Positions 1 through 64,000 of a stretch of DNA of 64,000 nucleotides are shown here, one piece after another. How positions within the stretch are numbered: position 1 is the stretch's first letter; each line of letters opens with the position of its first letter. The position numbers and the translations under genes were made by a program. Under the pieces are notes generated by a model, which saw nothing but the letters and a program-made list of their open reading frames with translations, was not told the DNA's origin and did no database searches. Source of the DNA: Candidatus Woesebacteria bacterium (GTDB lineage Bacteria > Patescibacteriota > Microgenomatia > UBA1400 > UBA1396). The stretch lies in assembly GCA_021208605.1 (NCBI GenBank), contig JAJOJK010000003.1, forward strand, positions 9,481-73,480. The letters are read 5' to 3'.

Positions 1-1588
1 CGATACAAGAGATACCACTACCCATACAAGTCTTTCCATTCGCAGCCGAGCCACATGGCTCACCACAGACAGCGGGAGCTGGCGTGGGAGTTGGGTTGGG
101 AGTTGGGTTCGGGGTGGGATTTGGCGTCTGCTGCGCTGGAGGCGTTGAAGGCTCTGGACTACTCTGAGTTGGTGTAGAGTTCGCACCACAAGACAGGCCT
201 GGTTCAGCAAAACATTCTTTGCCAATTACGCCGTATTTACAGGTGTTGTAACAGTTCTGGCGTCCGCCGTTAGAAATAGGATCACCACAGCCGGTGAATT
301 TGCGGAAGTAGTCATTGGAGCCACAGCTGGTAATTGTTGAGCTAGAAGGATCATACGATTCAACTTTGGAAGTACAGTCGGTGTACAGTGAATTCGTATT
401 CGCCTCACACTGAGATTTTGAGTTGTAACATGTTCCCTGTACTCCGTTTGCTGTTGTCTTACAGTACAAGGTGTATTGCCCGCCAGTAGCGCCACAGTAG
501 TGGGCATTGACTTCACCAGCAACGTAGCCAGTACCTGAACCGTTACAGATTTGACCTTTTGTGCCAGAGGTACATTTAATCGTGCCTGGCTCACACTCTT
601 TGCCATTTGTTCCGACATCAGGACAAATATTGTTTTGGCACTGTTGAGCCACACTGCTTGCACCCCAAGTATCGGAGAAAGAACAGGTTTGCTTTACTTT
701 GCCGCCACAGTTACAAGTAATGACATACTGACAACCGCCATTGGCGAGATTACCGGGTTCAATGGATCCATCTACTACACCGTCACCATCCAAATCATCA
801 CCTACTCCAGCCGTAGTAGCCGGGATAGCGGAACATAAGTTTCCAGTAGTTCTGTTACAGACTAATCGTTCTCCGGCATTGGTAATAATAGTTCCAACAG
901 GCTTTCCTCTGCAGACACTGGCCGTTGGACTTTGGCTAGAACAATTGGGGTCCGCAGCATTATTACTATTTGGATTAGACGTGCTCGAATTGTTATTGGA
1001 ATTATTATTATTGTTGTTATTTGAGCCTGATTGCTCAACCCATGACCCATTTTTACAAGTGTATTTTACGCCATCACGAGTACCGGTTTGGCCATCTGAA
1101 CACTCGTTATTTTTTTGGCCACCATCACAGGTATTGCCGCCATTCTTCCACTGACCAGAACAAGTACACTCACAATTAGCAACTCCGTAATCGCCCTTAC
1201 CACAGAGTTTACGACCACTAACTGAACCACCATTTATGGAATTCTTATTTGACGCACATTTATTGGAACAAGCACTTCCATTGTACGAGCATGAATTACT
1301 CGAATTATTATTGTTAGAATTATTGTTATTGTTATTGTTATTATTATTGTTGTTGTTATTTGAGTTGTTATTACTCGAACTTGATTTCACCCGACAACGA
1401 CTTACACATGTATTTGCATTTGCATTATATGTTACTTCGTAACACTCATATCCTGATCCACAACTAACGCCATTACAAGAAGTTCCACACGTTGCAATAC
1501 CCGCATATGCTTTTGGGGCTGCGTACTGAGAAAGAGCAACAACACTTGCTGTTAAGAAAATGATTAGGGCAAAAAATACTTTTTTCAT
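1..1588 (-). CDS. Cys-rich secreted protein with poly-Asn tracts (partial; 3' end beyond window start)
   Basis: ATG at 1588 (minus) gives signal peptide MKKVFFALIIFLTASVVALSQYAAPKAYA followed by a Cys-rich mature region (..GIATCGTSCNGVSCGSGYECY..). Long (AAC/AAT)n runs encode poly-Asn. The frame stays open to the window edge, which is why it is absent from the ORF track. Confidence 0.55.
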   Translation of the reverse strand, partial: MKKVFFALIIFLTASVVALSQYAAPKAYAGIATCGTSCNGVSCGSGYECYEVTYNANANTCVSRCRVKSSSSNNNSNNNNNNNNNNNNNNSNNNNSSNSCSYNGSACSNKCASNKNSINGGSVSGRKLCGKGDYGVANCECTCSGQWKNGGNTCDGGQKNNECSDGQTGTRDGVKYTCKNGSWVEQSGSNNNNNNNSNNNSSTSNPNSNNAADPNCSSQSPTASVCRGKPVGTIITNAGERLVCNRTTGNLCSAIPATTAGVGDDLDGDGVVDGSIEPGNLANGGCQYVITCNCGGKVKQTCSFSDTWGASSVAQQCQNNICPDVGTNGKECEPGTIKCTSGTKGQICNGSGTGYVAGEVNAHYCGATGGQYTLYCKTTANGVQGTCYNSKSQCEANTNSLYTDCTSKVESYDPSSSTITSCGSNDYFRKFTGCGDPISNGGRQNCYNTCKYGVIGKECFAEPGLSCGANSTPTQSSPEPSTPPAQQTPNPTPNPTPNPTPTPAPAVCGEPCGSAANGKTCMGSGISCI

Positions 1589-1591
1589 TTA

Positions 1592-2470
1592 TTAAATTTC
1601 TTTTTCATATAATACGTTGGTAGAAGGAATAAGAGGATTCTGAGTTTCTTCCACAGTAATGATTATCTTATCGAAAGCGTTCTCATCACCAACAAAAGGA
1701 AGCGTCATATAAGAAACTCCATTAACAACTTCTGAAATAGCTGGATCTAGGTACACGTTTTCCTGACCGGCAAACTGAGCCCAAATTACAAAAGTACGAT
1801 CAGGGTCCTCAATCCAAGCCCTGATAGCACCTTCTCCAGCAATTTCATCATAGGAATACATTACAAAACCTTCCGGAGTTTCCGAAAATTTATCAAGTCT
1901 GTAAAAATCACTATCACCTAAAACAACGTTTTTCACCACCTCTGGATCATCGGCGTTTCCTACCGACTCTGTTGGATCACTATTGAAAGTCACAGGGACT
2001 TCTTGTGTAGTGGACGGATTATTTGCATTCTGACTCGCCTCCGACCGCACATCCTGCGAAGTTTGCAGCTGTGTATACACCACAAAGCCCATCAGTACGG
2101 CCAAGGCACCACCAAGGAGACTTCCGACCACTAATTTTTGGGGATTACTGAGGCTTTGCAAAAATCCGCTTTTTGGGGCTTCGGCAGCTTTGGGAGCCGC
2201 AGCAGCGGGAGGAGTTTGTTGTGGCGGAGCAGTTTGCACAAACTGGGACTGCTGAGCAGCTGGAGTCTGGGGAGAAGCTGCTCCCACGTTTGAATTCATG
2301 CCTGGTTGCGATGGCATTTGGGAAAAGCGAGAAGGAGGTTGATTGGCTACTGGTGGTTGAGTTGGGGCGCCACCAACCGGCTGGTAAAACGAATTGCTCG
2401 ACGGTGAAGTCGCTCCAGTTGCGGTATTTCCAGATGAAGGCACACTATTTGTGTTCATATCTTCGGCCAT
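1592..2470 (-). CDS. hypothetical single-pass membrane protein (Pro/Gln-rich N-terminus, TM helix, extracytoplasmic C-domain)
   Basis: The track ORF 1592..2893 runs through a tRNA gene and the tRNA-linked element. I truncated it to the internal start MAEDMNTNSV at 2470. The TM segment is LVVGSLLGGALAVLMGFVVYTQL. Confidence 0.5.
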   Translation of the reverse strand: MAEDMNTNSVPSSGNTATGATSPSSNSFYQPVGGAPTQPPVANQPPSRFSQMPSQPGMNSNVGAASPQTPAAQQSQFVQTAPPQQTPPAAAAPKAAEAPKSGFLQSLSNPQKLVVGSLLGGALAVLMGFVVYTQLQTSQDVRSEASQNANNPSTTQEVPVTFNSDPTESVGNADDPEVVKNVVLGDSDFYRLDKFSETPEGFVMYSYDEIAGEGAIRAWIEDPDRTFVIWAQFAGQENVYLDPAISEVVNGVSYMTLPFVGDENAFDKIIITVEETQNPLIPSTNVLYEKEI

Positions 2471-2578
2471 AGTTAAGAGTATGTCAGAACCATGAGGCGG
2501 ATACAATACAAAGATTACCCAAAGAAAAGTAAAGATTCCGTAAGAATGGCTGATAAAAAACCAGTACAGACAAAAATG

Positions 2579-2740
2579 GTGCGCGCACCAGGACTCACGA
2601 CTGCGCTCATTCCCATTCGCTCCGCATGCACTAGGGTTGTTTCGCATTTCTTCTATTTCGGTATGCTCACCCCGTCGCGAACCGCAGCTTTTCCTCTCCG
2701 CTGTACACACAAAAAAAAACTGGCTTTGCCAGTTTTTTAT
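2579..2740 (-). mobile_element. tRNA-linked ~145-bp element, copy 1
   Basis: Bounded by an exact 18-bp duplication of the tRNA-Ile 3' end (gtgcgcgcaccaggactc at 2579-2596, identical to 2741-2758). Contains an ~85-bp core (2597-2681) 100% identical over ~57 nt to 30306-30356. A bidirectional terminator hairpin (A9-ctggctttgccag-T6) sits at 2712-2740. Confidence 0.6.
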
Positions 2741-2741
2741 G

Positions 2742-2815
2742 TGCGCGCACCAGGACTCGAACCTGGAACCGCGAAGGTATAAGCTTCGTGCTCTAGCCAA
2801 TTGAGCTATGCGCGC
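2742..2815 (-). tRNA. tRNA-Ile (anticodon UAU)
   Basis: Cloverleaf read on the minus strand: GCGCGCA/TGCGCGC acceptor, GCTC-AATTGGCTA-GAGC D arm, CGAAG-CTTATAC-CTTCG anticodon arm (UAU), CCAGG-TTCGAGT-CCTGG T arm, discriminator A. CCA is not encoded. Confidence 0.75.
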
Positions 2816-2844
2816 CCGTGTCCACTCTTGGTAGATTGAAAAAA

Positions 2845-2880
2845 GGATCCAACCCTTACTTATACGGACGTAGGAGGTAT
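2845..2880 (+). repeat. hairpin repeat type C (AGGATCCAACCCT + TACTTATACGGACGTAGG)
   Basis: Fourth, slightly diverged copy of the AGGG-N5-CCCT-TTACTTATAAGGACGTAA motif also present at 8518, 33151 and 57140. Confidence 0.45.
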
Positions 2881-2889
2881 TGTATAACC

Positions 2890-3459
2890 TCAAGCAAAAA
2901 AGAGCCAGGCGAGAAACGCCACTAATCCAAAAGCGCCTAACCCCAAAATAACAGCGCCCAAAAAGGTGAGTCGCTGCGTCACTGACTCATGCTTGTCGAC
3001 AATTTCTTCTAAAGTCGCTGCTTGCTCCATTCCAGCATCGTGATCCCTAACTTTTTCAGTCGCCGACGGACCCTCAAGCTCTGGTAACGTCTGTTCGTAC
3101 GCCATCTGGCGCAAGTCTTGCGACTGCTGCACGAGCATCGTCGTCGAACCAATACCAAGTGCCAATACAAATACCGCCACCATGCCACCGAGAACACGTA
3201 AATCTAATTTCGGTAAAACGCGTTGTCGTGGGGACAAATTATTCTCCCAAATCTCGGTCGCGCCAGCCCGTTCATCTGGTTGCGGCGTGGCTACTGGTGC
3301 GGGAGCGACATGAGCGGAGATATGGGCCATTCCAGCCGAGACAGGTCGCGTAGCACCGGTACCACCAGCGCTCGAAATCTCTGGGAAATGACTCGACTCC
3401 TCTTGAATTTCTTTGAGGAGCTCATCAAGTGATTTGTGAGTCGACATATTGGCATTCAT
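2890..3459 (-). CDS. hypothetical membrane protein
   Basis: Track ORF 2890..3549. The likely start is MNANMSTHKSLDELLKEI at 3459. It has a C-terminal TM helix (LTFLGAVILGLGAFGLVAFLAWLFF). Confidence 0.45.
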   Translation of the reverse strand: MNANMSTHKSLDELLKEIQEESSHFPEISSAGGTGATRPVSAGMAHISAHVAPAPVATPQPDERAGATEIWENNLSPRQRVLPKLDLRVLGGMVAVFVLALGIGSTTMLVQQSQDLRQMAYEQTLPELEGPSATEKVRDHDAGMEQAATLEEIVDKHESVTQRLTFLGAVILGLGAFGLVAFLAWLFFA

Positions 3460-3502
3460 AGACAGTATTCTGGTACCTGCGTATTTCTCTCTTCTCTTTA
3501 CA

Positions 3503-4999
3503 CTACGCTGATCGCATACTTTGGCGCGTAACAAAAATGCCGCCCGCAAAGAAGATCAGACCGACCCCAACCAGAAAGACCGTCATATCCGAGCTCCCTG
3601 AGACTGGCTGTGCCGAATGGGTAGCCGGCGTACTGACCCGAGGAGAAGCCGTTGGAGTAGCGGAGGCTACTGGTGTGGGAGTAGGCGTTGGGGTTGACGT
3701 AGCGACAGGAGTGGGTGTTGGGGTTGGCGTCGCTAAAGTTCCAGATGGAGAGGACGTGAAAGCGGGTAAGTTTGACTCGCCATTGGCCAACACTAAGAAG
3801 GTTCGATTGATCTTTTGCTGGTTCCCTTGGTCATCGGTGTAGGTGACGGTAATGGTGTGCTCGCCAGGTTCAAGATCTTCCGGCGGCGTCCAGGCCCAGT
3901 TACCAGTGGAGTCCACGGTAGCCACGTCGAAAATTGGTTGATTGGAGTGGACTTCGATTTGGACAAATCCGTTTGCCGGAGCGGTGCCGAGAAATTCGGG
4001 TCGTTGGGTCGAGATCTGCTCGTTGTTTTCGAGTTCGATTTCGACTGGACCGGTCGTCACGGTGGTGGTCGTGGTCGTTTCGGTTTGCTCGTCGACCATG
4101 CTGCCAAAGGCGCCACCGGAATCATCTGTTGATGTGGTATCGGGAACAGCTGTTGGCGAAGGCGGAGGTGTTTCTGCTTCGTCAACGACTATGGGAGCTT
4201 CGTTTTCGGCACCGAAGGTGATATCGGTCATCGGTGAGAGTGCACTCACGGTAGTGTCGACATTCACCGTTTCATTGCGCTGGGTTCCCTGGACTTGCAC
4301 AGTAACTGGATCAGTGGGCTCATACGTGTAGAGAGCCGATAAGTCGGCAGTGCGCAAATCGGTGAGCTGCACGGCCCAACTCCCATTGGCTTTGACCAAG
4401 GCGGACAATGGCGAAGCACCTTCAATGGACAAATAGACTATTGATCCCTCAGCCGGGTTACCAACTTCGTTCAACACGTTTCCGTAGGCGGTGCGGGTTT
4501 CGCTGTCGGAAGAAATAGCGCGTGCGGTGCGCACGGCAAAGGGCGCGCCGTTGTTATCAAATTCCGAACGCTCACCGGTCCCGAGAACAAAATAGTACTG
4601 CGTGGAAGGGTCCAACCCTTGCACCGTCACGTGATGTGACTGGTAGGAGCCAACGGCATTCGCCAATTTGTCGCGGTCGTCACGAACTTGCACGTTGATG
4701 CGATTTTGATCTGTTCCGTACTTAAGGTATCCGGGAGCAGATAAGTCAGTCAAAAAAGAAACGGTAAAGCTGGTATCAGTAATATTGGTAATGCGAACTT
4801 GGCGGGGAACGGCGTCTTCGGAAGCGCGCGGTAAAAAGTTCGAAGCGGTGTCGGACTGCACTAAACTTAATCCGGCGACAACACCCACGACCAAAATACC
4901 CAAGCCGAGAAGCGTGGGAATCCTCTGCTGGAGCAGGCTACCGCGTGGAGACCGTTGCTTTGGTCCAAACCACCGGCTTAAAAAAGAGGAAGCAGGCAT
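3503..4999 (-). CDS. surface protein with fibronectin type III-like domain, Pro/Thr-rich linker and C-terminal TM anchor
   Basis: N-terminal TM/signal (LLGLGILVVGVVAGLSLV), FN3-like block (ITNITDTSFTVSF...GLDPSTQYYF), PTPTPTP linker, C-terminal TM VFLVGVGLIFFAGGIFV followed by a basic tail. Lies upstream of the PilN/O-like genes. Confidence 0.55.
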   Translation of the reverse strand: MPASSFLSRWFGPKQRSPRGSLLQQRIPTLLGLGILVVGVVAGLSLVQSDTASNFLPRASEDAVPRQVRITNITDTSFTVSFLTDLSAPGYLKYGTDQNRINVQVRDDRDKLANAVGSYQSHHVTVQGLDPSTQYYFVLGTGERSEFDNNGAPFAVRTARAISSDSETRTAYGNVLNEVGNPAEGSIVYLSIEGASPLSALVKANGSWAVQLTDLRTADLSALYTYEPTDPVTVQVQGTQRNETVNVDTTVSALSPMTDITFGAENEAPIVVDEAETPPPSPTAVPDTTSTDDSGGAFGSMVDEQTETTTTTTVTTGPVEIELENNEQISTQRPEFLGTAPANGFVQIEVHSNQPIFDVATVDSTGNWAWTPPEDLEPGEHTITVTYTDDQGNQQKINRTFLVLANGESNLPAFTSSPSGTLATPTPTPTPVATSTPTPTPTPVASATPTASPRVSTPATHSAQPVSGSSDMTVFLVGVGLIFFAGGIFVTRQSMRSA

Positions 5000-5062
5000 A
5001 CCGTCTCCATAGTACTGATTTGTTTCTCGCCTTGCAATACGCGTCGCATGATTTTGACTTTC

Positions 5063-5551
5063 TTATTGACCATCGAGAAACGGATTGTTCGGCTCAGTCG
5101 TCACAGTGGAAGTTTCACTTTCAGTCTCATTTTCCTGATTCGTTTCTTGGAATGGCGAAACATTTTCGGCTGATTCTTCTGGTGTGGAGGATGGCGTTGT
5201 GGTTTCTGCTGATTCGGTGGCTTCAACCAAACCTAACTCTCCCAGCGATTCCTGTACGGCGGCTTCTTCTGCGGCCGCTTCTTGTTGTTGGCGCAAAAGA
5301 ATTTCGCGCACGTAGGTACGAGCACCTTCGGTAGTGACAGTCTCATAGGACTCGAGCGTGAGAACCGTTTCCACGTCGAGCTGCGGATTGAGCGGCTCGG
5401 TTAAGGCACGCGTGGTCGAGGGGATCGTCGTGCGAGTGTTCGAGAGATAAATATCTATTCCCACACCAATCATGACCGCAATCAAGCCGAGTGTTAGACC
5501 AGCCACCACGAGGCGCTGACGCAAAATCCCGGCGTAACTCAACCGTTTCAT
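5063..5551 (-). CDS. pilus assembly-associated membrane protein (PilP-like position), acidic C-terminus
   Basis: N-terminal TM. The start overlaps the next gene by ATGA (4 nt) at 5548-5551, consistent with an operon with the PilO/PilN-like genes. Confidence 0.4.
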   Translation of the reverse strand: MKRLSYAGILRQRLVVAGLTLGLIAVMIGVGIDIYLSNTRTTIPSTTRALTEPLNPQLDVETVLTLESYETVTTEGARTYVREILLRQQQEAAAEEAAVQESLGELGLVEATESAETTTPSSTPEESAENVSPFQETNQENETESETSTVTTEPNNPFLDGQ

Positions 5552-6222
5552 GAGCGACTCCTTCGAACTTCAGATTGATAGCCATACATCAAGATGGTAG
5601 CGGTAGTGCGTAATGTACGCTCTTCCTCACGGTTTTCTTCAACCGTAAATGTAAATTCCTGCACCGCGAATAAAGGCTTCACCGATTCAATCGCGGCAAA
5701 AAACTGCATCACGTCATCATACGAACCAGTAAACGAAATCTGAAACGCATACGCTTGAATTTCGCGATCACCGAGCGACAATTGTTGACTGGCATCTTCT
5801 GGTGCTGTCAGCACTAGCGGAAACTCTTGGATCTGCAACCCAGCCAATGAGAGATTTTCGCGGGCCACTAAGTACTCCATATAAATGAGGGCCGTTTCCA
5901 AAGAAATGTTCGTATGGATGGCTTCATCCAAAATGCTAAAACGTTCGCTGTAGGTGAGATACTCGGTCTGTGCCGTGGCCAAAGCGGAAATTTTACGGCC
6001 TAACGCTAAATCGACTTCCTCCTTCTCCTCTATTTCCTGCAGTAAGGAAGACATCGTGTTCAATGTGGGTCGCAACGCAAAAAGGGCGAAAAACATCACA
6101 CCCAGTAAGGACATCACTAACTCAAACGATACTCGCGTAACGGGTTTTTCGTAAAACTTCTCGAGCTGATCACGTATGGTCGAGCCAGAGACGAGGTTGC
6201 GTTTTTGTTCTTGTTCAGCCAT
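5548..6222 (-). CDS. pilO: type IV pilus assembly protein PilO-like
   Basis: Single N-terminal TM then a coiled-coil and a C-terminal domain. Gene order matches the pilN-pilO arrangement. Confidence 0.5.
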   Translation of the reverse strand: MAEQEQKRNLVSGSTIRDQLEKFYEKPVTRVSFELVMSLLGVMFFALFALRPTLNTMSSLLQEIEEKEEVDLALGRKISALATAQTEYLTYSERFSILDEAIHTNISLETALIYMEYLVARENLSLAGLQIQEFPLVLTAPEDASQQLSLGDREIQAYAFQISFTGSYDDVMQFFAAIESVKPLFAVQEFTFTVEENREEERTLRTTATILMYGYQSEVRRSRS

Positions 6223-6228
6223 GATTTC

Positions 6229-6846
6229 TTATTCTTCCTGCAAGACTTCTGCTAATCCGCGTGAGTATGTGAGTGAAACTCCAAACGTGATTCCGGGATC
6301 GCGCACGTCTCCACTCTGGATGTTCGTAATGCTCACCGACTCGAATTCCGGCACCTGTTTCAAGCGATCAACAAACACTTCTAAACTCCGGTTGGATCGA
6401 ATGGTGCCACTAATATTCAACTTTTCGCGCCGCAACGATATCTGGTCATACACCACGTCAGACGGCGTGACTCGCTGTAAAATGGCCATCACTTCGTACC
6501 GCCCCTGCTGATCCAAAATGGCGGCAATATCGTCAGTTTGCTCTTGGACTTCGCGCACGTCTGCCTCGAGCGTGTCGTACGACTCGACAATGGCCTGCTT
6601 TTGAATAATGCTGCGGTTGAGGTCAGTGAGTTGACGGTCAAGCGTAAAGCGCGAAAAAAAGCTCACGATCACAATGACTTCGGTAAAAATAACAATATGT
6701 CGACCAATCGACACCGCCCACCGCAAAATTTTTCCAATCGGCGTGGCGTAAAACGGATCTTCGGGATACAGGTTCAGACTCGGGATCTGCAGTCCCGCTT
6801 TCTTCCCCGAAGACAAAAATGGCAGTGACGATATCAACGACGGCAT
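6229..6846 (-). CDS. pilN: type IV pilus assembly protein PilN-like
   Basis: N-terminal cytoplasmic motif ..LNLYPED.. (PilN INLLP-like), a TM helix (HIVIFTEVIVIVSFF), then a periplasmic coiled-coil. Confidence 0.55.
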   Translation of the reverse strand: MPSLISSLPFLSSGKKAGLQIPSLNLYPEDPFYATPIGKILRWAVSIGRHIVIFTEVIVIVSFFSRFTLDRQLTDLNRSIIQKQAIVESYDTLEADVREVQEQTDDIAAILDQQGRYEVMAILQRVTPSDVVYDQISLRREKLNISGTIRSNRSLEVFVDRLKQVPEFESVSITNIQSGDVRDPGITFGVSLTYSRGLAEVLQEE

Positions 6847-6983
6847 AGGCAGGCTTCTGTTTCAGTATACAGGTTCCTGGGGAGGATCAAAAGAAATGTA
6901 TCGACAACAAACAATGTGTCACTGATATTGCGCCGTAGCGTTTTTGCCTGGTGAAGTCGAGGGTCTTCTCGTATAATACGAGC

Positions 6984-7427
6984 ATGAAGCCACTTCTGGT
7001 CAACAAGAAAGCTCGCTTTGAGTACGAGTTCATCGAAACCCTGACTGCCGGGGTGGTTTTGACGGGCGGCGAAGTCAAAATGCTCCGCAATTCCAAGGGA
7101 AGCTTACAAGGCAGTTTCGTCCGCTTGATTAGCGGTGAGGCTTGGCTCATTAACGCGCAAATCCCACCTTACCCCTACGCTCGCAACGAAGACTACGATC
7201 CGAAACAGTCCCGCAAACTTTTGCTCAAGAAAAAAGAATTGGAACAATTAGCTGCTGTTACTAAAACAAAGGGAATTACTTTGGTTCCAACCATGATTGG
7301 TTTAGATGGCCGATTTATTAAAGTTGAAGTAGCGATTGCCCGCGGTAAAAACGTCCGCGACCGCCGCGAACAGATTCGTCGCCGCGATTTGGAGCGGCAG
7401 ACGGCGCGGGATTTGAAGCAATACTAG
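6984..7427 (+). CDS. smpB: SsrA-binding protein SmpB
   Basis: MKPLLVNKKARFEYEF...GGEVKMLRN...PYPYARNEDYDPKQSRKLLLKKKE is diagnostic for SmpB. The start was moved to M12 of the track ORF 6951..7427. A TATAAT-like box lies at ~6970. Confidence 0.85.
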   Translation: MKPLLVNKKARFEYEFIETLTAGVVLTGGEVKMLRNSKGSLQGSFVRLISGEAWLINAQIPPYPYARNEDYDPKQSRKLLLKKKELEQLAAVTKTKGITLVPTMIGLDGRFIKVEVAIARGKNVRDRREQIRRRDLERQTARDLKQY

Positions 7428-7437
7428 TCTGGTCTGG

Positions 7438-7522
7438 GATTCTCCTCTTTCACAACTTCCTCAAGAAGGAGAATCCTGAACTGTATAAAAAAGAAGCTCC
7501 TCTCCGGAGCTCCTTTTCTTTA
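7438..7522. terminator. two hairpins forming a bidirectional intrinsic terminator between convergent smpB and a minus-strand gene
   Basis: GGATTCTCCT(7438-7447)...AGGAGAATCC(7468-7477) stem. GCTCC-tctcc-GGAGC (7497-7511) is followed by tccttttcttt on the plus strand and by T-rich sequence on the minus strand. Confidence 0.55.
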
Positions 7523-7549
7523 CATTCGTACAATCCGTACGCTACAGGC

Positions 7550-7810
7550 TTATGCGGCCTTAGCAGCTTTACGGAGGACTGGCATACCAGTGCGCTTGGT
7601 CTCTACGACCTCGTAGCCTTCTGGTACTTCGTCAATAGCACCTTCACGCTCATCACGAGCGAAGAAGAAGATGGGGCGGGTAATACCGTTTTTAAGAGTG
7701 ACCATCTTCTTGTGTAAGAAATAGGTCTGACCCTTAGAGTTGGTGTATGAGAACGCCATTCTCGGTCCTTTCTTTTGTTTTCCCTCTCTTGAGGTATCTT
7801 GTTTTACCAT
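7550..7810 (-). CDS. hypothetical small protein
   Basis: Track ORF of 86 aa. The likely start is at internal MAFSYTNSKGQTYFLH. No recognisable motif. Confidence 0.4.
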   Translation of the reverse strand: MVKQDTSREGKQKKGPRMAFSYTNSKGQTYFLHKKMVTLKNGITRPIFFFARDEREGAIDEVPEGYEVVETKRTGMPVLRKAAKAA

Positions 7811-7867
7811 ACTCGAGGTTCATCTCAAGGGCAAGAGGGAATTTTTTTCAATACCTGACTAACGACC

Positions 7868-8551
7868 TTAATAATTTTGTTGCAGGGTATTGCGTACTTG
7901 AGTAATCGACATCTTTTGGCCATCCAAAAAGAACGTTGGTGTCGAGTTCAAACGAAGCTGTTCAGCAGCCCGCAAGTCTTCTGCTACACGCTCTTTTACG
8001 GCTTGACCGACATAATCGTCTTCAAACTGCTCTCCATCTAAACCAAGCTCTACAGCAAGTCCTAAATAGTACTCACTCGCATCAGTCAACTCAGACCACT
8101 CGGCTTGGCGAGCAAACAAGGCATCGTGCATTTCCCAGAACTTGCCTTGCATGGCGGCGGCCTCGCTGGCCCAGGCTGAACTTTCGGCATTTGGGTGAAT
8201 AGTGCGCAGCGGGTAGTGTCGATATACAAACGCCACGTCAGGATACTCTTCGAGAATACTTGCAATTTGTGGCTCCGTTGCAGCACAAGCTGGACACTGA
8301 AAGTCAGAAAATTCTACCAGCGTGAAACGGGCACTTTCGGTGGCGCCTTTGAGGTGGGGAGTCTCGGTCACCAACTGCGACTGATCACTCACTTCTTGCG
8401 TGGCACCGCTAAAGTCTTGCGAAAGGAAAAAGCCAATTCCAAAAATTAAGACGAGTGTTCCCACAAGTGTGGCGATAAGGAGTTTTACATTTTGCATTCG
8501 TTTCCTTTCTTTCTGGGTTACGTCCTTATAAGTAAGGGACCAACCCTTCAT
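7868..8551 (-). CDS. thioredoxin-fold DsbA-like thiol:disulfide oxidoreductase (membrane-anchored)
   Basis: FSDFQCPACAAT CxxC motif and an N-terminal TM helix. The true start is probably M19 (8497), because the first 11 codons of the track ORF are the translation of the type C repeat. Confidence 0.7.
   Translation of the reverse strand: MKGWSLTYKDVTQKERKRMQNVKLLIATLVGTLVLIFGIGFFLSQDFSGATQEVSDQSQLVTETPHLKGATESARFTLVEFSDFQCPACAATEPQIASILEEYPDVAFVYRHYPLRTIHPNAESSAWASEAAAMQGKFWEMHDALFARQAEWSELTDASEYYLGLAVELGLDGEQFEDDYVGQAVKERVAEDLRAAEQLRLNSTPTFFLDGQKMSITQVRNTLQQNY
8518..8548 (-). repeat. hairpin repeat type C (AGGGTTGGTCCCT + TACTTATAAGGACGTAA) 5' of dsbA-like start
   Basis: The gene-sense strand reads AAGGGTTGGTCCCTTACTTATAAGGACGTAACCC. 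The same module occurs at 33151 and 57140 directly upstream of start codons. Confidence 0.55.
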
Positions 8552-8559
8552 TCGATTTT

Positions 8560-9321
8560 TTAAAAAAACTTTTCTAAATGAATATGTTTCTCTTCTACAC
8601 CTCTCTTCAGCAGAATGGCCTTGGAGTCTTCAATCATACTCGAACCGCCGCATAAGAAAAAGCCAGTTTTCGATATGTCGGCAAATTCGTGAGCCAGCAA
8701 GACATCGGTCACCCGACCACTATCGAGTGGCCAATTGGCGGGCGGCTGAGACAGCATGGGTCGAAACGTAAAGTTAGCGTGCTGCTCGGCAAGCTGCGTA
8801 AATTCGTCATACCAGAACTGGTGCTCGGCATGGCGGAGACCCCAGACTAAAGTGATTGGGCGCGTGTCAGCGTCATCCACTAACAAATCTTCAATCATGC
8901 TGCGAAATGGCGCGATACCTGAGCCAGTGGCCACAAACCACAATTCTGATTCTTCCTGACCCAACACGCTATCTAGTCGAGGCACTGTAAAGCTTCCCAC
9001 CGGCCCCATAAACTCAATTTCTGCGCCAAGTTCCAGACCGCCCAAATATCGTGTCGCTTCACCTTGCGGCCGTAAATCAACGAGCAACTCAATGGCGTGC
9101 TCCAAATCTGGTTCTGAAGCAATGGAGTAACTGCGACGATACGGAGTACCAGGAACCGTCAGTAAAACATACTGTCCGGCCGTAAACGCAATTCGCGGCG
9201 GCGCTGAAAGCTCAAAGTGGTACAACGTGTAGATGTCGTTATAGATCTGCTTTTCGGACAAACGCGCCGAAAACGTCTGGATACGCGGGGCAACTGTGGC
9301 GGCGGCAGGGGTATTTGTCAT
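8560..9321 (-). CDS. FAD/NAD(P)-binding oxidoreductase, ferredoxin-NADP reductase family
   Basis: RRSYSIAS (RxYS FAD-binding motif), GSGIAP (NAD(P)-binding) and the C-terminal EKF typical of the FNR-like family. Confidence 0.7.
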   Translation of the reverse strand: MTNTPAAATVAPRIQTFSARLSEKQIYNDIYTLYHFELSAPPRIAFTAGQYVLLTVPGTPYRRSYSIASEPDLEHAIELLVDLRPQGEATRYLGGLELGAEIEFMGPVGSFTVPRLDSVLGQEESELWFVATGSGIAPFRSMIEDLLVDDADTRPITLVWGLRHAEHQFWYDEFTQLAEQHANFTFRPMLSQPPANWPLDSGRVTDVLLAHEFADISKTGFFLCGGSSMIEDSKAILLKRGVEEKHIHLEKFF

Positions 9322-9403
9322 AGTGGACAGTATAGCAAGTTCTCACGTTTCTCGAAGTCAAGAATCTACTCGGATGAGAAATATTGATGAATCAACACAT
9401 AAT

Positions 9404-9451
9404 GCACTACACTGAGTGGTGAAGATGTAAGTATAGCACCACATGTAGTGC
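9404..9451. promoter_or_regulatory. nested inverted repeat in the divergent promoter region between the FNR-like gene and the beta-CASP gene
   Basis: GCACTACA-ctga-GTGGTG-(15 nt)-CACCAC-a-TGTAGTGC. An 8+6 bp nested stem in a 268-bp AT-rich intergenic region. Confidence 0.3.
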
Positions 9452-9589
9452 AAAGACAGAGTTGTTTTCACTATAGGTTTTTCTTATTATCGAGCTGATG
9501 CAGTCAAAAAAAAACTATAAGCTTCAGAAATTTCACTGCAATTTTACCTAGTCATATGAGTCAAAAAACAATCTCTCTCTGTTCCATCC

Positions 9590-12500
9590 ATGCCGCCCGC
9601 TGAAACAAGAGATGGACAGCCATTTCTCGAGTCCGATTCGTTTCACGCCCTCACTCGGCTACGACCTGAAGAAATGGAGACAATAGACCAAATCTTTGCC
9701 TTAGCAGGTCTCCAGATTACCATTTTCCCATTAAAAAACGGAAATCTCTACGCCCTGTTTTACAATGAACTCGGCACAATTCAAGCTATCGATGCCAGAA
9801 CTCTTACTCAATGTATCGGTTTTTTCGTGGGCGCCAGCTCAGACTCACAACAAAATGCTACTGCTATTCATCAGAATCACACCGAACTGCAAAGTGAAGT
9901 GCAAACAATCAACCCTGAGTGGCAACTGCCAATTTTTAACCGCCTCTTACTCCTGGAGATTACGCAATCCCTCATATGGGAAATTTTCACTTCTATGCAT
10001 GATCTCAAGCCATCGGAAATAGAGGGTTTCAAGTATATTTTGGAGCATTACCACTATTATTTAGACATCAACTTTGGGAAAAATGGAGACAAGGCCCGTG
10101 GCCTTTTTTTTATGAATCCAGCCGCAACACCCGGAACGATTCCTCTCGAAAATGGTGAGCAGCTGGCCGGATTCGTATTACCACAAGATAACGAACGTAC
10201 TCAAAAACGCTGGCAAAAAACACTCGAAACTGAATTCTATGAAGCTACGGGGGAAAAAGGAGTTTTCTTCCCACCAGGAAAAGCCAGTGTGCTTCCTCTT
10301 TTGCAACAGTTTACTGAAAAAACACGGGGTGTTTCTCGACAGCATCCGGCATTTCTGGAATCAGAGTGGCAAACTGAGCGTCTCCGCCTGAGGGAAGAAG
10401 TTCGGCACTATTTATCACGCTTTTTCCAGCCTTATGGTATCGAGGTGCTCGACACCGCGCAGCTTATTCCGCACCAAAACCGAAATACCGAAAATGGTTC
10501 TGAATTCGTGGTAAATCGATTTCCGATGGCGGATTTTCTGTTTGTTGAAGCAGAAAAAGATACGGTTTCACTCACTCCTGTCCCGCTCATTGGTTGGAAA
10601 GCGGCAGCAGACAAAGGCCAACTCCCAACCGAAGTCACTATCTATGGAGGTGTTGGGGGAATTGGTATCGTGCCCAATACCGCTGACCTATCGGATCGAA
10701 AAACGTTCATGCGTTTAGCCAGTGGTGAGCTGCGCAGGTTTAATCCCACGCTACAACCTCATCTGGCAACTCATCCAAGCATCTTGACCGTCGACGAACG
10801 ACTTCTGCAAAAATGGCAAGAACTCGGCTCACCCATTCCAACCGAAACCGAGATTGCCCATGTAGTAGGGAGTCAGACCAGAAAACGCTCTCGTGACTAT
10901 GGTCTTGATATTCGCTCGTCAACACCACCTATCGTAGAGCTCCATCTCTACGAACCAAACGGTCCTGGTCTCTGGAACGGGCAAACAACCATGGTAGCGC
11001 ATCGTGACTCAAAAAATGCCAATGCCCTTCTTCTCGACGCAAGTTGGCCCCTAAACATTCCAATCTGGGCTCCAGGAGGAGCGAATCACTCCTATAAGGA
11101 AGGCATCGCTCCTTTTCTTGAAAAAAAACTCCTTGACCTTATTCCTCGCCTCTACAACTCTGAAGCACTCATCAATTCCATCAATACGGGTGTGCTCACT
11201 CGGGTCATGAAACTTGTTCACTCTCGCACCGATGAATATAAATACAAGAGTGTCGATGAGTATCTCCTGCTTGAAATCTACCACCGTTTTCAAAAAGATG
11301 GCCTGATCCAAATATTGCGTGAACAAGCTCGTAACCTCACCTACCAACTCATCAAAAGCGGAGAAATTGACCACCTGCTTCGCTATCTCGAGGAAAAAGA
11401 AGCTACCATCTATGGCAAACGCAAAACTCTCTATGATGGGATAGCACTCACGCATGCCCATGGAGACCACACAAAAACCAGTGCGCTTCATCGTCCTGAA
11501 ATCGTTCGCCTGAGCTCCCCAATCACCTGGGCTTTCTTGCGCGCGGACCATACCCTTTCGTATGATTGGGTAGGCCAAAGCACTGCAGTCCAACGCCTCC
11601 GAAAAATGCCCAAAGTGGGCAACAGCTATCCAGTCCTCGAATATCCTCATGTTCCACTAAACGATGGACAAACCTACGAAGTATCACCCGATATTTTTCT
11701 TACCGCTATTGCGGTTGATCACATTCCCGGAAGTATGGGTTTCCATATTGAAGTAAAACACAACGGACGCACTATTCACCGCATTTCCTATGGCGGAGAC
11801 ATGCGAGATACCCGTTTCTACCAGAAAGTACGTGAACTTGGAGGTACCGACTTACTGATTATGGAAGGCACGCATTTGCCAAAGGAGCAATATAAAGGCA
11901 AACCTATTCCTACAGAAGAACTGGTTGAAGTGCAATTAGACCAGGAAATTGCGAACGCTGGAAGCAATGCAATTGCTATCAACATCACCAGTCGTGACTT
12001 TAAGCGTCTGCACAGTATTCTTACAATTGCGCAAGCCCGCGGGCGCACGGTGATTATTTCTCCCAAAATCTTGTCGCAGTACCTAAAGTTACAAATGAAT
12101 GTCAAAGATGTTTTTCAGTCTCACTATCAAGATATTCCCGTTATCCCTATTGATGATCCCTTGATCCGCTCATGGCAGTCAGAAAAAGACACTTACACAT
12201 CAGAAGAAAAACATATTTTTCAAATTTTTAAACCCATTCAACCGCAAGATATTAACGCTGATCCACAACACTATCTGCTCATTCGTGAAGAAGAAGCCCC
12301 TCAGAAAATGGATGGTATTGGGCCCAATCTCGTCTGGATTAACTCCGCCGGCACATCTCCTGAAGTAGAACGCTACCAGAAATCATACGCTGAACAACGA
12401 GACTGGAGATACGTTTCTCGCGGCGTACGGGCGTTAGGCCACGCACCGCTTTTAGAGCCAGAGAATGATCCTCATAGCACCGGAGTGCTGGCACAAATTC

Positions 12501-12658
12501 CGACTTTGAAACCGAAAGCAATTTTGCCACTCCACACCGATGATCCCACAAAAGTAGCCCAGCTGATACGCTCCTACCCAGGAACTCGTGGCATCAATAT
12601 CTTTTCTGACCGGAAAGCGCCTCGCCTCAAAATAGACATGCGGAGAATTACACGCTAA
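9590..12658 (+). CDS. large protein: ~600-aa N-terminal region of unknown function fused to a C-terminal beta-CASP metallo-beta-lactamase nuclease domain
   Basis: C-terminal half carries ALTHAHGDHT (HxHxDH), VDHIPGS (His), ISYGGDMRD (Asp), LLIMEGTH (beta-CASP motif A), RALGHAPLLE (motif B His) and ILPLHTDD (motif C His). There is no Walker A, TM helix or signal peptide. The start codon is uncertain. Confidence 0.7.
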   Translation: MPPAETRDGQPFLESDSFHALTRLRPEEMETIDQIFALAGLQITIFPLKNGNLYALFYNELGTIQAIDARTLTQCIGFFVGASSDSQQNATAIHQNHTELQSEVQTINPEWQLPIFNRLLLLEITQSLIWEIFTSMHDLKPSEIEGFKYILEHYHYYLDINFGKNGDKARGLFFMNPAATPGTIPLENGEQLAGFVLPQDNERTQKRWQKTLETEFYEATGEKGVFFPPGKASVLPLLQQFTEKTRGVSRQHPAFLESEWQTERLRLREEVRHYLSRFFQPYGIEVLDTAQLIPHQNRNTENGSEFVVNRFPMADFLFVEAEKDTVSLTPVPLIGWKAAADKGQLPTEVTIYGGVGGIGIVPNTADLSDRKTFMRLASGELRRFNPTLQPHLATHPSILTVDERLLQKWQELGSPIPTETEIAHVVGSQTRKRSRDYGLDIRSSTPPIVELHLYEPNGPGLWNGQTTMVAHRDSKNANALLLDASWPLNIPIWAPGGANHSYKEGIAPFLEKKLLDLIPRLYNSEALINSINTGVLTRVMKLVHSRTDEYKYKSVDEYLLLEIYHRFQKDGLIQILREQARNLTYQLIKSGEIDHLLRYLEEKEATIYGKRKTLYDGIALTHAHGDHTKTSALHRPEIVRLSSPITWAFLRADHTLSYDWVGQSTAVQRLRKMPKVGNSYPVLEYPHVPLNDGQTYEVSPDIFLTAIAVDHIPGSMGFHIEVKHNGRTIHRISYGGDMRDTRFYQKVRELGGTDLLIMEGTHLPKEQYKGKPIPTEELVEVQLDQEIANAGSNAIAINITSRDFKRLHSILTIAQARGRTVIISPKILSQYLKLQMNVKDVFQSHYQDIPVIPIDDPLIRSWQSEKDTYTSEEKHIFQIFKPIQPQDINADPQHYLLIREEEAPQKMDGIGPNLVWINSAGTSPEVERYQKSYAEQRDWRYVSRGVRALGHAPLLEPENDPHSTGVLAQIPTLKPKAILPLHTDDPTKVAQLIRSYPGTRGINIFSDRKAPRLKIDMRRITR

Positions 12659-12984
12659 TGGGAGTCAGACGAGGAAATTTTTCCGCTGAGACTAGAGATC
12701 GTGTTCGTATCGAAGCAAACTGGTGCTGCCAAAAGTGCGGTAAAAAAACCAAAGAACTTGAAGTTCATCATCTGCTCCCAAAATCCGTGGCAAGAACTCA
12801 GTATCCGCATATCCCGGAATACATGGTTGCTTCTCCACACAACGCAGCGGCACTCTGTTCCGATTGTCATAAAGAAGAAAACAAACTGAGTTTCCGTGAG
12901 CATGCGTACTTTGCTACCCTCTTGCTTTCTCATTTTGCAGAAAATCATAGTAGGAATGAACATCAATCACTAGAGCTCCGGTAA
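12658..12984 (+). CDS. HNH endonuclease
   Basis: CCQKCGKK...ELEVHHLLPKS...NAAALCSDCH is the HNH/His-Me finger motif with a Cys4 zinc site. The start ATG overlaps the upstream TAA (TAATG), indicating translational coupling. Confidence 0.8.
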   Translation: MGVRRGNFSAETRDRVRIEANWCCQKCGKKTKELEVHHLLPKSVARTQYPHIPEYMVASPHNAAALCSDCHKEENKLSFREHAYFATLLLSHFAENHSRNEHQSLELR

Positions 12985-13046
12985 AAAGAGGAGCAGTTGC
13001 AAATTCTCCCCATCTCCTGGCTTAATCGTGTTACAATCACCCCACT

Positions 13047-14477
13047 ATGGCGTCCCGTTTAGAAGAAATGATGCAAGCTCGACGCGATGTACGTGAGGAC
13101 ATGCTCCAAAATGGCACGAATCCGTACCCGCAAGAGGGGCATCGCACCCACACCAACCAGCAAGCACTTGATCTCGCTGATGGTAAGAAGGCCACCATCG
13201 CCGGCCGCGTGCGAGCCATGCGCGGACACGGAAAAATCCGTTTTGTTGACGTCCATGACGAGTTCACCAAAATACAAGTCGTCTTCAAACAAGACGAAAC
13301 CGCTGATTTTGCCGCCATCAAAAACTTCCACACCGGCGACTTCATTCGCGTCACCGGCGAGCGCTTTACCACCAACGCCGGCGAAGCCAGCTTGCTGGCG
13401 CGCGAGTTCGACATGCTTTCCAAAGCGCTCCGCCCGTTGCCAGATTCCTGGTACGGCTTTTCTGACGAAGAGGAACGCTATCGCCGTCGTCCGGTCGACT
13501 TAATCATGAATCCAGATGTGGCTGAAGTTTTTCGCCAACGCAGCAAGATTATTCAGTCCGTTCGCCAAACTTTGGATGAGCACAATTTCTTAGAAGTCGA
13601 AACCCCCACCCTGCAACCCATGTACGGCGGCGCCAACGCTCGCCCGTTTGTGACTCACATTAACGCCTGGGACATTCCGCAATACCTGAAGATTTCTGAC
13701 GAGTTGTATTTGAAACGCCTCATCGTCGGCGGCTTCGAGCGCGTCTACGAGATCGACAAAGACTTCCGCAACGAAGGCGTCGACCGCACGCACAATCCAG
13801 AATTCACCATGATGGAATGCTACGCCGCCTACTGGGACTACAACGACATGATGACCCTGACCGAAAAAGTCTACGAGAACGCCGCTATCGCCATTCACGG
13901 CACTACCGAAGTGGAATACCAAGGAATGAAAATTGATTTCCGCGGTCCTTGGCGCCGCTTACCCATGAAAGACGCCATCCGCGAGTACTTGGGAATCGAT
14001 GTTGATGAACTCAGCGACGACGAACTCCGCGCCGCCATCAAAGACCACAAACTCGAGTACGAAGGCGAATGGATTCGCGGCCTCGGCATCGCCACGCTCT
14101 TTGAAGCGGTGGAAGAACACTTGATTCAGCCGGTCTTTATTACTGATATGCCCCGCGAAACCACTTCTCTGTGTAAACCACACCGCGAAGATGCTTCTTT
14201 GATTGAGCGTTTTGAACCCTACATTGCCGGCTGGGAAGTTGGCAACGCTTACACCGAGTTGAATGATCCCGTTCTGCAACGCCAATTCTGGGAAGAAGAA
14301 CGTGACGACGATGATGAAGCACATCCCCTCGACGAAGACTTTATCGAGACTCTGGAATACGGCATGCCGCCAACTGGTGGTTTGGGCATGGGACTGGACC
14401 GCATGGTTATGTTGCTTACGAACCAGACTAAGATTCGAGATGTTATTTTGTTCCCGACGATGAAGCCGAGGGAATAG
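13047..14477 (+). CDS. lysS: lysyl-tRNA synthetase, class II
   Basis: Full-length class II LysRS: N-terminal OB fold, motif 2 FRNEG, motif 3 region GGLGMGLDRMVML. Confidence 0.92.
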   Translation: MASRLEEMMQARRDVREDMLQNGTNPYPQEGHRTHTNQQALDLADGKKATIAGRVRAMRGHGKIRFVDVHDEFTKIQVVFKQDETADFAAIKNFHTGDFIRVTGERFTTNAGEASLLAREFDMLSKALRPLPDSWYGFSDEEERYRRRPVDLIMNPDVAEVFRQRSKIIQSVRQTLDEHNFLEVETPTLQPMYGGANARPFVTHINAWDIPQYLKISDELYLKRLIVGGFERVYEIDKDFRNEGVDRTHNPEFTMMECYAAYWDYNDMMTLTEKVYENAAIAIHGTTEVEYQGMKIDFRGPWRRLPMKDAIREYLGIDVDELSDDELRAAIKDHKLEYEGEWIRGLGIATLFEAVEEHLIQPVFITDMPRETTSLCKPHREDASLIERFEPYIAGWEVGNAYTELNDPVLQRQFWEEERDDDDEAHPLDEDFIETLEYGMPPTGGLGMGLDRMVMLLTNQTKIRDVILFPTMKPRE

Positions 14478-14494
14478 GTGAGGGACCGACCCTC
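14478..14494. repeat. REP type A variant (GTGAGGGACCGACCCTC), left arm of inverted pair
   Basis: Perfect 17-nt inverted repeat with 14651-14667. Immediately follows the lysS stop codon. Confidence 0.6.
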
Positions 14495-14640
14495 AAGCTT
14501 TTAATAATTTCTTATAAGCTTTTACAATAGGCCAAAAGCAGGAATTTGCATCATACGTTCCGTCTTGCCCTTCGAGTAGCTTACAAGTACACACTTGGAT
14601 ACATACAAATTTCAGTCACAGATTGCTTTAAAAATGATTG

Positions 14641-15204
14641 TTATAGGCCTGAGGGTCGGTCCCTCACCTGCTTTCTCCCGCTTAGCCACAGCGCCAGCGC
14701 AAATCGCACTAAATACGCATACGCTTCTTCCCGCGGAATCACGCCCTCAGTCAGGTACCCAAACATACCGCCCTGTTGATTGGTGTTCGTTTTCCCTTCA
14801 ATCTTGTCCATTACTTTCCCGAGCTCTTCGCCGGAGGCGAGTCCATCGACAATATACTGCGGCAGAGCGAAGCGGTTTCCAGCCAGGCTTTGTTGTTTGC
14901 CCGCGCGATCCTCAATATGTACCCAGACAATCGACTGTAACTCTTCACCAACAGACATCAAACCGCCCTCGAGTCCGAAAGCCATGTCCACGCTCGGGTC
15001 TGCTTCCAGAACAGCCAGTGCGCGATTGCGGGCACCTTGGCGCGTTTCGTCATCGGAGTACGGCTGATCGCTGACGCCACTCTCGACTGAGTATCCCTGG
15101 ACTTCATACTCAACAGACTCTCCCCGTCTGGAAAACACAAACTCCACCGCCGACTGCACGGCCGCCACTTTTACTGGATTGGTACTTCCCACGCCTATCT
15201 TCAT
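14641..15204 (-). CDS. yjjX: inosine/xanthosine triphosphatase, YjjX family
   Basis: MKIGVGSTNPVKVAAV...SGVSDQPYSDDETRQGARNRA matches YjjX family signatures. The start ATG at 15204 overlaps the sufU stop (ATGA). Confidence 0.75.
   Translation of the reverse strand: MKIGVGSTNPVKVAAVQSAVEFVFSRRGESVEYEVQGYSVESGVSDQPYSDDETRQGARNRALAVLEADPSVDMAFGLEGGLMSVGEELQSIVWVHIEDRAGKQQSLAGNRFALPQYIVDGLASGEELGKVMDKIEGKTNTNQQGGMFGYLTEGVIPREEAYAYLVRFALALWLSGRKQVRDRPSGL
14644..14667. repeat. REP type A (TAGGCCT-GAGGGTCGGTCCCTCAC)
   Basis: TAGGCC palindrome plus AGGG-TCGGT-CCCT hairpin. Overlaps the last codons of the YjjX-like gene. Confidence 0.6.
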
Positions 15205-15629
15205 TGCTGCTCCCTTTCTGCACTCCCTTGTACTACTGCCCAGTCCTCGCCACTGCGCAGCCCTTGCCAAAATAACAACGCACACTTTTGTCGACTTGGT
15301 GAAATATGCAGCAACTCCAGTTCTCTCAGTACATCCTCCGCTGACATACTTTCCCATTTTTGTATTGATGAACCAACTAATTTTTCGCTCAGCAAACTCG
15401 CCGCCGCAGTGCTCACTGCGCAGCCATCGCCTTGCCAAGTAACCGCTTTTATAATTCCTGCTTCATCAATTTTCAAAAAAATTTCCAGGGAATCACCACA
15501 ACTCGCATTCGCCGCTCGCATAACAAAAGTAGCATCAGGCAACTCGCCCCAATTGCGAGGATGTTGCGCGTGTTCCAAGATGTGTTCGCGGTATAAATCG
15601 TCCACGGAAGCTCCTCGACTAGACGCCAA
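15201..15629 (-). CDS. sufU: Fe-S cluster scaffold SufU/IscU-like
   Basis: DLYREHILEHAQHPRN plus conserved Cys residues (ASCGD, GDGCAVS). Located downstream of sufS. Confidence 0.75.
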   Translation of the reverse strand: MASSRGASVDDLYREHILEHAQHPRNWGELPDATFVMRAANASCGDSLEIFLKIDEAGIIKAVTWQGDGCAVSTAAASLLSEKLVGSSIQKWESMSAEDVLRELELLHISPSRQKCALLFWQGLRSGEDWAVVQGSAEREQQ

Positions 15630-16869
15630 AAATGGTTTGTACTTGTTCTAAAGCCGCAATTAACTGATCAATATCTTCGCGCGTGTTATACACCGCAAAA
15701 CTAGCGCGCGTGGTGGCGACCCAGTCTTGCTCGGTATGCAGTGGCATCGTGCAGTGATGGCCAGAGCGAACGGCCACTCCAGAGCGATCTAAAATTTGCG
15801 CCACATCGTGCGCGTGGACGCCTTCGTACGTCCAGGTCACAGAACCAACTCGCGAGGCAAACTCTGCACCCGGCTCCGGACCAATCAACCGCACCTGCGG
15901 CACCTGCTGGAGCTGCTCATAGGCATACTGCACCAAATCGTGCTCATGCGCTTGCAACTCGGACCACCCAATCTCTTCTAAAAACTCGATCGCCGCTTGC
16001 AACCCAACCAAACTAGCTACATCTGGAGTTCCGGCGGTAAAGCGCTCAGCAAAATCTTCATGAAAACTCGTTTCTTGGGTACGGACCTCGGCGATCATGC
16101 CGCCACCGTACAACACCGGCGCAATCTCTTGAGCCAGGCGTTCGCTCACCACCAAACCGCCGATTCCCATCGGACCATACATTTTGTGCCCAGAGAAAGT
16201 CAGGGCGTCAACCGGCCAGCGATCCAAACGACTCGGCATATGCGCAGCCGACTGAGCGGCATCAACCGCCACCAGCACGTTTTTGCGCACACCCCACTTG
16301 CGCAGTTGGGCATCAATTTTCTCGAGAGGCGCCACCACGCCAGTCACATTAGACACCGCCGCCGTGGCGACCACCCGCAAACGATCTTTTTTTTCTTGCA
16401 GCAACTCAGCAAATGCGTTTATCGGCCAGGTAGATTGGTCATCCATAGGGAGCACAATAAACTCGCAACCAGTGCGCTGCGACACCATCTGCCAAGGCAC
16501 GAGCGTGCTGTGGTGCTCTTGCATGGTAACGACGATGACGTCGCCTGGTCGTAAAAACTTTTCCCACATCTGGACGAGGAGGTTCATGGCCTCGGTGGAG
16601 TTGCGGGTAGAAATCAATTGGTCGGCACGAGCACCAAAAAAAGCTGCGATTTTCTGACGAGCTTGCTCGTAGCGCTCGGTGCTCTCGTCACTTAAAGTGT
16701 GTACGCCACGATGAACGTTGGCGTTGTGGGTGCGGTAGTAGTCGCTGATTGCGGTGATCACACTCTCTGGTTTTTGCGTGGTGGCGGCGTTGTCGAGATA
16801 GACGAGTTTTTTGCCGTGTATTTGGCGTTGCAAGATGGGAACTTGTGTCTGCGTCTCATGAACTTTCAT
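15619..16869 (-). CDS. sufS: cysteine desulfurase, SufS class
   Basis: PLP-lysine motif SGHKMYGPMGIGGL and active-site RSGHHC. Length 416 aa. Confidence 0.88.
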   Translation of the reverse strand: MKVHETQTQVPILQRQIHGKKLVYLDNAATTQKPESVITAISDYYRTHNANVHRGVHTLSDESTERYEQARQKIAAFFGARADQLISTRNSTEAMNLLVQMWEKFLRPGDVIVVTMQEHHSTLVPWQMVSQRTGCEFIVLPMDDQSTWPINAFAELLQEKKDRLRVVATAAVSNVTGVVAPLEKIDAQLRKWGVRKNVLVAVDAAQSAAHMPSRLDRWPVDALTFSGHKMYGPMGIGGLVVSERLAQEIAPVLYGGGMIAEVRTQETSFHEDFAERFTAGTPDVASLVGLQAAIEFLEEIGWSELQAHEHDLVQYAYEQLQQVPQVRLIGPEPGAEFASRVGSVTWTYEGVHAHDVAQILDRSGVAVRSGHHCTMPLHTEQDWVATTRASFAVYNTREDIDQLIAALEQVQTIFGV

Positions 16870-16896
16870 GAGTGTAGTATACCGTGGGATAAAAAC

Positions 16897-16926
16897 TTGA
16901 CTTTGGGAATTCTTTCAGTTTATATT
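16897..16926 (+). promoter_or_regulatory. sigma70-like promoter (TTGACT-18-TATATT) for the small gene at 16937
   Basis: TTGACT at 16897-16902 and TATATT at 16921-16926. Very short leader. Confidence 0.3.
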
Positions 16927-16936
16927 TCAAACATTA

Positions 16937-17181
16937 TGGAAACACAACAAGTCCTCCCTTTCAAAGAACGAATGCTCGCTGCTTTTGATACTGCGACAAC
17001 TCTTCCCGACGGCACCCGTCAAATAAATCTCGAAAAAGAACTGCGTCCTTTGTTTAAGACCTCTCTTGAAACAAGGGGTTTCAGACCAGTAGGTATAAAT
17101 ACCACTGGTATTACTATTCCGACTACTGTAAATAGAGAAGTGTATCAATACACCGTCGATCAGGTAGAAAAGAATAAGTAA
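16937..17181 (+). CDS. hypothetical small protein (81 aa)
   Basis: Internal start METQQVLPFKERML of track ORF 16699..17181. Divergent from sufS. Confidence 0.4.
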
Positions 17182-17222
17182 ACTCACCGTCCAATCTTCG
17201 CCCTGTGCTACAATCCTGAGAT

Positions 17223-18443
17223 ATGCGTATTGCGATGTACACGGACGGGTTTTACCCTTATGCAGGAGGAGTCAGCACTGCTGTACTCGCCCTAGCTGAA
17301 GAACTTGCCAAACAAGGTCATAGTATATTTATTCAGGCTCCACGGCCAAAAGGGGATGTCGATACGAGTTGGATGCATCCGAACATCACCGTAAACTATG
17401 TTCGATCGAGTGAAGTTTTTATCTATCCTGATTTTCGGATCGGCACAAAGATGCCAATCTTTATCGATACGGTAAAAGAATTTAACCCAGATATTATTCA
17501 TGTTCATACGCCGCTCAGCATTGGACTAGAAGGCATACTCGTCGCGAAACGACTGAAGCTTCCGTTGGTGCAAACTTTTCACACTTACTTCATGGACCAA
17601 GAGTACATGCGTTTATTTGGAATCCAGAATCAGCGACTCGCCAATCTCTTTACGAACGGTGGCTGGAAACTCATGAAGCTAATGTCTCGTCTATTCAGCG
17701 TCACGACCGCGCCGAGTCATTATGTGGAAAATGACTTACTCAATCGCAATGTACCGGGCGCTGTTGTGTACTGTCCGAATATTCTGCCCAATCACTATTT
17801 TGCCCCACACCCACGCCGAAAAGGAGATGTCCGCTCTTTCTTGTTTGTGGGTCGCTTAAGTCCAGAGAAACGAGTCCACATACTCCTGCAGAGTTTTGCT
17901 GAGGTCTTAAAAACCAATCCAGACAGAAATGTAGAACTGCAAATAGTGGGTGATGGGCCGGATCGTGAAGAGCTGGTGAATCTCGCTTTTGATCTTGGTA
18001 TTGCTCGCTCCGTACGCTGGCATGGCAAAATACCACATCAGGAACTCATTGACGAACACTTGTATCACATGAGTGATGTATTCATTACGGCAAGCCGCTT
18101 TGAAACGTTTGGCTACACGACTTTAGAAGCCATGGCCCATGGTCTGCCGGTCATTGCTCACGCCTACCGGGCCAATACCGAACTTATTGACGATACTGGA
18201 TATCTTGTTCCAGATACTGAGAGCGTATCCGAATCAGTTACTCTGCTCGCACAAGCAATGCAGCAGTGTCTGCATGATGACATTGCAGAAAAGAGAAAAG
18301 CCGCATACCAACGCGCTCAACAGTATCGTCCAGAAGAAGCCATTCCTCATTACGAAAAAGCCTACGATTTAGCTCGACAACTCCATCCACAGACCGCTAC
18401 TGTCGAAGAAATCGATCCATCAGAAATTGAGAATATAGCGTAA
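17223..18443 (+). CDS. glycosyltransferase family 4
   Basis: EX7E region [20 protein letters not shown] and the GT-B fold pattern. Confidence 0.8.
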
Positions 18444-18445
18444 AC

Positions 18446-19031
18446 ATGTCCAAATTCATCTTCATCGGCCTCGGAAATCCTGGTGACCAATACGCCAACA
18501 CACGGCATAACGCTGGTTGGCTCGTGCTCGATGAGCTAATCAAACTGTGGCAAGATCCGGCCATTCCGGCCGCGTGGCGGTATGAGAAAAAAAATTTACG
18601 GCGAGGTACTCAAGCTGACACATGGACAACACGAAATCATGTGCGTCAAACCGGATACCTACATGAATGAGTCCGGTCGAGCTGCTTTGGCGGCCGTCAA
18701 ATGGTTTTTCGACATTGACCCAACGACTCGTGACCAAACACCGCTGCGCAATGTTGTTGTCCTGCACGACGATCTCGATATCGTCACAGGAGAATACAAA
18801 CTCAAATTTGCTTCTGGGCCACGAGTGCACAACGGTTACAACAGCGTGACGGAAGTGTTACATACCAATCAGTTTTGGTCGGCGCGCATTGGCATAGACT
18901 CCCGCGAGGGAGATCGTTCCATGCCTGGCAAGGCGTATGTCCTGCAAAAAATGCAACCAGAAGAACGCCAGAAATTACGCCAAACCGCCAAAATACTGGC
19001 TGAAGAACTCCCCTACGTCGTGCTACAGTAA
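18446..19031 (+). CDS. pth: peptidyl-tRNA hydrolase, frameshifted at an A8 tract
   Basis: N-terminal [25 protein letters not shown] (track ORF 18446..18670) continues in the +1 frame (ORF 18582..19031: IYGEVLKL...PDTYMNESG...). The frames join at AAAAAAAA 18587-18594. A7 would give a continuous Pth. Confidence 0.75.
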
Positions 19032-19036
19032 AAAGC

Positions 19037-20276
19037 ATGTCTTGGCGCAGTAGCTTTCACGAATTTTCTCGGCATCACGCCCTGCCACAGGAGCTGCGGC
19101 ATTTTTTCTTTGGTATTTTTTTCTACCGTTTAGGTGCCGGTTTGATTTCTTTGACCGGCCCACTGTTCCTTTTTACGATCGGCCAAAACTTTCCCTGGCT
19201 GCAAAATGTGCCTTTGAACACAGTGTCAAAAGGTCTTTTTTTTGTGTTTGCGTCCTATCTTTTGGAACGGTTGTGGATTCTCCTGCTCACCCAACCGATT
19301 GCACGCTGGATTCCCCGCATCGGATTCCATACCAGTATGGTGTTAGGACTCTTATTTTTATCCGCCCGCACTGCGCTGTTTGACTTCTTTTTGCGCGTCC
19401 CGAGTTTATGGCCGTTAGCAATGCTCTTGGCGGCCCTTGGTGTGCAGTTCTTCTGGATTGGATACCACACTTACTTCACTCTGGAAGCAAAAAGTTCGAA
19501 AATTGGCAGTGAAGTGGGCGGCATTGAGTTTATGTCTCGTTTGGCTCAGGTGTTGACCCCACTTCTTGGAGCACTTATTGCCGGCACATTTGGATTCGCC
19601 GTTTCCTTGTGGACCGGTATCGTGCTCTATGGAGTTGCCATTGCTTTCTTACTGCACTTACCGAAACTACAGTCCAAATATTCTTGGCAGTGGAGTGATT
19701 TCTGGCAGTGGCTCACTGACCGTGACCTGCGTCGAACCACCTTGGCCTTAGCTGCGTACACTTGGGAAGAACTTGGCGTCATCGTCTTTTGGCCCATATT
19801 TTTGTTTATTACTTTCGGCAACGTGGAGTCAGTGGGGTATATTTTGTCGACCGCTTCTTTTCTGTCTTTACTGTTTATTTACTTGTCCGGTTGGGTTTTC
19901 GATCACAAGAAAAAAACGTATCGGCAGCATTCAAAAAATGAGCGGTATTCTCCTCAGCTTTTTGTGGATTCCGCGACTCATTTTTGCTGGTTCGCCAGTA
20001 GTGTTGGTGCTAAACGACGCCATTGATCGACTCACACACAGCGTCTATTCAACACTGTTTTATGCGTCCATGCTCTTTTGCGCGCGGGGCAAACATGTCT
20101 ATCGATTTTTTGTAAATCGCCAAGTCGCGATCAGTCTCTTGTGGAGCGTTTTATTGTTGCTGAGCATGGCACTCCTCTTCCTGCACTGGAACTGGATACT
20201 CCTCTTTGCCAGTTTCTTTGGAGCCGGTATGATGAGCTTACTCTTCACCAAAGAAGTCAAAAAACTCAAACTGTAG
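19037..20276 (+). CDS. MFS-type transporter, frameshifted at a poly-A tract
   Basis: Multi-TM protein split between track ORFs 19037..20026 and 19773..20276 (+1). Frames can be joined at A7 (19910-19916) or A6 (19933-19938). Confidence 0.6.
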
Positions 20277-20283
20277 TATCCAT

Positions 20284-20628
20284 ATGAGTGATTCATCATC
20301 GCTGCAACAATTGTTGCAAAACTACTCAGTCAAAAATCAAGATGATCCGAAATACATTGCCCACGAATTTCAGGACTTTGGGTACCGCATGGCCATGGAA
20401 CTCACCAATCCCAACGATCGCGAAACCATCAGTATGTGCATGGGCTTGGCCAAAAGAAAACCGCGCGCGCTTCTTGAACAAGCACTCAGCTACATCAAAG
20501 ACGCCAAAGCCAAAAACAAAGTCGCGCTTTTTCTGTGGAAAATAAAGGAACTGGAAAAAGAGAAACAGGAAAAGTCAGCAGAAAAGAAGAAAAAAGAACC
20601 ACAACAGACAGCTCTTCCCTGGGAATAG
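20284..20628 (+). CDS. hypothetical protein (114 aa), Lys/Glu-rich C-terminus
   Basis: Open frame with no recognisable motif. Confidence 0.4.
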   Translation: MSDSSSLQQLLQNYSVKNQDDPKYIAHEFQDFGYRMAMELTNPNDRETISMCMGLAKRKPRALLEQALSYIKDAKAKNKVALFLWKIKELEKEKQEKSAEKKKKEPQQTALPWE

Positions 20629-20635
20629 TGCTCTC

Positions 20636-21316
20636 ATGGCCGCAACCGGAGGCGATACGGTTATTGTTTGGGTTGTATCCCCAAGAAAAATACTCTACTC
20701 TACGTATACTGTGCAAACACTTCGTACTCTTTTTATTTCTCTTGCAGTTTTCGCCTTAGCAGCCATGGCTCTGCCATCGATTGCGTGGGCTGACACGTAC
20801 AGTGTCAGCATTACCAATACGCAGTTTATTCCTTCCACGCTCAATGTTTCTGTAGGAGATACGATTCGCTTTATCAACACGACTGCCGCCACGCAAAGCG
20901 CAAAAACCACGGATACTGACGGATTTAATACAGGTAATATTGGTCCTGGAGAAAACAAATCAGTTGTCGTTGCCAACGCTGGCACCTACAGCTACACTTC
21001 GCAGTACACTCCTTCTTTAAGTGGAACCGTTGTCGTTGCCGCAAGCACAACTTCTACCGCCACAACAAGCACGACAACCACCAGCACCAGCTCCGCAACC
21101 AAAGGGCAACCTGCACAAACACAACAACAACCTGTATCTGGAACCTTTGAAGTCTTCATGGCTATCTTGATTGCCGGCGCTGGCTTTATTGGTCTCGGAT
21201 TTGCTTCCCGTCGCTATCAGGCTGGAGTGGAAGCCGGACACTCCACCGTTGACCTTCCTTCCATTTCTGTTCGTAGTAACAGCGATGATGCGCACGCATC
21301 TGAGCACCATGAATAA
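20636..21316 (+). CDS. secreted beta-sandwich (cupredoxin-like fold, no Cu ligands) protein with Ser/Thr-rich linker and C-terminal TM anchor
   Basis: Signal peptide LFISLAVFALAAMALPSIAWA, S/T linker, C-terminal TM FMAILIAGAGFIGLGFA followed by a basic tail. The start codon is uncertain. Confidence 0.5.
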   Translation: MAATGGDTVIVWVVSPRKILYSTYTVQTLRTLFISLAVFALAAMALPSIAWADTYSVSITNTQFIPSTLNVSVGDTIRFINTTAATQSAKTTDTDGFNTGNIGPGENKSVVVANAGTYSYTSQYTPSLSGTVVVAASTTSTATTSTTTTSTSSATKGQPAQTQQQPVSGTFEVFMAILIAGAGFIGLGFASRRYQAGVEAGHSTVDLPSISVRSNSDDAHASEHHE

Positions 21317-21878
21317 TCCTTCTGAAGCTCCTTCTTCCTCCTCGTCTTCGGCGTTTGATTCGATCCGCCAAATTGTTCGCGCTCAAAGGCGCATGTTTAC
21401 GTATCTGCTGATTGCTGGTCTGGCATTGGGAATCGGACGCTATATCTTGCCGTTTCCAGGAGTGACAGCCGGTGCGTGGGTCCAGTTCGCGGTATCACTC
21501 GTCATGTTTGTGATAGGTGTGCTCATTGCTCCCTTTACGTTTCTCATGGAATCCCGCTGGAAGCCGTTTTTGGTGAATCGGTTTTCGCTCCAGTTGCCAG
21601 GACAATCTTCACCACTCAGAACTGGTATTTTATTTGTGGTCTTGCCCATTTTAGGCGTATTTGTGATTACTTCGAGCCGCGCACCAATCGGCCTCGGATT
21701 TTTGTGGGGTATTTCGCTGTGGTATGCCATGGAAGCATGGTGGATGCTGCAAGGAAATCAGACCCTATGGCAGGCATATTTCCGGACCCAAGAGATGGGT
21801 GACTCCCAGACAACCACGCTGCTGTGGGGATTCTGTTTGTACGCGGTTCTGCTGAGCTTAGGTATACTAGTCATATAA
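21309..21878 (+). CDS. hypothetical polytopic membrane protein
   Basis: The start MNNPSEAP overlaps the upstream stop (ATGAATAA). Several predicted TM helices. Confidence 0.45.
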   Translation: MNNPSEAPSSSSSSAFDSIRQIVRAQRRMFTYLLIAGLALGIGRYILPFPGVTAGAWVQFAVSLVMFVIGVLIAPFTFLMESRWKPFLVNRFSLQLPGQSSPLRTGILFVVLPILGVFVITSSRAPIGLGFLWGISLWYAMEAWWMLQGNQTLWQAYFRTQEMGDSQTTTLLWGFCLYAVLLSLGILVI

Positions 21879-23743
21879 TGGACATCTTCACTGGCATTGG
21901 TTTTTCTTGGTATGGATTTTTGATTGGACTTGGGTTTACCATCGCGGCCTGGATCGTGGAAACCATACTCAAAAAAGAATACCCCCAGCACCCAATTGCT
22001 GACTGGAAATGGATCGTCGGCGCTGCCCTCATCGCTATACCCGGAATTATTGGCGCCCGCGCCTATCACTTAGCCACAGATTGGTATCTGTACGCCGGCG
22101 AACCTGTTTGGCGCGCTCTGGCAACTTGGAATGGTGGTCTGGGGATTTATGGCGGCATTGTCGGTGGCGCGATTGGCGTAATCGTGTGGAAACATTTTTT
22201 TGTGAAACAAGTGAGTTGGTGGAAATTACTCGATGCTATTGCCATTGCCTTACCTGTTGGCCAGGCAATTGGCCGTATTGGCAACTTTTTGAATCAAGAA
22301 CTGTTCGGCTTGCCAACCACACTGCCTTGGGGAATATTTATTGAACCTGCCTTCCGTCCGGATGCGTTTGCAAGCAGCACACATTTCCACCCCCTGTTTT
22401 TCTATGAAGCTTTGCCGAATGCCATATTGGGACTTGGCTTGTTTGCGCTGTGGCGTTGGCAACGCACACAAAAAGACATACCTTTCTTGGGCTTGGGAAC
22501 AGGCTTGTATGTCGGCATGTACGCCATTTGGTATGGCATTGTGCGATTTTCGCTCGACTTTTTACGCTGGGACCTGGCACAAACCTGGGGAACACTGACA
22601 GTGAGCCAGTGGTTTTCGCTGCTGCTGATTGCCGTTGGCCTCGGGGCATTTTTGCACTTTTCGCGGGTGGCGAATGGGGAGGGACACGATGAGAAAACCA
22701 CCACCTCCACCACCCACAAACTAGCACATAAAAAGAACAAAAAACGCACATATTTGTCCTTACTCGTCATAGCCGGAACGCTCTTGCTGTCTCCTCCTCT
22801 CGCCCAAGCCCAGACACAAACAGAGTTTGACGTCACCATCCAGCCATCAGTCATGGAACTCAGCATTCAACCGGGCAAACGCATCACGCAAGCCTTTGAA
22901 ATTGCCAACGGCGGCACGCGAGATTTAGAAGTTACGCTGTCTCTGCGCGACTTTACCAGTGATAATCTCTCGGGTACACCTGTACTTCTTGAAACCAATA
23001 CCTTTCCCTATGCCGAGCTACAAAACGCTGACATCCGCTTCAACGAACCGTTCCTCTTGCCAGCCGACAGCAGTCAACAAATCGTGGCCGCTTTCGATAT
23101 TCCCATCACAGCCGAAACTCGCGACTGGTACTTCATGCTCCTGGCCGAAACTCGCTCGGTGGCTGATCCAAACTTGATTGGCTCCCGCGCCGAAACCACC
23201 GGTACAATCGGCACAAATGTCCTGATCCGTATCACGCCGACCGAGTATTTACCAACCGACTGGAGTGTCGAACTCCACGGGGTCCCCAAAATTTTGGATA
23301 GCTTGCAAAGCGTAACCTTCCGTCCTTTGGTCACGAACGACAGTACCTCGCTGGCCGTGCCAGACGTATCAGTACTGGTGCTCGATTGGCGCGGCAACAT
23401 TGTCTACGAAGAAACGGGCCTGCCAGACCGAGTTCTCGCCAAAAGTACACGAGAAATCACTGCCGGACAACAGCGCACCGATGACCCGCGCTCCTACGAG
23501 CCCGTGCCGTTCCGCTTTGATCCGCTGTTTGCCATTGGACCGTATACCGTCCGCGTAACGCTGCGCAATAACGAAGGTGGACCGGTTGTTGTCGAACGTG
23601 GATTTCTTGCTGTGCCGATTTCATTGATCGCGGTGATTATTCTTACGGGAGGTCTTCTCTGGGGAGTGCGCTCGTACCTACGGAGCAAATCACACACACA
23701 TTCCGCCGCAAACTCGACAGAATCAGCATCGAATCGCGAGTAG
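21878..23743 (+). CDS. lgt: prolipoprotein diacylglyceryl transferase fused to ~350-aa C-terminal extracytoplasmic domain
   Basis: Lgt signature AIGRIGNFLNQELFG within the N-terminal 7-TM region. The start overlaps the upstream stop (TAATG). The C-terminal extension carries a His/Lys-rich linker, a predicted beta-rich domain and a final TM helix. Confidence 0.8.
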   Translation: MDIFTGIGFSWYGFLIGLGFTIAAWIVETILKKEYPQHPIADWKWIVGAALIAIPGIIGARAYHLATDWYLYAGEPVWRALATWNGGLGIYGGIVGGAIGVIVWKHFFVKQVSWWKLLDAIAIALPVGQAIGRIGNFLNQELFGLPTTLPWGIFIEPAFRPDAFASSTHFHPLFFYEALPNAILGLGLFALWRWQRTQKDIPFLGLGTGLYVGMYAIWYGIVRFSLDFLRWDLAQTWGTLTVSQWFSLLLIAVGLGAFLHFSRVANGEGHDEKTTTSTTHKLAHKKNKKRTYLSLLVIAGTLLLSPPLAQAQTQTEFDVTIQPSVMELSIQPGKRITQAFEIANGGTRDLEVTLSLRDFTSDNLSGTPVLLETNTFPYAELQNADIRFNEPFLLPADSSQQIVAAFDIPITAETRDWYFMLLAETRSVADPNLIGSRAETTGTIGTNVLIRITPTEYLPTDWSVELHGVPKILDSLQSVTFRPLVTNDSTSLAVPDVSVLVLDWRGNIVYEETGLPDRVLAKSTREITAGQQRTDDPRSYEPVPFRFDPLFAIGPYTVRVTLRNNEGGPVVVERGFLAVPISLIAVIILTGGLLWGVRSYLRSKSHTHSAANSTESASNRE

Positions 23744-23745
23744 AT

Positions 23746-24405
23746 TTACGCAAAGTGCGAAAAATCGGACAGAGTTTCCATGCGTTGCTGCAGAGCTGGT
23801 TCAGATAATTCCGGCAGTGAGAGCGCGTATCGATCATTGAACTGCTGTTCCATGTCTAGTAAGGCTTGCTCGACTGCTTTCATTTCGGCTACTTTTTCTG
23901 GCGTAAAACGTGTTTGGTAGCGCTCGAGAATGTCGGCGATGCGTTCAGAAATTGTGGTGAAACCATGCGGAGTCACGCGGGCGTCGCAGTAGAGGCAGAT
24001 TTTGAGATTCCAATTCTCGCCGTTGGCAGAGTTCAGCAGTTGCGAGTTGCCCATATTCTTGAGGAGGTCCAGTACCATTGAGCTCGCACCAATTTCTTGG
24101 GCCATGGCGAGCGTAGCGCCGTGAACTGCTGGTCCGTACGCGGAACGAATCTGACGCTGGACGTCTTTCCAGTGCTCCATGTCGCGTTCATCGGGATCAA
24201 AAAGGTGCTCGGCTTGTTTCCAGTCAAACTTGAGAATGTTGCCGAGGTCGTGCAGGAGGAGGGTGGCGACAATAGCGTCGTGATTGAGTTCCTCGGGAAA
24301 TTCAGCGCCGCGGACAATGGCGTCACCGACCGCTGCCACTCGGTACATGTGTCGGCGGAGATTGCGGGGGATTTGGAAACGATCGTAGATTTCGGCGGTG
24401 GTCAT
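23746..24405 (-). CDS. HD-domain phosphohydrolase
   Basis: LLHDLGNI HD motif. Confidence 0.7.
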   Translation of the reverse strand: MTTAEIYDRFQIPRNLRRHMYRVAAVGDAIVRGAEFPEELNHDAIVATLLLHDLGNILKFDWKQAEHLFDPDERDMEHWKDVQRQIRSAYGPAVHGATLAMAQEIGASSMVLDLLKNMGNSQLLNSANGENWNLKICLYCDARVTPHGFTTISERIADILERYQTRFTPEKVAEMKAVEQALLDMEQQFNDRYALSLPELSEPALQQRMETLSDFSHFA

Positions 24406-24533
24406 ACAGGTACGATATCACTTTTCGACCCCAGCACAAGAATACCACCCAAATCTTACAACATTCTTACACTTTTCTACTGACCATCTTACACCTCTTC
24501 CTGATACTAGAGTCAGAAACAACAAAGGAACCT

Positions 24534-24881
24534 ATGGCTACACGCACTACCGACTGTCCCAACCAACCCGTCGACAACCAGGACAAACCCTACTTGGTCA
24601 TGCACCAATTTTTAGACTTCGGATTGTTCTTGATTGAAGGTTTTTTACTACTCAGCTTCTTACTCAAAATGGCTGGCGCGAATCGGGCCACCGGATTTGT
24701 CCAGTTTGTTTTAGGCATCAGTGACGTCTTGATGGCGCCATTTCAGTTTATTTTTCCGGTCGCGCAAACGGGGCAATATGTCTTTGACTGGTCGATTTTA
24801 GTGGCGATGCTGGTCTACGCACTCATCGTCATTGCTCTTCGTCAGGCGATTGCGATGGTGTATACGGCTGATCGGGCGTAG
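24534..24881 (+). CDS. YggT family membrane protein
   Basis: Two TM segments with YggT-like spacing. 115 aa. Confidence 0.5.
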   Translation: MATRTTDCPNQPVDNQDKPYLVMHQFLDFGLFLIEGFLLLSFLLKMAGANRATGFVQFVLGISDVLMAPFQFIFPVAQTGQYVFDWSILVAMLVYALIVIALRQAIAMVYTADRA

Positions 24882-25104
24882 AAACAAAATTAGCGCAAAA
24901 ATTTTTTGGTTTACCAGTAATCTGGAAACCCCGGCTGTTGCATATTACGGTAACGTGAGGTGGTTTCTCAATAACTGTACAAAAAGGAGGTACGTTTCCA
25001 TCTTCACACATGGCGTACTGATTGGTTATTGTGTTCAGACAAAAAACATATTTTTTTTCGCCGTCAGCAACAATATATTTTTCTACTTCTCTAGGTTTTT
25101 TCAT
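24829..25104 (-). CDS. hypothetical Cys-containing small protein
   Basis: Track ORF. Overlaps the 3' end of the convergent YggT-like gene by ~50 nt, so its extent is uncertain. Confidence 0.3.
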   Translation of the reverse strand: MKKPREVEKYIVADGEKKYVFCLNTITNQYAMCEDGNVPPFCTVIEKPPHVTVICNSRGFQITGKPKNFCANFVSTPDQPYTPSQSPDEEQ

Positions 25105-25137
25105 TTGTTTCTCCTGCCTTTTGGAGTGTGGAGTATA

Positions 25138-25638
25138 TCAGAAAAGATCGGAAATTTCAGCGATTAAGGAGAAAGGCACGTGATTTTTCCACTCTTCTCG
25201 CCCATTTCGCATCAACTCACGAATCACCATACCTTGCCATTCTTCGCGATTGGCCAGTGGAATGGTTTTCGCTTGGTATCCCGCTGCTTCAAGCACAGAG
25301 TTTGTCCACTCGTTATTGCCGACCACCACATCGAAATCGCCGACTGCAGCAATGAGCTTGTCAACCCATTCTTGGTCACTCGGGAAATCATATGACGGCA
25401 CGATCTTGAGTACTTTCTCTGAAAGACCTTCAGTGGCAATCACTTTTTCCAAAATCTGCTGGCGAACCGCAAAAGACAGGGGGTTATCGATTGTGCCTGA
25501 CTCGCCCGCAGAACCAATCGCCAAGACCACATGATCAGCCATCGCCGCCACTTCGCGGAGTAAGTACAAGTGGCCTTTGTGAAACGGCTGAAACCGTCCG
25601 ACGATGAGGGCAGTCCGATATTTTTTCTCTTCAGTCAT
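25138..25638 (-). CDS. nadM: nicotinamide-nucleotide adenylyltransferase (archaeal/NadM type cytidylyltransferase fold)
   Basis: LIVGRFQPFHKGHLYLL (HxGH motif) and ISDLF at the C-terminus. Confidence 0.8.
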   Translation of the reverse strand: MTEEKKYRTALIVGRFQPFHKGHLYLLREVAAMADHVVLAIGSAGESGTIDNPLSFAVRQQILEKVIATEGLSEKVLKIVPSYDFPSDQEWVDKLIAAVGDFDVVVGNNEWTNSVLEAAGYQAKTIPLANREEWQGMVIRELMRNGREEWKNHVPFSLIAEISDLF

Positions 25639-25659
25639 AACAGCAGTGTAGCAAAAAAA

Positions 25660-25944
25660 TCACTTTTCAAAAGGGAATTCTTCGTTCAACTGCTTCTGAA
25701 TCACTTGTTCATCTTGCCAAATTTGAACTTCATTGGCCGGTACTTGCCAGCGCCATCCATCAGCCAGAAAGATTTCTACTGACTTACCAAGTAAAAGATA
25801 CCAAATTGAGTTCTCAGGCACGTCGTACTTTTCAGCAAAACTCTTGACTGACTCACGTGTATATACTGTTTGACTGAGTTCCCGTAGCTCTCGAGAAAAA
25901 AGGAAAACTTCTGCTTGTCTCATAATGACAAATAGTATAATCAC
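25660..25944 (-). CDS. hypothetical small protein
   Basis: Track ORF. The start codon is uncertain. Confidence 0.35.
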   Translation of the reverse strand: MIILFVIMRQAEVFLFSRELRELSQTVYTRESVKSFAEKYDVPENSIWYLLLGKSVEIFLADGWRWQVPANEVQIWQDEQVIQKQLNEEFPFEK

Positions 25945-26003
25945 AATCTTTAAATAGTCTAGTTACGCTTGCCCTCAAGCCATAACCGTACTACGCTACC
26001 AAC

Positions 26004-26528
26004 ATGATTACTTTTGTCACCGGAAACGCCGGTAAATATGCCGAAGCAAAAAAGCATATTCCCGAACTCCACCAGCTCGATATCGACTTAGAAGAAATTC
26101 AGAGCTTAAAGCCTGAAGATGTGGTAAAACACAAGCTGCTCCAAGCGGCCCAACACTGCGAAGGCATGATCGTGGTTGACGACACGTCGCTCTCATTTGA
26201 CGCCCTTGGGGGACTGCCCGGACCATTCATCAAATGGTTTCTGAAATCTCTAGGAACCGAGCGAGTAGCCCACCTCGCCGCAGAAAATCCCCGTGCCACC
26301 GCCACTTGCACATTAGGACTCTTCCAAGAAAACGGCGAAATCAAGTATTTCACAGTTTCTGTGCCAGGCACAATTGTCGCCCCTCGCGGCGAAAGCGGTT
26401 TTGGCTGGGATCCTATTTTTGTCCCGGAAGGATCTGAAAAGACGTTTGCCGAGATGACCGAAGCAGAAAAAGACCGTTATAAGATGCGGCCAAAGGCATT
26501 TCGGCAACTTCAGGCGTACCTAGAGTAA
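26004..26528 (+). CDS. rdgB: non-canonical purine NTP pyrophosphatase (Ham1/RdgB family)
   Basis: MITFVTGNAGKYAEAKK...DDTSL...FGWDPIF matches family signatures. Confidence 0.85.
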   Translation: MITFVTGNAGKYAEAKKHIPELHQLDIDLEEIQSLKPEDVVKHKLLQAAQHCEGMIVVDDTSLSFDALGGLPGPFIKWFLKSLGTERVAHLAAENPRATATCTLGLFQENGEIKYFTVSVPGTIVAPRGESGFGWDPIFVPEGSEKTFAEMTEAEKDRYKMRPKAFRQLQAYLE

Positions 26529-26608
26529 TTGGGATCGATCTTTTATTACCAGGTCAATATTGTTCAAAACTTCGGTAAAGAGCTCTTCTCTGGTATATAT
26601 CTCCTTTT

Positions 26609-27118
26609 TTACACCACCGTGTCCTGCTGCGGCACATCTTCGCGATTACTCCAAAACTCTTGCCAGCGGTGCGGCAACATCTCGCGCAGTGTGAGTGTTT
26701 CTCCAGCACCTAAAAAAATTTGAGCGTCAATATTAGCGCGGTCAATTTGGAACAGGAGTTCGCGACATCGCCCGCAAGGTGGGATTATCTCTCCTTGGTC
26801 GTTCATGCCCACCACGTGCGACACCCGCGTTTCACCAGCTTGAATCATCTGCGCTAAAGCGGAAACCTCTGCACAAAAACCCAGATCACAGGAAGTGCTC
26901 ATATTGATACCGGTGTAGATATTTCCTTGCGATGTCTGCACCGCACAGGCCACCTTGGCTACAGAGACATCGGTGGTCAACTCGCGTCGTCCCAGAAGTG
27001 GCTGAATATGTGTGCGCAGTGTGTGAAAAAGTGCTGATTCGGACATAGTCACATAATACACGAGGTCAGATGGTAAAAAAATGGCCCTCTCTGAGGACCA
27101 CTTTTTGCGATATTTCAC
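26609..27118 (-). CDS. cdd: cytidine deaminase
   Basis: CAE and PCGRCRE zinc-binding motifs. The start may be internal (MSESALF, ~27046). Confidence 0.75.
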   Translation of the reverse strand: MKYRKKWSSERAIFLPSDLVYYVTMSESALFHTLRTHIQPLLGRRELTTDVSVAKVACAVQTSQGNIYTGINMSTSCDLGFCAEVSALAQMIQAGETRVSHVVGMNDQGEIIPPCGRCRELLFQIDRANIDAQIFLGAGETLTLREMLPHRWQEFWSNREDVPQQDTVV

Positions 27119-27131
27119 TGCAGCAATGAGT

Positions 27132-27569
27132 TTAGTACACCACGACCTGCGCGCGATCTGTCACAGGAGCGTAGTCTTTCACTTCGTGCCACATGCCTTC
27201 GGGGTCACGATAGGAAATGCGGACGTTGTGTTCCCCCTCTTGGTAGTACATACCAGGAATGGAAAACTGAAAGCTTTCACCTTGGCTTAAACCAACTTCA
27301 GGAACACACCCTAAATGTCGTCCTGTCGTTACATCGCGGGCGCACAGTGGTGTGGTAATGTGCCGAGAGCTCATATTCTGCACCGTAGCTTGAATACGTG
27401 ATGTTCCGCCAGGTTGGACGTAATCGGTCATACTCATTGGTCCACTGGTATAGAAAATCTCAGTCGCTTGATTTGCTTGAACGGGCGCGACAGCACCCAC
27501 AAACATCACACTCACGAAAGTCAACACTGTGAGGAGCGTGGCACTGCGAATTTTTTCTGCAAAGTTCAT
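27132..27569 (-). CDS. hypothetical secreted protein
   Basis: Signal peptide MNFAEKIRSATLLTVLTFVSVMFVGAVAPVQA. Confidence 0.5.
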   Translation of the reverse strand: MNFAEKIRSATLLTVLTFVSVMFVGAVAPVQANQATEIFYTSGPMSMTDYVQPGGTSRIQATVQNMSSRHITTPLCARDVTTGRHLGCVPEVGLSQGESFQFSIPGMYYQEGEHNVRISYRDPEGMWHEVKDYAPVTDRAQVVVY

Positions 27570-27697
27570 ACGGGCCTCCTTTCAAGTTGCCTGTGTTTTC
27601 TATGCTTACTATGGCAAAAAAACATTACAAGCCTATAAAAGGGGTGTGAGGGTTGAGTAAGAAACGGAGCATTCTGAGTTTCCACTCCTAAGAAAAC

Positions 27698-28786
27698 CTA
27701 TGAACTCGATGTCAGCTCAGAAATCCGTGCGCGCACACCGGCCTCCAAATCCTGCCAATTGCAGGTGTAATTACCAGTTTGCGCATCTTTCGGAACAGAA
27801 TACACCGTTTTCTCTTTTCCATACTGAGACGAGTACTCAAAAATCAAAGTTTCTTCTGATTCCCGGACTAAGAGACTGCCTCCTGGTATTTCTTGAACCG
27901 GGAGATCGCTCCAAATATGCATCATCTCAAGCTGAGCCTTCACTTCCTGCGCCGTTTTTCCAACTATCGTTGGCCCATTTTTGCGCTCTTTTCCGAGGCG
28001 GATTAAGCGTCCCAACAGTTCTTGCGTATCCAAGGCATACGTCGCTCGCTCGGGATCAGTTCCAGAACCATACTCGGCCTTTACCGTCATGAACGCAGGG
28101 CTTTCTGCTCCCACAGCTTCCCGGACACGTACCGATAACGTACACTGCTCGCCAGTATTCGTGGACTCAGAGCGACCTGTTAAGATAAGTCGTTGCATAA
28201 TGTCTGGTGAAAATGTCTTTGACAACATGGTACGCAATTCTGAGAGTGTTCCCAGAAAAGTGGTCGAGGCATCAAGTTGATCAACTTTTTCTCGAGCTAT
28301 TTCTTGGAGATCAGTGGCCGAAATATTTTCAACGGAAAGAGCTGCGATGATTTCTTGCTGCGTTATAACGGTTTTTTGTTGCTCTTGACTGACTTCTTGC
28401 GTGAGCCTGTTGCCCTGTTCGTACTGAGACCAACCAGGCCGTGCCACAAGAATTCGACTCACTTGTCCAGTGCGCTGTGAACGTAGACTAATGGAGTATT
28501 GTTGCCCGTAGACATCTTGTCCGCTCGGCGTGCTGGAGCTGGTTTCCGCAGCTTGCACCGTTAATTCACCGGCATCTAAGCCTGTTGTCTCTTGCAGCCA
28601 GGACAAAAGCTCATCGGCGTCAGAAATCTCTAAAGTCTCGGCAGAAAAGTGGTCTTGTTCGAGAGGATCAAAGGTTTCTTCCAGTGTCCGTTGGAGTAAA
28701 TCGGCCACTCCTTTTTGCTGATCTTCTGTTTCTTGTTGATGCAGTAATTCTGCTACAGTTTGCGCAGATAATTCTTGTGCGGTCAT
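27698..28786 (-). CDS. hypothetical acidic cytoplasmic protein (362 aa)
   Basis: Long open frame with coding-like composition and no recognisable motif. Confidence 0.45.
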   Translation of the reverse strand: MTAQELSAQTVAELLHQQETEDQQKGVADLLQRTLEETFDPLEQDHFSAETLEISDADELLSWLQETTGLDAGELTVQAAETSSSTPSGQDVYGQQYSISLRSQRTGQVSRILVARPGWSQYEQGNRLTQEVSQEQQKTVITQQEIIAALSVENISATDLQEIAREKVDQLDASTTFLGTLSELRTMLSKTFSPDIMQRLILTGRSESTNTGEQCTLSVRVREAVGAESPAFMTVKAEYGSGTDPERATYALDTQELLGRLIRLGKERKNGPTIVGKTAQEVKAQLEMMHIWSDLPVQEIPGGSLLVRESEETLIFEYSSQYGKEKTVYSVPKDAQTGNYTCNWQDLEAGVRARISELTSSS

Positions 28787-28853
28787 GAAAAATCTCCTTA
28801 TTTGTCTTCACTATAACGAAAAATGCAAAAAAACGAAACTCTTCTCCTCAGAA

Positions 28854-29384
28854 TTACTGCGGATTTTCGTCATACTCCGGCCGCACTGTCCGGATAATCC
28901 GCGCCATGGCCTGCAGTAAGACGGAAATTTGGGCAATGAGGAAACCAACAATCACGGTTTCCAGCCCTACAAAGCTCCAGTAAATGCGCGGGAAATAGTT
29001 GCGCGGAAGCTCTTGGCTTTCCACGATTGGGAACGAAGTAAATAACAGCGCACACACAGCCAGCACAAGCGCCACCGAAGACAACAACGCAATGCCCTGC
29101 ATCTGCAAATAAAACTCCCTATCGAGCTTTTTTTCGGTGGTGTACCCAATACTGAGCAAGTTTAATAACAGCGCCAAAACCGTCGCCGTTCCACCAATCA
29201 CGGCACTATTGAGATAGCGCGACGCGGTAAGCGTTGTCTCGAGAACCACCGGATCCTGCGCTACTGTGCGAAACTCCTGGAGCAACAAGTGAATTCCGGT
29301 GGTCAACGCCACCGAAAAAAACAGTCCAAAAACAACGCTGAACTTTATTTGGTTGAGAACGCGGGGGGAAAAGAAAGTGGGCAT
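28854..29384 (-). CDS. hypothetical membrane protein (4 TM)
   Basis: Hydrophobic segments throughout. 176 aa. Confidence 0.45.
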   Translation of the reverse strand: MPTFFSPRVLNQIKFSVVFGLFFSVALTTGIHLLLQEFRTVAQDPVVLETTLTASRYLNSAVIGGTATVLALLLNLLSIGYTTEKKLDREFYLQMQGIALLSSVALVLAVCALLFTSFPIVESQELPRNYFPRIYWSFVGLETVIVGFLIAQISVLLQAMARIIRTVRPEYDENPQ

Positions 29385-29421
29385 GGTTGCATTGTACGGG
29401 GATTACTTACTCGCTTCATCC

Positions 29422-30186
29422 TCAAAACCCAGCAAAATACTCCAAAATCTCCTCATGCAACACGCCATTCGATGCCAAAATATGCGTCGAATCGAGGCTG
29501 AGGGGATTACCCTGCAGATCAGTCACTTTGCCACCGGCCTCAGTGATAATGGTAATGAACGGCGCCACGTCGTAAATAAAGGTGTCAACTTCAATCATTG
29601 CCTCGGCATGACCAGCGGCCACCCAGCTATATCCCGGATAAGCACCCACGTTTCGCGTGCCCTGCACGTCTTCGGCCAAAGCCGCCATCATAGAAAAAGA
29701 GTTTGTACGCTGGAGGTATTTGTATGCCGGACCAACCACAAAAGAAGTGCGGAGATCGCTGCGCGAGGAAACCTGTATTCTTTCGCCATTGCGCCAAGCG
29801 CCGGCTCCTTTTTCGGCATAAATCAGTTCACCAACTCTCGGGCTCATGGAAACACCGACAATAAATTCTTCGCCTCTTTTCAGCGCCACCAGAGTCGAGA
29901 AAAATGGCAGACCACGCGTAAACTCGCGCGTGCCGTCAATGGGATCGACAATCCAGACATACTCGGCTTCGAGAGCTTCGCGAGCCGTTTCTTCGCCATA
30001 AAACCCGTGATCCGGAAAGTGTTCATGAATGATGCTCTTCGCCTCTTCCTCAATCTGCCGATCCAGTTCGGTAACCACCGAGTTATTCGGCTTCACCTCG
30101 AGAGACTTAAATTGCTGCTGACTAGCCAGCAGAATTGTTTTGGCTCTTTGGGCAACTTCGAGGGCGACGGTGAGGTAGTGGGACAT
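29422..30186 (-). CDS. suhB: inositol monophosphatase family protein
   Basis: WIVDPIDGTREF IMPase motif. Confidence 0.8.
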   Translation of the reverse strand: MSHYLTVALEVAQRAKTILLASQQQFKSLEVKPNNSVVTELDRQIEEEAKSIIHEHFPDHGFYGEETAREALEAEYVWIVDPIDGTREFTRGLPFFSTLVALKRGEEFIVGVSMSPRVGELIYAEKGAGAWRNGERIQVSSRSDLRTSFVVGPAYKYLQRTNSFSMMAALAEDVQGTRNVGAYPGYSWVAAGHAEAMIEVDTFIYDVAPFITIITEAGGKVTDLQGNPLSLDSTHILASNGVLHEEILEYFAGF

Positions 30187-30255
30187 TAAGGACGAGTATA
30201 GAACAAACGCAAAAAAATGTCAGTTTTCTTTATGGTAAAAAAAGCAGATGGTTGC

Positions 30256-30420
30256 AAAAATATTGCAGGCCCACTAGGATTTCACGACTCCGTTCGCTCC
30301 CGCGAACTCCGCATGCACTAGGGTTGTTTCGCATTTCTTCTATTTCGGTATGCTCACCCCGTCGGAACCTTGTAGCTCCCAACCTCTGCGCACCAGCCAA
30401 TAAAAAAACCGCCGATGGCG
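30256..30420 (-). mobile_element. tRNA-linked ~145-bp element, copy 2
   Basis: Exact 18-bp duplication of the tRNA-Trp 3' end (gcaggcccactaggattt at 30255-30272, identical to 30423-30440). Same conserved core (30273-30356) and a terminator hairpin (A7-ccgccgatggcgg-T6) at 30392-30419. Confidence 0.6.
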
Positions 30421-30494
30421 GATTTTTTACTGGCAGGCCCACTAGGATTTGAACCTAGACGAAGGGTTTTGGAGACCCTCATGCTACCGTTACA
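30421..30494 (-). tRNA. tRNA-Trp (anticodon CCA), 3' CCA encoded
   Basis: AGGCTCA/TGGGCCT acceptor (one G-U), anticodon arm AGGGT-CTCCAAA-ACCCT, T arm CTAGG-TTCAAAT-CCTAG, discriminator G then CCA. Confidence 0.8.
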
Positions 30495-30712
30495 TCATGA
30501 GCCTTTGGCTTCGCAGGAGTGTGGCAGCAGTCACAGTACTGCAATCATTTGGCCGGGCACTCGACGCGGAAGTCGTGATCCGTATTGTAACACGCAAGTG
30601 AGAGTTTCAGACAAAACACGGGTGTTCTCTTGACCGCAACACAAAGAGTTTGTTTCAGGACAAACAAAAATGTTTTTAGTGTTTCACTTAATTTGCTTGG
30701 TATACTTAAAAA

Positions 30713-31540
30713 ATGCGGTTTTGGAAATCACGGGAAACCAATCCAGAAAAACAGAGAGATATTCTGGCTGAAGAACTCGTACAGATACTTGCACCTGATC
30801 CCGATATTTTGAATCCCAATCTGCCGCGAGTACGCCTCGGTCGATTTTGTCAGCAGCACGAATATCGGAAATTTGCTTACGATGAGATACATTCAAAAGT
30901 TCTTCCTGATCTCAAAAAGATTGTTTTAGAAAATGAACAAGCAATTATCTCTGTCTTTGCAGCAATTATGAAGAATGAGCAAAAAACAGGAATGCGCCTA
31001 CGCAGCCTAAAAGACAACAATCTCCCTTCAAAACGCTATCTACAAGCCTGGGCCTATTTTTTCAATGCCTACTATTTTCCAGAAAAAAACGCACAGAGTG
31101 CCGAACCTATCCTAAAGGCTCGAGAACAGTATGCAGAACTGTTCACAGTAACAGACCAACTCATGGATATTCTCAGTCAAACAATGACAGAACTTCTCTA
31201 CACACAACCTTCATTCCATAATTTTCCCCAAAAAAGAAGAGATCTGAACCGCACCTGGAAAGAAAAAATTTTGCCCTTGCTCAAAGAGGCTTCAAAAGTA
31301 ACACCAGAAACGGGTCAGGCCTCTTTTGAAAGCAGTCTGATAAAGGTGGTGGTAAGTAATGAACTTGCCGGATTTCCAATCGGTCACGAAGCTCGATTGA
31401 TGACTTTTGTTTACCTGGCCTATGAGATCAAGGGGATCAACAAATTATCCACAATCCCAGAAGACGTGCAAGAATTTCTTGCTTTTCTGAAGGCCCAATA
31501 TCAGATTGATAACAACAGAATCCAGAAAAAAACTTCTTAA
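30713..31540 (+). CDS. hypothetical cytoplasmic protein (275 aa)
   Basis: Open frame with no motif. Confidence 0.45.
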   Translation: MRFWKSRETNPEKQRDILAEELVQILAPDPDILNPNLPRVRLGRFCQQHEYRKFAYDEIHSKVLPDLKKIVLENEQAIISVFAAIMKNEQKTGMRLRSLKDNNLPSKRYLQAWAYFFNAYYFPEKNAQSAEPILKAREQYAELFTVTDQLMDILSQTMTELLYTQPSFHNFPQKRRDLNRTWKEKILPLLKEASKVTPETGQASFESSLIKVVVSNELAGFPIGHEARLMTFVYLAYEIKGINKLSTIPEDVQEFLAFLKAQYQIDNNRIQKKTS

Positions 31541-33147
31541 AAACGCAAACGTGTCCACTGCACCATATCGCGCGCCTGCTCATAGTTCACCACCCAGCCG
31601 GTTTGGCGAATGCTCTTGTAGAGTCCCTGGCGGAAAAAGTCGCCTTGATCGTTGTAAACTTCAGGATATCCGCGGTAGCGCTTGATGTTGTAGGTGTAGG
31701 CCTCAATCTGGTCTTGGGCTTGCTGGATGTAGATTTCATCGCCGGTCACTTGCGCCAAGTGGGCTAAGAGCTTGGTGTACTCCATTCCCCAGTGACTCCA
31801 GATGGCGGTCGAGGCATAGGTCGGCGCGATCAGTCGAACCGGCAAATAGAGCTGCCACGAGCGCAAATCAGGGTGGTACTGCAGGCCAAACGGTTGGTCG
31901 ATGGCGTTTCTTTGGATATAGGCTACCGAGCGCTCCAGGTAAGGCAAATCTTCTGGATTTTCTGGATCAAGAAAGCCTGTCTGATACGCAATCATCCAGT
32001 CAGATGAGTAATATTTGTTTTCAAGTGATTCATCACTCAAATCCTCTCGGAAAAAGCCGTCTTCGGGCAACCAATAGGCGTCGAGAATGCGTTGCTTGTA
32101 GTTGTCTAAAAAGGCGGGATCTTGCTCTATGACTTCGAGCTGTTGGAGCAGTTGAGCAGTCCGCCAAAAGACGATGTTGTCGTAGAGCGCACTTTCGCGG
32201 TGCACAATGTCTTTCGTGCCGGACAGGCGGATGTCCTTGCGAATAAAGCCTGTCTGCTCATCGTAGGCGTAGTCATAGTAGGTCTGCCAGTGACGGCGAA
32301 GGCTGTCGGCGTAGGTGGCTTCGAGCTGCGCGGCGGCGGTGGCGGTTTCGAGCATGACCAGCTCTTTCGCAGGGTCTATCCTTCCGTTATAAGGATACAA
32401 GTCAACTAACGTTTCTTCATCCTGCATCACCTGTAAAGCAAAAACCAGGCTGTACAAGGTATCGGACGGCAAATCGTAAATGTTCAGCAGAGCAACCGAG
32501 CGCGGACCAACCGGCACAATTGTGGTCGAGAGGCGATCTGATTTGCTGTACACCTGCAGCGCATAGGCCGTAGTTTTCAGGTAAATATGCTGGCGATTTT
32601 TCCAGTCGAGATCATCCAGCGCGGTGCGCCGATCCAACAAAGAATGGTAGAAAATTCCCAAAGAACGTGGATATAAAACACTGAAATGATCGCCTGAAAT
32701 CAAAAATGGTTCAGCGGGATCAAACCGATCAGCATGAATTTCCCGGATGATTTCATCAACTTTACGCTCTTGCGCTTTCTGCCCGCCCGTAAACTTGCTG
32801 GAAACAATGTGCCACCCCGCCTTCACCTTGGCTAGCTGACTAAAAAACGGACTCTCGCGCACAAATAAGTTGTCATTTTCCTCGAGTGTAAACATACCAT
32901 TTTCGTAGACCACCTCTTGGTACGGATCAACCACAATTGAAAACCGTACAAACGGATTCGTGATGTAGGAAAATATGGCGACTACTAGCGTGGCGGCGAT
33001 CAACGACCGCTGCAGCCATTTTCGGCGACGGTTTTTCGGTGACCACACAGCCTGACTGAGCTGACGAACTCGCCGCCGAGCCTTCTTGCCGAAAGTGCTC
33101 GGCGTCCACGGCACGTTGAACACTTTGTTTTTGAGTTTTTTTTTCAT
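31537..33147 (-). CDS. membrane-anchored protein with large extracytoplasmic domain (possibly a six-hairpin glycosidase-like fold)
   Basis: N-terminal TM LIAATLVVAIFSYI. 536 aa. The start codon is immediately preceded by the type C repeat. Confidence 0.4.
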   Translation of the reverse strand: MKKKLKNKVFNVPWTPSTFGKKARRRVRQLSQAVWSPKNRRRKWLQRSLIAATLVVAIFSYITNPFVRFSIVVDPYQEVVYENGMFTLEENDNLFVRESPFFSQLAKVKAGWHIVSSKFTGGQKAQERKVDEIIREIHADRFDPAEPFLISGDHFSVLYPRSLGIFYHSLLDRRTALDDLDWKNRQHIYLKTTAYALQVYSKSDRLSTTIVPVGPRSVALLNIYDLPSDTLYSLVFALQVMQDEETLVDLYPYNGRIDPAKELVMLETATAAAQLEATYADSLRRHWQTYYDYAYDEQTGFIRKDIRLSGTKDIVHRESALYDNIVFWRTAQLLQQLEVIEQDPAFLDNYKQRILDAYWLPEDGFFREDLSDESLENKYYSSDWMIAYQTGFLDPENPEDLPYLERSVAYIQRNAIDQPFGLQYHPDLRSWQLYLPVRLIAPTYASTAIWSHWGMEYTKLLAHLAQVTGDEIYIQQAQDQIEAYTYNIKRYRGYPEVYNDQGDFFRQGLYKSIRQTGWVVNYEQARDMVQWTRLRF

Positions 33148-33150
33148 TGC

Positions 33151-33182
33151 TTACGTCCTTATAACAGAGGGTCTGACCCTAT
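33151..33182 (-). repeat. hairpin repeat type C (AGGGTCAGACCCT + CTGTTATAAGGACGTAAGCA) directly 5' of start codon
   Basis: The sense strand reads AGGGTCAGACCCTCTGTTATAAGGACGTAAGCA-ATG. Confidence 0.55.
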
Positions 33183-33195
33183 ATATATGTCTATG

Positions 33196-33606
33196 CTATT
33201 CGCTCTTCATATTGTGACGCAATACGAATCGCAACACAATGTATACCGACAGAGCTACTAGGAAAAAGTCAATCAGATTGGTAATAAATAATCCGTAGTT
33301 CAGCGTGGCAGCGCCCGCCGCTTGCGCATCGGCCAAAGTAGAGTACTGCCCGCCTGACAAGTTAAGGTAAAGCTCTGTAAAATCAGCATTGCCGAGCAGC
33401 AAGCCGATCGGAGGCATCACGATATCTTCTACCAGAGACGTCGTCAGCTGCTTAAATGCTGTTCCAATTACCACACCGACCGTCAGATCGATAACGTTGC
33501 CTTGCAGAGCAAACTCACGAAAATCCTGCCAAAAGGTGCGGACGTGACCGGAAACTTCTTGAGACATTGCCTCAGCAGACTTAGGAGAGAGAGTTTGCTT
33601 TGCCAT
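33196..33606 (-). CDS. mscL: large-conductance mechanosensitive channel
   Basis: GNVIDLTVGVVIGTAFKQL...IVMPPIGLLLG matches MscL signatures. The start was set at the internal MAKQTLSP. Confidence 0.85.
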   Translation of the reverse strand: MAKQTLSPKSAEAMSQEVSGHVRTFWQDFREFALQGNVIDLTVGVVIGTAFKQLTTSLVEDIVMPPIGLLLGNADFTELYLNLSGGQYSTLADAQAAGAATLNYGLFITNLIDFFLVALSVYIVLRFVLRHNMKSE

Positions 33607-33710
33607 GACGGTAGTATACCTGACGGAGAAAAAAGAGCGCAAACAATCAATATGCTCGACCCCTAGACCTCGTCGCAAACCTCAGTTTTAAACCACATTC
33701 ACTCAAGCAA

Positions 33711-33740
33711 AAAAAGATCCCGAATGGGATCTTATTTTGA
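33711..33740. terminator. bidirectional intrinsic terminator (A7-GATCCCGAATGGGATC-TTATTTT)
   Basis: Perfect 6-bp GC-rich stem with A/T runs on both sides. Lies 3' of tRNA-Tyr. Confidence 0.6.
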
Positions 33741-33746
33741 AGAAAG

Positions 33747-33829
33747 TGCCGGGTGAAGGATTCGAACCTACGAAGGCGTACGCCAGCAGATTTACAGTCT
33801 GCCCCCGTTGACCGCTTGGGTAACCCGGC
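33747..33829 (-). tRNA. tRNA-Tyr (anticodon GUA), long variable arm
   Basis: GCCGGGT/ACCCGGC acceptor, anticodon arm GCAGA-CTGTAAA-TCTGC, variable arm GGCG-TAC-GCC, T loop TTCGAAT. 83 nt with one T-T mismatch in the T stem. Confidence 0.7.
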
Positions 33830-33880
33830 GAGAAGTACGTGATATTGTAACATGGATTTTTGGTGGCGGGTGACGGAGCA

Positions 33881-33902
33881 AGGGACCGACCCTTAGGCCT
33901 AG
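33881..33902. repeat. REP type A (AGGGACCGACCCT-TAGGCCTAG)
   Basis: Canonical copy. Confidence 0.65.
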
Positions 33903-33916
33903 AACAAAAAAACCGC

Positions 33917-33934
33917 GGCCTAGGGGTGTCTCCC
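33917..33934. repeat. REP type B (GGCCTA-GGGGTGTCTCCC)
   Basis: Perfect 18-nt inverted repeat with 35299-35316. The pair brackets the glycosyltransferase gene. Confidence 0.65.
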
Positions 33935-35268
33935 TACTTCATCGTACGCACAATTTCCCGCGCCCCGCGATAAAACTCCGGCGGCATCAAGCGAGCCTTT
34001 TCCAAAGCCGACTCCAGCCACGGCTTTTCCAGCGAGCGATCCATAATGTGCTCGAGTTGTTCCTCGACTTTGCCGTCACCAGAATCCACAACCCGCGCCA
34101 CACCGCTCTGCGTGAACATCGCCTGGATATTCACCTCCCACTCGCCCCACGGCTTCAACAAAAGTACCGCACAACCGGCACCCACGGCGTCATACGCCAT
34201 GTCGCCAGATGGCTTGGTAAAGACCACATCCGCCCATGGAAAACCATACGCTAACAGCAAGTTATTCGCATCCACAATATCCTCGGAAGAAATCACGCGC
34301 AGAGCGGCATTTTTGTCGCTCACGTCTTCAGAAATACTCACGCCGTGGAACTTTTCCACAACCTTTTCCACCATGGCAACATGATCCAAATTTGTGCCAG
34401 CATAATATATAAGCTGCACTTTGTTGTGCTGTCGCCGTCGCGTCAGGGGCACCAACTGTTTCAAGATAGACTCCAGCTCTCGCTTGTTTGTACCGAGTCC
34501 ACCCGTGGTCAACAAAATTCGCAGCGGCCGGCGACGCCAGGAGTCGGTTCGTTTGTGCTTGGCGGCGGCCAAAACACGTGGGTCAATGGGTGGACCGGTA
34601 ACAATAACGCGTTCGGGGTCGACTTTTTTGCCATGGGCCGAAGCGACCTCAAAAAATTCATAGCGCGTTTGTTCGTCAAAAACACAAAAGGTGATGTTGG
34701 AAAGGTGGGCATTCTGAACGTAATCCGGACGCACATGCGGATCGGTGACCACCTGCACAACAGTCTTGCCCGCTTGCGCCAAAATATTACCGGTCACAAT
34801 GTGAAAGGACAAAACTGGCTGACGGACATTTTCAAACAAATGCAAAAGTGGTGGCGTGATTTCGTCTGCTAAGGGGAATTTCTGCCGACCAATCGTATCA
34901 AGCACATTTTTCTTCACCCACTCGAGAAGTGAGTGCCGCGCCATCAACCGGCCAAGTGTTTCACTCATGGCGACGCGCTTCCAGTCACTATGCTGGACAT
35001 AGTTGGTGGGATCGACCATCCAGGCTTTCTCCGGCTGCGGCGAGTCCCCATCCCAGGCGACAATGCCTGCGGCCAAGGCCATCGAATAGTGCGCTCGCGA
35101 AAACACCACCTCCTGGTGGTCAAATTCGTCGTCCAAACGATACTGGTCTTCTAAGAGATCTCTGTATGAGGCAGAAATGGTCACTATGGGAAGTTTGGTC
35201 TTCTCGAGCAGCATTCGGTCGGCTGCTAGAAGCTTTTGCGAAACTTCGTCGACGAGGGAGTTGGGCAT
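33934..35268 (-). CDS. glycosyltransferase, GT28/MGDG-synthase-like
   Basis: 444 aa. ..RILLTTGGLGTNK.. is a C-terminal-domain Gly-rich loop. GT-B-like organisation. Confidence 0.5.
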   Translation of the reverse strand: MPNSLVDEVSQKLLAADRMLLEKTKLPIVTISASYRDLLEDQYRLDDEFDHQEVVFSRAHYSMALAAGIVAWDGDSPQPEKAWMVDPTNYVQHSDWKRVAMSETLGRLMARHSLLEWVKKNVLDTIGRQKFPLADEITPPLLHLFENVRQPVLSFHIVTGNILAQAGKTVVQVVTDPHVRPDYVQNAHLSNITFCVFDEQTRYEFFEVASAHGKKVDPERVIVTGPPIDPRVLAAAKHKRTDSWRRRPLRILLTTGGLGTNKRELESILKQLVPLTRRRQHNKVQLIYYAGTNLDHVAMVEKVVEKFHGVSISEDVSDKNAALRVISSEDIVDANNLLLAYGFPWADVVFTKPSGDMAYDAVGAGCAVLLLKPWGEWEVNIQAMFTQSGVARVVDSGDGKVEEQLEHIMDRSLEKPWLESALEKARLMPPEFYRGAREIVRTMK

Positions 35269-35298
35269 AAAGTCATTGTACTACAATCGAGAACAATC

Positions 35299-35319
35299 GG
35301 GAGACACCCCTAGGCCTAT
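35299..35319. repeat. REP type B (GGGAGACACCCC-TAGGCCTAT)
   Basis: Inverted partner of 33917-33934. Confidence 0.65.
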
Positions 35320-35335
35320 AAAAAACAAAAGCCCC

Positions 35336-37549
35336 CTACGGCGCCACCTCGCGCCAAATATACCGCGGCACCTTCATTTCCTCGGGAGTATTCAGCAAGA
35401 AATCAGCGCGGTATTTAAATAACTCGGTTGGAGTTAGGTTGTTCTCCACTTTGCGGCCGGCGTAGTCATCGTAGTCGCGTTCCATGACGATGCCGCTCCA
35501 GCCCACAAACGTGCCTTCGCCGACAAATTTGCCGTCGCCGCCGTTTTCGGGGCCGCGACTTGGCAGAAGAATTTGTCCGTTGGCAATAAAGACACCCTCC
35601 ACCAGGCCGTCGGTAGCCGTCAAATCAGCATGCTCGACTGCTGGATCAATCGTAATGTCGCCGCTGGCAATAATCGCCGTAAAGCCGCCAACCGCAGTTT
35701 GGATTTCGCCCGCAATCGTGACGTTGCCGTCCACAAAAACCACAATCTCTTCACCGCTGGCCACGGACCAGTCGTCCTCAATGCGTAAATCGCCAGAATG
35801 GTAGTAGGCGTTGATGTCGTCATTTTGCGGAGTCAGCGTTGGCTTTTGGGCGTCGTTGGCGCTGGTAGTGAAGTCGTCTTCTGGCGTTTCGGGGAATTTG
35901 TACAAGCGCAGGAAGTACTCGTAGCGCTCCTGGACGACTTTGCGATCCACGGTGCCGACGATATTGCGACCATCTTGGTCAACCGACGCCGTCTGATTCC
36001 CCGCCTCCTGGCGCAGATCAACCACGCCGCCACCGGTCATCAAGTATCCAGAAGTATTTTCGGTATCAGCCGCTTGCGTAATCAGGTATGGCTGACAACC
36101 GGCGTCAGTCGTACAAGAATCAGGGATGTAGTTTCGGATCGCGGTACCCGTCTCCTGCAGCGCCGTCACCGGCCCTCCCGCAGCCTGGAACCACGGATCC
36201 CGCGCCTCGATCAAGAAGAAATTCACACCCGCCTGCGGCGAACTAATCCCGCTGTACACACAGCCGGCCGGACAGGTACAGGTGTACAGGTGCGAGTCAC
36301 CAATGTTGAGCTGAAGCAAGTTATTTCCTGGATCCCAGTAAGGCGCTGAAGCTTGGTAGGTGCCATCTGCGGCTACACTTCCGGCGGCGTACTCTTCGCC
36401 ATTTTGCTCGATCCCCACTGCCGAAGCACCCGCCTGGAGCGGAGGCAAAGAATCGCCAGTAGTACACACCCCACCCGTGAGCGAGGCGGTGTTGTTGCTA
36501 TCAAGATACACCGTGCCAGTCACCGGCGCGTGCACAGTGAAGGTGATATAGGAAGTCCAGGAAGAATAATCGGTGCCACAATCGATATTGAGCGCCCGGA
36601 CTCGGAACTGATAATTCAATGCCGTCGGCGTGAAATCCAAACGAGAAATATTTACCGTGCCACAACGAGCATCCGGATCACTACACGAAACAACACCTTG
36701 TGGGAAAAGTTCATATTGCCAACGGTCAGCTTTATCGGTATTCGTCCAGTTGATTCGTACCTGACCAGTACTCGTATTCATCAAAGCAATACCACCATCG
36801 GTCGGCGTATTGATTGTTGGGCGAGGCGGCGCACCGTTATCAGCACTACTACACGTTCCGCCACAGCCATTACTGCCACCGCATTCCGGGCCACTCGGAC
36901 AACTCGGATTACAAACAATATCACCACAACAGATCTCTCCCGCCCCACAGGATCCCGAACCAGACGGCCGACCCACAACACCACAGTTATCTATGCCAGA
37001 GAAACAAGCCGGACAGCTACCGCCGCCTCCGCCGCCACCACCGCCGCCTCCGCACTCTTGACTAATCCAAGCCGAACACGTCTGCGTATTAGATCGACAC
37101 CCACCAATACAATCCCCACAAAAAATCTGCCCCGAGGGACAACGGTCGTCGGTGGTGTCTACGGAGCAGCTGTTAGCCGCAATACAGTCGTGAGTTCCAC
37201 AAGTCCCACTTTGATTTGAACAGGTAAGCCCGATGCTGTTGCAATCACAGGAGAAGGTGTTGGCGCAGGTGGTTGTTAAATCACAAGTTGCCAGAGGGTC
37301 TAGACAGTCTTCATCTCGAGAACAACTCTCTCCTGCTTTTGGACCACTATTACATTCTCTTCGTGTTGTTAAATTTCCAACAGTAGCCGAACCTGAACAA
37401 TCTTGTGCATATACAGGTGTAACTAATAAAGATACAAATCTATCAAAAAAAGATTTTTTTTCTCCATATCGTAAAAAATAATCTTGTTTCTTTTCTAAAA
37501 GAATCAGCTGCTTTGATAAATTGCTGATACTCACTGCTAGCAACCACAA
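35336..37549 (-). CDS. large Cys-rich secreted protein with Gly11 tract, FN3-like region and C-terminal beta-helix-like region
   Basis: N-terminal Cys-rich module (about 45 Cys), GGGGGGGGGGG encoded by GGN codons (~37030-37065), FN3-like segment, C-terminal repetitive beta-strand region. The start is uncertain: an ATG at ~37470 would give a signal-like MEKKKSFFDRFVSLLVTPVYA if an A8 tract were A9. Confidence 0.55.
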   Translation of the reverse strand: MWLLAVSISNLSKQLILLEKKQDYFLRYGEKKSFFDRFVSLLVTPVYAQDCSGSATVGNLTTRRECNSGPKAGESCSRDEDCLDPLATCDLTTTCANTFSCDCNSIGLTCSNQSGTCGTHDCIAANSCSVDTTDDRCPSGQIFCGDCIGGCRSNTQTCSAWISQECGGGGGGGGGGGSCPACFSGIDNCGVVGRPSGSGSCGAGEICCGDIVCNPSCPSGPECGGSNGCGGTCSSADNGAPPRPTINTPTDGGIALMNTSTGQVRINWTNTDKADRWQYELFPQGVVSCSDPDARCGTVNISRLDFTPTALNYQFRVRALNIDCGTDYSSWTSYITFTVHAPVTGTVYLDSNNTASLTGGVCTTGDSLPPLQAGASAVGIEQNGEEYAAGSVAADGTYQASAPYWDPGNNLLQLNIGDSHLYTCTCPAGCVYSGISSPQAGVNFFLIEARDPWFQAAGGPVTALQETGTAIRNYIPDSCTTDAGCQPYLITQAADTENTSGYLMTGGGVVDLRQEAGNQTASVDQDGRNIVGTVDRKVVQERYEYFLRLYKFPETPEDDFTTSANDAQKPTLTPQNDDINAYYHSGDLRIEDDWSVASGEEIVVFVDGNVTIAGEIQTAVGGFTAIIASGDITIDPAVEHADLTATDGLVEGVFIANGQILLPSRGPENGGDGKFVGEGTFVGWSGIVMERDYDDYAGRKVENNLTPTELFKYRADFLLNTPEEMKVPRYIWREVAP

Positions 37550-37721
37550 TTGGTTTATGCTCTAGATAATACAAATTTTGTAGTAAAAGAGTTGAAATTA
37601 AAGAATTTTTTTCTTGTTCTGGTAAATTTTGAACATAACCATTGTTTACATACCATTTCACAAAAAGTATCTGGTCATTATTTTCCGAACTTAAAGAACT
37701 AACTTCAACTGCATCTATTCC

Positions 37722-38030
37722 TTACAAAATTTTATTATTCTCTTGTGGATCTGATACTAGCTCAAAAACTACTTTAGAAATCGCTACCTCATTAGCCTCA
37801 GCGGAAGAACTCTCTCTATAAGTCAGTATTCCGTTCGAAAAAATGTTAAACGAATACAAATTTGAATGAAAAATTGACTTATCAATTGTAATATCATAAT
37901 TGGTGTCACTTATAAATTGAATGTTTGGTGCATTTTTGTATTTTTGTAAAAACAACCAACCAATGCTCACAACAGCTATACTAGCAATTAATAAAACAAA
38001 AAAAATACGTCTGAAAGAAATAACCTGCAC
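37722..38030 (-). CDS. hypothetical small membrane protein in AT-rich island
   Basis: N-terminal TM FFVLLIASIAVVSIGWLFL. Lies in a ~700-bp segment of ~28% GC. Confidence 0.35.
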   Translation of the reverse strand: MQVISFRRIFFVLLIASIAVVSIGWLFLQKYKNAPNIQFISDTNYDITIDKSIFHSNLYSFNIFSNGILTYRESSSAEANEVAISKVVFELVSDPQENNKIL

Positions 38031-38140
38031 TTAAGTAGCATACTAAATGACTCCTACACATACAATAAGAAAGGAGATAGTTTTGTACTTCCATATACCA
38101 AAATAATCACTTGTTTACATTGAAAAATAAACAGAACTGA

Positions 38141-39748
38141 TTAGGTTGAAGCTTGAATCATTTGAAATGGATGGTGCTGTGGCTCAAGCCATCGTGAAAT
38201 TGGTTCTCCAGAGTTTGGATGTGTACCAATACCTATAGCAGAGACAATAAGTGCTGGCAAAACTCCTTCTTGGTAAGCTTCCACATAGTCATCGGTACCA
38301 TCATAGCCATCTTCGATTACATCCCAGAAATCGGTTTCATCCACAAATCCATTATCTGTATTAGCAGAATCGGCTAGTGGTAATAATAAACCAACTTGCA
38401 TTAAATAGTGAACAGCCATGTCTACACCAGCAAAACTATATTCAGGATAATCTTTTATACTGTCTTCAGCAGAAAGTGCGTCTGCTAAACCATCTTCTGT
38501 GAAAAACAACCTTATAGTTAAATTACCTTGCTCATCAACCACAGCCCCTGAAACGTATTGTCTGGAAGTTCTAAAACCCTGACTAGTAGTTTCTCTAGCC
38601 CGCAAACTCTCGTTTTCGCCCCAGTCTTCATCCCATACCCCTTCAAATACAAGAGTCACAGTTGCAGCACCTAAATCAATATTCGTATTCCCAGTTTCCC
38701 ACTCACCAGTCTCTCTGTTGAAGTAACGAGCGTAGATACTGCCAGTATACTTTCCTGGCCGGAAATTTCGCATAAATTCTTCGAAGGGCGGTCGTTGTTC
38801 TTCTGGAATCGAGTAGTATAAAACGTTATACATTTCTAAAACCCAAGCATCTTGAGCACTCAGAGCTTCACGACCTGTGGAAAAAGCCAACTCCATGGTC
38901 GAGTTTGGTGCATCATTCCACATCATCATGCCGAAAGCTTCAATAGACTTATCAGTTTGAAGGACACGAATCGGGCTGATTCCAGAAAGAGCTACTCGCT
39001 CACCAATAACAGTGTCACCAATCCATTCTTCTTGAACAATATGGGCTGGAGTTTCTGTCACACCGTGGTAAAGAGACTCATAAAGAGAATCAAAGTTTTC
39101 TTCAGTCGCCTGCATCTGTGGAGTTATCACATCTGGAGTAGGAGTAGCCCACTCCGTAGCAGCCGGCTCAGTCTCATTTGGGTTTTCGGTGGCTGGAGCT
39201 GGTTCGGTGCCGTCGGAGTTTGGTTCTGGGGCGGCTTCTGAAGTTGGTTCTGGTAGCGGTTGTACATCTACCTTTCCGAAAAGAAGTGCAATGTTGACAG
39301 TATTTATAGGAGTACCAGATGGATCAGTAAACACTCCTTCTAAATTTGTGCCTTCGAAAAATAACTCCACCCATGTGTTACCATCTTCACCGTCAACTAC
39401 GACTCCCTCAAGAACAGTACCCTCGAGACCTCGGAGAGTACCCAAGGGGGCATTGTTGCTTGTGCTGGGGACAGTTCGTACGGAGAAGTTTCCGTCAACA
39501 ATAGTCACTTGCACGCGCGTGCCTTCTGCGATACTATTAAATTCTTCTTGAGAATCGTAAACTTGCGTAGTTGGAGCTTCACCGCTTCCATTCGGATCTT
39601 CCGTTTCTTGAGCAGATACGATACCAAGTCCACCCGTAAGGGCAAGAAATGCAAAGAAATAACGAGCAAAACGTTTTTTTGCTTCGGGACTCAAAAACTC
39701 ACTCAGTTTTTGGGAAAATGTAGATTGTTCGTTGTCCTGACGTGACAT
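38141..39748 (-). CDS. hypothetical secreted acidic protein (535 aa)
   Basis: Signal/TM FFAFLALTGGLGIVSA. Acidic, Thr/Pro-rich linker. Confidence 0.5.
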   Translation of the reverse strand: MSRQDNEQSTFSQKLSEFLSPEAKKRFARYFFAFLALTGGLGIVSAQETEDPNGSGEAPTTQVYDSQEEFNSIAEGTRVQVTIVDGNFSVRTVPSTSNNAPLGTLRGLEGTVLEGVVVDGEDGNTWVELFFEGTNLEGVFTDPSGTPINTVNIALLFGKVDVQPLPEPTSEAAPEPNSDGTEPAPATENPNETEPAATEWATPTPDVITPQMQATEENFDSLYESLYHGVTETPAHIVQEEWIGDTVIGERVALSGISPIRVLQTDKSIEAFGMMMWNDAPNSTMELAFSTGREALSAQDAWVLEMYNVLYYSIPEEQRPPFEEFMRNFRPGKYTGSIYARYFNRETGEWETGNTNIDLGAATVTLVFEGVWDEDWGENESLRARETTSQGFRTSRQYVSGAVVDEQGNLTIRLFFTEDGLADALSAEDSIKDYPEYSFAGVDMAVHYLMQVGLLLPLADSANTDNGFVDETDFWDVIEDGYDGTDDYVEAYQEGVLPALIVSAIGIGTHPNSGEPISRWLEPQHHPFQMIQAST

Positions 39749-39846
39749 AGCGCGTCTCCAGGTGTTTTTAGCGTGGCTGAAAGGCGACGCCTTTCCGCTA
39801 AATCCTCATTATAGGTGTGAGTATTTGAAAAAACAATAGGCAAATC

Positions 39847-40911
39847 CTATAAGTTTAGGAAATATCGGCTGCACCAGTCAGATAAGAAAGTGAGCGGCTG
39901 GCACTGCACACTCCCCTCCACCTCAAGACTACAGACATACGCCTGAGTGTTTCGACAGTGTAACCACTGGTTCGATCCATCGCGTTCCGAATTATAAAAC
40001 ATGGATTGGTCTAGCGCATTGGTGGTGTATGTGGTGGAAATTCGCGTCATATTATTGCCAGCTACGGCCAAATATTTGCTTTCCAATGCACCAGCATCAG
40101 CGAGGATTCCTTCCACAAGTACTGGACTCACCTGTTCTGCCAGCGCAACAGCCAAAGCCGCCGCCTCCGGAGAAGTAGCAATTTCATCTGGTAACTGTGT
40201 TCGTTGTTGCGCAGATACGCCATTTTGGCGGTACTTGCGGTAACTTTGCGCGAAGTCATAGACGGGGAAAGTGGTCAGTTCATTCGGTTGACCAAGGTCG
40301 GCTTCTTCTTCTTGTGCCACAGAGTACGCGGCGTCGACAATGGTATACAACCAGATCGGGTTAAGACCATGCGTCAGTGCGGTATTGAATATAAATTTAT
40401 GGGAATCAGCCAACTGGTTGGCATGTCCTTCTGGACGGACTACTTCGGAGTATGGCAAATAAAACTGGTACAAACCAGAATTCGTCTGGGCGGCAACGCG
40501 GCCATATAACCAACGGTACCAGGTGTGCTCGGCGGCCTCGCGACGAGTGTTTTGGAGCACTATGTACTCCGGAGTCCACTCCAAAAAGATCGGGATACAG
40601 GTCTCGGCAGTGTCAAGGAAACAGAGATCACTCGAGAAAAATGGAGTCTGAACGTCTTCCCAGGCCACAGCAGCTGCATTGGGCGTAAAAACAGGCAGAC
40701 GGTTTACTTCCAGTGGTGGTTGCAAGGGCTGATCCGCTTGCTGTTGCGATGGCGTACTCGTTTCTGATCCAAGTGAAAATCCGTACGGATCGAGCTGAAC
40801 CGAAGAACGCGGCGAATTACTGGAGAGAAAATACTGCACACCATAGCCAATGCTTATTCCGAGAACGAGCAAAACCAGAAATCCAATCGCGTAAATCACA
40901 TTTGTGCGCAT
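39847..40911 (-). CDS. hypothetical membrane-anchored protein (354 aa)
   Basis: N-terminal TM AIGFLVLLVLGISIGYGV. Confidence 0.45.
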   Translation of the reverse strand: MRTNVIYAIGFLVLLVLGISIGYGVQYFLSSNSPRSSVQLDPYGFSLGSETSTPSQQQADQPLQPPLEVNRLPVFTPNAAAVAWEDVQTPFFSSDLCFLDTAETCIPIFLEWTPEYIVLQNTRREAAEHTWYRWLYGRVAAQTNSGLYQFYLPYSEVVRPEGHANQLADSHKFIFNTALTHGLNPIWLYTIVDAAYSVAQEEEADLGQPNELTTFPVYDFAQSYRKYRQNGVSAQQRTQLPDEIATSPEAAALAVALAEQVSPVLVEGILADAGALESKYLAVAGNNMTRISTTYTTNALDQSMFYNSERDGSNQWLHCRNTQAYVCSLEVEGSVQCQPLTFLSDWCSRYFLNL

Positions 40912-40998
40912 GTACGCAGTGTGACAAAAAGTGACTGGAAGTACAAGCAGATCAGTCAGGAAACTGGGTGGAAAATGTGTGCATGGAGCCAGGTGGTT

Positions 40999-42042
40999 CT
41001 ACATCCCGCTCACCAGCTCCACCAACCGATTACAATATCCCCACTCGTTGTCGTACCAGGCAATGACTTTGACCATGTTGCCGCCCATGACTTGGGTGAG
41101 GCTGAGATCGACTATGGAGGACTCGGGGCGGCCTACGATGTCGCTGGAGACGATGGGGTCGTTGGTGACGGCCAGCTTGCCTTGCCAGCGGGGTTGTTGG
41201 CTGGCGTCGGTGAAGGCTTGGTTGACTTCCTCGACGGTGACGTCGCGCTTGGTGATGAAGGTGAGATCGGACAGCGAGCCGGTAGAAACTGGCACGCGCA
41301 CGGCCAAACCGTCAAAAATGCCTTTGAGCTCGGGAATAACGAGCGCGGTGGCCTTAGCGGCACCGGTGGACGTTGGCACGATGTTTTGCGCCGCGCCGCG
41401 GGCGCGGCGCAAGTCCTTATGCGAGTTATCCTGAATATTTTGGTCGTCGGTGTAGGCGTGGATGGTGGTCAGCATGGCTTTTTCCACACCGAATGTAGTG
41501 TGCATAATTTGCGCGACTGGCGCGACACAGTTGGTGGTACAGGAGGCGTTGGAGATGAGTTCGCCGGTGACTTGGTTGACGTTCTCCACTCCGAGCACGG
41601 TGGTTTCAAAACCATCGCTTTTGGCTGGGGCGGATAAGACCACTCGACTCGCGCCGGCTTCAATGTGGTACTTCGCTTTTTCGGCGGTGGTAAAGATACC
41701 AGTTGACTCGATCACCACCGCTACTTCGTATTTGTCCCAGGGGATTTTCTTAGGATCGCGTTGCGCGGTCACCAAGACCGGGCGGCCGTCAATTTTGATC
41801 AAACCGAGTTCTGGCTGTTCATCGGTCACTTCTTCGCGACCTTGCCAGCGCTCGACCGTTATTTCGTGCGGCCAGACGCCGTAGTTGGAGTCGTACTTGA
41901 GGAGATGCGCCCAGCCCTCGATGTCCATGGAGCCCGAAGTGTTGACGACAGCTAAATCCGCTTGCTCGCGAAAATTTTCCCACCAGACCCGCAGGGCCGT
42001 TCTTCCAATTCGTCCAAATCCATTGATCGCAAATTTTGTCAT
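40999..42042 (-). CDS. gap: glyceraldehyde-3-phosphate dehydrogenase
   Basis: MTKFAINGFGRIGR start and ASCTTNCVAP active-site motif. The track ORF extends 14 codons further upstream. Confidence 0.9.
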   Translation of the reverse strand: MTKFAINGFGRIGRTALRVWWENFREQADLAVVNTSGSMDIEGWAHLLKYDSNYGVWPHEITVERWQGREEVTDEQPELGLIKIDGRPVLVTAQRDPKKIPWDKYEVAVVIESTGIFTTAEKAKYHIEAGASRVVLSAPAKSDGFETTVLGVENVNQVTGELISNASCTTNCVAPVAQIMHTTFGVEKAMLTTIHAYTDDQNIQDNSHKDLRRARGAAQNIVPTSTGAAKATALVIPELKGIFDGLAVRVPVSTGSLSDLTFITKRDVTVEEVNQAFTDASQQPRWQGKLAVTNDPIVSSDIVGRPESSIVDLSLTQVMGGNMVKVIAWYDNEWGYCNRLVELVSGM

Positions 42043-42153
42043 GGGTTCAGTGTAGCAGGTGGGGTTGGTGGGTGTGAAGTCCAACTACTCCTCTTCTTGA
42101 CTTCCAAAAAGCCCTCCAACCGGAGGGCTTTCCATTTTCAGTGGAGCGCCGAT

Positions 42154-42969
42154 TTATACTTGAGGCGTTTCTATATCCTGAGGCGTGCTCTGAGTCGGAG
42201 ACGTTGGGGTCGCGGTCGGCGTGGGTGTTGCTGTCATCTGGCTCGTGTTGGGTAGATCGGGAGCGGCGGTCAGAGTTTCGTCTGGAACAGCTGATCCAGC
42301 GCGGCGGCTATTTCTCCACCAGGCCAATCCGGCCACAACCGCTACCAGGGCGGCTAAGACGCCAATCAACAGCGTTCCGGGATGGAAGAGTGCGGGTGAG
42401 GTGACGTTTTCGAGGACTTGGTCGTTGAGAGAGTCGTCGGCCATCATGCCACTATCATCGGTCAGCACTGCTTCGGGGACCAGAAATGCGTACTCGTTTT
42501 GACCGGTGTAGATGTTACCTTCGGAATCGGTACCGGCCACAATCGTGTTTTCAGGATCGAGGGTGACAACCATCTCGCCAGTGGCTTCCGGGACAAAACG
42601 AAACGCCACGACGGGCATTTCGGGTTGCAGAGTCACGGACTCAGCTAACTCAGTCGGTGCCAACACAACGCTGAAGGCGTCGCCAGAAAACGTTTGACTG
42701 ACAACTTGAAGATTGGCGTCACTAAATACTTCCACTTCCCAGTCCGTCACCGGCACGCCGGTCACGGTGCCAACAAGTTCCAGACCATCGATCGCTTCGT
42801 CAGAATTGACGGAGACGATAACTTCGGAAACTTCATCCACGAGCAAGTTTTCTTCGAGGGTGAAGGACGCAGCGAACGCCGGCATGGCGGTGAGAGCCAG
42901 TACGCTGGCGACAACACCTGTGGCCGTGGTCAGGCGGGCTGTTTTTTGCATCCAAGATGTGATCTGCAT
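42154..42969 (-). CDS. surface protein with cohesin-like domain and TM anchor
   Basis: Signal peptide, cohesin-like beta-sandwich block (SVNSDEAIDGLELVGTVTGV), TM LLIGVLAALVAVVAGLAWW, Pro/Thr-rich tail. Confidence 0.5.
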   Translation of the reverse strand: MQITSWMQKTARLTTATGVVASVLALTAMPAFAASFTLEENLLVDEVSEVIVSVNSDEAIDGLELVGTVTGVPVTDWEVEVFSDANLQVVSQTFSGDAFSVVLAPTELAESVTLQPEMPVVAFRFVPEATGEMVVTLDPENTIVAGTDSEGNIYTGQNEYAFLVPEAVLTDDSGMMADDSLNDQVLENVTSPALFHPGTLLIGVLAALVAVVAGLAWWRNSRRAGSAVPDETLTAAPDLPNTSQMTATPTPTATPTSPTQSTPQDIETPQV

Positions 42970-42981
42970 GGGCTCCCTTAC

Positions 42982-44445
42982 TTACTTTCTCAGTCTGTTC
43001 AATACGAGGGCGTAGTCGATGATATCGACGGTGCCGTCTTGGTTGATGTCAGCTTGGGCATCGGTGGTCAAGAGACGACGACGGATGTATGACAAGTCGA
43101 TAGTATTCACTTTGCGGTCACGGTTCGCGTCATAGTTAGCTCTGAAAGGTGGCTCTGGCGTTTCTGACACACAGCTCTGTACAACTGGCTCCGGTGTACC
43201 GAGACAGTAGTTACTGTTGGCGGTGGCTTTACGAGTCTGGATGCCAGACTTACAAGCAGACCACTGCGTGTAGGTGTACTCACACGTCGGAGTATTTTGG
43301 GTGATCATCGGAATAGGACGCGTGGTGGCAACTGGAATCGAGCCATCTGGATTTGTCGGAACTAGTCCGACTGGCGGAGTCGGTCGCAAACGGATAGAGT
43401 TATCACTAATTGTGGTACTTGGCGGAGTTGGCTGAGGAGTTGGAGACACCGACCCAGTAAGAGCACAGATTTGGGCTGGCATTACTTGAGCACAAGCCAA
43501 GCCATCAGGACATTCTGGCATGGGTGGCTGGTAACAAAACAGGCCTGGTTGGCAATCCGCATTTACAGAACAGTACTGTCCTTCTGATCCCGGAGCTGGT
43601 GTTGGGGTGGGTGCAGCCGTGGGTGATGGAGTGGGATCGCCGGGAGTAACTGGGTTTTCCGACACGATAGGAGAAGGTGTTGGAGTAGGCGTTGGCGTCA
43701 TGCGTGGATTCTCGATCGGATCAACCATTGCAATTGGCGTGGGCAGTGGTTGTACTTCTCCATCGATTACTTCAGCACAGATTTTGGCTGGCATCACTTG
43801 CGCACAAGCCATACCTTCCGGACATTCTGGCATGGGTGGCTGATAGCACACTAGACCAGGAGCACACTGTGAATCTTGCACACAGTTGCTTCCGGCTGGC
43901 TTTTGAATACTGACGATGTCATCGGATCCGAGTACCCGACCAGAAAAGGCGACTGGTGTCTTCAGTTGGTCTTCAGTTTGACGGAAGAGAGTTGCTTTTG
44001 AGGTACCTGGGTTCCAGGTAAGCGACAAATCTCCTTCAGACTGCGGCACAAAACTGATGGTAGCAATTTGTGTCGGTTGAGAAGCGGAAAAGGCTTTTTT
44101 TGAATTATTCAGTGTAAATACGAGTTGGATGGTGCCGTCGTCATTGACTTTGTTGACTTGGGCTTTGAGATTCGTGCGCTCGGCGTTCGCAACTTGGACG
44201 GTAATATCGCTCACGTCAACTCCGGTGAAATTGCCTTCCAGTTGAAGGGCATCCATGTTGGCGCTGTTGGAGTTTACAAAAAGATCAATTTTTGCCGGCT
44301 TGCCAGCAATGATTTGCTCGGAAGATTTGGCGGTAATTTCTATGGCGCCATCTTCTACCGAAGCTTGGTTGCGCACATCTTGAGAACTTTGGGATAAAAA
44401 GAAGGCAGCGGCAGCTCCGATCAATAAAACGAAAACAAAGGCCAC
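42982..44445 (-). CDS. surface protein with cohesin-like N-domain, two 37-aa Cys-rich repeats and C-terminal dockerin
   Basis: Type I dockerin repeats DANRDRKVNTIDLSYI and DINQDGTVDIIDYALV. Duplicated C(V/S)xxxxCxPGLxCYQPPMPECPxGxACAQVMPAxICA module. PTPTP linkers. Confidence 0.6.
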   Translation of the reverse strand: MAFVFVLLIGAAAAFFLSQSSQDVRNQASVEDGAIEITAKSSEQIIAGKPAKIDLFVNSNSANMDALQLEGNFTGVDVSDITVQVANAERTNLKAQVNKVNDDGTIQLVFTLNNSKKAFSASQPTQIATISFVPQSEGDLSLTWNPGTSKATLFRQTEDQLKTPVAFSGRVLGSDDIVSIQKPAGSNCVQDSQCAPGLVCYQPPMPECPEGMACAQVMPAKICAEVIDGEVQPLPTPIAMVDPIENPRMTPTPTPTPSPIVSENPVTPGDPTPSPTAAPTPTPAPGSEGQYCSVNADCQPGLFCYQPPMPECPDGLACAQVMPAQICALTGSVSPTPQPTPPSTTISDNSIRLRPTPPVGLVPTNPDGSIPVATTRPIPMITQNTPTCEYTYTQWSACKSGIQTRKATANSNYCLGTPEPVVQSCVSETPEPPFRANYDANRDRKVNTIDLSYIRRRLLTTDAQADINQDGTVDIIDYALVLNRLRK

Positions 44446-44586
44446 TCCTGCTATAAGGCTTTTATTTTTTTTTTACAAAATTGACTGATTTTCATAGGTA
44501 CACTAAGAATTGCATGCTCCGAAATGGAAGTCAATATTGAGAACGCGTTGGAAATTTGCCACTAAAAACCTCTAAGAAAATTTTAA

Positions 44587-44607
44587 CGGCCTAAGGGTCG
44601 GTCCCTC
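44587..44607. repeat. REP type A (GGCCTA-AGGGTCGGTCCCT-CA)
   Basis: Directly downstream of the pgk stop. Confidence 0.65.
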
Positions 44608-44616
44608 ATGAGAGTG

Positions 44617-45648
44617 CTATAAAATAAACTCTAAAAAGTCTTCCCAAGAAAATTTCTGCTGGCCTTCGACAATGGCCTCGTAGGCGGGTAACGTTCCACC
44701 GTTGGCAAAGAATTCCATCATGGCTCCTCCTCCAGTAGAGACGTGGGAGTATTTGGATTTATCGACTTCAAAGTGATCGACTGCTGCTTCGGTGTCGCCG
44801 CCGCCGATGATTGAAAATGTCTTGGTGCGAGAGAGGGTGTCGGCAATGTACTCGGTGCCTTTGCCGTGTTCGCCGTCTTCGTACTTGCCCATCGGGCCAT
44901 TCCAGATGACGGTACCGGAAGCTTTAATGAAACGCTCGGCGCGTTCGTAAGCGTCCTTCGTAATGTCGAGACCGTCTTCAGTGACTTCACAGACGATGAG
45001 CTTGCGGTGCTCTTTTTCGGCTTCTTCCTTGTCCATTTCGGCAGCGAGTTTTCCACCTACTACAAAAACGTTCACGAAATCGAACATTGTTTTCAGGTAC
45101 TCAGCCTTATCGGACTTACCGCCACCCAAGATGAGCGTCACAGGGCGATCGGGTTTGCGGTAGACTTTTTGGAAGGTTTTGATTTCCTTTTCGAAGGTGC
45201 GGCCCATGACGGTCGGAAGAATGAGAGGCAGCTGCACCATGGACGCGTGTTCGCGGTGGGCGGTGGCAAAACCGTCGTTCACATAAAAGTCGAACCCTTT
45301 GGCCAGCTTTTTGGCGAAGGCTTTGGAGTTGCCTTCTTCACCTGGATCAAAACGGAGGTTATCGCCAAAGGTAACTCTTTCGCGTTTGTTTTCGGGAATC
45401 ATTTCGATCAAAAGATCAGTAATGGGTTTGAGTGAGAGTTTTTTGACAACTTTTCCGTCTGGTCGACCTCGGTGCCCAATGACGTGCACTTTGGCGGCGC
45501 CACGCTTCAAAATGAAATTGAGCGTTTGTGCACCCGCTTCCAAACGTGTGGTATCAAATCCATCTTGGTTTTCGGGGAGATCGAGATCAAGTCGGAGAAG
45601 AACATTTTTATCTTTTAATTCGAGCGCTTTGAGTGTGTAGACTGCCAT
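44617..45648 (-). CDS. pgk: phosphoglycerate kinase (short form)
   Basis: RLDLDLP, GHRGRP and NDGFATAHR motifs. 343 aa. Confidence 0.85.
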   Translation of the reverse strand: MAVYTLKALELKDKNVLLRLDLDLPENQDGFDTTRLEAGAQTLNFILKRGAAKVHVIGHRGRPDGKVVKKLSLKPITDLLIEMIPENKRERVTFGDNLRFDPGEEGNSKAFAKKLAKGFDFYVNDGFATAHREHASMVQLPLILPTVMGRTFEKEIKTFQKVYRKPDRPVTLILGGGKSDKAEYLKTMFDFVNVFVVGGKLAAEMDKEEAEKEHRKLIVCEVTEDGLDITKDAYERAERFIKASGTVIWNGPMGKYEDGEHGKGTEYIADTLSRTKTFSIIGGGDTEAAVDHFEVDKSKYSHVSTGGGAMMEFFANGGTLPAYEAIVEGQQKFSWEDFLEFIL

Positions 45649-45670
45649 AGGAGGTATTTTAACATACGAA

Positions 45671-45691
45671 TAGGGAGCACCCTTGGGCCTA
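45671..45691. repeat. REP type A variant (AGGGAGCACCCT-TGGGCCTAT)
   Basis: Degenerate copy between ribokinase and pgk. Confidence 0.45.
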
Positions 45692-45696
45692 TAAAA

Positions 45697-46614
45697 TTAT
45701 ATTTTGGGAAAGTCGCTTTGTCGCAGCAACCCCGTCTTCGCTCCCATCGACCGCACCACCGAAGCGGCATTTTTCGCGCCCCATTGCATAGCTTCCGGGG
45801 AAAGTCGATCATGCAGCGTGGCGGCAATCACCCCGGTGGCAAACGCATCACCCGCGCCCGTGGCTTGTACTATTTCGGTGGGTTGGGAATCAAACCGGTT
45901 CCAGGTGCCATGTTCGTAATACTGCCCACCGCGCTCACCTTCGGTGATAACAATCCGGCTCCCGCCAGTTTCCAGATCGTATCCTGCCGAACGAATGATT
46001 TCGGCTTCTTCTTCATTTAAAAAGAGGGTGTCAGGATAGATTTCGGTCAGGTGAAGAGAACCATTTTCAATGGCTTTTAGCTCTTTTCCGCCCGGATTCC
46101 AGCTAAAGCGAATACGGTGTTTTTTGCAGTGCTGCGCGATAGTTTTGACGACTTCGGTATTACCAATGGAAGAAATGTGAATCCAATGCGCTTTCATTTT
46201 GGCGAGTGGTAAGTCGTCTGGAGTCAACATATAGGCAGCGCCACGAGCGGTAACGACCGAGCGATCACCAGAAGAGTCAATTAACAGTGCAGAAATGGCG
46301 GTGTTTTCGTCTGGTTCTTGAATGAGCAAACTGGTATCGACGTTTTCTTCCTGGAGTTCGGCGATGATCACTTTGGCGGGGAGATCGGTGCCGAGTTCGG
46401 CTATTACGCTGCTGCGTAAACCGAGCCGAGAAAGTCCAACGGCGGTATTGGTCGCGCCTCCGCCAGACTGCAAAGCAAAGTCTTCAGCATTCATTTTGGA
46501 ACCATGCAGGAGTTGGAGGTATTCTTCACCATCTGATTCTTCTTTGACCGTAAACTGAGCTGACTTGAGAAAAACATCGAGTGTGGCAGAGCCGATGGAA
46601 ATGGTGTCGAACAT
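45697..46614 (-). CDS. PfkB-family carbohydrate kinase (ribokinase-like)
   Basis: GGGATN and DATGAGDAF motifs. Confidence 0.8.
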   Translation of the reverse strand: MFDTISIGSATLDVFLKSAQFTVKEESDGEEYLQLLHGSKMNAEDFALQSGGGATNTAVGLSRLGLRSSVIAELGTDLPAKVIIAELQEENVDTSLLIQEPDENTAISALLIDSSGDRSVVTARGAAYMLTPDDLPLAKMKAHWIHISSIGNTEVVKTIAQHCKKHRIRFSWNPGGKELKAIENGSLHLTEIYPDTLFLNEEEAEIIRSAGYDLETGGSRIVITEGERGGQYYEHGTWNRFDSQPTEIVQATGAGDAFATGVIAATLHDRLSPEAMQWGAKNAASVVRSMGAKTGLLRQSDFPKI

Positions 46615-46652
46615 GGGTTTTAGTGTAGCATGCGAGGGACTCTGCGAGGTAT

Positions 46653-46677
46653 GTGAGGGACCGACCCTTAGGCCTAG
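46653..46677. repeat. REP type A (GTGAGGGACCGACCCT-TAGGCCTAG)
   Basis: Canonical copy. Confidence 0.65.
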
Positions 46678-46690
46678 ATAATTAAAATGC

Positions 46691-46710
46691 CGGCCTAGGG
46701 GTGTTTCCCG
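46691..46710. repeat. REP type B variant (CGGCCTA-GGGGTGTTTCCCG)
   Basis: Adjacent to a type A copy, as at 33881-33934. Confidence 0.5.
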
Positions 46711-46713
46711 AAT

Positions 46714-47391
46714 CTAGCTTAAGACCGTTTTTTGATCTATCAAATCCTGCTCCAGCTCTTGCAGGGCTGGGATAACTTCTTCGGGCTCGCTGACAATACG
46801 GTACACAGCCACTTCTTGCTCGGCAATGAAAAAATGTTTTTGCACCACATCAATCACCTCATGCCAGAAGTCACCAACTAACACAATAGGTTTATGATGA
46901 CCGTAGTAAATATGCGCCATGAGCCAAGCGGTTGCCCATTCGCTCAAAGTTCCAGTTCCACCGCGTAAAATCACAAAGGCGTCAGATTCGCGAATCAGGC
47001 GCAACATGCGATCGGGATAGTTATCAGTTTTAATTTCGTCATCAGGCAAATTATCAGAGAGACGACCTTCAAAAAATGGCGCGTCTTTCGGGGCAAAAGT
47101 TACCGTGAGCGTTCGACCATTTTTTGACTGCGCTCCCAAAGTCGCTGCCTTCATGACTCCAGGTCCACCGCCGTTTACAATGCGCACTCCAGTATCCGCC
47201 AAGAGTTGAGCAATAATATATGCTTGCTGATACTCCGGTGAAGAGTCATTCACATCGGCCGAACCAAAAATGGCGACATTTTGAAAAACCTGAAACACTG
47301 GTTCCGTTGTATTGTCAGTAGAATTTTTCACAATGGGTTTGCTGTGTTGAGATGCAGACATTGTCTCCTCTTTCCTTTTCTGAAAACTCAC
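46714..47391 (-). CDS. LOG family protein (cytokinin riboside 5'-monophosphate phosphoribohydrolase-like)
   Basis: GGGPGVMKA and PGGTGTLSE motifs. Confidence 0.8.
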   Translation of the reverse strand: MSFQKRKEETMSASQHSKPIVKNSTDNTTEPVFQVFQNVAIFGSADVNDSSPEYQQAYIIAQLLADTGVRIVNGGGPGVMKAATLGAQSKNGRTLTVTFAPKDAPFFEGRLSDNLPDDEIKTDNYPDRMLRLIRESDAFVILRGGTGTLSEWATAWLMAHIYYGHHKPIVLVGDFWHEVIDVVQKHFFIAEQEVAVYRIVSEPEEVIPALQELEQDLIDQKTVLS

Positions 47392-48041
47392 TATTCGTGT
47401 AAATTGCTCCAGTGCTCGGCGCCTTCGGCGCCAGCAAAGTATGAACCAACCACGGCGACCGTAGCCCCAGCACTCTCCACTTCAGGAATGGTTTCAGGGT
47501 TCATTCCGATATCGACAGAAATGTCGTAGGAATACCCGTGCTCGGCCTTTGCCTGTGCAGCAGATTGGATGGATTTGAGAGCGGTTGAGTGCAGCGACTG
47601 ACCTTGAAAACCAGCTCTGTTGCCCATGATTTGCACAGTGTCGATATGACTCAAAACCTCTGGAGATAATGTGGAAAACGGTGTGTATAAATCGAGAGAA
47701 AGTCCCACACGAAAATGCAGCCCATTTTTTACTTCGTCGATAAACGCCGGAATGGATGTCATGCGTTCCACTTGGGCAATGACGGTATCAACTGTCTGAC
47801 TGTCGCGGATTTCACGCAGCCATTCGAGTGGTTCAACCACCATAAAATGGAGGTCCAGTTTGATACCATGCGTTTCCAAAGAGTGCACAAGACCTGGTTC
47901 AACAGTGAGATTATCGGCAAATTGACCGTCAATAATATCGAGCTGGCACCGTTCTGGTTGCGGTTGAAATGTGGCAAAGCGATCGAGTTCTTCCTGGACA
48001 AATTGTGGGCTGTCGTCGAGGATAGCGGGAACAAATTTCAT
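47391..48041 (-). CDS. rpe: ribulose-phosphate 3-epimerase
   Basis: QLDIIDGQFADNLTVEP, DLHFMVVEP and GNRAGFQGQSL align with Rpe catalytic regions. Confidence 0.7.
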   Translation of the reverse strand: MKFVPAILDDSPQFVQEELDRFATFQPQPERCQLDIIDGQFADNLTVEPGLVHSLETHGIKLDLHFMVVEPLEWLREIRDSQTVDTVIAQVERMTSIPAFIDEVKNGLHFRVGLSLDLYTPFSTLSPEVLSHIDTVQIMGNRAGFQGQSLHSTALKSIQSAAQAKAEHGYSYDISVDIGMNPETIPEVESAGATVAVVGSYFAGAEGAEHWSNLHE

Positions 48042-48118
48042 ATGAGTCAGTGTAGCATATTTGGACTCGAGGAAAAACGCGAGTTATAGGCTTTTCAGAC
48101 CTTGTAAACCTTATAAAC

Positions 48119-48610
48119 CTAAAAATCGTTGCGTGACGACAGCTGCGCTACACGACGCGAGTGGCGCCCTGCACCAAACTCTGTTTGTAAAAACACTTGC
48201 ACCAAGTGCTGTGCTTCGGCTTCCTTGACGTGATCGCCCTCCAAAACCAAAACATTGGCATTGTTGTGTTCCCGTGCATGAATGACATCTGCCTCGTTGC
48301 GACACACCACTGCTCGCACCTGTGGAAAACGATTGGCCATGATCGCCATCCCGCCACCAGTTCGACACACTAAGATGCCGATTGTTGTTGGATTGGCTAC
48401 TTCAGATTCCGATTGGTTTTCCACTGCTGTGGATATCTCTCTGGCCACCGCTGCACCAAACTGCGGATAGTCATCGCTTGGATCAAGTTCGTGCGCACCG
48501 CAATCGGTGACTGATGAGACGGTAAGCTCTGTTGCGTGCGATTTCAGCCAGAGGCGAAGCGCTTCTTTGATGGCAAAACCGCCATGATCGGCACCGAGGA
48601 ATACTTGCAT
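48119..48610 (-). CDS. rpiB: ribose-5-phosphate isomerase B
   Basis: MQVFLGADHGGFAIKEAL and the C69-equivalent (ILVCRTGGG). Confidence 0.85.
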   Translation of the reverse strand: MQVFLGADHGGFAIKEALRLWLKSHATELTVSSVTDCGAHELDPSDDYPQFGAAVAREISTAVENQSESEVANPTTIGILVCRTGGGMAIMANRFPQVRAVVCRNEADVIHAREHNNANVLVLEGDHVKEAEAQHLVQVFLQTEFGAGRHSRRVAQLSSRNDF

Positions 48611-48642
48611 AGGTGTGTTTTCTCTCTTTTGTTGTCTTTTTA

Positions 48643-48664
48643 TAGGCCTAAGGGTCGGTCCCTC
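48643..48664. repeat. REP type A (TAGGCCTA-AGGGTCGGTCCCT-C)
   Basis: Canonical copy. Merges into the 8-bp tandem array. Confidence 0.65.
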
Positions 48665-48765
48665 TCTATCTCTCTATCTCTCTATCTCTCTATCTCTCTA
48701 TCTCTCTATCTCTCTATCTCTCTATCTCTCTATCTCTCTATCTCTCTATTTCTCTATCTCTATAC
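48663..48765. repeat. tandem repeat (TCTCTATC)x~12.9
   Basis: Ten perfect 8-bp units, one variant (TCTCTATT), one more perfect unit and a partial unit. Lies between the rpiB start and the VIT-family stop. Confidence 0.9.
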
Positions 48766-49524
48766 TATAAACCGCTCCACCAAAACACCCAACACATACG
48801 CGGCAACGGCGGCGATCGACCCCACTCCCAAAATTTCCAGACCATTCTTCCACCAAGATCCACCAGTGAGGCGGGTCCGGAGTGAGCCCACTAAAAAGAG
48901 GGCCGCTAAAGTCATGCCAATAGAAATGGGGAACTGCATACGAGCCGCCACGGGCACACCCACTGCAGCCACCATGTATGGCAACAATGGCAGCGCACCC
49001 GCCACTACAAAAGCTGCAAACGTGGCAACACCCGTTCGCCACAGGTGTTCAGCCCGCTCGGGAACCGCTCCCATCTCTGACTGGAAACCAAGCTCAACCA
49101 TATGGTCCGGGTTCTTGGCGTGTATCTCAACCAATTTTTTTGCATCATCCGCACTGTATCCTTTTTCTCGATACATCTGAAAAATTTCTTCTTGCTCAAT
49201 TTCTGGAATCTTTTTGTACTCCCAAGCTTCCATGGAAAGCTGACGCTGTTTGAATTTTTCCTCCGACACAGATCCTAAATAATCGCCAATACCCATCGAA
49301 AGTCCGTCGGCAATCATGTTTGCGATTCCCAAAATCAAAATGACATCAGCCGAAAGCTGCGCTCCGGCAACACCTGCCACGACAGCAAACGTTGTCACGA
49401 TTCCATCATTGGCACCATATACTGCCGCCCGCAAGAGATCGCCGGCGACAAACCCACCATGCAACGACATTTCCTGGCCGGTAGCATGGAGGTGTTCAAG
49501 GTGTTTTTTCGTGGGCTTTTGCAT
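48760..49524 (-). CDS. VIT/CCC1 family iron/manganese transporter
   Basis: LRAAVYGANDGIVTTFAVVAGVAGA N-terminal motif and C-terminal TM helices. Confidence 0.8.
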   Translation of the reverse strand: MQKPTKKHLEHLHATGQEMSLHGGFVAGDLLRAAVYGANDGIVTTFAVVAGVAGAQLSADVILILGIANMIADGLSMGIGDYLGSVSEEKFKQRQLSMEAWEYKKIPEIEQEEIFQMYREKGYSADDAKKLVEIHAKNPDHMVELGFQSEMGAVPERAEHLWRTGVATFAAFVVAGALPLLPYMVAAVGVPVAARMQFPISIGMTLAALFLVGSLRTRLTGGSWWKNGLEILGVGSIAAVAAYVLGVLVERFIV

Positions 49525-49581
49525 GACTTCAGTCTACAGAATTTATTGCTATTCACCAAATACCTCAGTAATTCTCAGGTA

Positions 49582-49932
49582 TCAGAATCCCAACTCCGCT
49601 CTGGCCTCTTCGCTCATGTCCTGCAGCCTCCAGGGTGGATCAAAAGTGAGTTCGGTGATGATGTCCTTTTCCGGTTGGATTTTTTTGGAATCGAGCAGCT
49701 CATCGGGAATAATTCTGGTGAGCGCTTGCTGTACTTGGTGCTGAATCATTCCTGCCAACGGGCAACCTGGAGTCGTGAGTGTGTAAACAATGCGGATTTG
49801 GAAGGCATCGTCAGTCGGAATCACCTGCACTTTGCGAATAAATCCCATCTCGACTATATTTAGGTGCGTTTCTGGATCAAGAACCGTTTTGAGTTCGTTG
49901 CGAATCTGGTCTTCGGATATGGAAAGCGACAT
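49582..49932 (-). CDS. DUF59/MIP18-family Fe-S assembly protein (SufT-like)
   Basis: IRNELKTVLDPETHLNIVEMGFI...TTPGCP. Confidence 0.7.
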   Translation of the reverse strand: MSLSISEDQIRNELKTVLDPETHLNIVEMGFIRKVQVIPTDDAFQIRIVYTLTTPGCPLAGMIQHQVQQALTRIIPDELLDSKKIQPEKDIITELTFDPPWRLQDMSEEARAELGF

Positions 49933-49938
49933 AGATTC

Positions 49939-51747
49939 CTACGCCACCCGAATTTGTTTGAGTTCATCGAGTGTAGTGGCCTGCTCAACGGACTTGTCAT
50001 CACGGAACTTGACTAATCTCGGAAAACGCAGCGCAAGCTTCGCTGTATGTAGTGGCGACTGCGTAATTTCGTCGGCTGCTACCTCAACCACCAAACCAAG
50101 TGGAACCAGCACATCCGGTTGTAGTTGATCAGGAATAACAGTTTGGAAATCATAATTTTTTATAGATTTTGATTGCTTTTCGTGCAGAGAGTCGCAACGC
50201 ACTTTCATTTCTCTCCACTGATCATCGGTAAGGCCAGTCCCAATCTTGGCGAGAGTCAAAACAGAATCATTTTTTGAGTCGAGAATGCCAACCAAAAAAG
50301 CGCCAATACCAAACTGAGTTCGCTTACCGCGGCCATAATAATATCCTAAAACAATCGCATCAATCGTATCGGTAAGCTTGGCCTTGCTTCCTTCTTTTTC
50401 TTTGAGCTTCACCCAATTGAACGATTGTCGACCAGACAAGTACTCACCGTGGGATTTTTTAATGACTGCACCTTCCAACCCAGCTGTCAATTGTTCTTCA
50501 TGAAAAACTTTTAGCTCTATGGGGTCGGAAGTTGTAATGTATGGTGCAACAACTACTGTATTTGTTTTTGCAGAAATTATGTGTTCGATAATTTCTTTCC
50601 GTTGATCGAGTGGGATATGCATTTGCGACTGGCCGTCTTTGAACAATACGTCGAATACAAAAAACCGCAAAGGTATCGTTTCCGCCATTTCCGCAACTCC
50701 ATGCTTGCGTTTACGTTTGATGGTCGTCTGGAAATTCACTAGCTGATCTGTCTCGGGATCATAGCCTACGGCTTCGGCATCAAATATAACGGATTCTACA
50801 GGGAGTTCGAGCAAATCTTGTTTCAACTCTGGAAACATTTCTGAGTTTTCATCCAAATTTCGCGTAAAAGTTTTCACTGTTTCGGTTCGTGCATCCCAAT
50901 GAATTTGGACACGCGTACCATCGTACTTGGGTTCGGCAATCACCTTTCCCATCTTTTCGATCATCTCTTCAGTGGTTTTTAAGCGATCACAAAGTGCCGG
51001 CAAAATAGGAGTCCCAAGAGCAACATCGAGTTTTCGCGCAGCCTCGATACCGCCAGAGCGAACGTGCTGTGCAATCACACCAATATCTGGGTGACGCTGA
51101 TAGACTTCGTCGAGTGCATGCCGCTGCGATTTGTCACCTGCCATATACCATGACAGAGCATCGAGAATAGTTTTGTCGGAAACACCCAAACGCATGTCTC
51201 CCAACAAGATACGCGCCACGTAACGAGCCGACAGCGGCTGAAGCTGACGCAAAAGTTTTGCCACCACATGGATCTTCTCTTCTTGACTGCCCTCACCGCT
51301 GATTTCGGTGATTTGCCACAGGCGATCAAACACATCGGGCACCGTGAGGTCGGCGAAAGTGGAGTTGTGACTCGTAGTTACAAGTTCTTTGAGCACTTCT
51401 TCGGCCAGCAATCCGATATCACCGAGCCGTTTATAGCGCTTGGACAAAAGTTTTTTTTGATCTTCTACAGCAACATTATTTACCGCTTCACCAAAAAGAT
51501 TCTCTGCTAACTCCGCTTTCAGTGGCTGCAACTCGGCCAACGAGTACAGCATAAACTGCACCCCAAACTGAAACTGCGGATTCCGAAAATTCGGACCCAT
51601 TTGTCCGAGCAGTAAATAGAGATACTTGTCGATTTCTTCTGCCGCGATTTCCGAGAACATCTGAGCCAACAACTCGGTCTGCGCGAGCTTTTTGCTGGTG
51701 TCTTCTAGCGGCTGTAAGTATTTTTCGGCGAACTGGTGGAACTGCAT
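49939..51747 (-). CDS. lig: ATP-dependent DNA ligase
   Basis: KYDGTRVQIH adenylation motif I. 602 aa with an OB-fold C-terminal domain. Confidence 0.85.
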   Translation of the reverse strand: MQFHQFAEKYLQPLEDTSKKLAQTELLAQMFSEIAAEEIDKYLYLLLGQMGPNFRNPQFQFGVQFMLYSLAELQPLKAELAENLFGEAVNNVAVEDQKKLLSKRYKRLGDIGLLAEEVLKELVTTSHNSTFADLTVPDVFDRLWQITEISGEGSQEEKIHVVAKLLRQLQPLSARYVARILLGDMRLGVSDKTILDALSWYMAGDKSQRHALDEVYQRHPDIGVIAQHVRSGGIEAARKLDVALGTPILPALCDRLKTTEEMIEKMGKVIAEPKYDGTRVQIHWDARTETVKTFTRNLDENSEMFPELKQDLLELPVESVIFDAEAVGYDPETDQLVNFQTTIKRKRKHGVAEMAETIPLRFFVFDVLFKDGQSQMHIPLDQRKEIIEHIISAKTNTVVVAPYITTSDPIELKVFHEEQLTAGLEGAVIKKSHGEYLSGRQSFNWVKLKEKEGSKAKLTDTIDAIVLGYYYGRGKRTQFGIGAFLVGILDSKNDSVLTLAKIGTGLTDDQWREMKVRCDSLHEKQSKSIKNYDFQTVIPDQLQPDVLVPLGLVVEVAADEITQSPLHTAKLALRFPRLVKFRDDKSVEQATTLDELKQIRVA

Positions 51748-51774
51748 GGTTAGTCTAGTGTAGCAGACTTGGTA

Positions 51775-51797
51775 GAGGGACCGACCCTTAGGCCTAG
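51775..51797. repeat. REP type A (GAGGGACCGACCCT-TAGGCCTAG)
   Basis: Canonical copy. Confidence 0.65.
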
Positions 51798-51849
51798 AAA
51801 AATAAAATGGCGGACAAAAAAACTCACCAACTCAAAAAGAAACACCGTT

Positions 51850-52959
51850 CTACTCCAACGTGTAATGCACGCCCTTCGTCACACCATGTTTTTTAACGAG
51901 ACCCTTATCAATTAAGTCTTTCAAGTCGCGCAAAATGGTGTCCGTTGAGATCATCGGCAAAATTTCATTCAAGTCACTACTGGTGGCTTTGCCCTGTTCT
52001 TGCAAGTACTCCATCACGATCAGCTGACGCTCACTCAGGGCAACCTGATGTCCCAACTTTTGATGCAAGCGAAAATCTTGCGACAATTTCAATACTTGCT
52101 GCTTGATGCGATCCAGCTCAATCGCCAAACCGTAGGAAAAGTACTCCAGCCAATAAGTCATGTCATTGTCTTTACTATTTTGCACCGAACGAATGGCCAG
52201 ATAGTAGTTTTCAATATCGTTGTCGAAATACTGTTCAAGAGAGAAAAATCTTTTGACATCAAAGTCTTCCGCGTACATGAGCGCCAACGCCATCGCACGA
52301 GCGGTCCGGCCATTTCCTTCAATAAACGGGTGGATGTTGACGAGTTGATAGTGCGTCACAGCCGCTCGGAACACAACGTGCTGGCGACGAGCAGCATCAC
52401 TATTGAGCCACTCCAAAAACTCCTTGACTAGACCAGGGACCGCTTCTGGTTCCGGCGGTCGGTGCACAACTTGCCCAGACTCGACACCACGAACAATCAC
52501 TTTATGATCGCGATACGTGCCGCACTGATCCGGAGCAATAATGCGATGCACCGAAATTGAGTGCAGCGTTTTCAGCATATCTTCGGTGTACTTCGGGCGC
52601 TCGCCTTCTTGCAGGCTTTCTCCCCAGGAGTTTATCCAGTCGAGCACGGAACGATAGTTAATTATTTCTTGAATATCTCTGGCCTTGCCGACAATACCGG
52701 CGCCGCTGGCCACTTTTTCTGGGTCGGTCCCTGGAATACTGAGGACTCGCTCCGCCTGTTCTTGGCTGAGTTCATTTCCTTCCAGGCGAGTGCCGTGGTA
52801 CACGGTCCGGACCATGGCTTCTTCTTGAAATTTGGCTTCCCAGGCGGGAACGATGGGGGCATTTTTAATAACTTCACGCGACGCCTCGATGCTCGCGATG
52901 TACTGCAGCAGATTGTTAGAAATCTGAAAATTGGGACGAAACGTGCTCATACTGCACAC
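51850..52959 (-). CDS. Fic family protein
   Basis: HPFIEGNGRTARAMALAL Fic motif. C-terminal winged-helix-like region. Confidence 0.85.
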   Translation of the reverse strand: MCSMSTFRPNFQISNNLLQYIASIEASREVIKNAPIVPAWEAKFQEEAMVRTVYHGTRLEGNELSQEQAERVLSIPGTDPEKVASGAGIVGKARDIQEIINYRSVLDWINSWGESLQEGERPKYTEDMLKTLHSISVHRIIAPDQCGTYRDHKVIVRGVESGQVVHRPPEPEAVPGLVKEFLEWLNSDAARRQHVVFRAAVTHYQLVNIHPFIEGNGRTARAMALALMYAEDFDVKRFFSLEQYFDNDIENYYLAIRSVQNSKDNDMTYWLEYFSYGLAIELDRIKQQVLKLSQDFRLHQKLGHQVALSERQLIVMEYLQEQGKATSSDLNEILPMISTDTILRDLKDLIDKGLVKKHGVTKGVHYTLE

Positions 52960-53072
52960 TTACTGTAACATAATTCTTGCAGTGATTGCAATAATGAGTG
53001 GGTGCGGTGGTGGAGATTTGGCGGATTTTTGGTTAGGGTTTTGGTTGGAGTTTTGGCCAATAGATATTTTTT

Positions 53073-53096
53073 CTAGGCCTAAGGGTCGGTCCCTTT
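53073..53096. repeat. REP type A (CTAGGCCTA-AGGGTCGGTCCCT-TT)
   Basis: Supplies the stop codon and the last six codons (EKGTDP*) of the Nnr-like gene. Confidence 0.65.
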
Positions 53097-54122
53097 CTCC
53101 ACCTCACGCCACGCGTGCGGCACCATCTCGACTAAGTCGGAACTGTTAAACATCGTTCCGTGCTCTTGATAAAGCATGTGACCAGCGAGTTTATTCAAGT
53201 AACTGGCCACCACTGTCGAGACAAACGGTTCTGAAGTTGCCAAAAAGCCAACCAGGCTACCGGCAAGTACATCGCCGGTGCCACCTTTGGTCATGCTGGC
53301 ATTGCCGCCGCTTACAAGAACCAGTTCGTTCTCATTCCAAATGATGTCGGTAGGTCCTTTTACTAAAAATGTCGCGTTCCGGCACTCTCTGGATACTTCG
53401 AACAAAGCTGACAACTGAGTTTGAGAAAGAGGCACCTCACGAATAATTTCTGGAGGTCGAGAAAAACCTGTCGGCGATTGAGAGAATTGAGAGAAAAGAC
53501 GAGCGGCATGCTGCAAAAGTACCTCTCTGTCATGATCCAGAAAACGATGAATCGTTTCTTTCGCCGTATCAGGGAGTTTATGCGACAGGCGGAGAAATTC
53601 TTGGGGATGTGGTGTCAGCACGGGTTTTTCAGGGAACCACTCGGGGTGAATGACTTGCAACGCCCCGGCATCGATAACCCATTTTTTGCCCGTGCCGAGA
53701 GCAGTCAAAACACGAGTCACAGCGATGGTGTCGTTTTCCCAGTCGGCGTCGGAGAGGTCTTCGTGACGAATATCATGTAGTTGCGTTTCCGTAAATCGAC
53801 TGGCAAAATCGCGACGCATACCAGGTCCGATCAAAATGCTATCGGCTTCGGCGATGTACGCGGGAAGTTCCCGGCGCGGCACTACCACTCCGTCATGAGC
53901 ATAGAACTTGGCGTCGTAGAGCAGTTGATTATTCTCGGCTACAGAGCTATAGAAGGTCATATCGACCAGGCGCGAAGCGGCTAAAAAACTCCAGCGACTC
54001 GCGGCGTGAAACAGATCACTCCCACCAATAATGAGCGCTTTGCCATTCTGTCCCTTATGAGAATCGGAGCTGGGAAACTGGAGTTGGCGAATATAATCGT
54101 GAATAGTGGAGCGAGTAGACAT
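53079..54122 (-). CDS. nnrD: ADP-dependent NAD(P)H-hydrate dehydratase (YjeF C-terminal domain family)
   Basis: SHKGQNGKALIIGGS and GGTGDVLAGSLVGFLA motifs. The start was set at MSTRSTIHDY to avoid overlap with recF. Confidence 0.75.
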   Translation of the reverse strand: MSTRSTIHDYIRQLQFPSSDSHKGQNGKALIIGGSDLFHAASRWSFLAASRLVDMTFYSSVAENNQLLYDAKFYAHDGVVVPRRELPAYIAEADSILIGPGMRRDFASRFTETQLHDIRHEDLSDADWENDTIAVTRVLTALGTGKKWVIDAGALQVIHPEWFPEKPVLTPHPQEFLRLSHKLPDTAKETIHRFLDHDREVLLQHAARLFSQFSQSPTGFSRPPEIIREVPLSQTQLSALFEVSRECRNATFLVKGPTDIIWNENELVLVSGGNASMTKGGTGDVLAGSLVGFLATSEPFVSTVVASYLNKLAGHMLYQEHGTMFNSSDLVEMVPHAWREVEKGTDP

Positions 54123-54144
54123 GCGACCATTGTCTCGCAAATGG

Positions 54145-55178
54145 TCACTCAAATAAAGAAGGATAGCCTTCCTCGACGGTAGTGATGATGGCTTGCGAAC
54201 GCGTGGCGGCATCTTGAATGAGTTCTTGGTTCATTTCGTCGAGCTCGGAAAAGACGTCGTCGAGCAGAAGCACTGGCAGCTCTTGTCGTTTTTGTTCGAT
54301 GTACTGCACTTCGGATAACTTCCACCAGGCTAACGCGAGGCGTTGTTCACCGCGAGATCCGTAGCGCTCAATATCGCGCCATTCGCTGCCGCGTTTGACT
54401 CTCACGATGACATCGTCTTTGTGGGGACCGACTAAGGTGTAACCCGTGGACAGCTCGGCGCGTTCGTATTTTTTGATGCGTTCTTCGGAAATGATGGAGT
54501 GGTCGTACTCAACTTGGTACTCTTCTTTGAAACCTGGTTGCTGGTCGAGCCAGTGAAGGAACTCTGCTCTGGCCTGGTGGAGTATTTCGCCATTGTCGAT
54601 GAGAAGCTGGTCCCAATAGAAAAAATCTTGGCGTTGTGCTTCGCCTTCTCGCAGTGCTCGTAAAAGACGATTCCGCCGCCGGAGGGCTTTGTCGTAGTTT
54701 TTGCGCGCTCGTCGGTACTCGATGGAAACTTGGTCGAGTAAGGTGTCTAGCAAGTGGCGGCGCGCAGTGCCGCCACTCTGAAACAACTCCATATCTTCTG
54801 GCGTAAACACTACCGTAAGAAGTTGCCCCGTGGCATCGCTGGCTCGACGACTGACACCGTTGACGCGATAGAGACGCTTATTCGTTTTTTTTGCCTTGGA
54901 GAATACCGTGGGTAAAGAGTTGTTCGAGTTTGGTTTCGTCGCCTTTTTTCGTCTTGGAATTTGGCCATGACACGAGCGAGTTCTTCATCCCACTCGATCA
55001 GTTCATCGGTTTGCTTGGCGCGCCAGGATTGGCCGGTGGACAGGAGGGCGAGAGACTCGATGAGGTTGGATTTACCGGAGCCGTTGGGGGCGGTGAAAAC
55101 ATTCAGGCCTGGCTCAAACGACCAGGTGTGGTCGGAGATGTTGCGGAAGTGTTGGAGCCAGAGTCCAGTAATGATCAT
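54145..55178 (-). CDS. recF: DNA replication/repair protein RecF, frameshifted at a T6 tract (plus-strand coordinates)
   Basis: N-terminal Walker A APNGSGKSNLIESL (track ORF 54810..55178) and the remainder (track ORF 54145..54810). The frames join if the T6 at 54944-54949 were T7. Confidence 0.75.
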
Positions 55179-55200
55179 GGGGAGACACCCCTAGGCCTAT
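55179..55200. repeat. REP type B (GGGGAGACACCCC-TAGGCCTAT)
   Basis: Perfect 22-nt inverted repeat with 55297-55318, spaced 96 bp. Abuts the recF start codon. Confidence 0.65.
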
Positions 55201-55296
55201 ATCTTTTTTATTTTCTTTAGTATATCTCAAGAGGGCGCGTTATTGGCAGATTCGTTAGGATGAAAAAATGAAAAAAGCGCTGATAGTATTGGAGTT

Positions 55297-55318
55297 ATAG
55301 GCCTAGGGGTGTCTCCCC
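55297..55318. repeat. REP type B (ATAGGCCTA-GGGGTGTCTCCCC)
   Basis: Inverted partner of 55179-55200. Lies 9 bp from the lepA stop. Confidence 0.65.
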
Positions 55319-55326
55319 AGACTCAG

Positions 55327-57126
55327 CTATCTCTCCAAAACCGCCATAAAAGCCTCTTGCGGCAAAGAAACTCGACCAATTTCCTTCATCCGCGCCTTGC
55401 CTTTTTTCTGTTTCTTCAGCAACTTGTCTTTCCGAGTCTGGTCACCACCATACAGCTTCGCCGTCACGTCCTTACGGAAGGCCTTGACCGTTTCGCGAGC
55501 CACAATCCGGCCCCCAATCGTGGCCTGAATCGGCATCTCGAACTGCTGACGAGGAATCACTTCCTTCAATTTTTTCGCAATCGCGCGGCCAATCGACTCA
55601 GCCTGATCGCGCACCACAATTTGTGACAATGCCTCAATTTCTTCATGCTGCACCATGATAGATAGCTTCACAGCATCAACCCACTCATAGCCAGTCACCT
55701 CGTATTCCAGAGAAGCAAAACCAGAAGTCACCGATTTCAGCATGTCATGAAAATTCACAATCAGTTCAGCTAAAGGCATGTCGTAGACAGCCCGTACGCG
55801 CGTGCCGACATCAATCACCTCCAATAAATTACCGCGCCGGCCTTCGCACAACTGCATCACCGCGCCTAAGTAATGACGGGGTGTAAAGATAGTCGTGCGC
55901 GTCATTGGTTCATAAATCGATTCGATCATGGCCGGATCCGGGAGTTCGCTGGCGTTGTTGACGCGAATGCGTTGACTGGGTTCATCGCCAGTACCACGCA
56001 CTTGAATTTCATATGGCACGGAAGGCGAAGTCGCCACCATCTCCAGGCCAAATTCGCGCTCCAAACGTTCTTGAACAATTTCTGCATGCAAAATACCCAA
56101 AAAACCTACACGCATCCCGTTTCCGAGAGCGTGAGAGTTTACGCCTTGGTACTGCAAAGCAGCATCGTGGAGCTTTAATTTATTCAGAGCATCGGTCAAA
56201 AGCATGAAGTCGTCGCCATCAATCGGGTAAAATTCCAAATAGACCATAGGTTGAGGCTCTTTGTAACCGGGTAACGCCGTTACCTTGTCAATGGTATGCG
56301 CCTGGGTAATCGTGTCACCCACTTTCACCAAATCGACATCTTTCATGCCGGTAGCAATATAGCCTACTTCGCCTGCTTTCAGAGACTCTACTGGACGGCG
56401 ATCCGGGCCAAAAAAGCCAATTTCCGTTGGCGTGAAGCGCTGGTGTTGCGCCATCAGCATTAAGCTTTCGCGCTTGAGCTCGCCTTCCATGACTCGCACG
56501 TAGGCAATCACGCCTTGGTGCGTGTCATACAAAGAGGTAAACACAAGTGCGCGGAGGGGTTCAGCAGCTGGTTCCGGCGCCACGGGCAATCGAGTGACGA
56601 TCGTATCCAGAATGGCATCGATATTCTGACCCGTCTTCGCCGACACGGCCACAATGTCTTCTTCTTCAAAATCGAGCGTCTCCATAAGTTCGAGTGTGGT
56701 CGACTCAACATCGGCCACTGGCAAATCAATTTTGTTCAAAACCGGAATAATCTTCAAACCGAGCGCTTTAGCTTTTTCGTAGTTGGCTAAGGTTTGCGCC
56801 TGCACACCTTGCGTAGCGTCGACTACCAACAATACACCTTCACACGCGGCTAAAGAGCGAGAAACTTCATAACTAAAGTCCACGTGGCCAGGTGTATCAA
56901 TTAAGTTAAGCTGTACTTTTTCGCCCGTTTGCGGGTGTTTCCACTCCATGCGAACTGGCGCTAGTTTAATGGTGATACCGCGCTCCTGCTCGATCGGATT
57001 CGAGTCCATCAAGCGCTCTTTGAACTGGCGCTCAGTAATCGTGCCGGTGCGCAGCAACAACCGGTCGGTCAAGGTAGTCTTGCCGTGGTCAATGTGCGCG
57101 ATGATCGAAAAATTACGAATTGGCAT
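55327..57126 (-). CDS. lepA: elongation factor 4 (LepA)
   Basis: MPIRNFSIIAHIDHGKTTLTDRLL GTPase G1 motif and the characteristic LepA C-terminal domain. 599 aa. Confidence 0.92.
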   Translation of the reverse strand: MPIRNFSIIAHIDHGKTTLTDRLLLRTGTITERQFKERLMDSNPIEQERGITIKLAPVRMEWKHPQTGEKVQLNLIDTPGHVDFSYEVSRSLAACEGVLLVVDATQGVQAQTLANYEKAKALGLKIIPVLNKIDLPVADVESTTLELMETLDFEEEDIVAVSAKTGQNIDAILDTIVTRLPVAPEPAAEPLRALVFTSLYDTHQGVIAYVRVMEGELKRESLMLMAQHQRFTPTEIGFFGPDRRPVESLKAGEVGYIATGMKDVDLVKVGDTITQAHTIDKVTALPGYKEPQPMVYLEFYPIDGDDFMLLTDALNKLKLHDAALQYQGVNSHALGNGMRVGFLGILHAEIVQERLEREFGLEMVATSPSVPYEIQVRGTGDEPSQRIRVNNASELPDPAMIESIYEPMTRTTIFTPRHYLGAVMQLCEGRRGNLLEVIDVGTRVRAVYDMPLAELIVNFHDMLKSVTSGFASLEYEVTGYEWVDAVKLSIMVQHEEIEALSQIVVRDQAESIGRAIAKKLKEVIPRQQFEMPIQATIGGRIVARETVKAFRKDVTAKLYGGDQTRKDKLLKKQKKGKARMKEIGRVSLPQEAFMAVLER

Positions 57127-57139
57127 GTGTGTCTATTGT

Positions 57140-57170
57140 ACGTCCTTATAAGTGAGGGTTGGGCCCTTGT
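57140..57170 (-). repeat. hairpin repeat type C (AGGGCCCAACCCT + CACTTATAAGGACGTACAA) 5' of lepA
   Basis: The sense strand reads AAGGGCCCAACCCTCACTTATAAGGACGTACAATAGACACAC-ATG. Confidence 0.55.
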
Positions 57171-57297
57171 GCAGGTTTCTCCTGAATGCTCTATTATACG
57201 GTTTGTTTTTTCTCTTGCAGGAGAAGTTTTTTTAGCTTCAAAAAAGAGGTTGATGAAAACCACCAACCTCTTTATCTAGTTCATTACTCTTGTTCTT

Positions 57298-57705
57298 CTA
57301 CCGAATTTGCGCCGAAAAACTATGCGTCTCTACACCACCCTCAATTACTTGGGTGATCAAAATACGAGAGTCGTTAAAATCGATATTCATGGGTAACCCA
57401 GCCACTACTTCGATTTCACGATTGGCAAAAGACAATCGGAAGCCGTTTTCTATTACACTCACTTCAAAGCTGATATTTTTCTCATCATCACCGGTGTAAT
57501 TGACTGGTTCTGGTTTTCTGTCAACAGTTGAGGCATACACATAGTCCCATTTACGGCGAGCTAATTCTTGAATCTTAGGGAAAACATCCAAAATTCTTTC
57601 TTGCGAAATTCCTTCTGAATTTTCATTTTTCGCATCTTTTTCATTTCCGTTAGCCATTTGTTTCTCCTTTTTTTGTTTAGCGAGTTGCAGGTGTTGCTGG
57701 ATCAT
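57298..57705 (-). CDS. hypothetical small protein (array member 5)
   Basis: Part of five tightly packed co-oriented small ORFs. Lys/Glu-rich N-terminus, beta-rich C-terminus. Confidence 0.45.
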   Translation of the reverse strand: MIQQHLQLAKQKKEKQMANGNEKDAKNENSEGISQERILDVFPKIQELARRKWDYVYASTVDRKPEPVNYTGDDEKNISFEVSVIENGFRLSFANREIEVVAGLPMNIDFNDSRILITQVIEGGVETHSFSAQIR

Positions 57706-58054
57706 ACCCTTCCGTCGTTAAAATAAAGCGACGAACTTTTTTAGGATACATAACCTCTACAATTGTTTGATAGTCTGAAAAGATAGAAACGTTTGCATAC
57801 AAACCAGACTTTATTCGTAAAGGAATATCAATATCGTTTCCAGCACGATCTACAAAATTAATATGGATTTTGCCATTTTCCATGTTAAGAACAGAAATCT
57901 CACCTTCCGCCTCAATCTGCATATTTCCTAAATCAGGCCCTGAAAAAATGGTTACCCCCACATGACCCTGCGCAAATTTTTCAAATCTCGCACGAATGTT
58001 CTTAACAGTTTCTGCCGTTAGAGGCGTTGTGATTCCTTGTTCAGGTGATTTCAT
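57677..58054 (-). CDS. hypothetical small protein (array member 4)
   Basis: Shares an (I/L)xVxNMxNxK motif with member 3 (ISVLNMENGK vs LQVMNMRNEK). Confidence 0.45.
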   Translation of the reverse strand: MKSPEQGITTPLTAETVKNIRARFEKFAQGHVGVTIFSGPDLGNMQIEAEGEISVLNMENGKIHINFVDRAGNDIDIPLRIKSGLYANVSIFSDYQTIVEVMYPKKVRRFILTTEGYDPATPATR

Positions 58055-58065
58055 AGCATTCCTTA

Positions 58066-58398
58066 CTATCTGTGTTTATTTTTTTTCGACAAAATGTGGG
58101 TTATTGATTTACCATCTTTGGTTACTACAACCTGTATTGCATTTTCTTTTTTTAAAAGGGAGACAGAGCTCTTACTATCAATACTGAAAACTGGTTTCTC
58201 ATTTCGCATATTCATGACTTGAAGTGTGCTACCCCACACTTCGACGGATAGTTGGTTAAAATCACCCTTATGTATGACGCCAGATCCTAGACTGTCGGTC
58301 ACCACCACCCATTCACCAGATTCAATATCTTCCAGCTCAAGAGCCACCTGCAAAGCGACAATGCGACTCATCTCGCCGTGATCTGTCCAGTTTTCCAT
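58066..58398 (-). CDS. hypothetical small protein (array member 3)
   Basis: Predicted beta-rich. Putative paralog of member 4. Confidence 0.45.
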   Translation of the reverse strand: MENWTDHGEMSRIVALQVALELEDIESGEWVVVTDSLGSGVIHKGDFNQLSVEVWGSTLQVMNMRNEKPVFSIDSKSSVSLLKKENAIQVVVTKDGKSITHILSKKNKHR

Positions 58399-58409
58399 TG
58401 GTACTTTCT

Positions 58410-58760
58410 TTAGCGATTTCCGCCAGTTTTCGTAAAGGTATAGGAGAACGTTTTGTATTCGCCATCAAAAACACCACTAATGCTCATGGTTACGATATCG
58501 CCATCAGGCCAAATAAAAATCGAGGAATCTCTGGGAATAATCAACTCATGCTCCAAACCACACATCAAACGCAAGGCATTTTGACTCGCATGATTGAGAC
58601 TGAGTTGTACATTTTCAACTGGAAACGGTAACTTATGCCCACTCTTCCACTGACCAGACCAAGTATCATCTCTTCCAAAAGCAGCAAGAAAATCTGCAAA
58701 AATGGCATTTTTTGTATCTGGTTTAACAATGCGTGCTTGGTGTTCTGGTCCTAATGACAT
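58410..58760 (-). CDS. hypothetical small protein (array member 2)
   Basis: 116 aa, no motif. Lies 12 bp from member 3. Confidence 0.45.
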   Translation of the reverse strand: MSLGPEHQARIVKPDTKNAIFADFLAAFGRDDTWSGQWKSGHKLPFPVENVQLSLNHASQNALRLMCGLEHELIIPRDSSIFIWPDGDIVTMSISGVFDGEYKTFSYTFTKTGGNR

Positions 58761-58880
58761 GTTGCCCTCTTTTTTGCATTTCCCCCGCGGAGTAAACGGC
58801 TATTGTACCCAACCAAGACAATATGCCAAGGGCGAAATGTGCAGAAATGGTCTCAAAAAATGAGATTTCCTTGAGATTTC

Positions 58881-59351
58881 TTACAGTGAGCGAGTCAGTG
58901 TCAGTACTATATCTTGCTGTAAACCAGACGCATTCGTATACATGAGTGTGACCACCAGCTCGCCGCGAGCCGACATATAGGCACAGTACACGCGGCTGTC
59001 TACATTAAAAGCAATAGTCTCTAAGTCTCTTCGAGAGTTTTCATCGATAATTGTCAGCGTCATCGTTGGAGTTTTAGGATGATCTTGTGCTGCTACGTTG
59101 AGGGTAACTTCTTTCCCTTTGTAATCACCATTTGTAATTCGACCCAGGGTTTCATCGCCCAACGAAGTCTTCTCTGCTCGCCAAATGTGTTGAGATGGCT
59201 GGCCTTGAAAAAAATGGGTAATCTCTCGCACCTGTTCCGCGGTAAGACCAAGAAACTTACCCTCAAAAACCTCAGTAAAGGCAATGAGCTTTGGTGAACT
59301 CTCAGGATCATTGTCGTAGTTTTTTCTACCATCTTCTCCATTACGAGACAT
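58881..59351 (-). CDS. hypothetical small protein (array member 1)
   Basis: 156 aa with beta-rich repeats (TLNVAAQD, TMTLTIID, LVVTLMYT). Confidence 0.45.
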   Translation of the reverse strand: MSRNGEDGRKNYDNDPESSPKLIAFTEVFEGKFLGLTAEQVREITHFFQGQPSQHIWRAEKTSLGDETLGRITNGDYKGKEVTLNVAAQDHPKTPTMTLTIIDENSRRDLETIAFNVDSRVYCAYMSARGELVVTLMYTNASGLQQDIVLTLTRSL

Positions 59352-59457
59352 CAGGGCACCTGTTTCTAAGTGTTAATGTTTTTACGTGTGATAATCCGTA
59401 TTATAGTAGGCTCGTCCCAATATAGGCCGCAACAAAAACAAGTGCTACAATACCCGC

Positions 59458-59886
59458 ATGAACCTCTCTGTGCGCACGCAACGTTTTGTGTCGAGTGTTT
59501 TTTCTGCGACAGCATTCTCTCTGTACTTTGCCGAATCAGCGATGGCCCAACTTGGCGCCTGGACAGAAGCAAATGGCTGTGTGTTCATTGCGGAGGACGT
59601 TGGCGCAGTCGCTACTATACAAGGAGTAGAGTGTCTCGTGCGCAACGTCTTGGCTTCAGCCACGACTTTTGTTGGCTTGGCCGCGTTTGTCATGTTGATT
59701 ATTGGTGGATTCCTTTACTTAACTTCCGGCAGCAACTCCAAAGGTACCGACGCCGCCAAACAGACGATCACCTACGCCATTATTGGTATTGTGGTGGCCT
59801 TGATGGCCTTCTTCCTCTTGCAGTTCGTCGCGATTGTGACTGGCGCACGAGGATTTTTGGAGTTTAATTTGAATTTGGGGAATTAA
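59458..59886 (+). CDS. VirB2/TrbC-like T4SS pilin
   Basis: Signal peptide then two hydrophobic helices separated by a short polar loop (..FVGLAAFVMLIIGGFLYLTSGSNSKGTDAAKQTITYAIIGIVVALMAFFLLQFV..). Size 142 aa. Confidence 0.55.
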   Translation: MNLSVRTQRFVSSVFSATAFSLYFAESAMAQLGAWTEANGCVFIAEDVGAVATIQGVECLVRNVLASATTFVGLAAFVMLIIGGFLYLTSGSNSKGTDAAKQTITYAIIGIVVALMAFFLLQFVAIVTGARGFLEFNLNLGN

Positions 59887-60070
59887 GCATTTTCAAGGTA
59901 ACCTTTCTGATCAATTACCTCAAGAAAGGTTACCTTAAGTTAACCCTTCTTGAGGAAAACAGAAGCGAAGGTAACCTTCCAAAGCGTTTCACAACCCACA
60001 TTGCCGTTTCCGCATCCAGGCAGTACAATACAAACGTTACGCATCAGCGCGCAGCCGAGAAAAATTCTCT

Positions 60071-62005
60071 TTGCGTAACAAGCATATGAAGCACTGGGTA
60101 ACCAAATTAATCGCACTTGTTTTTGTTCTCGCCCTCGGGGCCCAGCTTTTTTTGACACCTGCACAGGTTTTTGCCCAAGCTCCTACAACCCAATATGATG
60201 ACGAACGCTGTCTCGATCCCGAATTTGCAGCCGATCCCGCGAATGCCGCCCTGTGTACAAGAACCGTCGGCGGCTCCGAAATTAGCGCCGAATCTATCCG
60301 CCAAGCGATCAACTCTCCCACCCCAAACTTAGCCAACACAACCGCCTACGTTTTCTATACGATTTCGATTCTTTTAACCGGAACGTTTGATCCGAGCTAC
60401 GCTGGCGAACAGGCCTCGGTGCCGGTCAGTACCTTTGCTGATGCTACCGATCGTGGCGGCGCACTCGGCGGAATTGGCTTTTTAATGGGCCAACTCGTGG
60501 CCAATCCGCCCGCCTCGGCGCAGTACTACATGGCGGACCTCGTCAACAACGCCAGATTCACCGGTTCACCGGTTTACGCCCAAGGAATTGGATTCGGCGC
60601 GCTGAACCCCATTCTCGGCACCTGGAAAGCCTTCCGTGACGTGGCGTATTACCTCTTAACCATCATGTTCTTGGTTACTGGTTTCCTCATCTTGATTCGC
60701 CATAAGATCAGCGGAAACGTGGCCGTAACCGTGCAAAACGCGTTGCCAAAACTCGTTATTACACTGATTCTCATCACGTTCTCTTACGCCATCGCCGGCC
60801 TTGTGGTCGATATCATGTTCTTGGCGTTGTTCTTTATTATTAGTATTTTTGGACAGTATATTTTCTTGCCAGATGCTAACTTTGCCACTGGGGCTCTTAT
60901 GAGCAGAGAATATGTTGGACTCAGTGAAATTGCTTTCAATACGCACATTTTTGAGTTTATGGTCGGCTTTATCTTCAGTGGAACAACCTGGAAAGCGGCG
61001 CAATCGGTCGGTCAAATAATGACCCAAGCCATCGGATCCTTCCCATTACTCGACGTCATCGCTGGTCAAGGCTCTATTCTTCGCCCGCTCTTCAATGAAA
61101 TTATCAATGTTTTTATCGTCCTGATTTTGGCCATTGCCCTCTTTATTGCCATGATCCGCACCTTCTTCTCTTTAATAATGTCCTATGCCGGATTTGTAAT
61201 TAACGTTGTGCTGAGTCCGTTTATCTTGCTAGTTGGGGCGGTTCCTGGAAAAGATCCCTGGAAAAACTGGATTAAGAATCTTATCGCTGGACTGGCTCCA
61301 TTCGTAGTCGCTATCTTTATGATCTTCATGAGTTTAGCACTCACCGGGCAACAAACCCGTGATGGAATCGGTTACAAAGCCGATGGTGGACAAGTTGAAG
61401 GACTCCGGCTTCCGCTCATTACCGGCGGAGTAGCCAGCGCGGATGCGTTCATCGGAATTTTGGCCATGGGCTTCATGCTCTTAATGCCAGAGGCCGTGAA
61501 GATGACGAAGAAGTTTATGCAGGTATCTGGTGGCATATTCGAAGAACAAAAAGATGCCGCTTTGGCAAACTTTAAACAAGGTGTGAGCGGAAACAAATAT
61601 GTACCAGGTGCTGGAAAGGTCGCTAAAGGCGCGGCTATTTCAGCTGGACTAGGACTGGCTGGTGGAACCGCTGGCGCTATCATTGCTGGTAAAAATGCGT
61701 ATGCTTCTTCACAAGCTGAGGGTCATGGGAGATTCCGAAGTAGTGTCAATGCTGCTTTAAAGGGAACAGGCGGAGGTTTAGCTGGTGGATTTGCTGGCGC
61801 CACAGCCTATCCAGCTGCTACAATGGGAGCACCTGTGGTTAGAAATGTTAAAAAAGGCGTTGAATACGTCAAGAAATTTGATTCTCCGGCCGCTGACTTA
61901 CTGCGTGCTCTTGAGCTGAACAGGGCTAAACAAAGAGCGCAACAAAAGGGAGCTGAAGAGGAACAGCAAGTTTCAGTTGATAAACCTGAAGTAGATACAT
62001 TTTAG
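60071..62005 (+). CDS. VirB6/TrbL-like polytopic membrane protein with Gly-rich C-terminal region
   Basis: Signal peptide, 6 or more TM helices in the central region, GxxG-rich C-terminal tail. Ends QVSVDKPEVDTF. Confidence 0.5.
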   Translation: MRNKHMKHWVTKLIALVFVLALGAQLFLTPAQVFAQAPTTQYDDERCLDPEFAADPANAALCTRTVGGSEISAESIRQAINSPTPNLANTTAYVFYTISILLTGTFDPSYAGEQASVPVSTFADATDRGGALGGIGFLMGQLVANPPASAQYYMADLVNNARFTGSPVYAQGIGFGALNPILGTWKAFRDVAYYLLTIMFLVTGFLILIRHKISGNVAVTVQNALPKLVITLILITFSYAIAGLVVDIMFLALFFIISIFGQYIFLPDANFATGALMSREYVGLSEIAFNTHIFEFMVGFIFSGTTWKAAQSVGQIMTQAIGSFPLLDVIAGQGSILRPLFNEIINVFIVLILAIALFIAMIRTFFSLIMSYAGFVINVVLSPFILLVGAVPGKDPWKNWIKNLIAGLAPFVVAIFMIFMSLALTGQQTRDGIGYKADGGQVEGLRLPLITGGVASADAFIGILAMGFMLLMPEAVKMTKKFMQVSGGIFEEQKDAALANFKQGVSGNKYVPGAGKVAKGAAISAGLGLAGGTAGAIIAGKNAYASSQAEGHGRFRSSVNAALKGTGGGLAGGFAGATAYPAATMGAPVVRNVKKGVEYVKKFDSPAADLLRALELNRAKQRAQQKGAEEEQQVSVDKPEVDTF

Positions 62006-62011
62006 TAAATT

Positions 62012-62170
62012 ATGAAATTAGTAATTCACAATCCATTCAGAAAACATTCTACTAAAGTTCAGGATGATTCCACGGATGATTCTAAAAAAATGCCTTTAAC
62101 TTTAAAAGAAAAACTGCCGCAAACTTCTCAACAAGTAAATGTTGAAAATCCTGATATCGATACGTTCTAA
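62012..62170 (+). CDS. small ORF (52 aa) sharing the C-terminal tail of the upstream gene
   Basis: Not in the ORF track (<60 aa). Translates to MKLVIHNPFRKHSTKVQDDSTDDSKKMPLTLKEKLPQTSQQVNVENPDIDTF. The last 12 aa (QVNVENPDIDTF) parallel QVSVDKPEVDTF of the VirB6-like protein. Confidence 0.3.
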   Translation: MKLVIHNPFRKHSTKVQDDSTDDSKKMPLTLKEKLPQTSQQVNVENPDIDTF

Positions 62171-62250
62171 TTCATCCGTTCAGACAAATTTTTCAAACAT
62201 CAAAGCCAAATATGACTTGGTTTATAGTTTAAAAAAATCTTAAATGACCG

Positions 62251-63948
62251 CTACTTACTTCCACTCAAGTTGGAGAAAATAGCCTCAGTAGGTTTAGTAA
62301 AGTCTTCGGCTTTGATCTGCAATCCAACTAAATAGTAGAGTTCTAAAAGTGTTTCTCCATCAAAAACATTTATCTGTTGGATGTCAGGGACTTCCATTGT
62401 TAAGAAACTTGAATCGATTGTCGGATCACCTTTTCTGAGTCTTTCCAAGAAAACAGAGGCAGTTGTCAGAGAAGACTCTAATGGTCCTTTATCAACACGA
62501 TTTCGGTGTCGAGTTACAAAGTCATTTGCAAAGAACATACCATGCAAGGTAAGTTTGTCACGCGTCAAGTCAGCAATAGTACTTCCACCATACCAGAAGA
62601 TGTGATGTCCTTTGGCAATAAGTTCTCTCTTTATTAAGAGATCTGGATAAATTCCCAAAGAACCACGAGCTGTTTCACCTTTCGCCGCAGCTACGTTTAC
62701 ATCTTCCACAGTTGGAGCGTCGCGGCGAACCTTAATAGTCATTGTCTTTTGCGGATAATTGATAACCGAACCGTCTGATCTTCGACGCATTTGAGTCGGA
62801 ACTACGGCTGTATTAATGTCTATCACTTTTTTATTCATATCTGCCATAGTCATCCACCGGGTTAATTCAGGTGGACTGGTGTACCACCATTGATTTACAC
62901 GTGTAGAATAATCAGGCGATGTTTTAAAGGTTCCCTTCATTGTTGATTCAAAATGCCCTGAAGTGTCATTTCCATTTTCATCTACTACTCGAATGCGAAT
63001 ATATTGACCAGTAGGATTAATTTCATCGATAAATGGAATCCCGTCAGCATATCTAGCCTTCTCTTCTCTAGAAGGAGGTTGACAAGCCATAAAAGGCATT
63101 GCGTCTGTTTGTCCAGCATACTTATGTGCATATTTGATATAAGTGGTCCAGTTATCAAAGTATTCGGCATTCGCCTTGGTGGGCTCATTTTGGCGATAAT
63201 TAATGGTTCCACTGCTATTCGGATCCATGCTTGAACGTTTTTCTAAATCAAACTTAGCAACAGAAGTCATTGTTTTAATGTGATTTCCATATGCTGCTGA
63301 GGGGTTGTCAGGGAAAAGGTCCCACCGAAAAGTTGGATCTGCAAAAGTTTTTACAGTATCAGGTGAACTTCTAAATCGTTGTGTCCAAGTCATACCGTCA
63401 TAACCGTAAAAATCAAAGTAAGGCATAACGTACCCTTTGACAATACCAAAAATATTTCCAGGCAAAGTAGTGTTGTTAAAAGCTCCATTGTACGTATCTT
63501 TATAGATATAAGGAGCTGCAGTTCCAATAGAAATTCTGTGCAAAAGCTTTAATCCAGACGGAGAACCAGGCAATTTTGATCCAGAAGTTCGATTGATATC
63601 TTGAGATCCAGATTCATTTGTAATTTCCGTCAAACTAAGAGCTGTTAGGCCAGCGAATCGCGCCGCCATATCACTCCATGTACCTCTTGTAGAGTCATCT
63701 ACAGATTTAGCAGACACCATCTCAACAACTTCATCAAAGTTCTTCTTACGAGTGGCTGTTAAAGCACCAGCTTTTTCGGCATATACCCACGGATGCAATG
63801 ATCGAGATTGTGTTGTTGTTCCTACTACACTAACAGGAATAACTTTAGGTGATCGTTCACCATTCTTCAGCAATAATTTAGAACCAGTATGTCGTTCGGG
63901 CGCTTCACTGGTTCCCATTTTTTCTTCCAATCGTTCACCTCTTCGCAA
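62251..63948 (-). CDS. hypothetical large aromatic-rich protein (565 aa)
   Basis: Long open frame with no TM, signal peptide or recognisable motif. Confidence 0.45.
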   Translation of the reverse strand: MRRGERLEEKMGTSEAPERHTGSKLLLKNGERSPKVIPVSVVGTTTQSRSLHPWVYAEKAGALTATRKKNFDEVVEMVSAKSVDDSTRGTWSDMAARFAGLTALSLTEITNESGSQDINRTSGSKLPGSPSGLKLLHRISIGTAAPYIYKDTYNGAFNNTTLPGNIFGIVKGYVMPYFDFYGYDGMTWTQRFRSSPDTVKTFADPTFRWDLFPDNPSAAYGNHIKTMTSVAKFDLEKRSSMDPNSSGTINYRQNEPTKANAEYFDNWTTYIKYAHKYAGQTDAMPFMACQPPSREEKARYADGIPFIDEINPTGQYIRIRVVDENGNDTSGHFESTMKGTFKTSPDYSTRVNQWWYTSPPELTRWMTMADMNKKVIDINTAVVPTQMRRRSDGSVINYPQKTMTIKVRRDAPTVEDVNVAAAKGETARGSLGIYPDLLIKRELIAKGHHIFWYGGSTIADLTRDKLTLHGMFFANDFVTRHRNRVDKGPLESSLTTASVFLERLRKGDPTIDSSFLTMEVPDIQQINVFDGETLLELYYLVGLQIKAEDFTKPTEAIFSNLSGSK

Positions 63949-64000
63949 AATTTCACGAAATGCACAAAATATCTGTTCTGCTAACGTTTTAGTTTCCTGG

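Follow-up and report, generated by a model that had tools for sequence, protein, structure and literature searches.

A gene-less RtT-like module carrying a copy of the neighbouring tRNA 3' end in a Candidatus Woesebacteria genome

In the streamlined genome of a Candidatus Woesebacteria bacterium, the tRNA-Trp gene is followed by a module of about 165 bases that contains no genes and at whose end the last 18 bases of that tRNA are repeated exactly. Modules with a conserved structured insert lie behind three tRNAs of the window (the whole stretch of 64,000 nucleotides analysed here), they show signs of exchange between loci, and their anatomy matches that of the RtT repeats of E. coli. The module family is real: three tRNA types, four other assemblies and tandem units attest to it. 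Our leading explanation, which we hold tentatively, is a tRNA-linked module of the RtT kind that probably gives rise to an RNA with a tRNA-like end, would multiply by unequal exchange and would swap its interior between loci.

Results

The 3' end of tRNA-Trp, GCAGGCCCACTAGGATTT, occurs exactly twice in the window (Table 1), as claimed in a preliminary description of this DNA. No further match with three or fewer mismatches was found in the window, and two matches were obtained in 0 of 100 shuffles. The 18-mer comprises the last 4 nt of the T-loop, the 3' strands of T-stem and acceptor, the discriminator and one further C. Between the two occurrences lie a bidirectional terminator, a spacer of 37 nt and a core of 82 nt. 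The A7-hairpin-T6 terminator announced in the preliminary description scores on both strands, and the hairpin GTTCGC-TCCC-GCGAAC (30292-30307) is found, as announced, in the variable patch of the Trp copy and not in the copy at tRNA-Ile. All features named there are present, but every position had been given 10 nt too low. In the Trp spacer, GTGCGCA (30387-30393) suits the acceptor 3' strand of the Ile and not of the Trp tRNA, and the end of the spacer, CAAGG-TTC (30365-30372), resembles the 5' strand of the T-stem plus the first 3 nt of the T-loop. Beyond the tail AATATTTTT, a suhB-like gene has its own promoter (CTGACA-17-TATACT, 30195-30223), thus the Trp unit is not the promoter of that gene; no promoter-like site was found inside the unit. 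An inverted repeat around the whole tRNA-Trp gene (GGATCACGACTTCC, ~30567-30581) is absent at tRNA-Ile and is probably a promoter-proximal similarity.

Table 1. Coordinates of the module copies and their parts in the window
Feature	Position	Strand	Basis
tRNA-Trp (anticodon CCA), CCA encoded	30431..30504	-	ARAGORN; Rfam tRNA 58.6 bits
Proximal 18-nt block AAATCCTAGTGGGCCTGC (tRNA positions 57-74)	30433..30450	-	exact match
Intrinsic terminator, A7, CCGCC-loop-GGCGG, T6, directly 3' of tRNA-Trp	30402..30428	both	scored as terminator on each strand
Trp spacer ATTGGCTGGTGCGCAGAGGTTGGGAGCTACAAGGTTC	30365..30401	-	sequence
Conserved core CGACGGGG...GGAGTCGTG, splitting the pseudo T-loop	30283..30364	-	alignment to Ile copy
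Core hairpin GGG-GU-GA-GCAU (15-nt loop) AUGC-GA-(A)AC-AA-CCC	30321..30360	-	pairing kept in L019
Variable patch TTCGCGGGAGCGAACGG	30290..30306	-	GTTCGC/GCGAAC hairpin in Trp copy only
Distal copy of tRNA-Trp 3' end, 18/18	30265..30282	-	exact match
Tail AATATTTTT after distal copy	30256..30264	-	sequence
Copy 1 at tRNA-Ile(UAU), whole	2577..2815	-	exact repeat and core alignment
tRNA-Ile(tat)	2741-2815	-	part of copy 1
Ile terminator	2714-2738		part of copy 1
Ile spacer, starting GTGTGTA and ending TGCGG-TTCG	2678-2710	-	part of copy 1
Ile core	2597-2677	-	part of copy 1
Decayed third copy at tRNA-Tyr	33648..33829	-	nhmmer and position
tRNA-Tyr	33746-33829	-	part of third copy
tRNA-Tyr terminator	about 33709-33739		part of third copy

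The same arrangement stands behind tRNA-Ile, where the 18-mer GTGCGCGCACCAGGACTC is found at 2741-2758 and, without change, at 2579-2596; with the CCA of the mature tRNA included, the distal copy extends to 20 nt (2577-2596). As had been proposed, one element stands behind two tRNAs and ends each time in the exact cognate 3' end, starting in the T-loop. The distance from tRNA end to duplicate is 148 nt at tRNA-Trp and 144 nt at tRNA-Ile. The distal Ile copy together with a T-run scores as a second terminator (2577-2590), so that copy 1 lies between two terminator-like sites. In the Ile spacer, all 7 of 7 bases of GTGTGTA can pair with the acceptor 3' strand, with G-U at three positions. Between the Trp and Ile copies the core, whose sharing had also been noticed before, is 89% identical overall (30282-30364 against 2595-2677) and fully identical over 58/58 nt (30307-30364 and 2620-2677). 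The similarity of the two copies is very uneven: next to this stretch, identity is roughly 70% by eye in the spacer and about 50% in the variable patch, which is unlike two recent insertions of one unit.

Behind tRNA-Tyr, GGTTTGCGACGAGG...GAGCATATTG (33648-33687) matches the first 30 nt of the core. The nhmmer E-value of this remnant is 2.8 over all sequence, but its place, strand and spacing from the terminator are as expected, and the spacer with CTTGAGTGAATG forms 9/12 pairs with the tRNA-Tyr end. A distal tRNA-end copy is absent from this third copy. No conservation of small ORFs between the copies was detected, and 8 kb of sequence reached by walking outward from the window contained no tRNA.

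Units of the same layout were found in relatives. One of them, L019, with an MscL 88% identical to that of the window and the same gene order, has a complete copy behind tRNA-Tyr with a 17-nt exact tRNA-end copy. This is followed by a second terminator, a spacer and GGTTCGCG, that is, 1.5 units head to tail; units are single in the window, L007 and L026, and tandem only in L019. The more distant relatives L007 and L026 have the window's layout at tRNA-Trp, with exact end copies of 16 nt and 22 nt at distances of 158 and 178 nt from the tRNA end they repeat. The inserts of these two show no sequence relationship, and homology among the core of the window and L019, the L007 insert, the L026 insert and the E. 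coli insert is not significant. Across five loci, 143-160 nt separate tRNA end and copy. Repeat length goes from 16 to 22 nt, and all six Woesebacteria tRNA-end copies have 0 changes next to diverged adjoining sequence. Simple pseudogene decay does not explain exact tRNA-end copies beside degenerate 5' strands, which are expected of a recombination or insertion mechanism. Not every relative has the unit, and its distribution is patchy: none follows the tRNA-Trp or tRNA-Tyr gene of L008 and L023, where the flanks are not orthologous. When orthologous sites were compared by means of SuhB homologues, synteny was lost except in L007. Scans of genome and metagenome collections with 19-21-mers of the core, a stretch that differs at 2 positions in L019 so that GAGCATACCGAAATA-N-AAGAAATGCGA is the better probe, gave one match each in L001 (inside an ORF) and L006 (on a GC-rich contig), both judged to be chance.

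The unit has the layout of a collapsed acceptor/T-arm minihelix of the neighbouring tRNA, located right after the terminator of that tRNA gene. Its first part is a degenerate 5' strand that could form a helix with the copied tRNA end, mostly by G-U pairing, and a short linker. RGG-TTC(G) follows, equivalent to the 5' end of the T-stem and the start of the T-loop, and then a structured insert of 67-95 nt that splits the T-loop. Next are the remaining T-loop, the 3' strands of T-stem and acceptor, the discriminator and another 1-4 nt, a segment that agrees in every base with the adjacent tRNA, and a U-rich tail or terminator comes last. RGGTTC(G), the 5' part of the T-arm, directly precedes the core, and removal of the core would restore a 7-nt T-loop. 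The T-loop nucleotides to the left and right of the insert number 3+4 (Trp) and 4+4 (Ile) in the window, 4+3 at tRNA-Tyr of L019, 5+1 and 2+5 at tRNA-Trp of L007 and L026, and 5+3 in E. coli RtT; in these five Woesebacteria units and in E. coli they sum to 7±1 nt. The element termini suggested in the preliminary description (ACGACT... to ...TTTTTTA) are not supported in that form; they do not explain the T-arm half before the core or the degenerate tRNA-end complement with which the spacer begins.

Could the units be independent, decayed scars of larger islands or prophages that inserted at these tRNAs and left two att-flanking arms? Islands are usually recognised by direct repeats of a tRNA 3' end, decay is evident in the tRNA-Tyr copy of the window, and an unrelated Vampirovibrionales MAG (L001) contains another short tRNA-end duplication. 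However, random deletions would not give an equal size at five loci, and neither the common internal order, the 7±1 split of the T-loop and a hairpin with a compensatory change, nor an untouched tRNA-end copy amid a diverged remainder would be expected. We thus consider such scars very improbable.

When the start of the spacer was compared with four candidate tRNA ends, the cognate end scored best in 5/6 units; the sixth, the Trp unit of the window, fits Ile best. The pairing involves 9-10/12 pairs, with per-unit shuffle p values of 0.03-0.13 and a Fisher combination of ~0.007 over three independent lineages. The non-Watson-Crick positions of this helix are 11 G-U against 2 A-C, which indicates that the putative outer helix works on the tRNA-sense strand. 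The sense strand also folds better than the antisense strand in 5/5 units, by 3-16 kcal/mol. The core hairpin is 100% paired in all three close copies, and L019 keeps it by a double change from G-C to A-U and by an additional C-G pair coupled to an insertion, in a covariation comparison that covers three close sequences only. Duplex energies of the unit body with its own, foreign or shuffled tRNA ends gave a negative result, and the idea that the variable patch covaries with the tRNA end was dropped, as pairing with the unit's own end did not surpass that with shuffled or foreign ends. Derivation of the spacer from the decayed 5' part of the cognate tRNA was set aside as weakly supported (p=0.02 for Ile; the Trp spacer resembles tRNA-Ile, p=0.007). 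By inspection, hammerhead and K-turn motifs do not fit the core. A retrovirus-like primer-binding site, or an RNA-mediated origin, was also discarded: only the Ile copy runs into the unencoded CCA (20/20), which is compatible with chance.

The inverted geometry, with ~100 nt between the arms, brings to mind a recombination site folded from single-stranded DNA, similar to attC or the CTX attP. By analogy with these, the two copies of the tRNA end, one inverted and degenerate and the other exact, might pair and mimic the double-stranded end of the tRNA gene, where a host Xer- or IntI-like recombinase would exchange one strand. Renewal of the right arm at each exchange would account for its being the only exact one, and head-to-tail arrays beside one fixed site would also be explained. 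On both strands, the folding of the L007 and L026 units is far superior to that of shuffles (z -2.9 to -4.5), but the two units of the window fold no better than theirs (z = -1.6 and -0.2). Moreover, neither the attC core sites RYYYAAC / GTTRRRY, on inspection of the Trp and Ile units, nor an IntI- or Xer-like gene in the window were found, and the dependence on G-U pairs favours RNA, or one DNA strand alone. The proposal being an analogy, we give it hardly any credence.

Genes for mobility were searched with Pfam in 50 ORFs, every non-overlapping ORF of at least 160 aa in the 64 kb. No integrase, resolvase, transposase, reverse transcriptase or Cas1 domain was detected, in agreement with the earlier remark that no recombinase is nearby, and nothing is encoded between the tRNA-Trp or the tRNA-Ile repeats. 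The unit is flanked by direct repeats of a tRNA 3' end, as integrative elements are, but no integrase gene for it was found in the window. The ends of the two units (CAGTAAAAAA... / ...GGAGTCGTG and ATAAAAAA... / ...CAGTCGTG) contain no terminal inverted repeats, and the combination of such repeats with a duplication of fixed length, which defines MITEs, DDE transposons and casposons, is not seen. Searches of IMG/VR and of phage and plasmid collections did not recover the core. In viral scans, the tRNA-Trp end matched phage tRNA arrays only, and the tRNA-Ile end gave no match.

These searches bear on the possibility that the ~150-bp unit of terminator, spacer and core is a miniature integrative element of the CIME or MITE kind, non-autonomous and inserted at the tRNA 3' end by a recombinase in trans. 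The repeats of 17-22 nt would then be attL/attR cores or a long target-site duplication, repeated insertion would produce tandem units, and the empty site would read tRNA-Trp ...GGGCCTGC joined to AATATTTTTGC. Several observations suit this proposal. Exact direct repeats from the T-loop to 1-4 nt past the discriminator have the geometry of P4-type att sites, as reportedly described by Williams in 2002. One core stands behind Ile, Trp and Tyr, an Ile-type spacer in the Trp unit is what a jump to a new tRNA, accompanied by a fresh duplication, should leave, and the rebuilt tRNA receives a terminator from each unit. The mismatch-free end copies amid diverged sequence, the patchy presence among relatives and what looks like unit accretion at one site in L019 agree with it as well. 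However, apart from the enzymes not found in the 64 kb, the missing terminal repeats, the variable repeat length and the absence from mobile-element collections, insertion does not predict RGGTTC(G) before the core, the 7±1 sum of the T-loop or the tRNA-end complement in the spacer, the uneven similarity of the Trp and Ile copies ill suits two recent insertions, and E. coli RtT has this anatomy without a known recombinase. We regard a miniature element of this kind, the strongest of the alternatives, as possible but unlikely. The preliminary description had recognised the classical attB core of tRNA-targeting integrases in the duplicated piece. The start in the T-loop is indeed that of att cores at tRNAs, but a target duplication made by an integrase does not explain RGGTTC(G) before the core, the complement at the spacer start, the 1.5 units of L019, the RtT anatomy or the uneven similarity. 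Action of an integrase in trans at these units is possible, if unlikely.

Discussion

We think that an RtT-like module which probably acts as RNA accounts best, if tentatively, for these observations; what we propose on its transcription, processing, RNA function and route of spread is inferred. Transcription of the unit would come from read-through past the tRNA terminator, which we assume. Trimming of the tRNA-like ends could then yield a small RNA of ~135 nt with a tRNA-like acceptor end, as for rtT RNA, and the conserved hairpin may be the working part of it. Modules would multiply head to tail via unequal exchange between the repeated tRNA ends, and their interiors could move among tRNA loci through recombination or gene conversion. 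Such an exchange of interiors would explain the Ile-type spacer and the Ile-identical core of the Trp copy. The presence of one core behind three tRNAs, together with its patchy distribution in relatives, argues for some mobility.

It is tempting to speculate further, though we consider this improbable as a whole, that RtT-like units are a widespread and unrecognised class, from Enterobacteria to the candidate phyla radiation, of self-propagating minihelix modules that copy the adjacent tRNA 3' end and are able to move between tRNA genes. They could be either a mobile element of a new type, recombinase-independent or mediated by hairpin DNA, or regulatory or decoy RNAs that mimic tRNA ends and have the T-loop insert as their working part. 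If the link to RtT is true, tRNA-linked minihelix modules are a general bacterial feature and not the peculiarity of one locus, and the units described here would provide comparative material on the roles of the tRNA-like end and the insert, and on how modules gain the 3' end of a new tRNA. In practical terms, the units break short-read assemblies at tRNA loci, and genomic-island finders may take them for att sites.

Among known systems, integron attC sites and the folded attP of CTX phage share with our units an imperfect inverted repeat of 60-140 nt, foldable in ssDNA, and the arraying of units beside one fixed site. They differ in that our units lack attC core motifs and an integron integrase and have, as one of their arms, a tRNA end copied exactly. 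Islands of P4-type tyrosine integrases and CIMEs also have direct repeats that equal the tRNA 3' end from the T-loop on, leave the tRNA intact and may accrete in tandem at one tRNA. In contrast, the unit here is ~150 bp long and gene-less, no integrase was detected nearby, the arm beside the distal repeat resembles the other half of the T-arm, and no long form bearing an attP was found in the collections searched. A third parallel is offered by E. coli rrn operons, where sRNA genes are located between dual terminators (PMC8144298). They too are short conserved non-coding units between the first and second terminator of a stable-RNA gene, and transcription of our units would resemble theirs; unlike our units, they belong to rRNA operons, carry no copy of the 3' end of the upstream gene and are unrelated in sequence. 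Besides tRNAs, an Rfam search of the window and all units gave only weak RNAI, AgrB and Atu_C8 (25.9 bits) matches, driven by the terminator or the tRNA end.

The closest counterpart in anatomy is RtT (RF00391; gene rttR). The RtT repeats of E. coli have been known since the late 1970s, and their origin and role are poorly understood, although phenotypes in the stringent response are reported for rttR. We know of no description of RtT outside E. coli and its relatives, nor, to our knowledge, is an integrase needed for the 178-bp repeats. At tyrT/tyrV there are three units with a spacing of 178 bp, all of them closed by the 3' end of tRNA-Tyr. The unit reads ...GGGGAAGGAT...CCAAGGTTCGA, 67 nt of GC-rich hairpins and AATCCTTCCCCCACCACCA, extending 19 nt into the 3' end of tRNA-Tyr (tyrV), and the outer helix of the Rfam consensus is GgGaaGG/CCuuCcC. 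Among E. coli genomes with a match, RtT copy number is 1-10 per genome, which fits unequal exchange. With the RF00391 covariance model (gathering score 45 bits), which gave 134-137 bits in the E. coli positive control, the Trp and Ile units of the window and those of L007 and L019 had no match at E ≤ 10; kinship with RtT is thus anatomical, not demonstrable homology. The two differ in several respects: here a strong intrinsic terminator, missing in E. coli, separates tRNA and unit, inserts of one family occur at three types of tRNA (Ile, Trp, Tyr), the copies of the window are single and not in arrays, the insert sequences are not significantly similar, and the host belongs to Candidatus Woesebacteria of the candidate phyla radiation. 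Both begin at the tRNA 3' end and close with an exact tRNA-end copy that starts in the T-loop (16-22 nt here, 19 nt in E. coli). An upstream strand that may pair with this copy, and head-to-tail units, of which L019 has 1.5, are likely further parallels. In both, RGGTTCG(A) is followed by a hairpin-rich insert of 67-95 nt by which the T-loop is split, and the unit measures 158-182 nt here and 178 nt in E. coli.

A tRNA-linked module behind tRNA-Trp

The unit behind tRNA-Trp (W-Trp) is best read as an RtT-like tRNA-linked module, RtT being the 178-bp repeats behind E. coli tRNA-Tyr (Rfam RF00391, gene rttR). On this reading, the module is a collapsed acceptor/T-arm minihelix of the adjoining tRNA, with a lineage-specific structured insert in its T-loop. 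All parts of W-Trp named in the preliminary description were found, with every coordinate 10 nt higher than the one it gave. As it had reported, the 18-nt end of tRNA-Trp (GCAGGCCCACTAGGATTT) is present twice, at 30433-30450 and 30265-30282; no further match at up to 3 mismatches was found in the window, and two matches arose in 0 of 100 shuffles. Read as tRNA, the block is AAAU-CCUAG-UGGGCCU-G-C, positions 57-74 of tRNA-Trp. On the minus strand the tRNA is directly followed by CAGU, then by terminator, spacer, core, the 18-nt copy and AAUAUUUUU.

Coordinates and sequences of features in the window and in loci compared with it
Feature	Position	Strand	Remark
tRNA-Trp(cca)	30431-30504	minus	
W-Trp terminator	30402-30428		A6/CCGCC-loop-GGCGG/U7 (minus-strand reading); scores on both strands
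W-Trp spacer	30365-30401	minus	37 nt; 3' end CAAGG-UUC
W-Trp core	30283-30364	minus	82 nt; CGACGGGG...GGAGUCGUG
Promoter of suhB-like gene	30195-30223		beyond W-Trp, farther downstream
tRNA-Ile(UAU)	2741-2815		host of copy 1 (W-Ile)
W-Ile 18-mer	2741-2758 and 2579-2596		
W-Ile core	2597-2677		
tRNA-Tyr	33746-33829		host of third copy
L019 17-nt tRNA-Tyr end	266-282 vs 97-113		
E. coli K-12 tyrT-tyrV region	NC_000913.3 1286700-1287330		
Pre-insert sequence, W-Trp			CAAGG-TTC
Pre-insert sequence, W-Ile			TGCGG-TTCG
Pre-insert sequence, L019			TAAGG-TTCG
Pre-insert sequence, L007			GTAGG-TTCGA
Pre-insert sequence, L026			TAAGG-TT
REP-like repeat	14480-14508, 14638-14676, 33880-33934, 35296-35323, 44580-44618, 46655-46709		
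REP-like repeat, continued	48637-48675, 51775-51829, 53068-53106, 55177-55204, 55294-55317		

Units at other tRNAs

The unit behind tRNA-Ile (W-Ile) has its parts in the same order, and the core that it was said to share with W-Trp includes 58 consecutive nt that are identical in the two (58/58). ARAGORN gives the anticodon of its host as TAT (UAU), an uncommon means of reading AUA in bacteria. A third copy, at tRNA-Tyr (33648-33745), has a like terminator and a 27-nt spacer, and then GGTTTGCGACGAGG...GAGCATATTG, corresponding in alignment to the opening 30 nt of the core. Since it lacks the remainder of the core and a tRNA-end copy, we regard it as a decayed member; its nhmmer E value is no better than 2.8 over all sequence searched, but its position, strand and spacing are the only ones that the family predicts.

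In a relative (L019, GCA_964447905.1), where gene order is unchanged and MscL is 88% identical to that of the window, tRNA-Tyr carries a complete unit: terminator, spacer, GGTTCG, a core in which about 10% of positions differ from those of the window (alignment read by eye) and an exact 17-nt tRNA-Tyr end. A second terminator, a spacer and GGTTCGCG follow at 283-351, where homology ends; L019 thus holds 1.5 head-to-tail units. In two more distant relatives, L007 and L026, a terminator comes after tRNA-Trp and then, beyond a further 115-140 nt or so, an exact tRNA-end copy (16 nt in L007, 22 nt in L026), whose distance from the original is 158 nt and 178 nt, respectively. Their interiors have no significant similarity to the window core and fold strongly (z = -4.5 and -2.9). 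Other relatives carry tRNA-Trp or tRNA-Tyr without a unit (L008-L010, L023/L024). That the units are simple scars of large islands is very unlikely, as their uniform size and order fit such an origin poorly.

A separate case of tRNA-end duplication is found in another phylum, in a Vampirovibrionales MAG (JBILSS010000020.1, 455-560). There, tRNA-Ile(gat) has a second, imperfect 38-nt copy of its end about 70 nt downstream, comprising the T-arm, the 3' strand of the acceptor and 13 flanking nt. A 23-29-nt core match inside an ORF of the same contig (3189-3217) was judged to be chance.

Contigs assembled from short reads of the window's own species stop within the core, as assemblers do at a repeat. 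Independent assemblies break within the core or within the tRNA-Tyr adjoining mscL (contig ends L004, L005, L018, L026-L029); the units therefore act as repeats in assembly graphs, fragmenting tRNA loci. At one such end, from another NCBI assembly of the species (L018 1-110 against window 2577-2680), the copy-1 core shows indels and homopolymer-length differences, which resemble sequencing errors more than a variant.

The insert lies in a split T-loop

In each unit the insert is directly preceded by the 3' end of the T-stem 5' strand and the first T-loop nucleotides. Adding the loop nucleotides left of the insert to those in the tRNA-end copy gives 7, 8, 7, 6 and 7 (W-Trp, W-Ile, L019, L007, L026), against 7 in a true loop, so the insert sits within the T-loop of a T-arm-like sequence. 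At its start the spacer has a degenerate complement of the T-stem 3' and acceptor 3' strands. Of four candidate tRNA ends, the cognate one scored best in 5/6 units, with 9-10 of 12 positions paired (per-unit p 0.03-0.13; about 0.007 by Fisher combination across three independent lineages). W-Trp is the exception: its spacer carries GTGCGCA, which fits tRNA-Ile, as if the unit had descended from an Ile-type one. Non-Watson-Crick positions of the helix comprise 11 G-U against 2 A-C.

The tRNA-sense strand folds better than the antisense strand by 3-16 kcal/mol in 5/5 units. All three close copies share a core hairpin (GGG-GU-GA-GCAU / AUGC-GA-AC-AA-CCC) with complete pairing; L019 preserves it by a double change from G-C to A-U and by an inserted C whose partner is an A-to-G change. 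In this small sample, strand bias and hairpin are suggestive of a structure in sense-strand RNA or in one strand of DNA.

Gene context and origin of the units

The absence of an integrase near W-Trp was borne out across the 64-kb window. A Pfam scan of 50 ORFs (every non-overlapping ORF of at least 160 aa) returned housekeeping genes and many unknowns, with no integrase, resolvase, transposase, Cas1, TnpB or reverse transcriptase. The SuhB-like protein adjoining W-Trp is 100% identical to a Candidatus Woesebacteria bacterium protein (GCA_021208925.1, GCA_021208155.1).

The window holds other repeats. Intergenic regions carry scattered copies of a REP-like palindrome (GGCCTAAGGGTCGGTCCCTC / AGGGACCGACCCTTAGGCCTAG), often as inverted pairs about an A-rich centre, and one copy directly adjoins about 13 tandem repeats of an octamer, (CTCTCTAT)n (48662-48765). 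A dockerin-domain ORF (42982-44445) contains an 87-nt repeat (43462-43548 / 43774-43860; 84% identical, 312 nt apart), and the window start has a ATTGTTATT-type low-complexity tract (989-1376) in a region without a convincing ORF.

A small non-autonomous element mobilised in trans, or a folded hairpin-DNA site of attC or CTX type, would yield exact tRNA-end copies (6/6 in Woesebacteria, with degenerate pairing strands), repeats with the layout of P4-type att cores, a single core family at three tRNAs, patchy presence among relatives and a terminator supplied by each unit. Both, however, meet the lack of a recombinase within 64 kb, of a long form in all collections searched and of terminal inverted repeats; repeat length varies, and the split T-loop and the RtT parallel are left unexplained. 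We consider the mobilised element unlikely and the folded site highly improbable. What remains of the earlier proposal of a tRNA-targeting integrase is an element that is real, is repeated, copies the tRNA end and has no integrase nearby; an RtT-type variant fits it better than an att-flanked insertion.

For the RtT-like module, if transcription by read-through is assumed, the tRNA-like ends would then be trimmed to leave a small RNA whose acceptor end is tRNA-like. Copy 1 is flanked by two terminator-like sites, and sRNAs lying between two terminators are already described from E. coli rrn operons (PMC8144298). Units may multiply in tandem by unequal exchange between tRNA-end repeats, as L019 and E. 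coli suggest, and interiors may be swapped between loci by recombination or gene conversion. Such swapping would explain the 58/58 stretch of core beside a spacer of about 70% identity (by eye) and a patch of about 50%, as well as the Ile-type spacer in a Trp unit.

Comparison with E. coli RtT repeats

No Rfam family matches the units, which are not RtT members by sequence or covariance model. In E. coli K-12, tyrT-tyrV holds three units at 178-bp spacing, annotated rttR (RF00391 at 134-137 bits) and each closed by the tRNA-Tyr 3' end. The unit reads ...GGGGAAGGAU...CCAAGG-UUCGA, 67 nt of GC-rich hairpins, AAUCCUUCCCCCACCACCA. It too has a T-arm 5' half and a split T-loop (5+3 nt), its tRNA-end copy is exact and starts in the T-loop, and its upstream strand pairs with that copy, forming what the Rfam consensus shows as the outer helix. 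At 178 nt, the unit falls inside the Woesebacteria range of 158-182 nt. By sequence search, matching E. coli genomes carry 1-10 RtT copies, as expected from unequal exchange between repeats; 688 of the 5426 genomes gave none, and 18 places lie on plasmids. The Woesebacteria units appear RtT-like on every structural criterion tested, though less clearly for the outer helix and for tandem repetition, and the feature connects an old unexplained curiosity of E. coli with a distant phylum and with several tRNAs.

Follow-up and report, generated by a model that had tools for sequence, protein, structure and literature searches.

The recF gene recorded in a 64,000-nucleotide stretch of DNA from Candidatus Woesebacteria bacterium (the whole stretch is referred to below as the window) is split, and this split is highly likely to be artefactual, the product of miscalled homopolymer lengths when the window was assembled. 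As recorded, the gene carries two lesions, each of them an A-run that is one base over length; this reading is based on homologs, which fix the frame between the two runs. Judging from the comparison of sequences, the cause would be read or consensus error and not mutation. The recF of the organism is very probably an ordinary, intact gene for a RecF of 343 amino acid residues.

recF in the window

The gene is located on the reverse strand, and its parts are as follows.

54145..55178, minus strand: recF, 1034 nt as recorded and 1032 nt (343 codons and a stop) once both runs are corrected
54810..55178, minus strand: N-terminal ORF, 122 aa, carrying the Walker A motif
54145..54810, minus strand: C-terminal ORF, 221 aa from a GTG, in another frame than the N-terminal ORF
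54944..54949, minus strand: first run, A6 on the coding strand (T6 on the plus strand), with A5 as the in-frame state
54893..54943, minus strand: inter-run segment, 51 nt in the third frame, encoding GDETKLEQLFTHGILQG
54885..54892, minus strand: second run, A8 on the coding strand (T8 on the plus strand), with A7 as the in-frame state

The inter-run segment as recorded is out of frame with both neighbouring ORFs. With two frame changes, an uninterrupted recF frame is absent from the record of the window, and the pieces to be expected from gene callers are a 122-aa N-terminal and a 215-221-aa C-terminal one. The failure of the open frame is a property of the record and not demonstrably of the organism, because an intact gene of 1032 nt is present in four other assemblies of the same population.

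The protein obtained after correction of both runs scores 250.6 bits against the RecF profile TIGR00611 (an NCBIfam equivalog with a cut-off of 172 bits), over profile positions 1-339 of 339, and 70 bits against SMC_N. It contains segments which we take, by eye and from knowledge of the family, to be Walker A (APNGSGKS, residues 30-37), the signature region (GSRGEQRLAL) and Walker B (LLLDDVFSELD). RecF is an SMC-like ATPase of the RecFOR recombination-mediator pathway, and the repaired protein matches this equivalog from end to end. It differs from a typical RecF in that the recorded gene is interrupted twice and in its neighbourhood of lepA, recF, a carbohydrate kinase and Fic, while a common neighbourhood of recF elsewhere is dnaA-dnaN-recF-gyrB.

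Choice of the frame repair

Three repairs of recF were compared. R1 adds one base at the A6 run, as proposed in an earlier, sequence-only reading of this DNA (T7 for T6 on the plus strand), R2 removes one base at A6 and one base at A8, and R3 adds one base at A8. Each of them gives an open recF frame. The TIGR00611 scores are nearly equal, 248.4 bits for R1, 249.3 for R3 and 250.6 for R2, and the profile is therefore unable to pick the repair.

The homologs can do so. A search of about 5.8 billion proteins retrieved RecF homologs with 62-89% identity and chain lengths of 341-354 aa. In all these homologs the disputed stretch is GDE(T)KLEQLFTHG(I/V)LQGKK, which is matched by R2 alone; the homologs end this stretch as GDE(T)KLEQLFTHG(I/V)LQGKKTNKRLYRVNGV. 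The inter-run segment is conserved in the homologs P0001-P0004, P0006-P0008 and P0013. The 20-residue bridge KATKPNSNNSLPTVFSKAKK created by R1 is nonsense and has no match in the homologs. The R2 protein shares 100% identity with the intact 343-aa RecF of four other assemblies (L014 and L016 among them) and also with P0121, which carries the NCBI name RecF [Candidatus Woesebacteria bacterium].

The earlier reading was correct in that the N-terminal and C-terminal ORFs are in different frames, that a T6 is present at 54944-54949 and that T7 in its place gives a continuous ORF. Comparison with orthologs, which it had named as a check, confirms that the recF frame is broken but supports R2, not R1. 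Its call for one more A errs in direction as well as in number, since one base fewer is needed at each of two runs, and the second run at 54885-54892 had been overlooked. It is important to note that the smallest-edit repair of a frame can yield a wrong protein: the single-base fix of recF scores near the true sequence on the profile.

recF in seven assemblies

The same organism was found by exact-protein look-ups in three MAGs at NCBI, GCA_021208925.1, GCA_021209405.1 and GCA_021208155.1 (MAG-925, MAG-405 and MAG-155), and the NCBI label on these proteins is Candidatus Woesebacteria bacterium. Logan assemblies of the same organism are available for the runs SRR12390694, SRR12390696, SRR12390697 and SRR12390700 (Logan-694 to Logan-700). 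A fourth MAG, with the locus-tag prefix LRY58, has a RecF fragment of 215 aa (P0123) that agrees with the C-terminal piece in the window, and it is probably the assembly from which the window derives. The lengths of the two recF runs are given below for the seven assemblies compared at this gene.

Window: first run A6, second run A8
MAG GCA_021209405: first run A5, second run A7
MAG GCA_021208155: first run A5, second run A8
Logan SRR12390696: first run A6, second run A7
Logan SRR12390700: first run A5, second run A7
Logan SRR12390694: first run A5, second run A7
Logan SRR12390697: first run A5, second run A7

Apart from both runs, recF is base-for-base identical in all seven assemblies. All four combinations of run lengths are seen, A5/A7 (in four assemblies), A5/A8, A6/A7 and A6/A8. 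The first run is A6 in the window and in Logan SRR12390696 only. The second is A8 only in the window and in MAG GCA_021208155, and A7 in the other five; the over-call from A7 to A8 recurs independently in two MAGs, while the Logan assemblies of the matching samples read A7. Between the window and the Logan contig SRR12390696_1598, the second recF run is the sole difference in 15,281 bases.

The closest relative (contig CAYUUK010000003.1) has a RecF 89% identical to that of the window, with a DNA identity of 76% in recF. It keeps the second run as an in-frame A7, and at the site of the first run it has GAGCGAGGC, which is in frame and contains no run. This contig (L002/L003, assembly GCA_964447905.1) shares the gene order lepA, recF, kinase, Fic, ligase with the window. 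Its assembly is titled 'uncultured Pseudomonadales bacterium', a label that looks wrong beside the Candidatus Woesebacteria of the window population.

Other interrupted genes

Three further genes of the window are interrupted in the record.

18446..19031, plus strand: pth (peptidyl-tRNA hydrolase), split by A8 at 18587-18594, with A7 as the in-frame state
19037..20276, plus strand: 412-aa MFS-like membrane protein, split by A7 at 19910-19916, with A6 as the in-frame state
35336..38030, minus strand: 897-aa Cys/Gly-rich protein, probably secreted, recorded as two ORFs of 102 aa and 737 aa

For pth and the MFS-like gene the earlier reading had called for one A fewer, and both repairs hold. The change from A8 to A7 in pth gives exactly the 194-aa Pth of four other assemblies (142 bits in Pfam); the A8 is common to the window and contig L017 of Logan SRR12390696. 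The change from A7 to A6 in the MFS-like gene restores exactly the 412-aa protein found in all five other assemblies, and A7 is an allele of the window only. The match of this protein to MFS_1 is sub-threshold, with 23.5 bits against the Pfam threshold of 33.4.

The 897-aa gene has two window-only lesions in the alignment of six assemblies. The first is an extra base at 37480/81. The second, at 37724/25, is a GT/TG swap that creates a TAA, where the window has TTTTGTAA and the others have TTTTTGAA. Repair of both joins the 102-aa and 737-aa ORFs into 897 aa from the GTG at 38030, and over 832 aa the result has the same sequence as an ORF of Logan SRR12390700. The earlier suggestion of A9 for A8 at ~37465, near the start of the 737-aa ORF, is not borne out, as the A8 at 37454-61 is the allele of four of the five other assemblies. 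Against Pfam, no family scores above threshold for the 897-aa protein, the sole hit being DUF7305 with 16.9 bits. At about residues 200-400 the repaired protein has a very Cys-rich region as well as 11 consecutive glycines (ECGGGGGGGGGGGSC).

The set of broken genes differs from assembly to assembly, and the genes broken in the other assemblies are as follows.

MAG-405: aminotransferase and lgt broken, Fic truncated
MAG-155: 1022-aa beta-lactamase-fold gene, aspS/asnS-type tRNA synthetase, Fic, ligase and lgt broken
Logan-700: Fic truncated
Logan-694: lgt broken
Logan-696: 1022-aa gene broken by a private A9, where the window has an intact A8

Measured against the outgroup, the allele of the window is broken at recF, intact at Fic and probably intact at a small gene at 58147. 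A broken allele at recF together with an intact one at Fic is as expected of random error.

The lgt gene shows opposite 1-bp changes, 497 bp apart, in both L007 (Logan SRR12390694) and L006 (MAG GCA_021208155). The changes are CC to C at 22062-63 and T5 to T6 at 22559-63, and the gene is split in both assemblies. These shared changes suggest that the MAG and the Logan assembly of this sample were built from the same small set of reads.

A mechanical search for runs at which a 1-bp edit would join two ORFs returned many false positives. The fusions at 8562-68 (dsbA with a reductase), 15357-15632 (NTPase, nifU and aminotransferase), 20259-20590 and 2896-3537 were rejected; the genes concerned are separate and intact in the sibling assemblies.

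Indel pattern across the window

The loci of all assemblies were aligned to the window, and about 61 kb were covered. The differences among the assemblies comprise 59 indel sites and no more than 4 substituted positions, of which two make up one GT/TG swap adjoining a T-run. Almost all are 1-bp changes in the length of a run, and the share of runs that vary rises steeply with run length.

Run length 1: 0.02% variable
Run length 2: 0.07% variable
Run length 3: 0.5% variable
Run length 4: 1.4% variable
Run length 5: 2.5% variable
Run length 6: 3.4% variable
Run length 7: 22% variable
Runs of 8 or more: 79% variable (11/14)

This steep dependence, the 59 indel sites against 4 substituted positions and the differing sets of broken genes agree with the earlier suggestion of systematic homopolymer-length errors.

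For runs of 7 or more, 12/29 are variable in coding and 7/22 in non-coding sequence (p=0.57). Long coding runs thus vary as often as intergenic ones, which would be in keeping with a lack of filtering by selection. The corresponding comparison for runs of 3-4 gives p=0.52, while runs of 5-6 are depleted of variation in coding sequence (4/267 against 5/62, p=0.014).

The assemblies depart from the majority allele to different extents.

MAG-155: 33 departures
MAG-405: 12 departures
Window: 8 departures, plus the swap and a tied recF A6
MAG-925: 5 departures
Each Logan assembly: 1-4 departures

Nine 1-bp edits and the swap, about 1 per 6 kb, would bring the window to the majority or in-frame state, and 6 of these 9 1-bp lesions are extra bases. 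The sharing of alleles pairs the assemblies by sample: the window with Logan-696, MAG-405 with Logan-700, and MAG-155 with Logan-694.

Compared with the window at 37576-37630, MAG-155 (L010, GCA_021208155) is longer by seven bases in 55 bp, with one added in nearly each short run of an AT-rich stretch. The consensus of this public record is very poor at this place, in the manner typical of long-read consensus with weak support.

Origin of the run-length differences

Long-read consensus sequences keep homopolymer indels that give frameshifted gene calls, especially below about 40-fold coverage, and in long-read MAGs such indels fragment the gene calls unless the assembly is polished or deeply covered (PMC9262707). 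The pattern in the window fits this description: the dependence on run length is steep, there are almost no substitutions, the genes that are broken differ per assembly, and the repaired proteins are identical to intact versions. Homopolymer errors of long reads (Nanopore R9.4-type, PacBio) and of flow-based methods (454, Ion Torrent) are of the same kind, that is, 1-base changes in A/T runs. The assembly of the window is very probably a long-read-derived MAG.

The most plausible course of events may be described as follows. Error-prone reads at modest coverage would have carried homopolymer-length noise into the consensus. In recF, A5 would have been written as A6 and A7 as A8, 51 nt apart, and the frame would then shift twice. 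The same noise, about 10 lesions in 61 kb, may also have broken pth, the MFS-like transporter and the 897-aa secreted protein, and noise of the same kind would break other genes in the sibling assemblies.

However, some observations differ from what is known of such assemblies. About two thirds of the lesions in the window are extra bases, an excess that is more typical of PacBio or over-polishing than of raw Nanopore R9.4. The lower variability of 5-6-base runs in coding sequence also counts against an artefact. In addition, two of the lesions, the A6 of recF and the A8 of pth, are both reproduced in Logan SRR12390696 by a different assembler. These two would be real in the sample if SRR12390696 consists of accurate short reads independent of the reads of the MAG.

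This leads to the alternative, put forward in the earlier reading as genuine slippage-prone tracts, that recF A6 and pth A8 are real in the SRR12390696 population, as recent slippage mutations arising from error-prone replication of homopolymers. Assembly errors would then be limited to the second recF run and the remaining sites private to the window. Two different assemblies of this sample share both alleles, where the assemblies of the three other runs have A5 and A7, and alleles in general are shared along sample lines. The Logan assemblies, with 1-4 departures from the majority against 5-33 for the MAGs, may also derive from more accurate reads. Nevertheless, we regard this alternative as unlikely. 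The lesion breaks pth at codon 49 of 194, and an inactivating majority allele of this gene is implausible because pth is essential in bacteria. Between the Logan assemblies there are about 10 run-length differences and zero substitutions, while a real mutator lineage would be expected to gain base substitutions too. The private A9 of Logan-696 splits the 1022-aa gene, whereas the window shows the intact A8 for that sample; this demonstrates that the read set of SRR12390696 is noisy or heterogeneous. Moreover, the variable runs are where the Logan contigs end.

The broader form of this alternative, in which the shared or sample-specific run alleles are real (recF A6 and pth A8 in 696, lgt in 694, Fic in 700), is quite improbable. 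If it were true, homopolymer tracts in this organism would switch fast and knock out even housekeeping genes, with no base substitutions detected between samples. The Woesebacteria cells would be kept alive via transcriptional slippage or population heterogeneity, and the mutational regime would be specific to an ultra-small, possibly mismatch-repair-poor CPR bacterium.

A second alternative is phase variation, in which some of the long runs would be contingency loci that switch genes of surface proteins and the scatter among assemblies would reflect heterogeneity of the population. Two places come into question, the T10 at 44465-74, where the gene for a dockerin-domain protein has its 5' end, and the runs close to the beginning of the 897-aa protein. 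These genes do encode secreted or surface proteins, and the run at 44465-74 splits the other six assemblies 3:3.

T9 at 44465-74 (503-aa dockerin-domain protein): MAG-925, MAG-405, Logan-700
T10 at 44465-74 (487 aa from a GTG): window, MAG-155, Logan-694, Logan-696

The Logan contigs break at this run, which suggests mixed reads. In the window (44465-44480) the T10 is adjacent to an A4. Housekeeping genes, however, are affected equally often (recF, pth, lgt, the tRNA synthetase, the aminotransferase and the ligase), runs of 8 or more vary in 11/14 cases whatever their position, and phase variation leaves recF unexplained. As a general explanation it is very unlikely; at 44465-74 alone may one reasonably consider real phase variation of a surface protein instead of noise.

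The weakest alternative, and an extremely improbable one, is recoding, in which the frameshifts would be real and bypassed by transcriptional slippage or by +1 ribosomal slippage, with full-length RecF and Pth still being made. The two recF lesions and those of pth and the MFS-like gene are all one extra A in an A-run, and a 1-base deletion in the transcript would correct each. In the ribosomal variant the Lys-tRNA would slide on AAA AAA before a rare AGG codon, and the first recF run, read in the recorded frame, is indeed followed by AGG (GAA AAA AGG). Polymerase slippage at poly(A) tracts has been reported to rescue frameshifted genes in insect endosymbionts with reduced genomes. The window resembles these in belonging to a reduced-genome lineage with A-run lesions in otherwise undegraded genes. 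In the endosymbionts, however, accurate sequencing has confirmed the frameshifts, which are fixed in the genome, whereas the siblings of the window are in frame and its runs are short (6-8). Recoding sites are conserved among orthologs, but the frame here is simply intact in the 89% identical relative and in four assemblies of the window population, and conservation of the frameshift in orthologs or other isolates, the mark of recoding, is not seen at recF. Recoding of recF would also take two independent slippages 51 nt apart, one of them on just six A.

Repeats in the window

A short intergenic element of the form TATAGGCC(T/C)·(A/G)·GGG-loop-CCC occurs repeatedly in the window.

55179-55201 (plus), 55296-55318 (minus) and 35298-35320 (plus): 23-nt form, GGGGAGACACCCCTAGGCCTATA
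Starts at 14642 (plus), 45693 (minus) and 48641 (plus): related copies

The 23-nt form has 3 occurrences against 0 expected, and the TATAGGCC core has 7 against about 2 expected. The 94-nt spacer between lepA and recF is flanked by two perfect copies in inverted orientation, and one copy directly abuts the ATG of recF. A role as promoter or leader motif is conceivable, as is a small REP/MITE-like repeat. Several G/C runs within the copies vary among assemblies (14658-63, 45676 and 48652-62).

A tandem repeat is also present between the rpiB-like and VIT1-family genes.

48662-48761: (CTCTCTAT) x 12.5, 97% matches, intergenic

Inside this repeat the Logan contigs of two runs come to an end, and its edge differs by 3 bases in MAG-155.

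Implications

The interruption of recF is very probably not a biological feature, and the window gives no ground for claims of recF loss or of recoding. At least four genes, recF, pth, the MFS-like transporter and the 897-aa secreted protein, would be falsely broken in 64 kb, and the sibling MAGs are the same or worse. Pseudogene counts and metabolic reconstructions of this CPR lineage would accordingly be misleading unless the assemblies are polished, and the same applies to repair or translation functions that appear to be 'missing' from it.

Follow-up and report, generated by a model that had tools for sequence, protein, structure and literature searches.

An array of five small orphan genes between lepA and a T4SS pilin gene in Candidatus Woesebacteria

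Introduction

What do five small, co-oriented genes encode when they lie between lepA and a T4SS pilin gene, and do their products belong to the adjoining apparatus? The question is raised by a locus in a 64-kb stretch of DNA (the window) from a Candidatus Woesebacteria bacterium. The T4SS clusters of Patescibacteria have a chromosomal location near dnaA, are devoid of relaxases and contain highly diverged pilin arrays (PMC12102498). The VirB2-like pilin arrays consist of 2–11 small tandem paralogues that are ~25% identical and are abundant in Microgenomatia (PMC12102498). Saccharimonadia require T4SS-like machines for epibiotic growth (PMC12102498). A first-pass annotation of the window, made from the letters alone, had described the five genes as a tight array of diverging paralogues next to a T4SS module and had offered immunity proteins, anti-defence or defence cargo, and shell or encapsulated subunits as possible identities.

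Results

The array is transcribed from the minus strand, 5′ of lepA, and its genes are designated g5 to g1 in transcription order. The features of the locus are as follows.

60086..62005, plus strand: 639-aa polytopic membrane protein, putatively labelled 'VirB6-like', no Pfam match
59458..59886, plus strand: T4SS pilin (VirB2-like), PF18895 (E = 2.5e-8, 34.3 bits against a cutoff of 26.6)
58881..59351, minus strand: g5, first gene of the array, 156 aa, called at this length in six assemblies, C-terminal end ...TRSL
58761..58880, minus strand: g5-g4 spacer, 120 bp
58410..58760, minus strand: g4, 116 aa, C-terminal end ...TGGNR
58066..58398, minus strand: g3, 110 aa, C-terminal end ...NKHR, motif LQVMNMRNEK (residue 59)
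57677..58054, minus strand: g2, 125 aa, C-terminal end ...PATR, motif ISVLNMENGK (residue 53)
57298..57657, minus strand: g1, 119 aa, C-terminal end ...AQIR
57237..57273, minus strand: intrinsic terminator with a 13-bp stem, a 5-nt loop and U6, ending the array after g1
55327-57126, minus strand: lepA, downstream of g1 and on the same strand as the array

The five co-oriented reading frames are located at the coordinates given in the first-pass annotation, apart from the start of g1. The longest g1 ORF starts at 57705 and encodes 135 residues. An ATG at 57657 is preceded by AAGGAG and was picked as the start by the gene callers in five of six assemblies; g1 most likely begins at this codon and encodes 119 rather than 135 residues. 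With this start, the overlap between g1 and g2 claimed earlier disappears. The earlier statement that all gaps and overlaps measure 30 bp or less also fails at the 120-bp spacer between g5 and g4; the remaining three spacers are 11, 11 and 19 bp long. The g5-g4 spacer contains an AU-rich hairpin immediately 3′ of the g5 stop codon and a sigma-70-like site, TTGGCA-16-TACAAT (58829..58802), that agrees with the consensus at 10 of 12 positions and, on the strength of this match, is a putative promoter. Gene g5 is possibly a separate transcription unit. SD-like sites are found ahead of four of the five genes (g5, g4, g2 and g1). The terminator that follows g1 has a centroid energy of -17.7 kcal/mol (z = -2.9 against shuffles). 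Because the 120-bp spacer carries a promoter-like site and a terminator follows g1, the likely layout is a solitary g5 and a g4–g1 operon that is insulated from lepA. Rfam and repeat scans of the array region returned noise only.

All five ORFs are true protein-coding genes, as judged from coding scores that are positive in one frame only, open frames beyond chance, the SD-like sites, the terminator and the gene calls in six assemblies. With 37 long ORFs of the window as the training set for a 3-periodic Markov model, each ORF scores between +0.08 and +0.20 bits/codon in its own frame (g5 +0.134, g4 +0.085, g3 +0.081, g2 +0.148 and g1 +0.195) and negatively in the other five frames. For reference, the training genes score 0.145 +/- 0.089 in a leave-one-out setting, and shadow ORFs score -0.17. 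At the local composition, a run of 110–156 codons without a stop would arise by chance with a probability of 2e-5 to 5e-4 per ORF. The same region is present in six public contigs, from three NCBI MAGs (GCA_021208155.1, GCA_021208925.1 and GCA_021209405.1) and three Logan assemblies, which show 0 mismatches and only indels across the array region. The array is poorer in GC (0.39–0.45, with g5 at 0.45) than the genes of the genome (0.50 +/- 0.04), and its GC3 of 0.28–0.41 is likewise below the genome value of 0.51 +/- 0.085.

The possibility that the array is one long gene split by indel errors of long reads was considered and rejected. Each unit has its own ATG, in four cases with an SD-like site, and its own stop codon. 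The related locus L007, described below, likewise has separate units, and the six assemblies agree except for homopolymer indels.

The five proteins resemble soluble cytoplasmic proteins, as the first-pass annotation had suggested. They lack a hydrophobic segment (maximum Kyte-Doolittle mean over 19 residues of at most 1.08), have polar N-termini, exhibit pI values of 4.7–6.1 and show no evident transmembrane segment or signal peptide. An AF2 model of the five-protein concatenate has a pLDDT of 33.8, at which only the secondary-structure pattern is usable. In this low-confidence pattern, each protein adopts one N-terminal helix followed by 3–8 strands, in agreement with the β-strand-rich character noted earlier, and g5, g4 and g2 contain an additional short second helix. 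The g5 protein combines a long polar N-terminus with one helix and β-strands. A g3 model that was generated from a 6-row family alignment (pLDDT 59, pTM 0.52) forms an 8-strand meander over residues 29–104. A Foldseek comparison of this model with PDB and BFVD identified no fold match (best E = 0.26 and 0.096, TM of at most 0.33).

A MAFFT alignment of nine family proteins, the five of the window and four of L007, superimposes an N-terminal amphipathic helix, in many cases with a Trp after it, a central hairpin and a C-terminal hairpin. The central hairpin holds the (I/L)xVxNMxNxK motif that the first-pass annotation had recognised in members 3 and 4; the motif is indeed present in g3 and g2, the third and fourth genes in transcription order. 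The C-terminal residue is Arg in seven of the nine proteins as called and in eight of nine when the in-frame TAG of one L007 gene is read through, against a background of 6.4%. This feature was noticed post hoc, and the terminal Arg is encoded by differing Arg codons across the family. The motif observation is likewise post hoc.

Homologues of the array proteins were not found in Pfam, PHROGs, PADLOC or NCBIfam, where all matches have E values of 0.01 or weaker. Apart from noise, Pfam and NCBIfam yielded no match with an E value of at most 1. The best PADLOC hit is a partial match of g5 (11.9 bits, E 0.011) and the best PHROG hit has E = 0.09, neither of which is significant. When the concatenated proteins were used in an exhaustive phmmer search of 1.84 billion cluster representatives, the five self entries were the only matches; among 5.8 billion proteins, a profile of the nine family sequences likewise retrieved nothing but self entries, which came from the two source species. 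Among PDB sequences, the concatenate had no match and the family profile had two non-significant matches (E 2.7 and 3.6). Viral contigs that were scanned with g5 and g3 contained no relatives. The family profile also detected no additional members in the 64-kb window, in the 10 kb beyond it or in 85 related loci, which were collected by an alignment-based scan of GTDB species genomes and by look-ups of individual homologues. The NCBI label of the array proteins is 'hypothetical protein [Candidatus Woesebacteria bacterium]'. On these sequence searches, the five genes constitute a lineage-restricted orphan family, which is new at the sequence level and limited in reach. Homology to housekeeping families was not found in these searches and coding signal is present, yet the genes are absent from nearly all relatives.

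The neighbourhood of the array is conserved. The related loci share the order DNA ligase-Fic-carbohydrate kinase-RecF-lepA followed, divergently, by the pilin gene, the gene for the 639-aa protein and a gene for a protein of ~1000 aa, onward to dnaA. In the window, the neighbours of the array accordingly comprise lepA, recF, the pilin gene, the gene for the 639-aa membrane protein and a conserved gene for a 959-aa protein, and dnaA lies ~10 kb from the pilin operon and the array. The pilin gene diverges from the array at a distance of 106 bp, is conserved beside lepA in 12 relatives and is not a member of the array family. The 639-aa protein is described as co-transcribed with the pilin and has 214 homologues, all of which belong to Patescibacteria/Microgenomates where named. 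The VirB2/VirB6-like module of the first-pass annotation is thus borne out for the pilin by its PF18895 match and is putative for the 'VirB6-like' partner. Within the 20 kb examined, neither VirB4 nor VirD4 was recognised. Toxin and polymorphic-toxin domains were not found within ~10 kb on either side of the array, and its borders contain no integrase, transposase, tRNA or flanking repeat.

Only two species carry the array in the slot between lepA and the pilin gene, the window species and L007 (CAYUUK010000003.1). Among 12 related Microgenomatia loci, lepA directly abuts the pilin gene in 11, with gaps of 7–373 bp (L008–L013 and L087–L091; 117 bp in L091). The slot in L007 measures 1.86 kb and contains small minus-strand ORFs. 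Two of the four L007 array copies are disrupted, one by a frameshift and the other by an in-frame TAG. From these two copies, the array could be decaying rather than adapting. Co-occurrence of the array with the T4SS genes was not observed, as 11 of the 12 relatives with the same pilin and 639-aa operon carry no array. Because the pilin operon works without it in these 11 relatives, the array is not a core part of the T4SS, and the adjacency may reflect only a permissive insertion site. Small ORFs beside the pilin genes of L010, L013, L087, L088 and L090 were inspected as further candidates; they are unrelated to the family and mostly encode membrane proteins.

The window species, L007 and L091, which are the three closest to one another, are roughly equidistant. 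Amino acid identities between them are given below in the order window-L007, window-L091 and L007-L091.

LepA: 91.8%, 91.7%, 87.3%
Fic: 93%, 92%, 91%
Pilin: 73%, 73%, 66%
639-aa protein: 63%, 63%, 64%

Synonymous sites are saturated between the species (dS ~3–4 or not computable). At the DNA level, the window and L007 are 72–78% identical in the flanks and display no similarity across the slot, which is expected for weakly constrained sequence because dS is saturated. Judged by protein identity, the array products evolve far faster than those of the neighbouring genes.

A faint kinship between the two arrays is nevertheless detectable at the protein level. The g3 protein and the last L007 gene product (7515-7934, L7_139) are reciprocal best non-self matches in a set of 10,142 stop-to-stop ORFs; over 99 aa they share 26% identity, and their Smith-Waterman z is 6.6. 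When an HMM was built from only the five window proteins, its top match among 9,531 ORFs of relatives was an ORF of the L007 slot (E = 0.49); the reverse search, with an HMM based on the four L007 proteins and their poor MAFFT alignment, had no match in the window. Against shuffles, the mean Smith-Waterman z is 1.11 over 36 family pairs and -0.19 over 108 control pairs (Mann-Whitney P = 1.2e-5). No family pair reaches conventional E-value significance. Cross-species pairs have a mean z of 1.73, with 6.6, 4.7, 4.1 and 4.0 as the best values; g1 matches two L007 genes with z = 4.0–4.7, and g5 matches the first L007 array gene with z = 3.2. Within-genome pairs are statistically weak (mean z 0.5) and less alike than the cross-species pairs, a pattern that fits old duplications predating the species split. 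When each protein was ranked among 10,133 ORFs by a leave-one-out profile of the C-terminal region, g4 was placed at 3, g2 at 32, g1 at 38 and g3 at 53, which corresponds to about the top 0.5%; g5 and the L007 genes ranked lower. The common architecture, the terminal Arg, the Smith-Waterman scores and the leave-one-out ranks are non-standard evidence and lend weak support to the diverging paralogue family proposed earlier. The resemblance is not limited to members 3 and 4, to which the earlier proposal had tied it; it extends, weakly, over all five proteins.

Discussion

The genes of the array are real, have no homologues beyond two species, are faintly related between the two arrays and are arranged as one single gene and one presumed operon. 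The preferred explanation is an orphan gene family under birth-and-death evolution with a T4SS-linked role. The proteins would be small and soluble, with a polar and probably disordered N-terminus, an amphipathic helix, a β-meander of 5–8 strands and a short polar tail, in most cases with Arg as its last residue. The intergenic region that separates the divergent lepA gene and T4SS pilin operon is otherwise tight; a slot would have opened there, and the array would already have occupied it before the window species and its sister L007 split. Since then, duplication, extreme sequence divergence, reshuffling and pseudogenisation would have remodelled it. In an arms race with a host or with competitors, the proteins may act together with the T4SS-like host-interaction apparatus, either as translocated cargo or as binders that neutralise such cargo. 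As a whole, this explanation has about an even chance of being right. Its structural and evolutionary part, taken by itself, is held with good confidence, and the T4SS-linked function is a tentative, rather doubtful proposal. Among possible functions, the T4SS-linked one appears the most likely because of the divergent adjacency to the pilin operon, the lack of Sec signals, the very fast evolution and the slightly basic tail with a terminal Arg. The link is circumstantial, since the apparatus does without the array in 11 of 12 relatives. The mildly basic, unstructured tail with its terminal Arg is the sole translocation-type feature seen in the proteins; to our knowledge, no signal model exists for Patescibacterial T4SS substrates.

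Three other explanations draw on the same observations. An orphan immunity array, in which the proteins neutralise cytoplasmic toxins of competitors, possibly delivered by the same kind of T4SS, and the cognate toxin is lost or encoded elsewhere, would account for tandem, small, acidic, soluble and highly diverged paralogues, for their presence and absence between sister species, for the pseudogenised copies and for the adjoining secretion apparatus. The clean ~10-kb flanks, which contain neither toxin nor effector, speak against the immunity cluster envisaged by the first-pass annotation, as does the failure of Pfam and NCBIfam searches to find an Imm, SUKH or SMI1-type domain. Known immunity families are moreover usually widespread by horizontal transfer, whereas the array family has no relative in ~15 billion proteins, and such an origin is considered unlikely. 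A shell or encapsulated subunit, the other cellular identity proposed in the first pass, is disfavoured by the lack of BMC, EutN and encapsulin domains, of a fold match for g3 and of enzyme cargo nearby.

Decaying selfish DNA, either phage or mobile-element cargo including anti-defence genes, could instead have settled in a permissive site without any role in the cell. The orphan status of the genes, their GC and GC3 at 2–3 SD under those of the genome's genes, their absence from the sister L091 and the disruption of half of the L007 copies all suit this origin. The mobile-element genes, flanking repeats and tRNA that would mark an insertion are missing from the borders, and neither the PHROG and PADLOC searches nor the viral contigs offered support for the anti-defence or defence cargo put forward in the first pass. 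Synonymous sites are saturated between the species, and over such a distance DNA free of constraint could not have preserved an architecture that is still recognisable and five open frames in the window species; a purely selfish origin is judged improbable. Lineage-specific housekeeping or regulatory accessories, such as adaptor, chaperone-like or stress proteins, might also lie upstream of lepA by chance. CPR genomes encode many uncharacterised small proteins, and the array genes share the orientation of lepA and specify cytoplasmic-looking products. A strong terminator, however, separates the array from lepA, and identities of at most 26%, compared with 92% for LepA, together with the loss in a sister species are untypical of housekeeping genes; this reading, too, has little probability.

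Compared with the VirB2-like pilin arrays of Patescibacteria, the present array is similarly composed of tandem, diverged small paralogues near dnaA, being located beside a PF18895 pilin and ~10 kb from dnaA. It differs in that its proteins have no PF18895/TrbC domain, transmembrane helix or signal peptide, in that it is transcribed away from the pilin and in that it is confined to two species. With the orphan immunity arrays of polymorphic toxin, T6SS and CDI systems it shares tandem, small, soluble and fast-diverging products, presence and absence at the strain level and pseudogenes, but it lacks an adjacent toxin or toxin-tip cassette, an immunity domain and spread across taxa. T4SS effectors, such as Dot/Icm and VirB/D4 substrates, carry C-terminal, positively charged signals and form lineage-specific repertoires in host-associated bacteria. 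The array proteins resemble these repertoires in being orphan, low in GC, rapidly evolving and devoid of a Sec signal, and their unstructured, mildly basic tails end in Arg. These candidate substrates differ from typical effectors in that they are much smaller, have no Arg-rich consensus and no coupling protein identified nearby, and are dispensable in most relatives with the same apparatus.

A more specific version of the T4SS-linked explanation, which is a long shot, holds that the array proteins are the first candidates to be recognised as substrates, or as cognate neutralisers, of the chromosomal, relaxase-less Patescibacterial T4SS, that is, terminal-Arg β-meander proteins exported to a host or competitor in species-specific sets. 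The practical value of the family is limited for now, since it is known from two uncultivated species only. If the T4SS link holds, the array would provide a concrete set of candidate cargo or partners for Patescibacterial T4SS-like machines. Should the array be no more than decaying foreign DNA, it would still mark the lepA-pilin junction as a hotspot of gain and loss and would illustrate to what extent the 'dark' small proteome of CPR genomes is of very recent origin.

Sequence accuracy and length variants

In the window, the recF gene on the reverse strand (54145-55178) is broken into two ORFs of 122 and 221 residues. Three further assemblies from this strain carry it as a single 343-residue gene. 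Because the window differs from these three assemblies only by indels, with 0 mismatches, the comparison indicates that its sequence contains long-read homopolymer errors.

[quoted passage not shown] The g3 product consists of 110 residues in the window and in three other assemblies that carry this region (L002, L004 and L006). In L001, L003 and L005, it is shortened to 96 or 91 residues due to a different length of an A-run inside g3 (window ∼58150). Of these versions, only the 110-residue one retains the C-terminal hairpin and terminal arginine of the family.

In the sister species (L007; CAYUUK010000003.1), the corresponding array contains four genes (7471-9330). One of these genes is frameshifted into two ORFs (8594-8764 and 8373-8639), and another is interrupted by a TAG codon at 8092-8094. 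The two disrupted genes may be genuine pseudogenes or consensus artefacts of the metagenome-assembled genome.

Neighbouring genes and elements

An ATP-dependent DNA ligase gene (602 residues) adjoins a gene for a Fic-domain protein (369 residues) on the reverse strand (49939-52959). Both genes are syntenic in close relatives, and the Fic protein exhibits 92-93% identity among the three closest species.

Nested palindromes are located between the pilin stop codon and the gene for the 639-residue membrane protein (59895-59958), with 14-nt arms that are 100% complementary and 22-nt arms that are 86% complementary. By acting as an attenuator or terminator, these palindromes could determine the ratio of pilin to membrane protein.

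The pilin operon is followed by a stretch of roughly 10 kb that leads to dnaA (window 62251-63948 and beyond; L002 12794-19886). No VirB4 or VirD4 was recognized in this stretch, and none of its encoded proteins (959, 419, 253 and 650 residues) has a Pfam match. The position of the ∼1000-residue protein is conserved in all close relatives.

A tRNA-Ile with the anticodon TAT is predicted on the reverse strand at 2741-2815, within the 5' portion of a long ORF that starts with TTG (1592-2893). Given this overlap, the start of the ORF is probably over-extended.

What the first reader, a model, noticed from the sequence alone, without database searches (positions are those of the whole stretch)
59458..62170. 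VirB2-like pilin plus VirB6/TrbL-like membrane protein, with a duplicated 12-aa C-terminal tail in a following micro-ORF
A 142-aa protein has a signal peptide and two hydrophobic helices, the typical T4SS pilin (VirB2/TrbC) organisation. It is followed by a 644-aa polytopic membrane protein with a Gly-rich tail (VirB6/TrbL-like). There is no relaxase, coupling protein or VirB4 ATPase inside the window, so this may be a minimal T4SS-like or competence apparatus. The VirB6-like protein ends ...QVSVDKPEVDTF*. Six bp downstream, a 52-aa ORF (62012-62170) ends ...QVNVENPDIDTF*. This is a diverged duplication of the tail at the nucleotide level, suggesting the tail is a functional motif (sorting, processing or interaction) or a duplication scar.
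Basis: partly seen in the sequence, partly recalled or inferred. Interest (0 to 1): 0.55.

Follow-up and report, generated by a model that had tools for sequence, protein, structure and literature searches.

The report
T4SS pilin, VirB6-like protein, tail-mimic micro-gene
In an uncultured Woesebacteria (Patescibacteria) chromosome, a type IV secretion pilin gene and a very divergent VirB6-like membrane-protein gene are followed by a tiny gene that copies the big protein's last 13 residues, a pattern that recurs in distant relatives and lies inside a block of DNA that is swapped between close strains.

Summary
The 142-aa protein passes Pfam's own cut-off for T4SS_pilin. The membrane protein (probably 639 aa, starting at 60086) has no sequence-family match. 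However, its AlphaFold model hits almost only R388 TrwI/VirB6 in the PDB. Its relatives sit behind pilin-gene arrays, and in 11 loci they lie 3.6-8.9 kb upstream of PrgI and VirB4 genes.

The 52-aa micro-ORF repeats the 13-residue tail (score 54 against 24.6±3.5 for shuffles). Across those codons, synonymous sites are saturated (pS 0.73) while replacement sites are conserved (pN 0.20). That points to an old duplicate under purifying selection, not a fresh scar.

The same arrangement, with unrelated tail sequences, occurs in at least three other lineages, and more weakly in three more. In 6 of 8 pairs of closely related loci, all homology stops 190-510 nt before the stop codon of the VirB6-like gene and resumes 3-5 kb later. 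The C-terminal region, the micro-ORF and a converging large orphan gene therefore form a replaceable cassette.

The window has no VirB4 or VirD4, and the rest of the genome could not be checked. The mechanism I propose, a free copy of a cytoplasmic docking tail, is inferred and not shown.

The parts
59443..59451 (+). TGCTACAAT extended -10-like box, 6 nt before the pilin ATG. It suggests a leaderless pilin transcript.
   Evidence: Read directly from the sequence. The same TAcAAT-then-ATG layout, with no Shine-Dalgarno, occurs at many housekeeping genes in the window. The function is inferred.
59458..59886 (+). T4SS pilin (VirB2-like), 142 aa: signal-like N-terminus ending AMA|Q, then two hydrophobic helices.
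   Evidence: Pfam PF18895 at E 2.5e-8, 34.3 bits against a 26.6 cut-off. NCBIfam NF045849 at E 4e-5, below its cut-off. TM segments at residues 64-82 and 108-126. The syntenic orthologue in L001, L002, L167 and L168 carries PF18895.
59895..59936 (+). Perfect 14-bp hairpin just after the pilin stop. It may be a partial terminator or an RNA stabiliser.
   Evidence: Inverted repeat I6, 100% complementary. RNA fold energy -21.8 kcal/mol, z -3.8 against shuffles. There is no T-run after it, so any terminator role is inferred.
60001..60029 (+). Promoter-like site TTGCCG-17-TACAAT, 57 nt before the ATG of the VirB6-like gene.
   Evidence: Consensus scan. The number of sites found in the region is no higher than in shuffles, so this is weak evidence.
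60086..62005 (+). VirB6-like polytopic membrane protein, 639 aa (644 aa if it starts at the TTG at 60071). It has a signal peptide, a 156-aa exported domain, a 7-TM core and a C-terminal region predicted to be cytoplasmic.
   Evidence: 214 un-annotated homologues, all from Patescibacteria/Microgenomates MAGs. AF2 model pLDDT 77, with the core above 90. Foldseek against the PDB gives TrwI/VirB6 chains as 8 of the top 9 hits, best E 1.7e-3 and probability 1.00. Relatives are linked to pilin arrays and to PrgI/VirB4. Topology.
61600..62005 (+). Variable C-terminal region (approximate start): two Gly/Ala-rich repeats, an amphipathic helix (residues 601-625) and the terminal tail.
   Evidence: The family alignment loses its consensus after about residue 510. 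The model is disordered over residues 519-599 and has a helix at 601-625 with pLDDT about 83. There is an internal 27-nt repeat at 61651 and 61774. In close relatives, homology breaks 190-510 nt before the stop.
61964..62005 (+). Tail copy 1: QQVSVDKPEVDTF plus the TAG stop.
62012..62170 (+). 52-aa micro-ORF. It has no signal peptide or TM segment, starts at an ATG 6 nt after TAG TAA, and is probably translated by termination-reinitiation coupling.
   Evidence: It is annotated as a hypothetical protein (MCD8506999.1 and others) in Candidatus Woesebacteria MAGs. Analogous micro-ORFs occur in L023, L136, L088, L001, L129/L112 and L155. Coupled translation is inferred.
62129..62170 (+). Tail copy 2: QQVNVENPDIDTF plus the TAA stop.
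   Evidence: 29 of 42 nt and 8 of 13 aa match copy 1. pS is 0.73 against pN 0.20.
62251..64000 (-). 3' part of a converging 959-aa soluble orphan gene, cut off by the window end. A large converging gene holds this position next to the VirB6-like gene in most related loci.
   Evidence: Its full length is seen in L167. It has no Pfam hit, no TM segment and no signal peptide. Only 4 relatives exist among 1.84 billion representatives. Converging ORFs of at least 364 aa (mostly 850-1190 aa) follow the gene in all 13 loci that could be inspected, and there is a 1237-aa one in L032. The gene is replaced together with the VirB6-like C-terminus in close relatives.

Best explanation
The locus encodes two parts of the chromosomal, origin-proximal type IV secretion apparatus of a Candidatus Woesebacteria (Patescibacteria, Microgenomatia) bacterium. 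One is a VirB2-like pilin. The other is a highly divergent VirB6-like membrane subunit, which in characterised systems is the platform that receives pilin and forms part of the channel.

The VirB6-like protein has a conserved exported domain and a 7-TM core. Its C-terminal region is fast-changing, probably cytoplasmic, and ends in a short tail. The 52-aa micro-ORF is an old duplicate of that C-terminal module, split off as a separate gene. It is probably translated by coupling to the upstream stop. Only the 13-residue tail has been held constant by selection.

Both proteins therefore present the same C-terminal short linear motif in the cytoplasm. The soluble micro-protein most likely occupies the same partner site as the membrane-anchored tail, acting as a competitor, an escort or a stoichiometric supplement.

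The partner is not identified. The candidates are the T4SS ATPase complex, or the large soluble orphan protein that is encoded head-on next door and exchanged together with the tail.

Shown: the pilin family, the fold and context link to VirB6, the reality, age and recurrence of the tail duplication, and the replaceable cassette in relatives. Inferred: the topology, translation of the micro-ORF, the existence of a shared partner, and what the micro-protein does.
For: Pilin: the Pfam T4SS_pilin hit is above the gathering score.

VirB6-like, by fold: the AF2 model has pLDDT 77. Foldseek against 350,542 PDB chains returns TrwI/VirB6 of R388 as ranks 1-4 and 6-9 (E 1.7e-3 to 0.5, probability up to 1.00), with DotA-IcmX at rank 27. 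Chain identity was verified.

VirB6-like, by context: pilin-like ORF arrays lie upstream, with a median of 4 and up to 12 per locus. PrgJ/VirB4 homologues lie 3.6-8.9 kb downstream on the same strand in 11 loci, which is 9 of the 46 loci with at least 8 kb of downstream sequence. PrgI and TraC_F_IV-like genes sit beside them. The locus is about 7.4 kb from dnaA/dnaN. PMC12102498 reports that Patescibacterial T4SS genes cluster near dnaA/dnaN and that VirB6 is 'scarce' in Microgenomatia, 'suggesting extreme sequence divergence'.

Tail duplication in the window: z is about 8-9. pS is 0.73 and pN is 0.20 over the 13 codons. Similarity is confined to the tail, and the other 39 codons are not alignable.

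Recurrence elsewhere: L023 (65 aa, z 13.6), L136 (82 aa, z 13.4) and L088 (59 aa, z 11.4), with weaker cases in L001, L129/L112 and L155. All seven start at ATG, 4-42 nt after the stop. For the four with any second match at E<=1 (window, L023, L136, L088), the best match outside itself is the 3' end of its own upstream gene.

Persistence: the L136 and L129 micro-ORFs are orthologues (E 1e-10, 38% identity, 82 and 83 aa, dN/dS about 0.46). No fused internal tail repeat occurs in 266 family members.

Cassette: in 6 of 8 locus pairs with 80-93% nt identity, all homology ends 190-510 nt before the stop. In the five pairs where downstream sequence was available, homology resumes 3-5 kb later, beyond the converging gene. 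The converging proteins of the one pair compared (L023/L022) are not alignable.

Topology: the positive-inside pattern places the C-terminus in the cytoplasm, and the micro-protein has no export signal.
Against: Neither a TrbL/VirB6 HMM nor a profile-profile comparison detects the protein. The Foldseek TM-scores are low (0.34-0.38, rmsd about 11 A).

There is no VirB4, VirB3 or VirD4 in the window or within 10 kb downstream in the same strain.

Most family members, including close relatives L002-L009, have no micro-ORF, so it is dispensable for the apparatus.

The selection signal in the window rests on only 13 codons. There are no expression data, no Shine-Dalgarno and no identified partner.

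Cassettes whose converging proteins belong to one family still have unrelated tails. This weakens the idea that the extreme tail recognises that protein.

A weakly hydrophobic Gly/Ala segment at residues 516-534 could be an eighth TM helix, which would put the tail outside the cell.
Confidence: 0.5

Rival explanations
1. The micro-ORF is a non-functional scar. The disordered 3' end of this gene is prone to tandem duplications that include the stop codon, and the downstream copy simply has not decayed yet.
For: The distribution is sporadic: 7 of about 146 complete loci, and absent from close relatives L002-L009. The 3' end is clearly unstable. There is no Shine-Dalgarno or promoter. An ORF of 52 codons could stay open by chance for some time.
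Against: In the window's tail, synonymous sites are saturated while replacement sites are conserved (pS 0.73, pN 0.20). Similarity is confined to the tail instead of decaying evenly. The L136 and L129 orthologues keep the ORF, its length and its N-terminus at 38% identity. All seven start at ATG. No internal, non-split tail duplications occur in 266 proteins, which is not what neutral slippage predicts.
Confidence: 0.2
2. The micro-protein is an exclusion or self-protection factor. Like the entry-exclusion genes that abut virB6 genes on plasmids, it would act allele-specifically against a sibling's apparatus carrying the same VirB6-like tail, by mimicking that tail inside the target cell.
For: [quoted passage not shown] R388 has an EexN gene directly before trwI. 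Here a small gene abuts the VirB6-like gene, lies in a strain-variable region and matches it allele for allele.
Against: Known exclusion proteins are membrane proteins or lipoproteins, whereas this one has no TM segment or lipobox. They complement their target rather than copy it. Most cassettes lack the micro-ORF. There is no evidence that these bacteria transfer anything between siblings.
Confidence: 0.12
3. The large protein is not a VirB6 homologue. It is a Patescibacteria-specific membrane protein with another role, such as a pilin insertase or platform of independent origin, or a transporter, that merely travels with pilin genes.
For: No sequence-level signal to TrbL/VirB6 or PrgH. Low TM-scores. 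In this clade it is separated from VirB4.
Against: The only PDB fold family retrieved with high probability is TrwI/VirB6. VirB4 linkage in 11 loci is far above chance for a single-copy gene in genomes of about 1 Mb. In the cluster stretches inspected, from the pilin array to VirB4 in L032 and L052, none of the neighbouring genes scanned has a VirB6/TrbL hit or an obvious VirB6-like character. One caveat is that TM content was not checked for the 830-aa gene upstream in L052.
Confidence: 0.15
4. The repeat is a variation device: either a DGR template/variable-repeat pair, or a silent cassette used to switch the tail by recombination.
For: DGRs are, from my own knowledge (no paper checked), common in Patescibacteria, and they place a copy of a gene's 3' end downstream. 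The C-terminus is hypervariable between strains.
Against: No reverse transcriptase lies within 10 kb. The copies are only 69% identical over 42 nt. The mismatches are not specific to adenines in one copy: of 13, A is in the micro copy at 7 and in the big copy at 5. In L023 and L136 the copies are similar only at the protein level, which is too diverged to recombine. Four assemblies of the strain show no variation in either tail.
Confidence: 0.03

Closest known systems
VirB2-like pilins of Patescibacterial T4SS (Pfam PF18895 T4SS_pilin; pilin arrays of Southlakia epibionticum and Nanosynbacter lyticus TM7x, described in PMC12102498 and PMC12857230)
   Same: The HMM match is above threshold. The size is right, and the layout is a signal peptide plus two hydrophobic helices. 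The gene sits on the chromosome near dnaA. Relatives carry arrays of 2-12 such genes upstream of the same membrane-protein family.
   Different: There is a single pilin gene here rather than an array, and no VirB4 nearby. Whether a pilus is made is unknown.
VirB6/TrbL family (PF04610), e.g. TrwI of R388 (PDB 7O3V, 8RT9, 8RTD), and 'extended VirB6' proteins with extra unstructured domains (PMC12857230)
   Same: It is a polytopic protein encoded next to the pilin gene. The best and nearly only PDB fold matches are TrwI chains. The N-terminus is outside and the C-terminus is probably inside. It has a long, unstructured C-terminal extension, as in extended VirB6 proteins.
   Different: There is no detectable sequence or profile similarity. 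It is about twice the length of TrwI, with a cleavable signal peptide and a 156-aa N-terminal exported domain. Its C-terminal third is exchanged between close strains.
Entry-exclusion pairs TraG(VirB6-like)/Eex and TraG/TraS (PMC11493245)
   Same: A small gene abuts a virB6-like gene. Specificity lies in a short, variable, cytoplasmic segment of the VirB6-like protein. Alleles are matched within an element.
   Different: The micro-protein is soluble and is a copy of the tail, not a membrane protein that recognises it. No exclusion phenotype is known in Patescibacteria.
Polymorphic C-terminal cassettes of secretion systems (CdiA-CT/CdiI, Rhs, VgrG C-terminus with adaptor and effector); the comparison rests on my own knowledge of these systems
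   Same: The N-terminal bulk is conserved, and homology is lost abruptly inside the 3' part of the gene between close strains. The neighbouring genes are replaced at the same time.
   Different: The host gene is a T4SS structural membrane protein. No toxin, immunity or adaptor domain is recognisable. The neighbouring large gene converges on it rather than following it. No cargo has been shown.

Membership tests
T4SS_pilin (PF18895) / VirB2-like pilin | Match to the family HMM above the curated cut-off | tested here: met
   34.3 bits against a 26.6 cut-off, E 2.5e-8, profile positions 8-71 of 71.
T4SS_pilin (PF18895) / VirB2-like pilin | Small protein (under 200 aa) with a signal sequence and two hydrophobic helices | tested here: met
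   142 aa. Helices at residues 64-82 and 108-126. The N-terminal region ends AMA|Q. The cleavage site is inferred.
T4SS_pilin (PF18895) / VirB2-like pilin | Encoded with other T4SS genes | tested here: inconclusive
   It is next to the VirB6-like gene, but no VirB4, VirB3 or VirD4 lies in the window or within 10 kb. Pilin arrays plus VirB4 are found in the loci of relatives.
T4SS_pilin (PF18895) / VirB2-like pilin | Polymerises into a pilus | not testable with these tools
   This needs microscopy or biochemistry.
VirB6/TrbL (PF04610) | Sequence or profile similarity to the family | tested here: not met
   No Pfam, NCBIfam or PDB sequence hit. hhalign against TrwI, PrgH and a 31-sequence TrwI alignment gives a probability below 1%.
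VirB6/TrbL (PF04610) | Fold similarity to a solved VirB6 | tested here: inconclusive
VirB6/TrbL (PF04610) | Polytopic membrane protein with five or more hydrophobic helices | tested here: met
   Seven TM helices after the signal peptide by hydropathy, and long helices in the model.
VirB6/TrbL (PF04610) | Genomic linkage to VirB4 and VirB3 | tested here: inconclusive
   Met at family level: 11 loci have PrgJ-like VirB4, and PrgI was confirmed in the two that were scanned (L032, L052). Not met for this window or its closest clade.
VirB6/TrbL (PF04610) | Pentameric stalk or platform that receives pilin | not testable with these tools
   No multimer prediction was available.
Entry-exclusion factor acting on VirB6 | Small gene abutting the virB6 gene | tested here: met
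   The micro-ORF starts 6 nt after the stop. The precedent is in PMC11493245, and R388 has EexN next to trwI.
Entry-exclusion factor acting on VirB6 | Membrane anchor or lipoprotein signal | tested here: not met
   There is no hydrophobic segment, no Cys and no lipobox in the 52 residues.
Entry-exclusion factor acting on VirB6 | Blocks transfer from a donor of the same exclusion group | not testable with these tools
   This needs mating or co-culture assays.
Diversity-generating retroelement (VR/TR pair) | Reverse transcriptase nearby, and mismatches confined to adenines of the template copy | tested here: not met
   No RT is found in the neighbours. Of 13 mismatches, 7 have A in the micro copy and 5 have A in the big copy, with 69% identity overall.
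Polymorphic C-terminal cassette (CdiA-CT / Rhs / VgrG-effector type) | Abrupt loss of homology inside the 3' part of the gene between close strains, with the neighbours replaced as well | tested here: met
   Seen in 6 of 8 locus pairs at 80-93% nt identity, for example L007/L085 (94% flanks, 5-kb block) and L023/L022. It could not be tested for the window strain itself, because no close relative with a different cassette was found.
Polymorphic C-terminal cassette (CdiA-CT / Rhs / VgrG-effector type) | Recognisable toxin or effector with an immunity or adaptor domain | tested here: not met
   No Pfam hit in any cassette protein tested. The AF2 model of the converging protein failed, with pLDDT 31.

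The most novel reading that the evidence does not exclude
The C-terminal third of the VirB6-like subunit, the tail-mimic micro-protein and the converging 850-1240-aa soluble orphan protein form a horizontally exchanged specificity or cargo cassette of the Patescibacterial T4SS. The membrane-anchored tail would be the docking site for a strain-specific substrate, and the free tail peptide would hold or gate that substrate. This would be a T4SS counterpart of VgrG-effector or CdiA-CT modules. It would also nominate the first candidate effectors of the secretion system that is essential for the epibiotic life of these bacteria.
Probability: 0.2. Interest if true: 0.85.

Novelty: new variant of a known kind. 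Interest (0 to 1): 0.62.

Why it matters
The Patescibacterial T4SS is essential in the one species where it has been tested (as reported in PMC12102498 and PMC12857230). What it transports, and how it recognises cargo, is unknown.

Three results here bear on that question.

1. This un-annotated family of more than 200 proteins is a concrete candidate for the VirB6 subunit that the 2025 survey found 'scarce' in Microgenomatia.
2. The cytoplasmic C-terminus of that subunit is swapped between close strains together with a large orphan protein. This singles out a small set of genes as candidate specificity determinants or substrates.
3. A short C-terminal motif is kept identical in two adjacent proteins in several unrelated lineages. 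That gives a peptide-sized handle for pull-downs or multimer modelling.

If the micro-ORF turns out to be only a scar, the remaining result is still useful but ordinary: a pilin plus a divergent VirB6 near oriC.

Tried and rejected
Searches that found nothing:
- Pfam, NCBIfam and PHROGs found nothing for the membrane protein, the five upstream small ORFs or the converging gene; the micro-ORF's only match was a chance-level Pfam hit (Beta-barrel_GLAA-B_II, E 0.052, 14.2 bits against a cut-off of 28).
- PDB sequence search with a 41-sequence profile gave only low-complexity noise.
- tblastn against 72,556 plasmids gave nothing.
- hhalign of the family profile against TrwI, PrgH and a TrwI-family alignment was not significant.
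- Rfam found nothing credible in 59300-62300.

- The converging protein is essentially an orphan. A word-indexed search found only itself, and a full HMMER scan of 1.84 billion representatives found 4 proteins. AF2 on that shallow alignment failed with pLDDT 31.

Ideas tested and rejected:
- Stop-codon readthrough or frameshifting to an alternative C-terminus. The stop is a double TAG TAA, and across the seven cases the micro-ORF lies in frame 0 four times and frame +1 three times.
- A DGR. There is no RT and no adenine-specific mismatch pattern.
- A genome-wide sorting motif. No third ORF with the tail exists in the window or in the three other strong loci, and homologues have unrelated tails.
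- Fused internal tail repeats. None in 266 family members.
- Paralogy among the five small upstream ORFs. None.


Full report
WHAT IS THERE

Neighbouring genes are housekeeping: lepA, ATP-dependent DNA ligase, gap, pgk, lgt and a class II aminoacyl-tRNA synthetase of the Asp/Lys/Asn type.

The micro-ORF sequence is annotated as a hypothetical protein in Candidatus Woesebacteria MAGs. Four assemblies of the same strain match the window at 99.96-99.99%. Those contigs extend past the window's end. After the micro-ORF come a converging 959-aa gene, three more orphan genes, then dnaA about 7.4 kb away, then dnaN. The locus is therefore chromosomal and close to the replication origin.

THE PILIN

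The 142-aa protein matches Pfam T4SS_pilin (PF18895) at 34.3 bits, above the 26.6 cut-off. It gives a sub-threshold hit to NCBIfam's Mycoplasma ICE pilin-like protein. It has a signal-like N-terminus and two hydrophobic helices.

A TGCTACAAT box sits 6 nt before its ATG with no Shine-Dalgarno, a layout shared by many genes in the window. A perfect 14-bp hairpin follows its stop.

THE LARGE MEMBRANE PROTEIN

The likely start is the ATG at 60086, giving 639 aa. Hydropathy and charge give a signal peptide, a 156-aa exported acidic domain, seven TM helices (residues 186-467) and a Lys/Arg-rich C-terminal region of about 170 residues that should be cytoplasmic.

It has 214 homologues, none with any Pfam domain. 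Nearly all the named ones come from Patescibacteria MAGs, chiefly Microgenomates-group lineages.

Sequence methods do not connect it to VirB6:
- No Pfam, NCBIfam or PDB sequence hit.
- hhalign probability below 1% against TrwI, PrgH or a TrwI-family alignment.

Two other lines of evidence do connect it.

1. Fold. The AlphaFold model built on 120 sequences is confident (pLDDT 77, core above 90). Foldseek against 350,542 PDB chains returns TrwI/VirB6 of the R388 T4SS as ranks 1-4 and 6-9 (best E 1.7e-3, probability 1.00). Legionella DotA-IcmX is at rank 27, and chain identity was checked. The TM-scores are low (about 0.37), so I treat this as supportive, not conclusive.

2. Gene context in 160 related loci. 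Pilin-like ORFs form arrays upstream, with a median of 4 and up to 12 per locus. PrgJ-type VirB4 genes lie 3.6-8.9 kb downstream on the same strand in 11 loci, which is 9 of the 46 loci with enough flank. Next to them are PrgI-domain and TraC_F_IV-like genes.

This matches the published picture of a monoderm-type T4SS with added VirB2-like pilins near dnaA/dnaN. The same paper reports that VirB6 is 'scarce' in Microgenomatia, 'suggesting extreme sequence divergence' (PMC12102498). This family is a good candidate for that missing subunit.

In the window's own clade the pair is detached from VirB4. There is no Walker-A ATPase of that kind in the 64 kb, in L001 or L002, or within 10 kb downstream in the same strain. 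Whether the genome has VirB4 elsewhere could not be tested.

THE TAIL AND THE MICRO-ORF

The micro-ORF starts 6 nt after TAG TAA, in frame. It ends QQVNVENPDIDTF against QQVSVDKPEVDTF for the large protein. The alignment scores 54, against 24.6 +/- 3.5 for shuffles.

The similarity is confined to the tail. Within the 13 codons, synonymous sites are saturated (5.8 differences over 7.8 sites, pS 0.73) while replacement sites are conserved (6.2 over 31.2, pN 0.20). This points to an old duplicate whose tail is kept by selection in both copies. A recent scar would show even decay. The sample of 13 codons is small.

The tail is not a family feature. Homologues end in unrelated, mostly Pro/Thr/Gly-rich sequences, and no other ORF in the window carries it.

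RECURRENCE

I scanned every related locus for a short ORF that starts near the stop and resembles the upstream C-terminus. Three more strong cases emerged, each with a completely different tail:
- L023: 65 aa, ...AGGNGTSEPDSEN against ...AGGNGSTGSTSEN, z 13.6, alignable over 52 residues.
- L136: 82 aa, ...AKEVVDRIVGE against ...AKEKTDQIVGE, z 13.4, alignable over 74 residues.
- L088: 59 aa, ...TTAPPPPEN against ...TTAPPPAES, z 11.4.

Weaker cases are L001, L129/L112 and L155. The 95th percentile of z across loci is 3.6.

All seven begin with ATG, 4-42 nt after the stop. They lie in frame 0 four times and frame +1 three times, which rules out readthrough. For the four with any second match at E<=1 (window, L023, L136, L088), the best match outside itself is the 3' end of its own upstream gene.

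The L136 and L129 micro-ORFs are orthologues: E 1e-10, 38% identity, 82 and 83 aa, a strongly conserved N-terminus and dN/dS about 0.46. Their upstream genes are 63% identical. At least in that clade, the small gene has persisted.

No member of the family (266 checked) carries the duplicated module fused inside one ORF. Most loci, including close relatives of the window, have no micro-ORF at all. The feature is therefore accessory. It was either gained several times or lost many times.

A REPLACEABLE CASSETTE

L022 and L023 share 83-90% nucleotide identity over more than 11 kb. All similarity stops 376/433 nt before the stop of the VirB6-like gene and resumes 4.6-4.9 kb later. The block between holds the C-terminal 125-144 codons, the micro-ORF (in L023 only), a converging gene of 857 or 1135 aa, and one more gene. 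The proteins in the two versions cannot be aligned.

The same pattern holds for L007/L085 (94% flanks, 5-kb block), L121/L124, L012/L090, L122/L155 and L106/L125. That is 6 of 8 independent pairs at 80-93% identity.

Large converging ORFs follow the gene in all 13 loci that could be inspected, ranging from at least 364 aa to more than 1180 aa. L032 has one of 1237 aa. The window's version is soluble, without a signal peptide or TM segment. It has no Pfam hit and only four relatives among 1.84 billion representative proteins.

In the window, GC falls from about 50% to 31-42% from about position 61950 onward.

The variable C-terminus, the micro-ORF and the converging orphan are thus inherited as one unit. 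This suggests, but does not prove, that they work together.

MECHANISM

I commit to the following. The micro-protein is a free cytoplasmic copy of the docking tail of the VirB6-like subunit. It is made by translational coupling and binds the same partner site as the membrane-anchored tail, acting as a competitor, an escort or a supplement. The partner is either the T4SS ATPase complex or the cassette-encoded orphan protein.

Only the sequence relationships, their age, their recurrence and the cassette are shown. The topology, translation and binding are inferred.

Against the idea that the partner is the orphan protein: cassettes whose converging proteins belong to one detectable family still have unrelated tails.

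Rivals:
- A neutral scar. It is weakened by the selection signal, the persistence of orthologues, the 7 of 7 ATG starts and the absence of fused repeats.
- An exclusion-type factor. Small exclusion genes are known to abut virB6 genes and to act on cytoplasmic parts of VirB6-like TraG (PMC11493245; R388 EexN). Those proteins are membrane-bound and do not copy their target.
- A protein unrelated to VirB6.
- A DGR or silent cassette. There is no RT, the mismatches are not adenine-specific, and the copies are too diverged.

NOVELTY AND VERDICT

The pilin and the T4SS context are known biology from 2023-2025. Three things are, as far as the searched literature shows, not described: assigning this un-annotated family as the divergent VirB6 of Microgenomatia, the strain-variable C-terminal cassette, and the recurrent tail-copying micro-gene. 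I rate it a new variant of a known kind, interest 0.62.

Noticed in passing
window, e.g. 59443-59458, and upstream of the genes at 13047, 17223, 45648, 46614, 51747, 57126 and 35268: Many genes have a TAcAAT/TACACT box 6-10 nt before the ATG and no Shine-Dalgarno. This suggests widespread leaderless transcripts in this Woesebacteria genome.
   Followed up: partly
window 57298-59351 (- strand): Five small soluble orphan genes (110-156 aa) sit between lepA and the pilin gene in this lineage only. They show no paralogy with each other, no Pfam, NCBIfam or PHROG hit, and no homologue in 160 related loci. L001 and L002 have lepA directly next to the pilin.
   Followed up: partly
window 62251-64000 (- strand); full gene in L167 10240-13119: The converging 959-aa soluble protein is almost an orphan, with 4 relatives among 1.84 billion representatives. 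Even so, a large converging gene occupies this position in most related loci and is replaced along with the VirB6-like C-terminus. AF2 gave pLDDT 31.
   Followed up: partly
window 5548-6846 (- strand): Type IV pilus assembly genes PilN (6229-6846) and PilO (5548-6222) are present. Downstream on the same strand are un-annotated ORFs and a 498-aa protein with Big_13, fn3 and purple acid phosphatase N-terminal domains at 3503-4999. This is a second, separate pilus system in the same window.
   Followed up: no
window 9590-12658 (+ strand): A 1022-aa protein whose only Pfam hit is Lactamase_B_2.
   Followed up: no
window 61651-61677 and 61774-61800: An internal 27-nt direct repeat (78% identical, 41 codons apart) encodes two Gly/Ala-rich GLAGG(T/F)AGA segments in the disordered linker of the VirB6-like protein. 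The first is weakly hydrophobic and could be mistaken for an eighth TM helix.
   Followed up: partly
L167-L170 (same strain as the window), downstream of the micro-ORF: The four assemblies split the 959-aa, 419-aa, 650-aa and dnaA genes differently, for example 708+250 aa or 599+302 aa. They differ from the window only by 1-5 gaps in 12 kb. These are probably homopolymer or assembly errors rather than biology.
   Followed up: partly
window 42982-44445 (- strand): A 487-aa protein with a C-terminal dockerin type I domain, which is unusual in a tiny Patescibacterial genome.
   Followed up: no
L032 16693-18045 and L052 14826-15707: In relatives with a complete cluster, the PrgI (VirB3-like) domain is fused to a C-terminal CarboxypepD_reg-like beta-sandwich. 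The VirB4 N-terminal TraC_F_IV-like region is a separate gene of 223-235 aa just before the ATPase.
   Followed up: no
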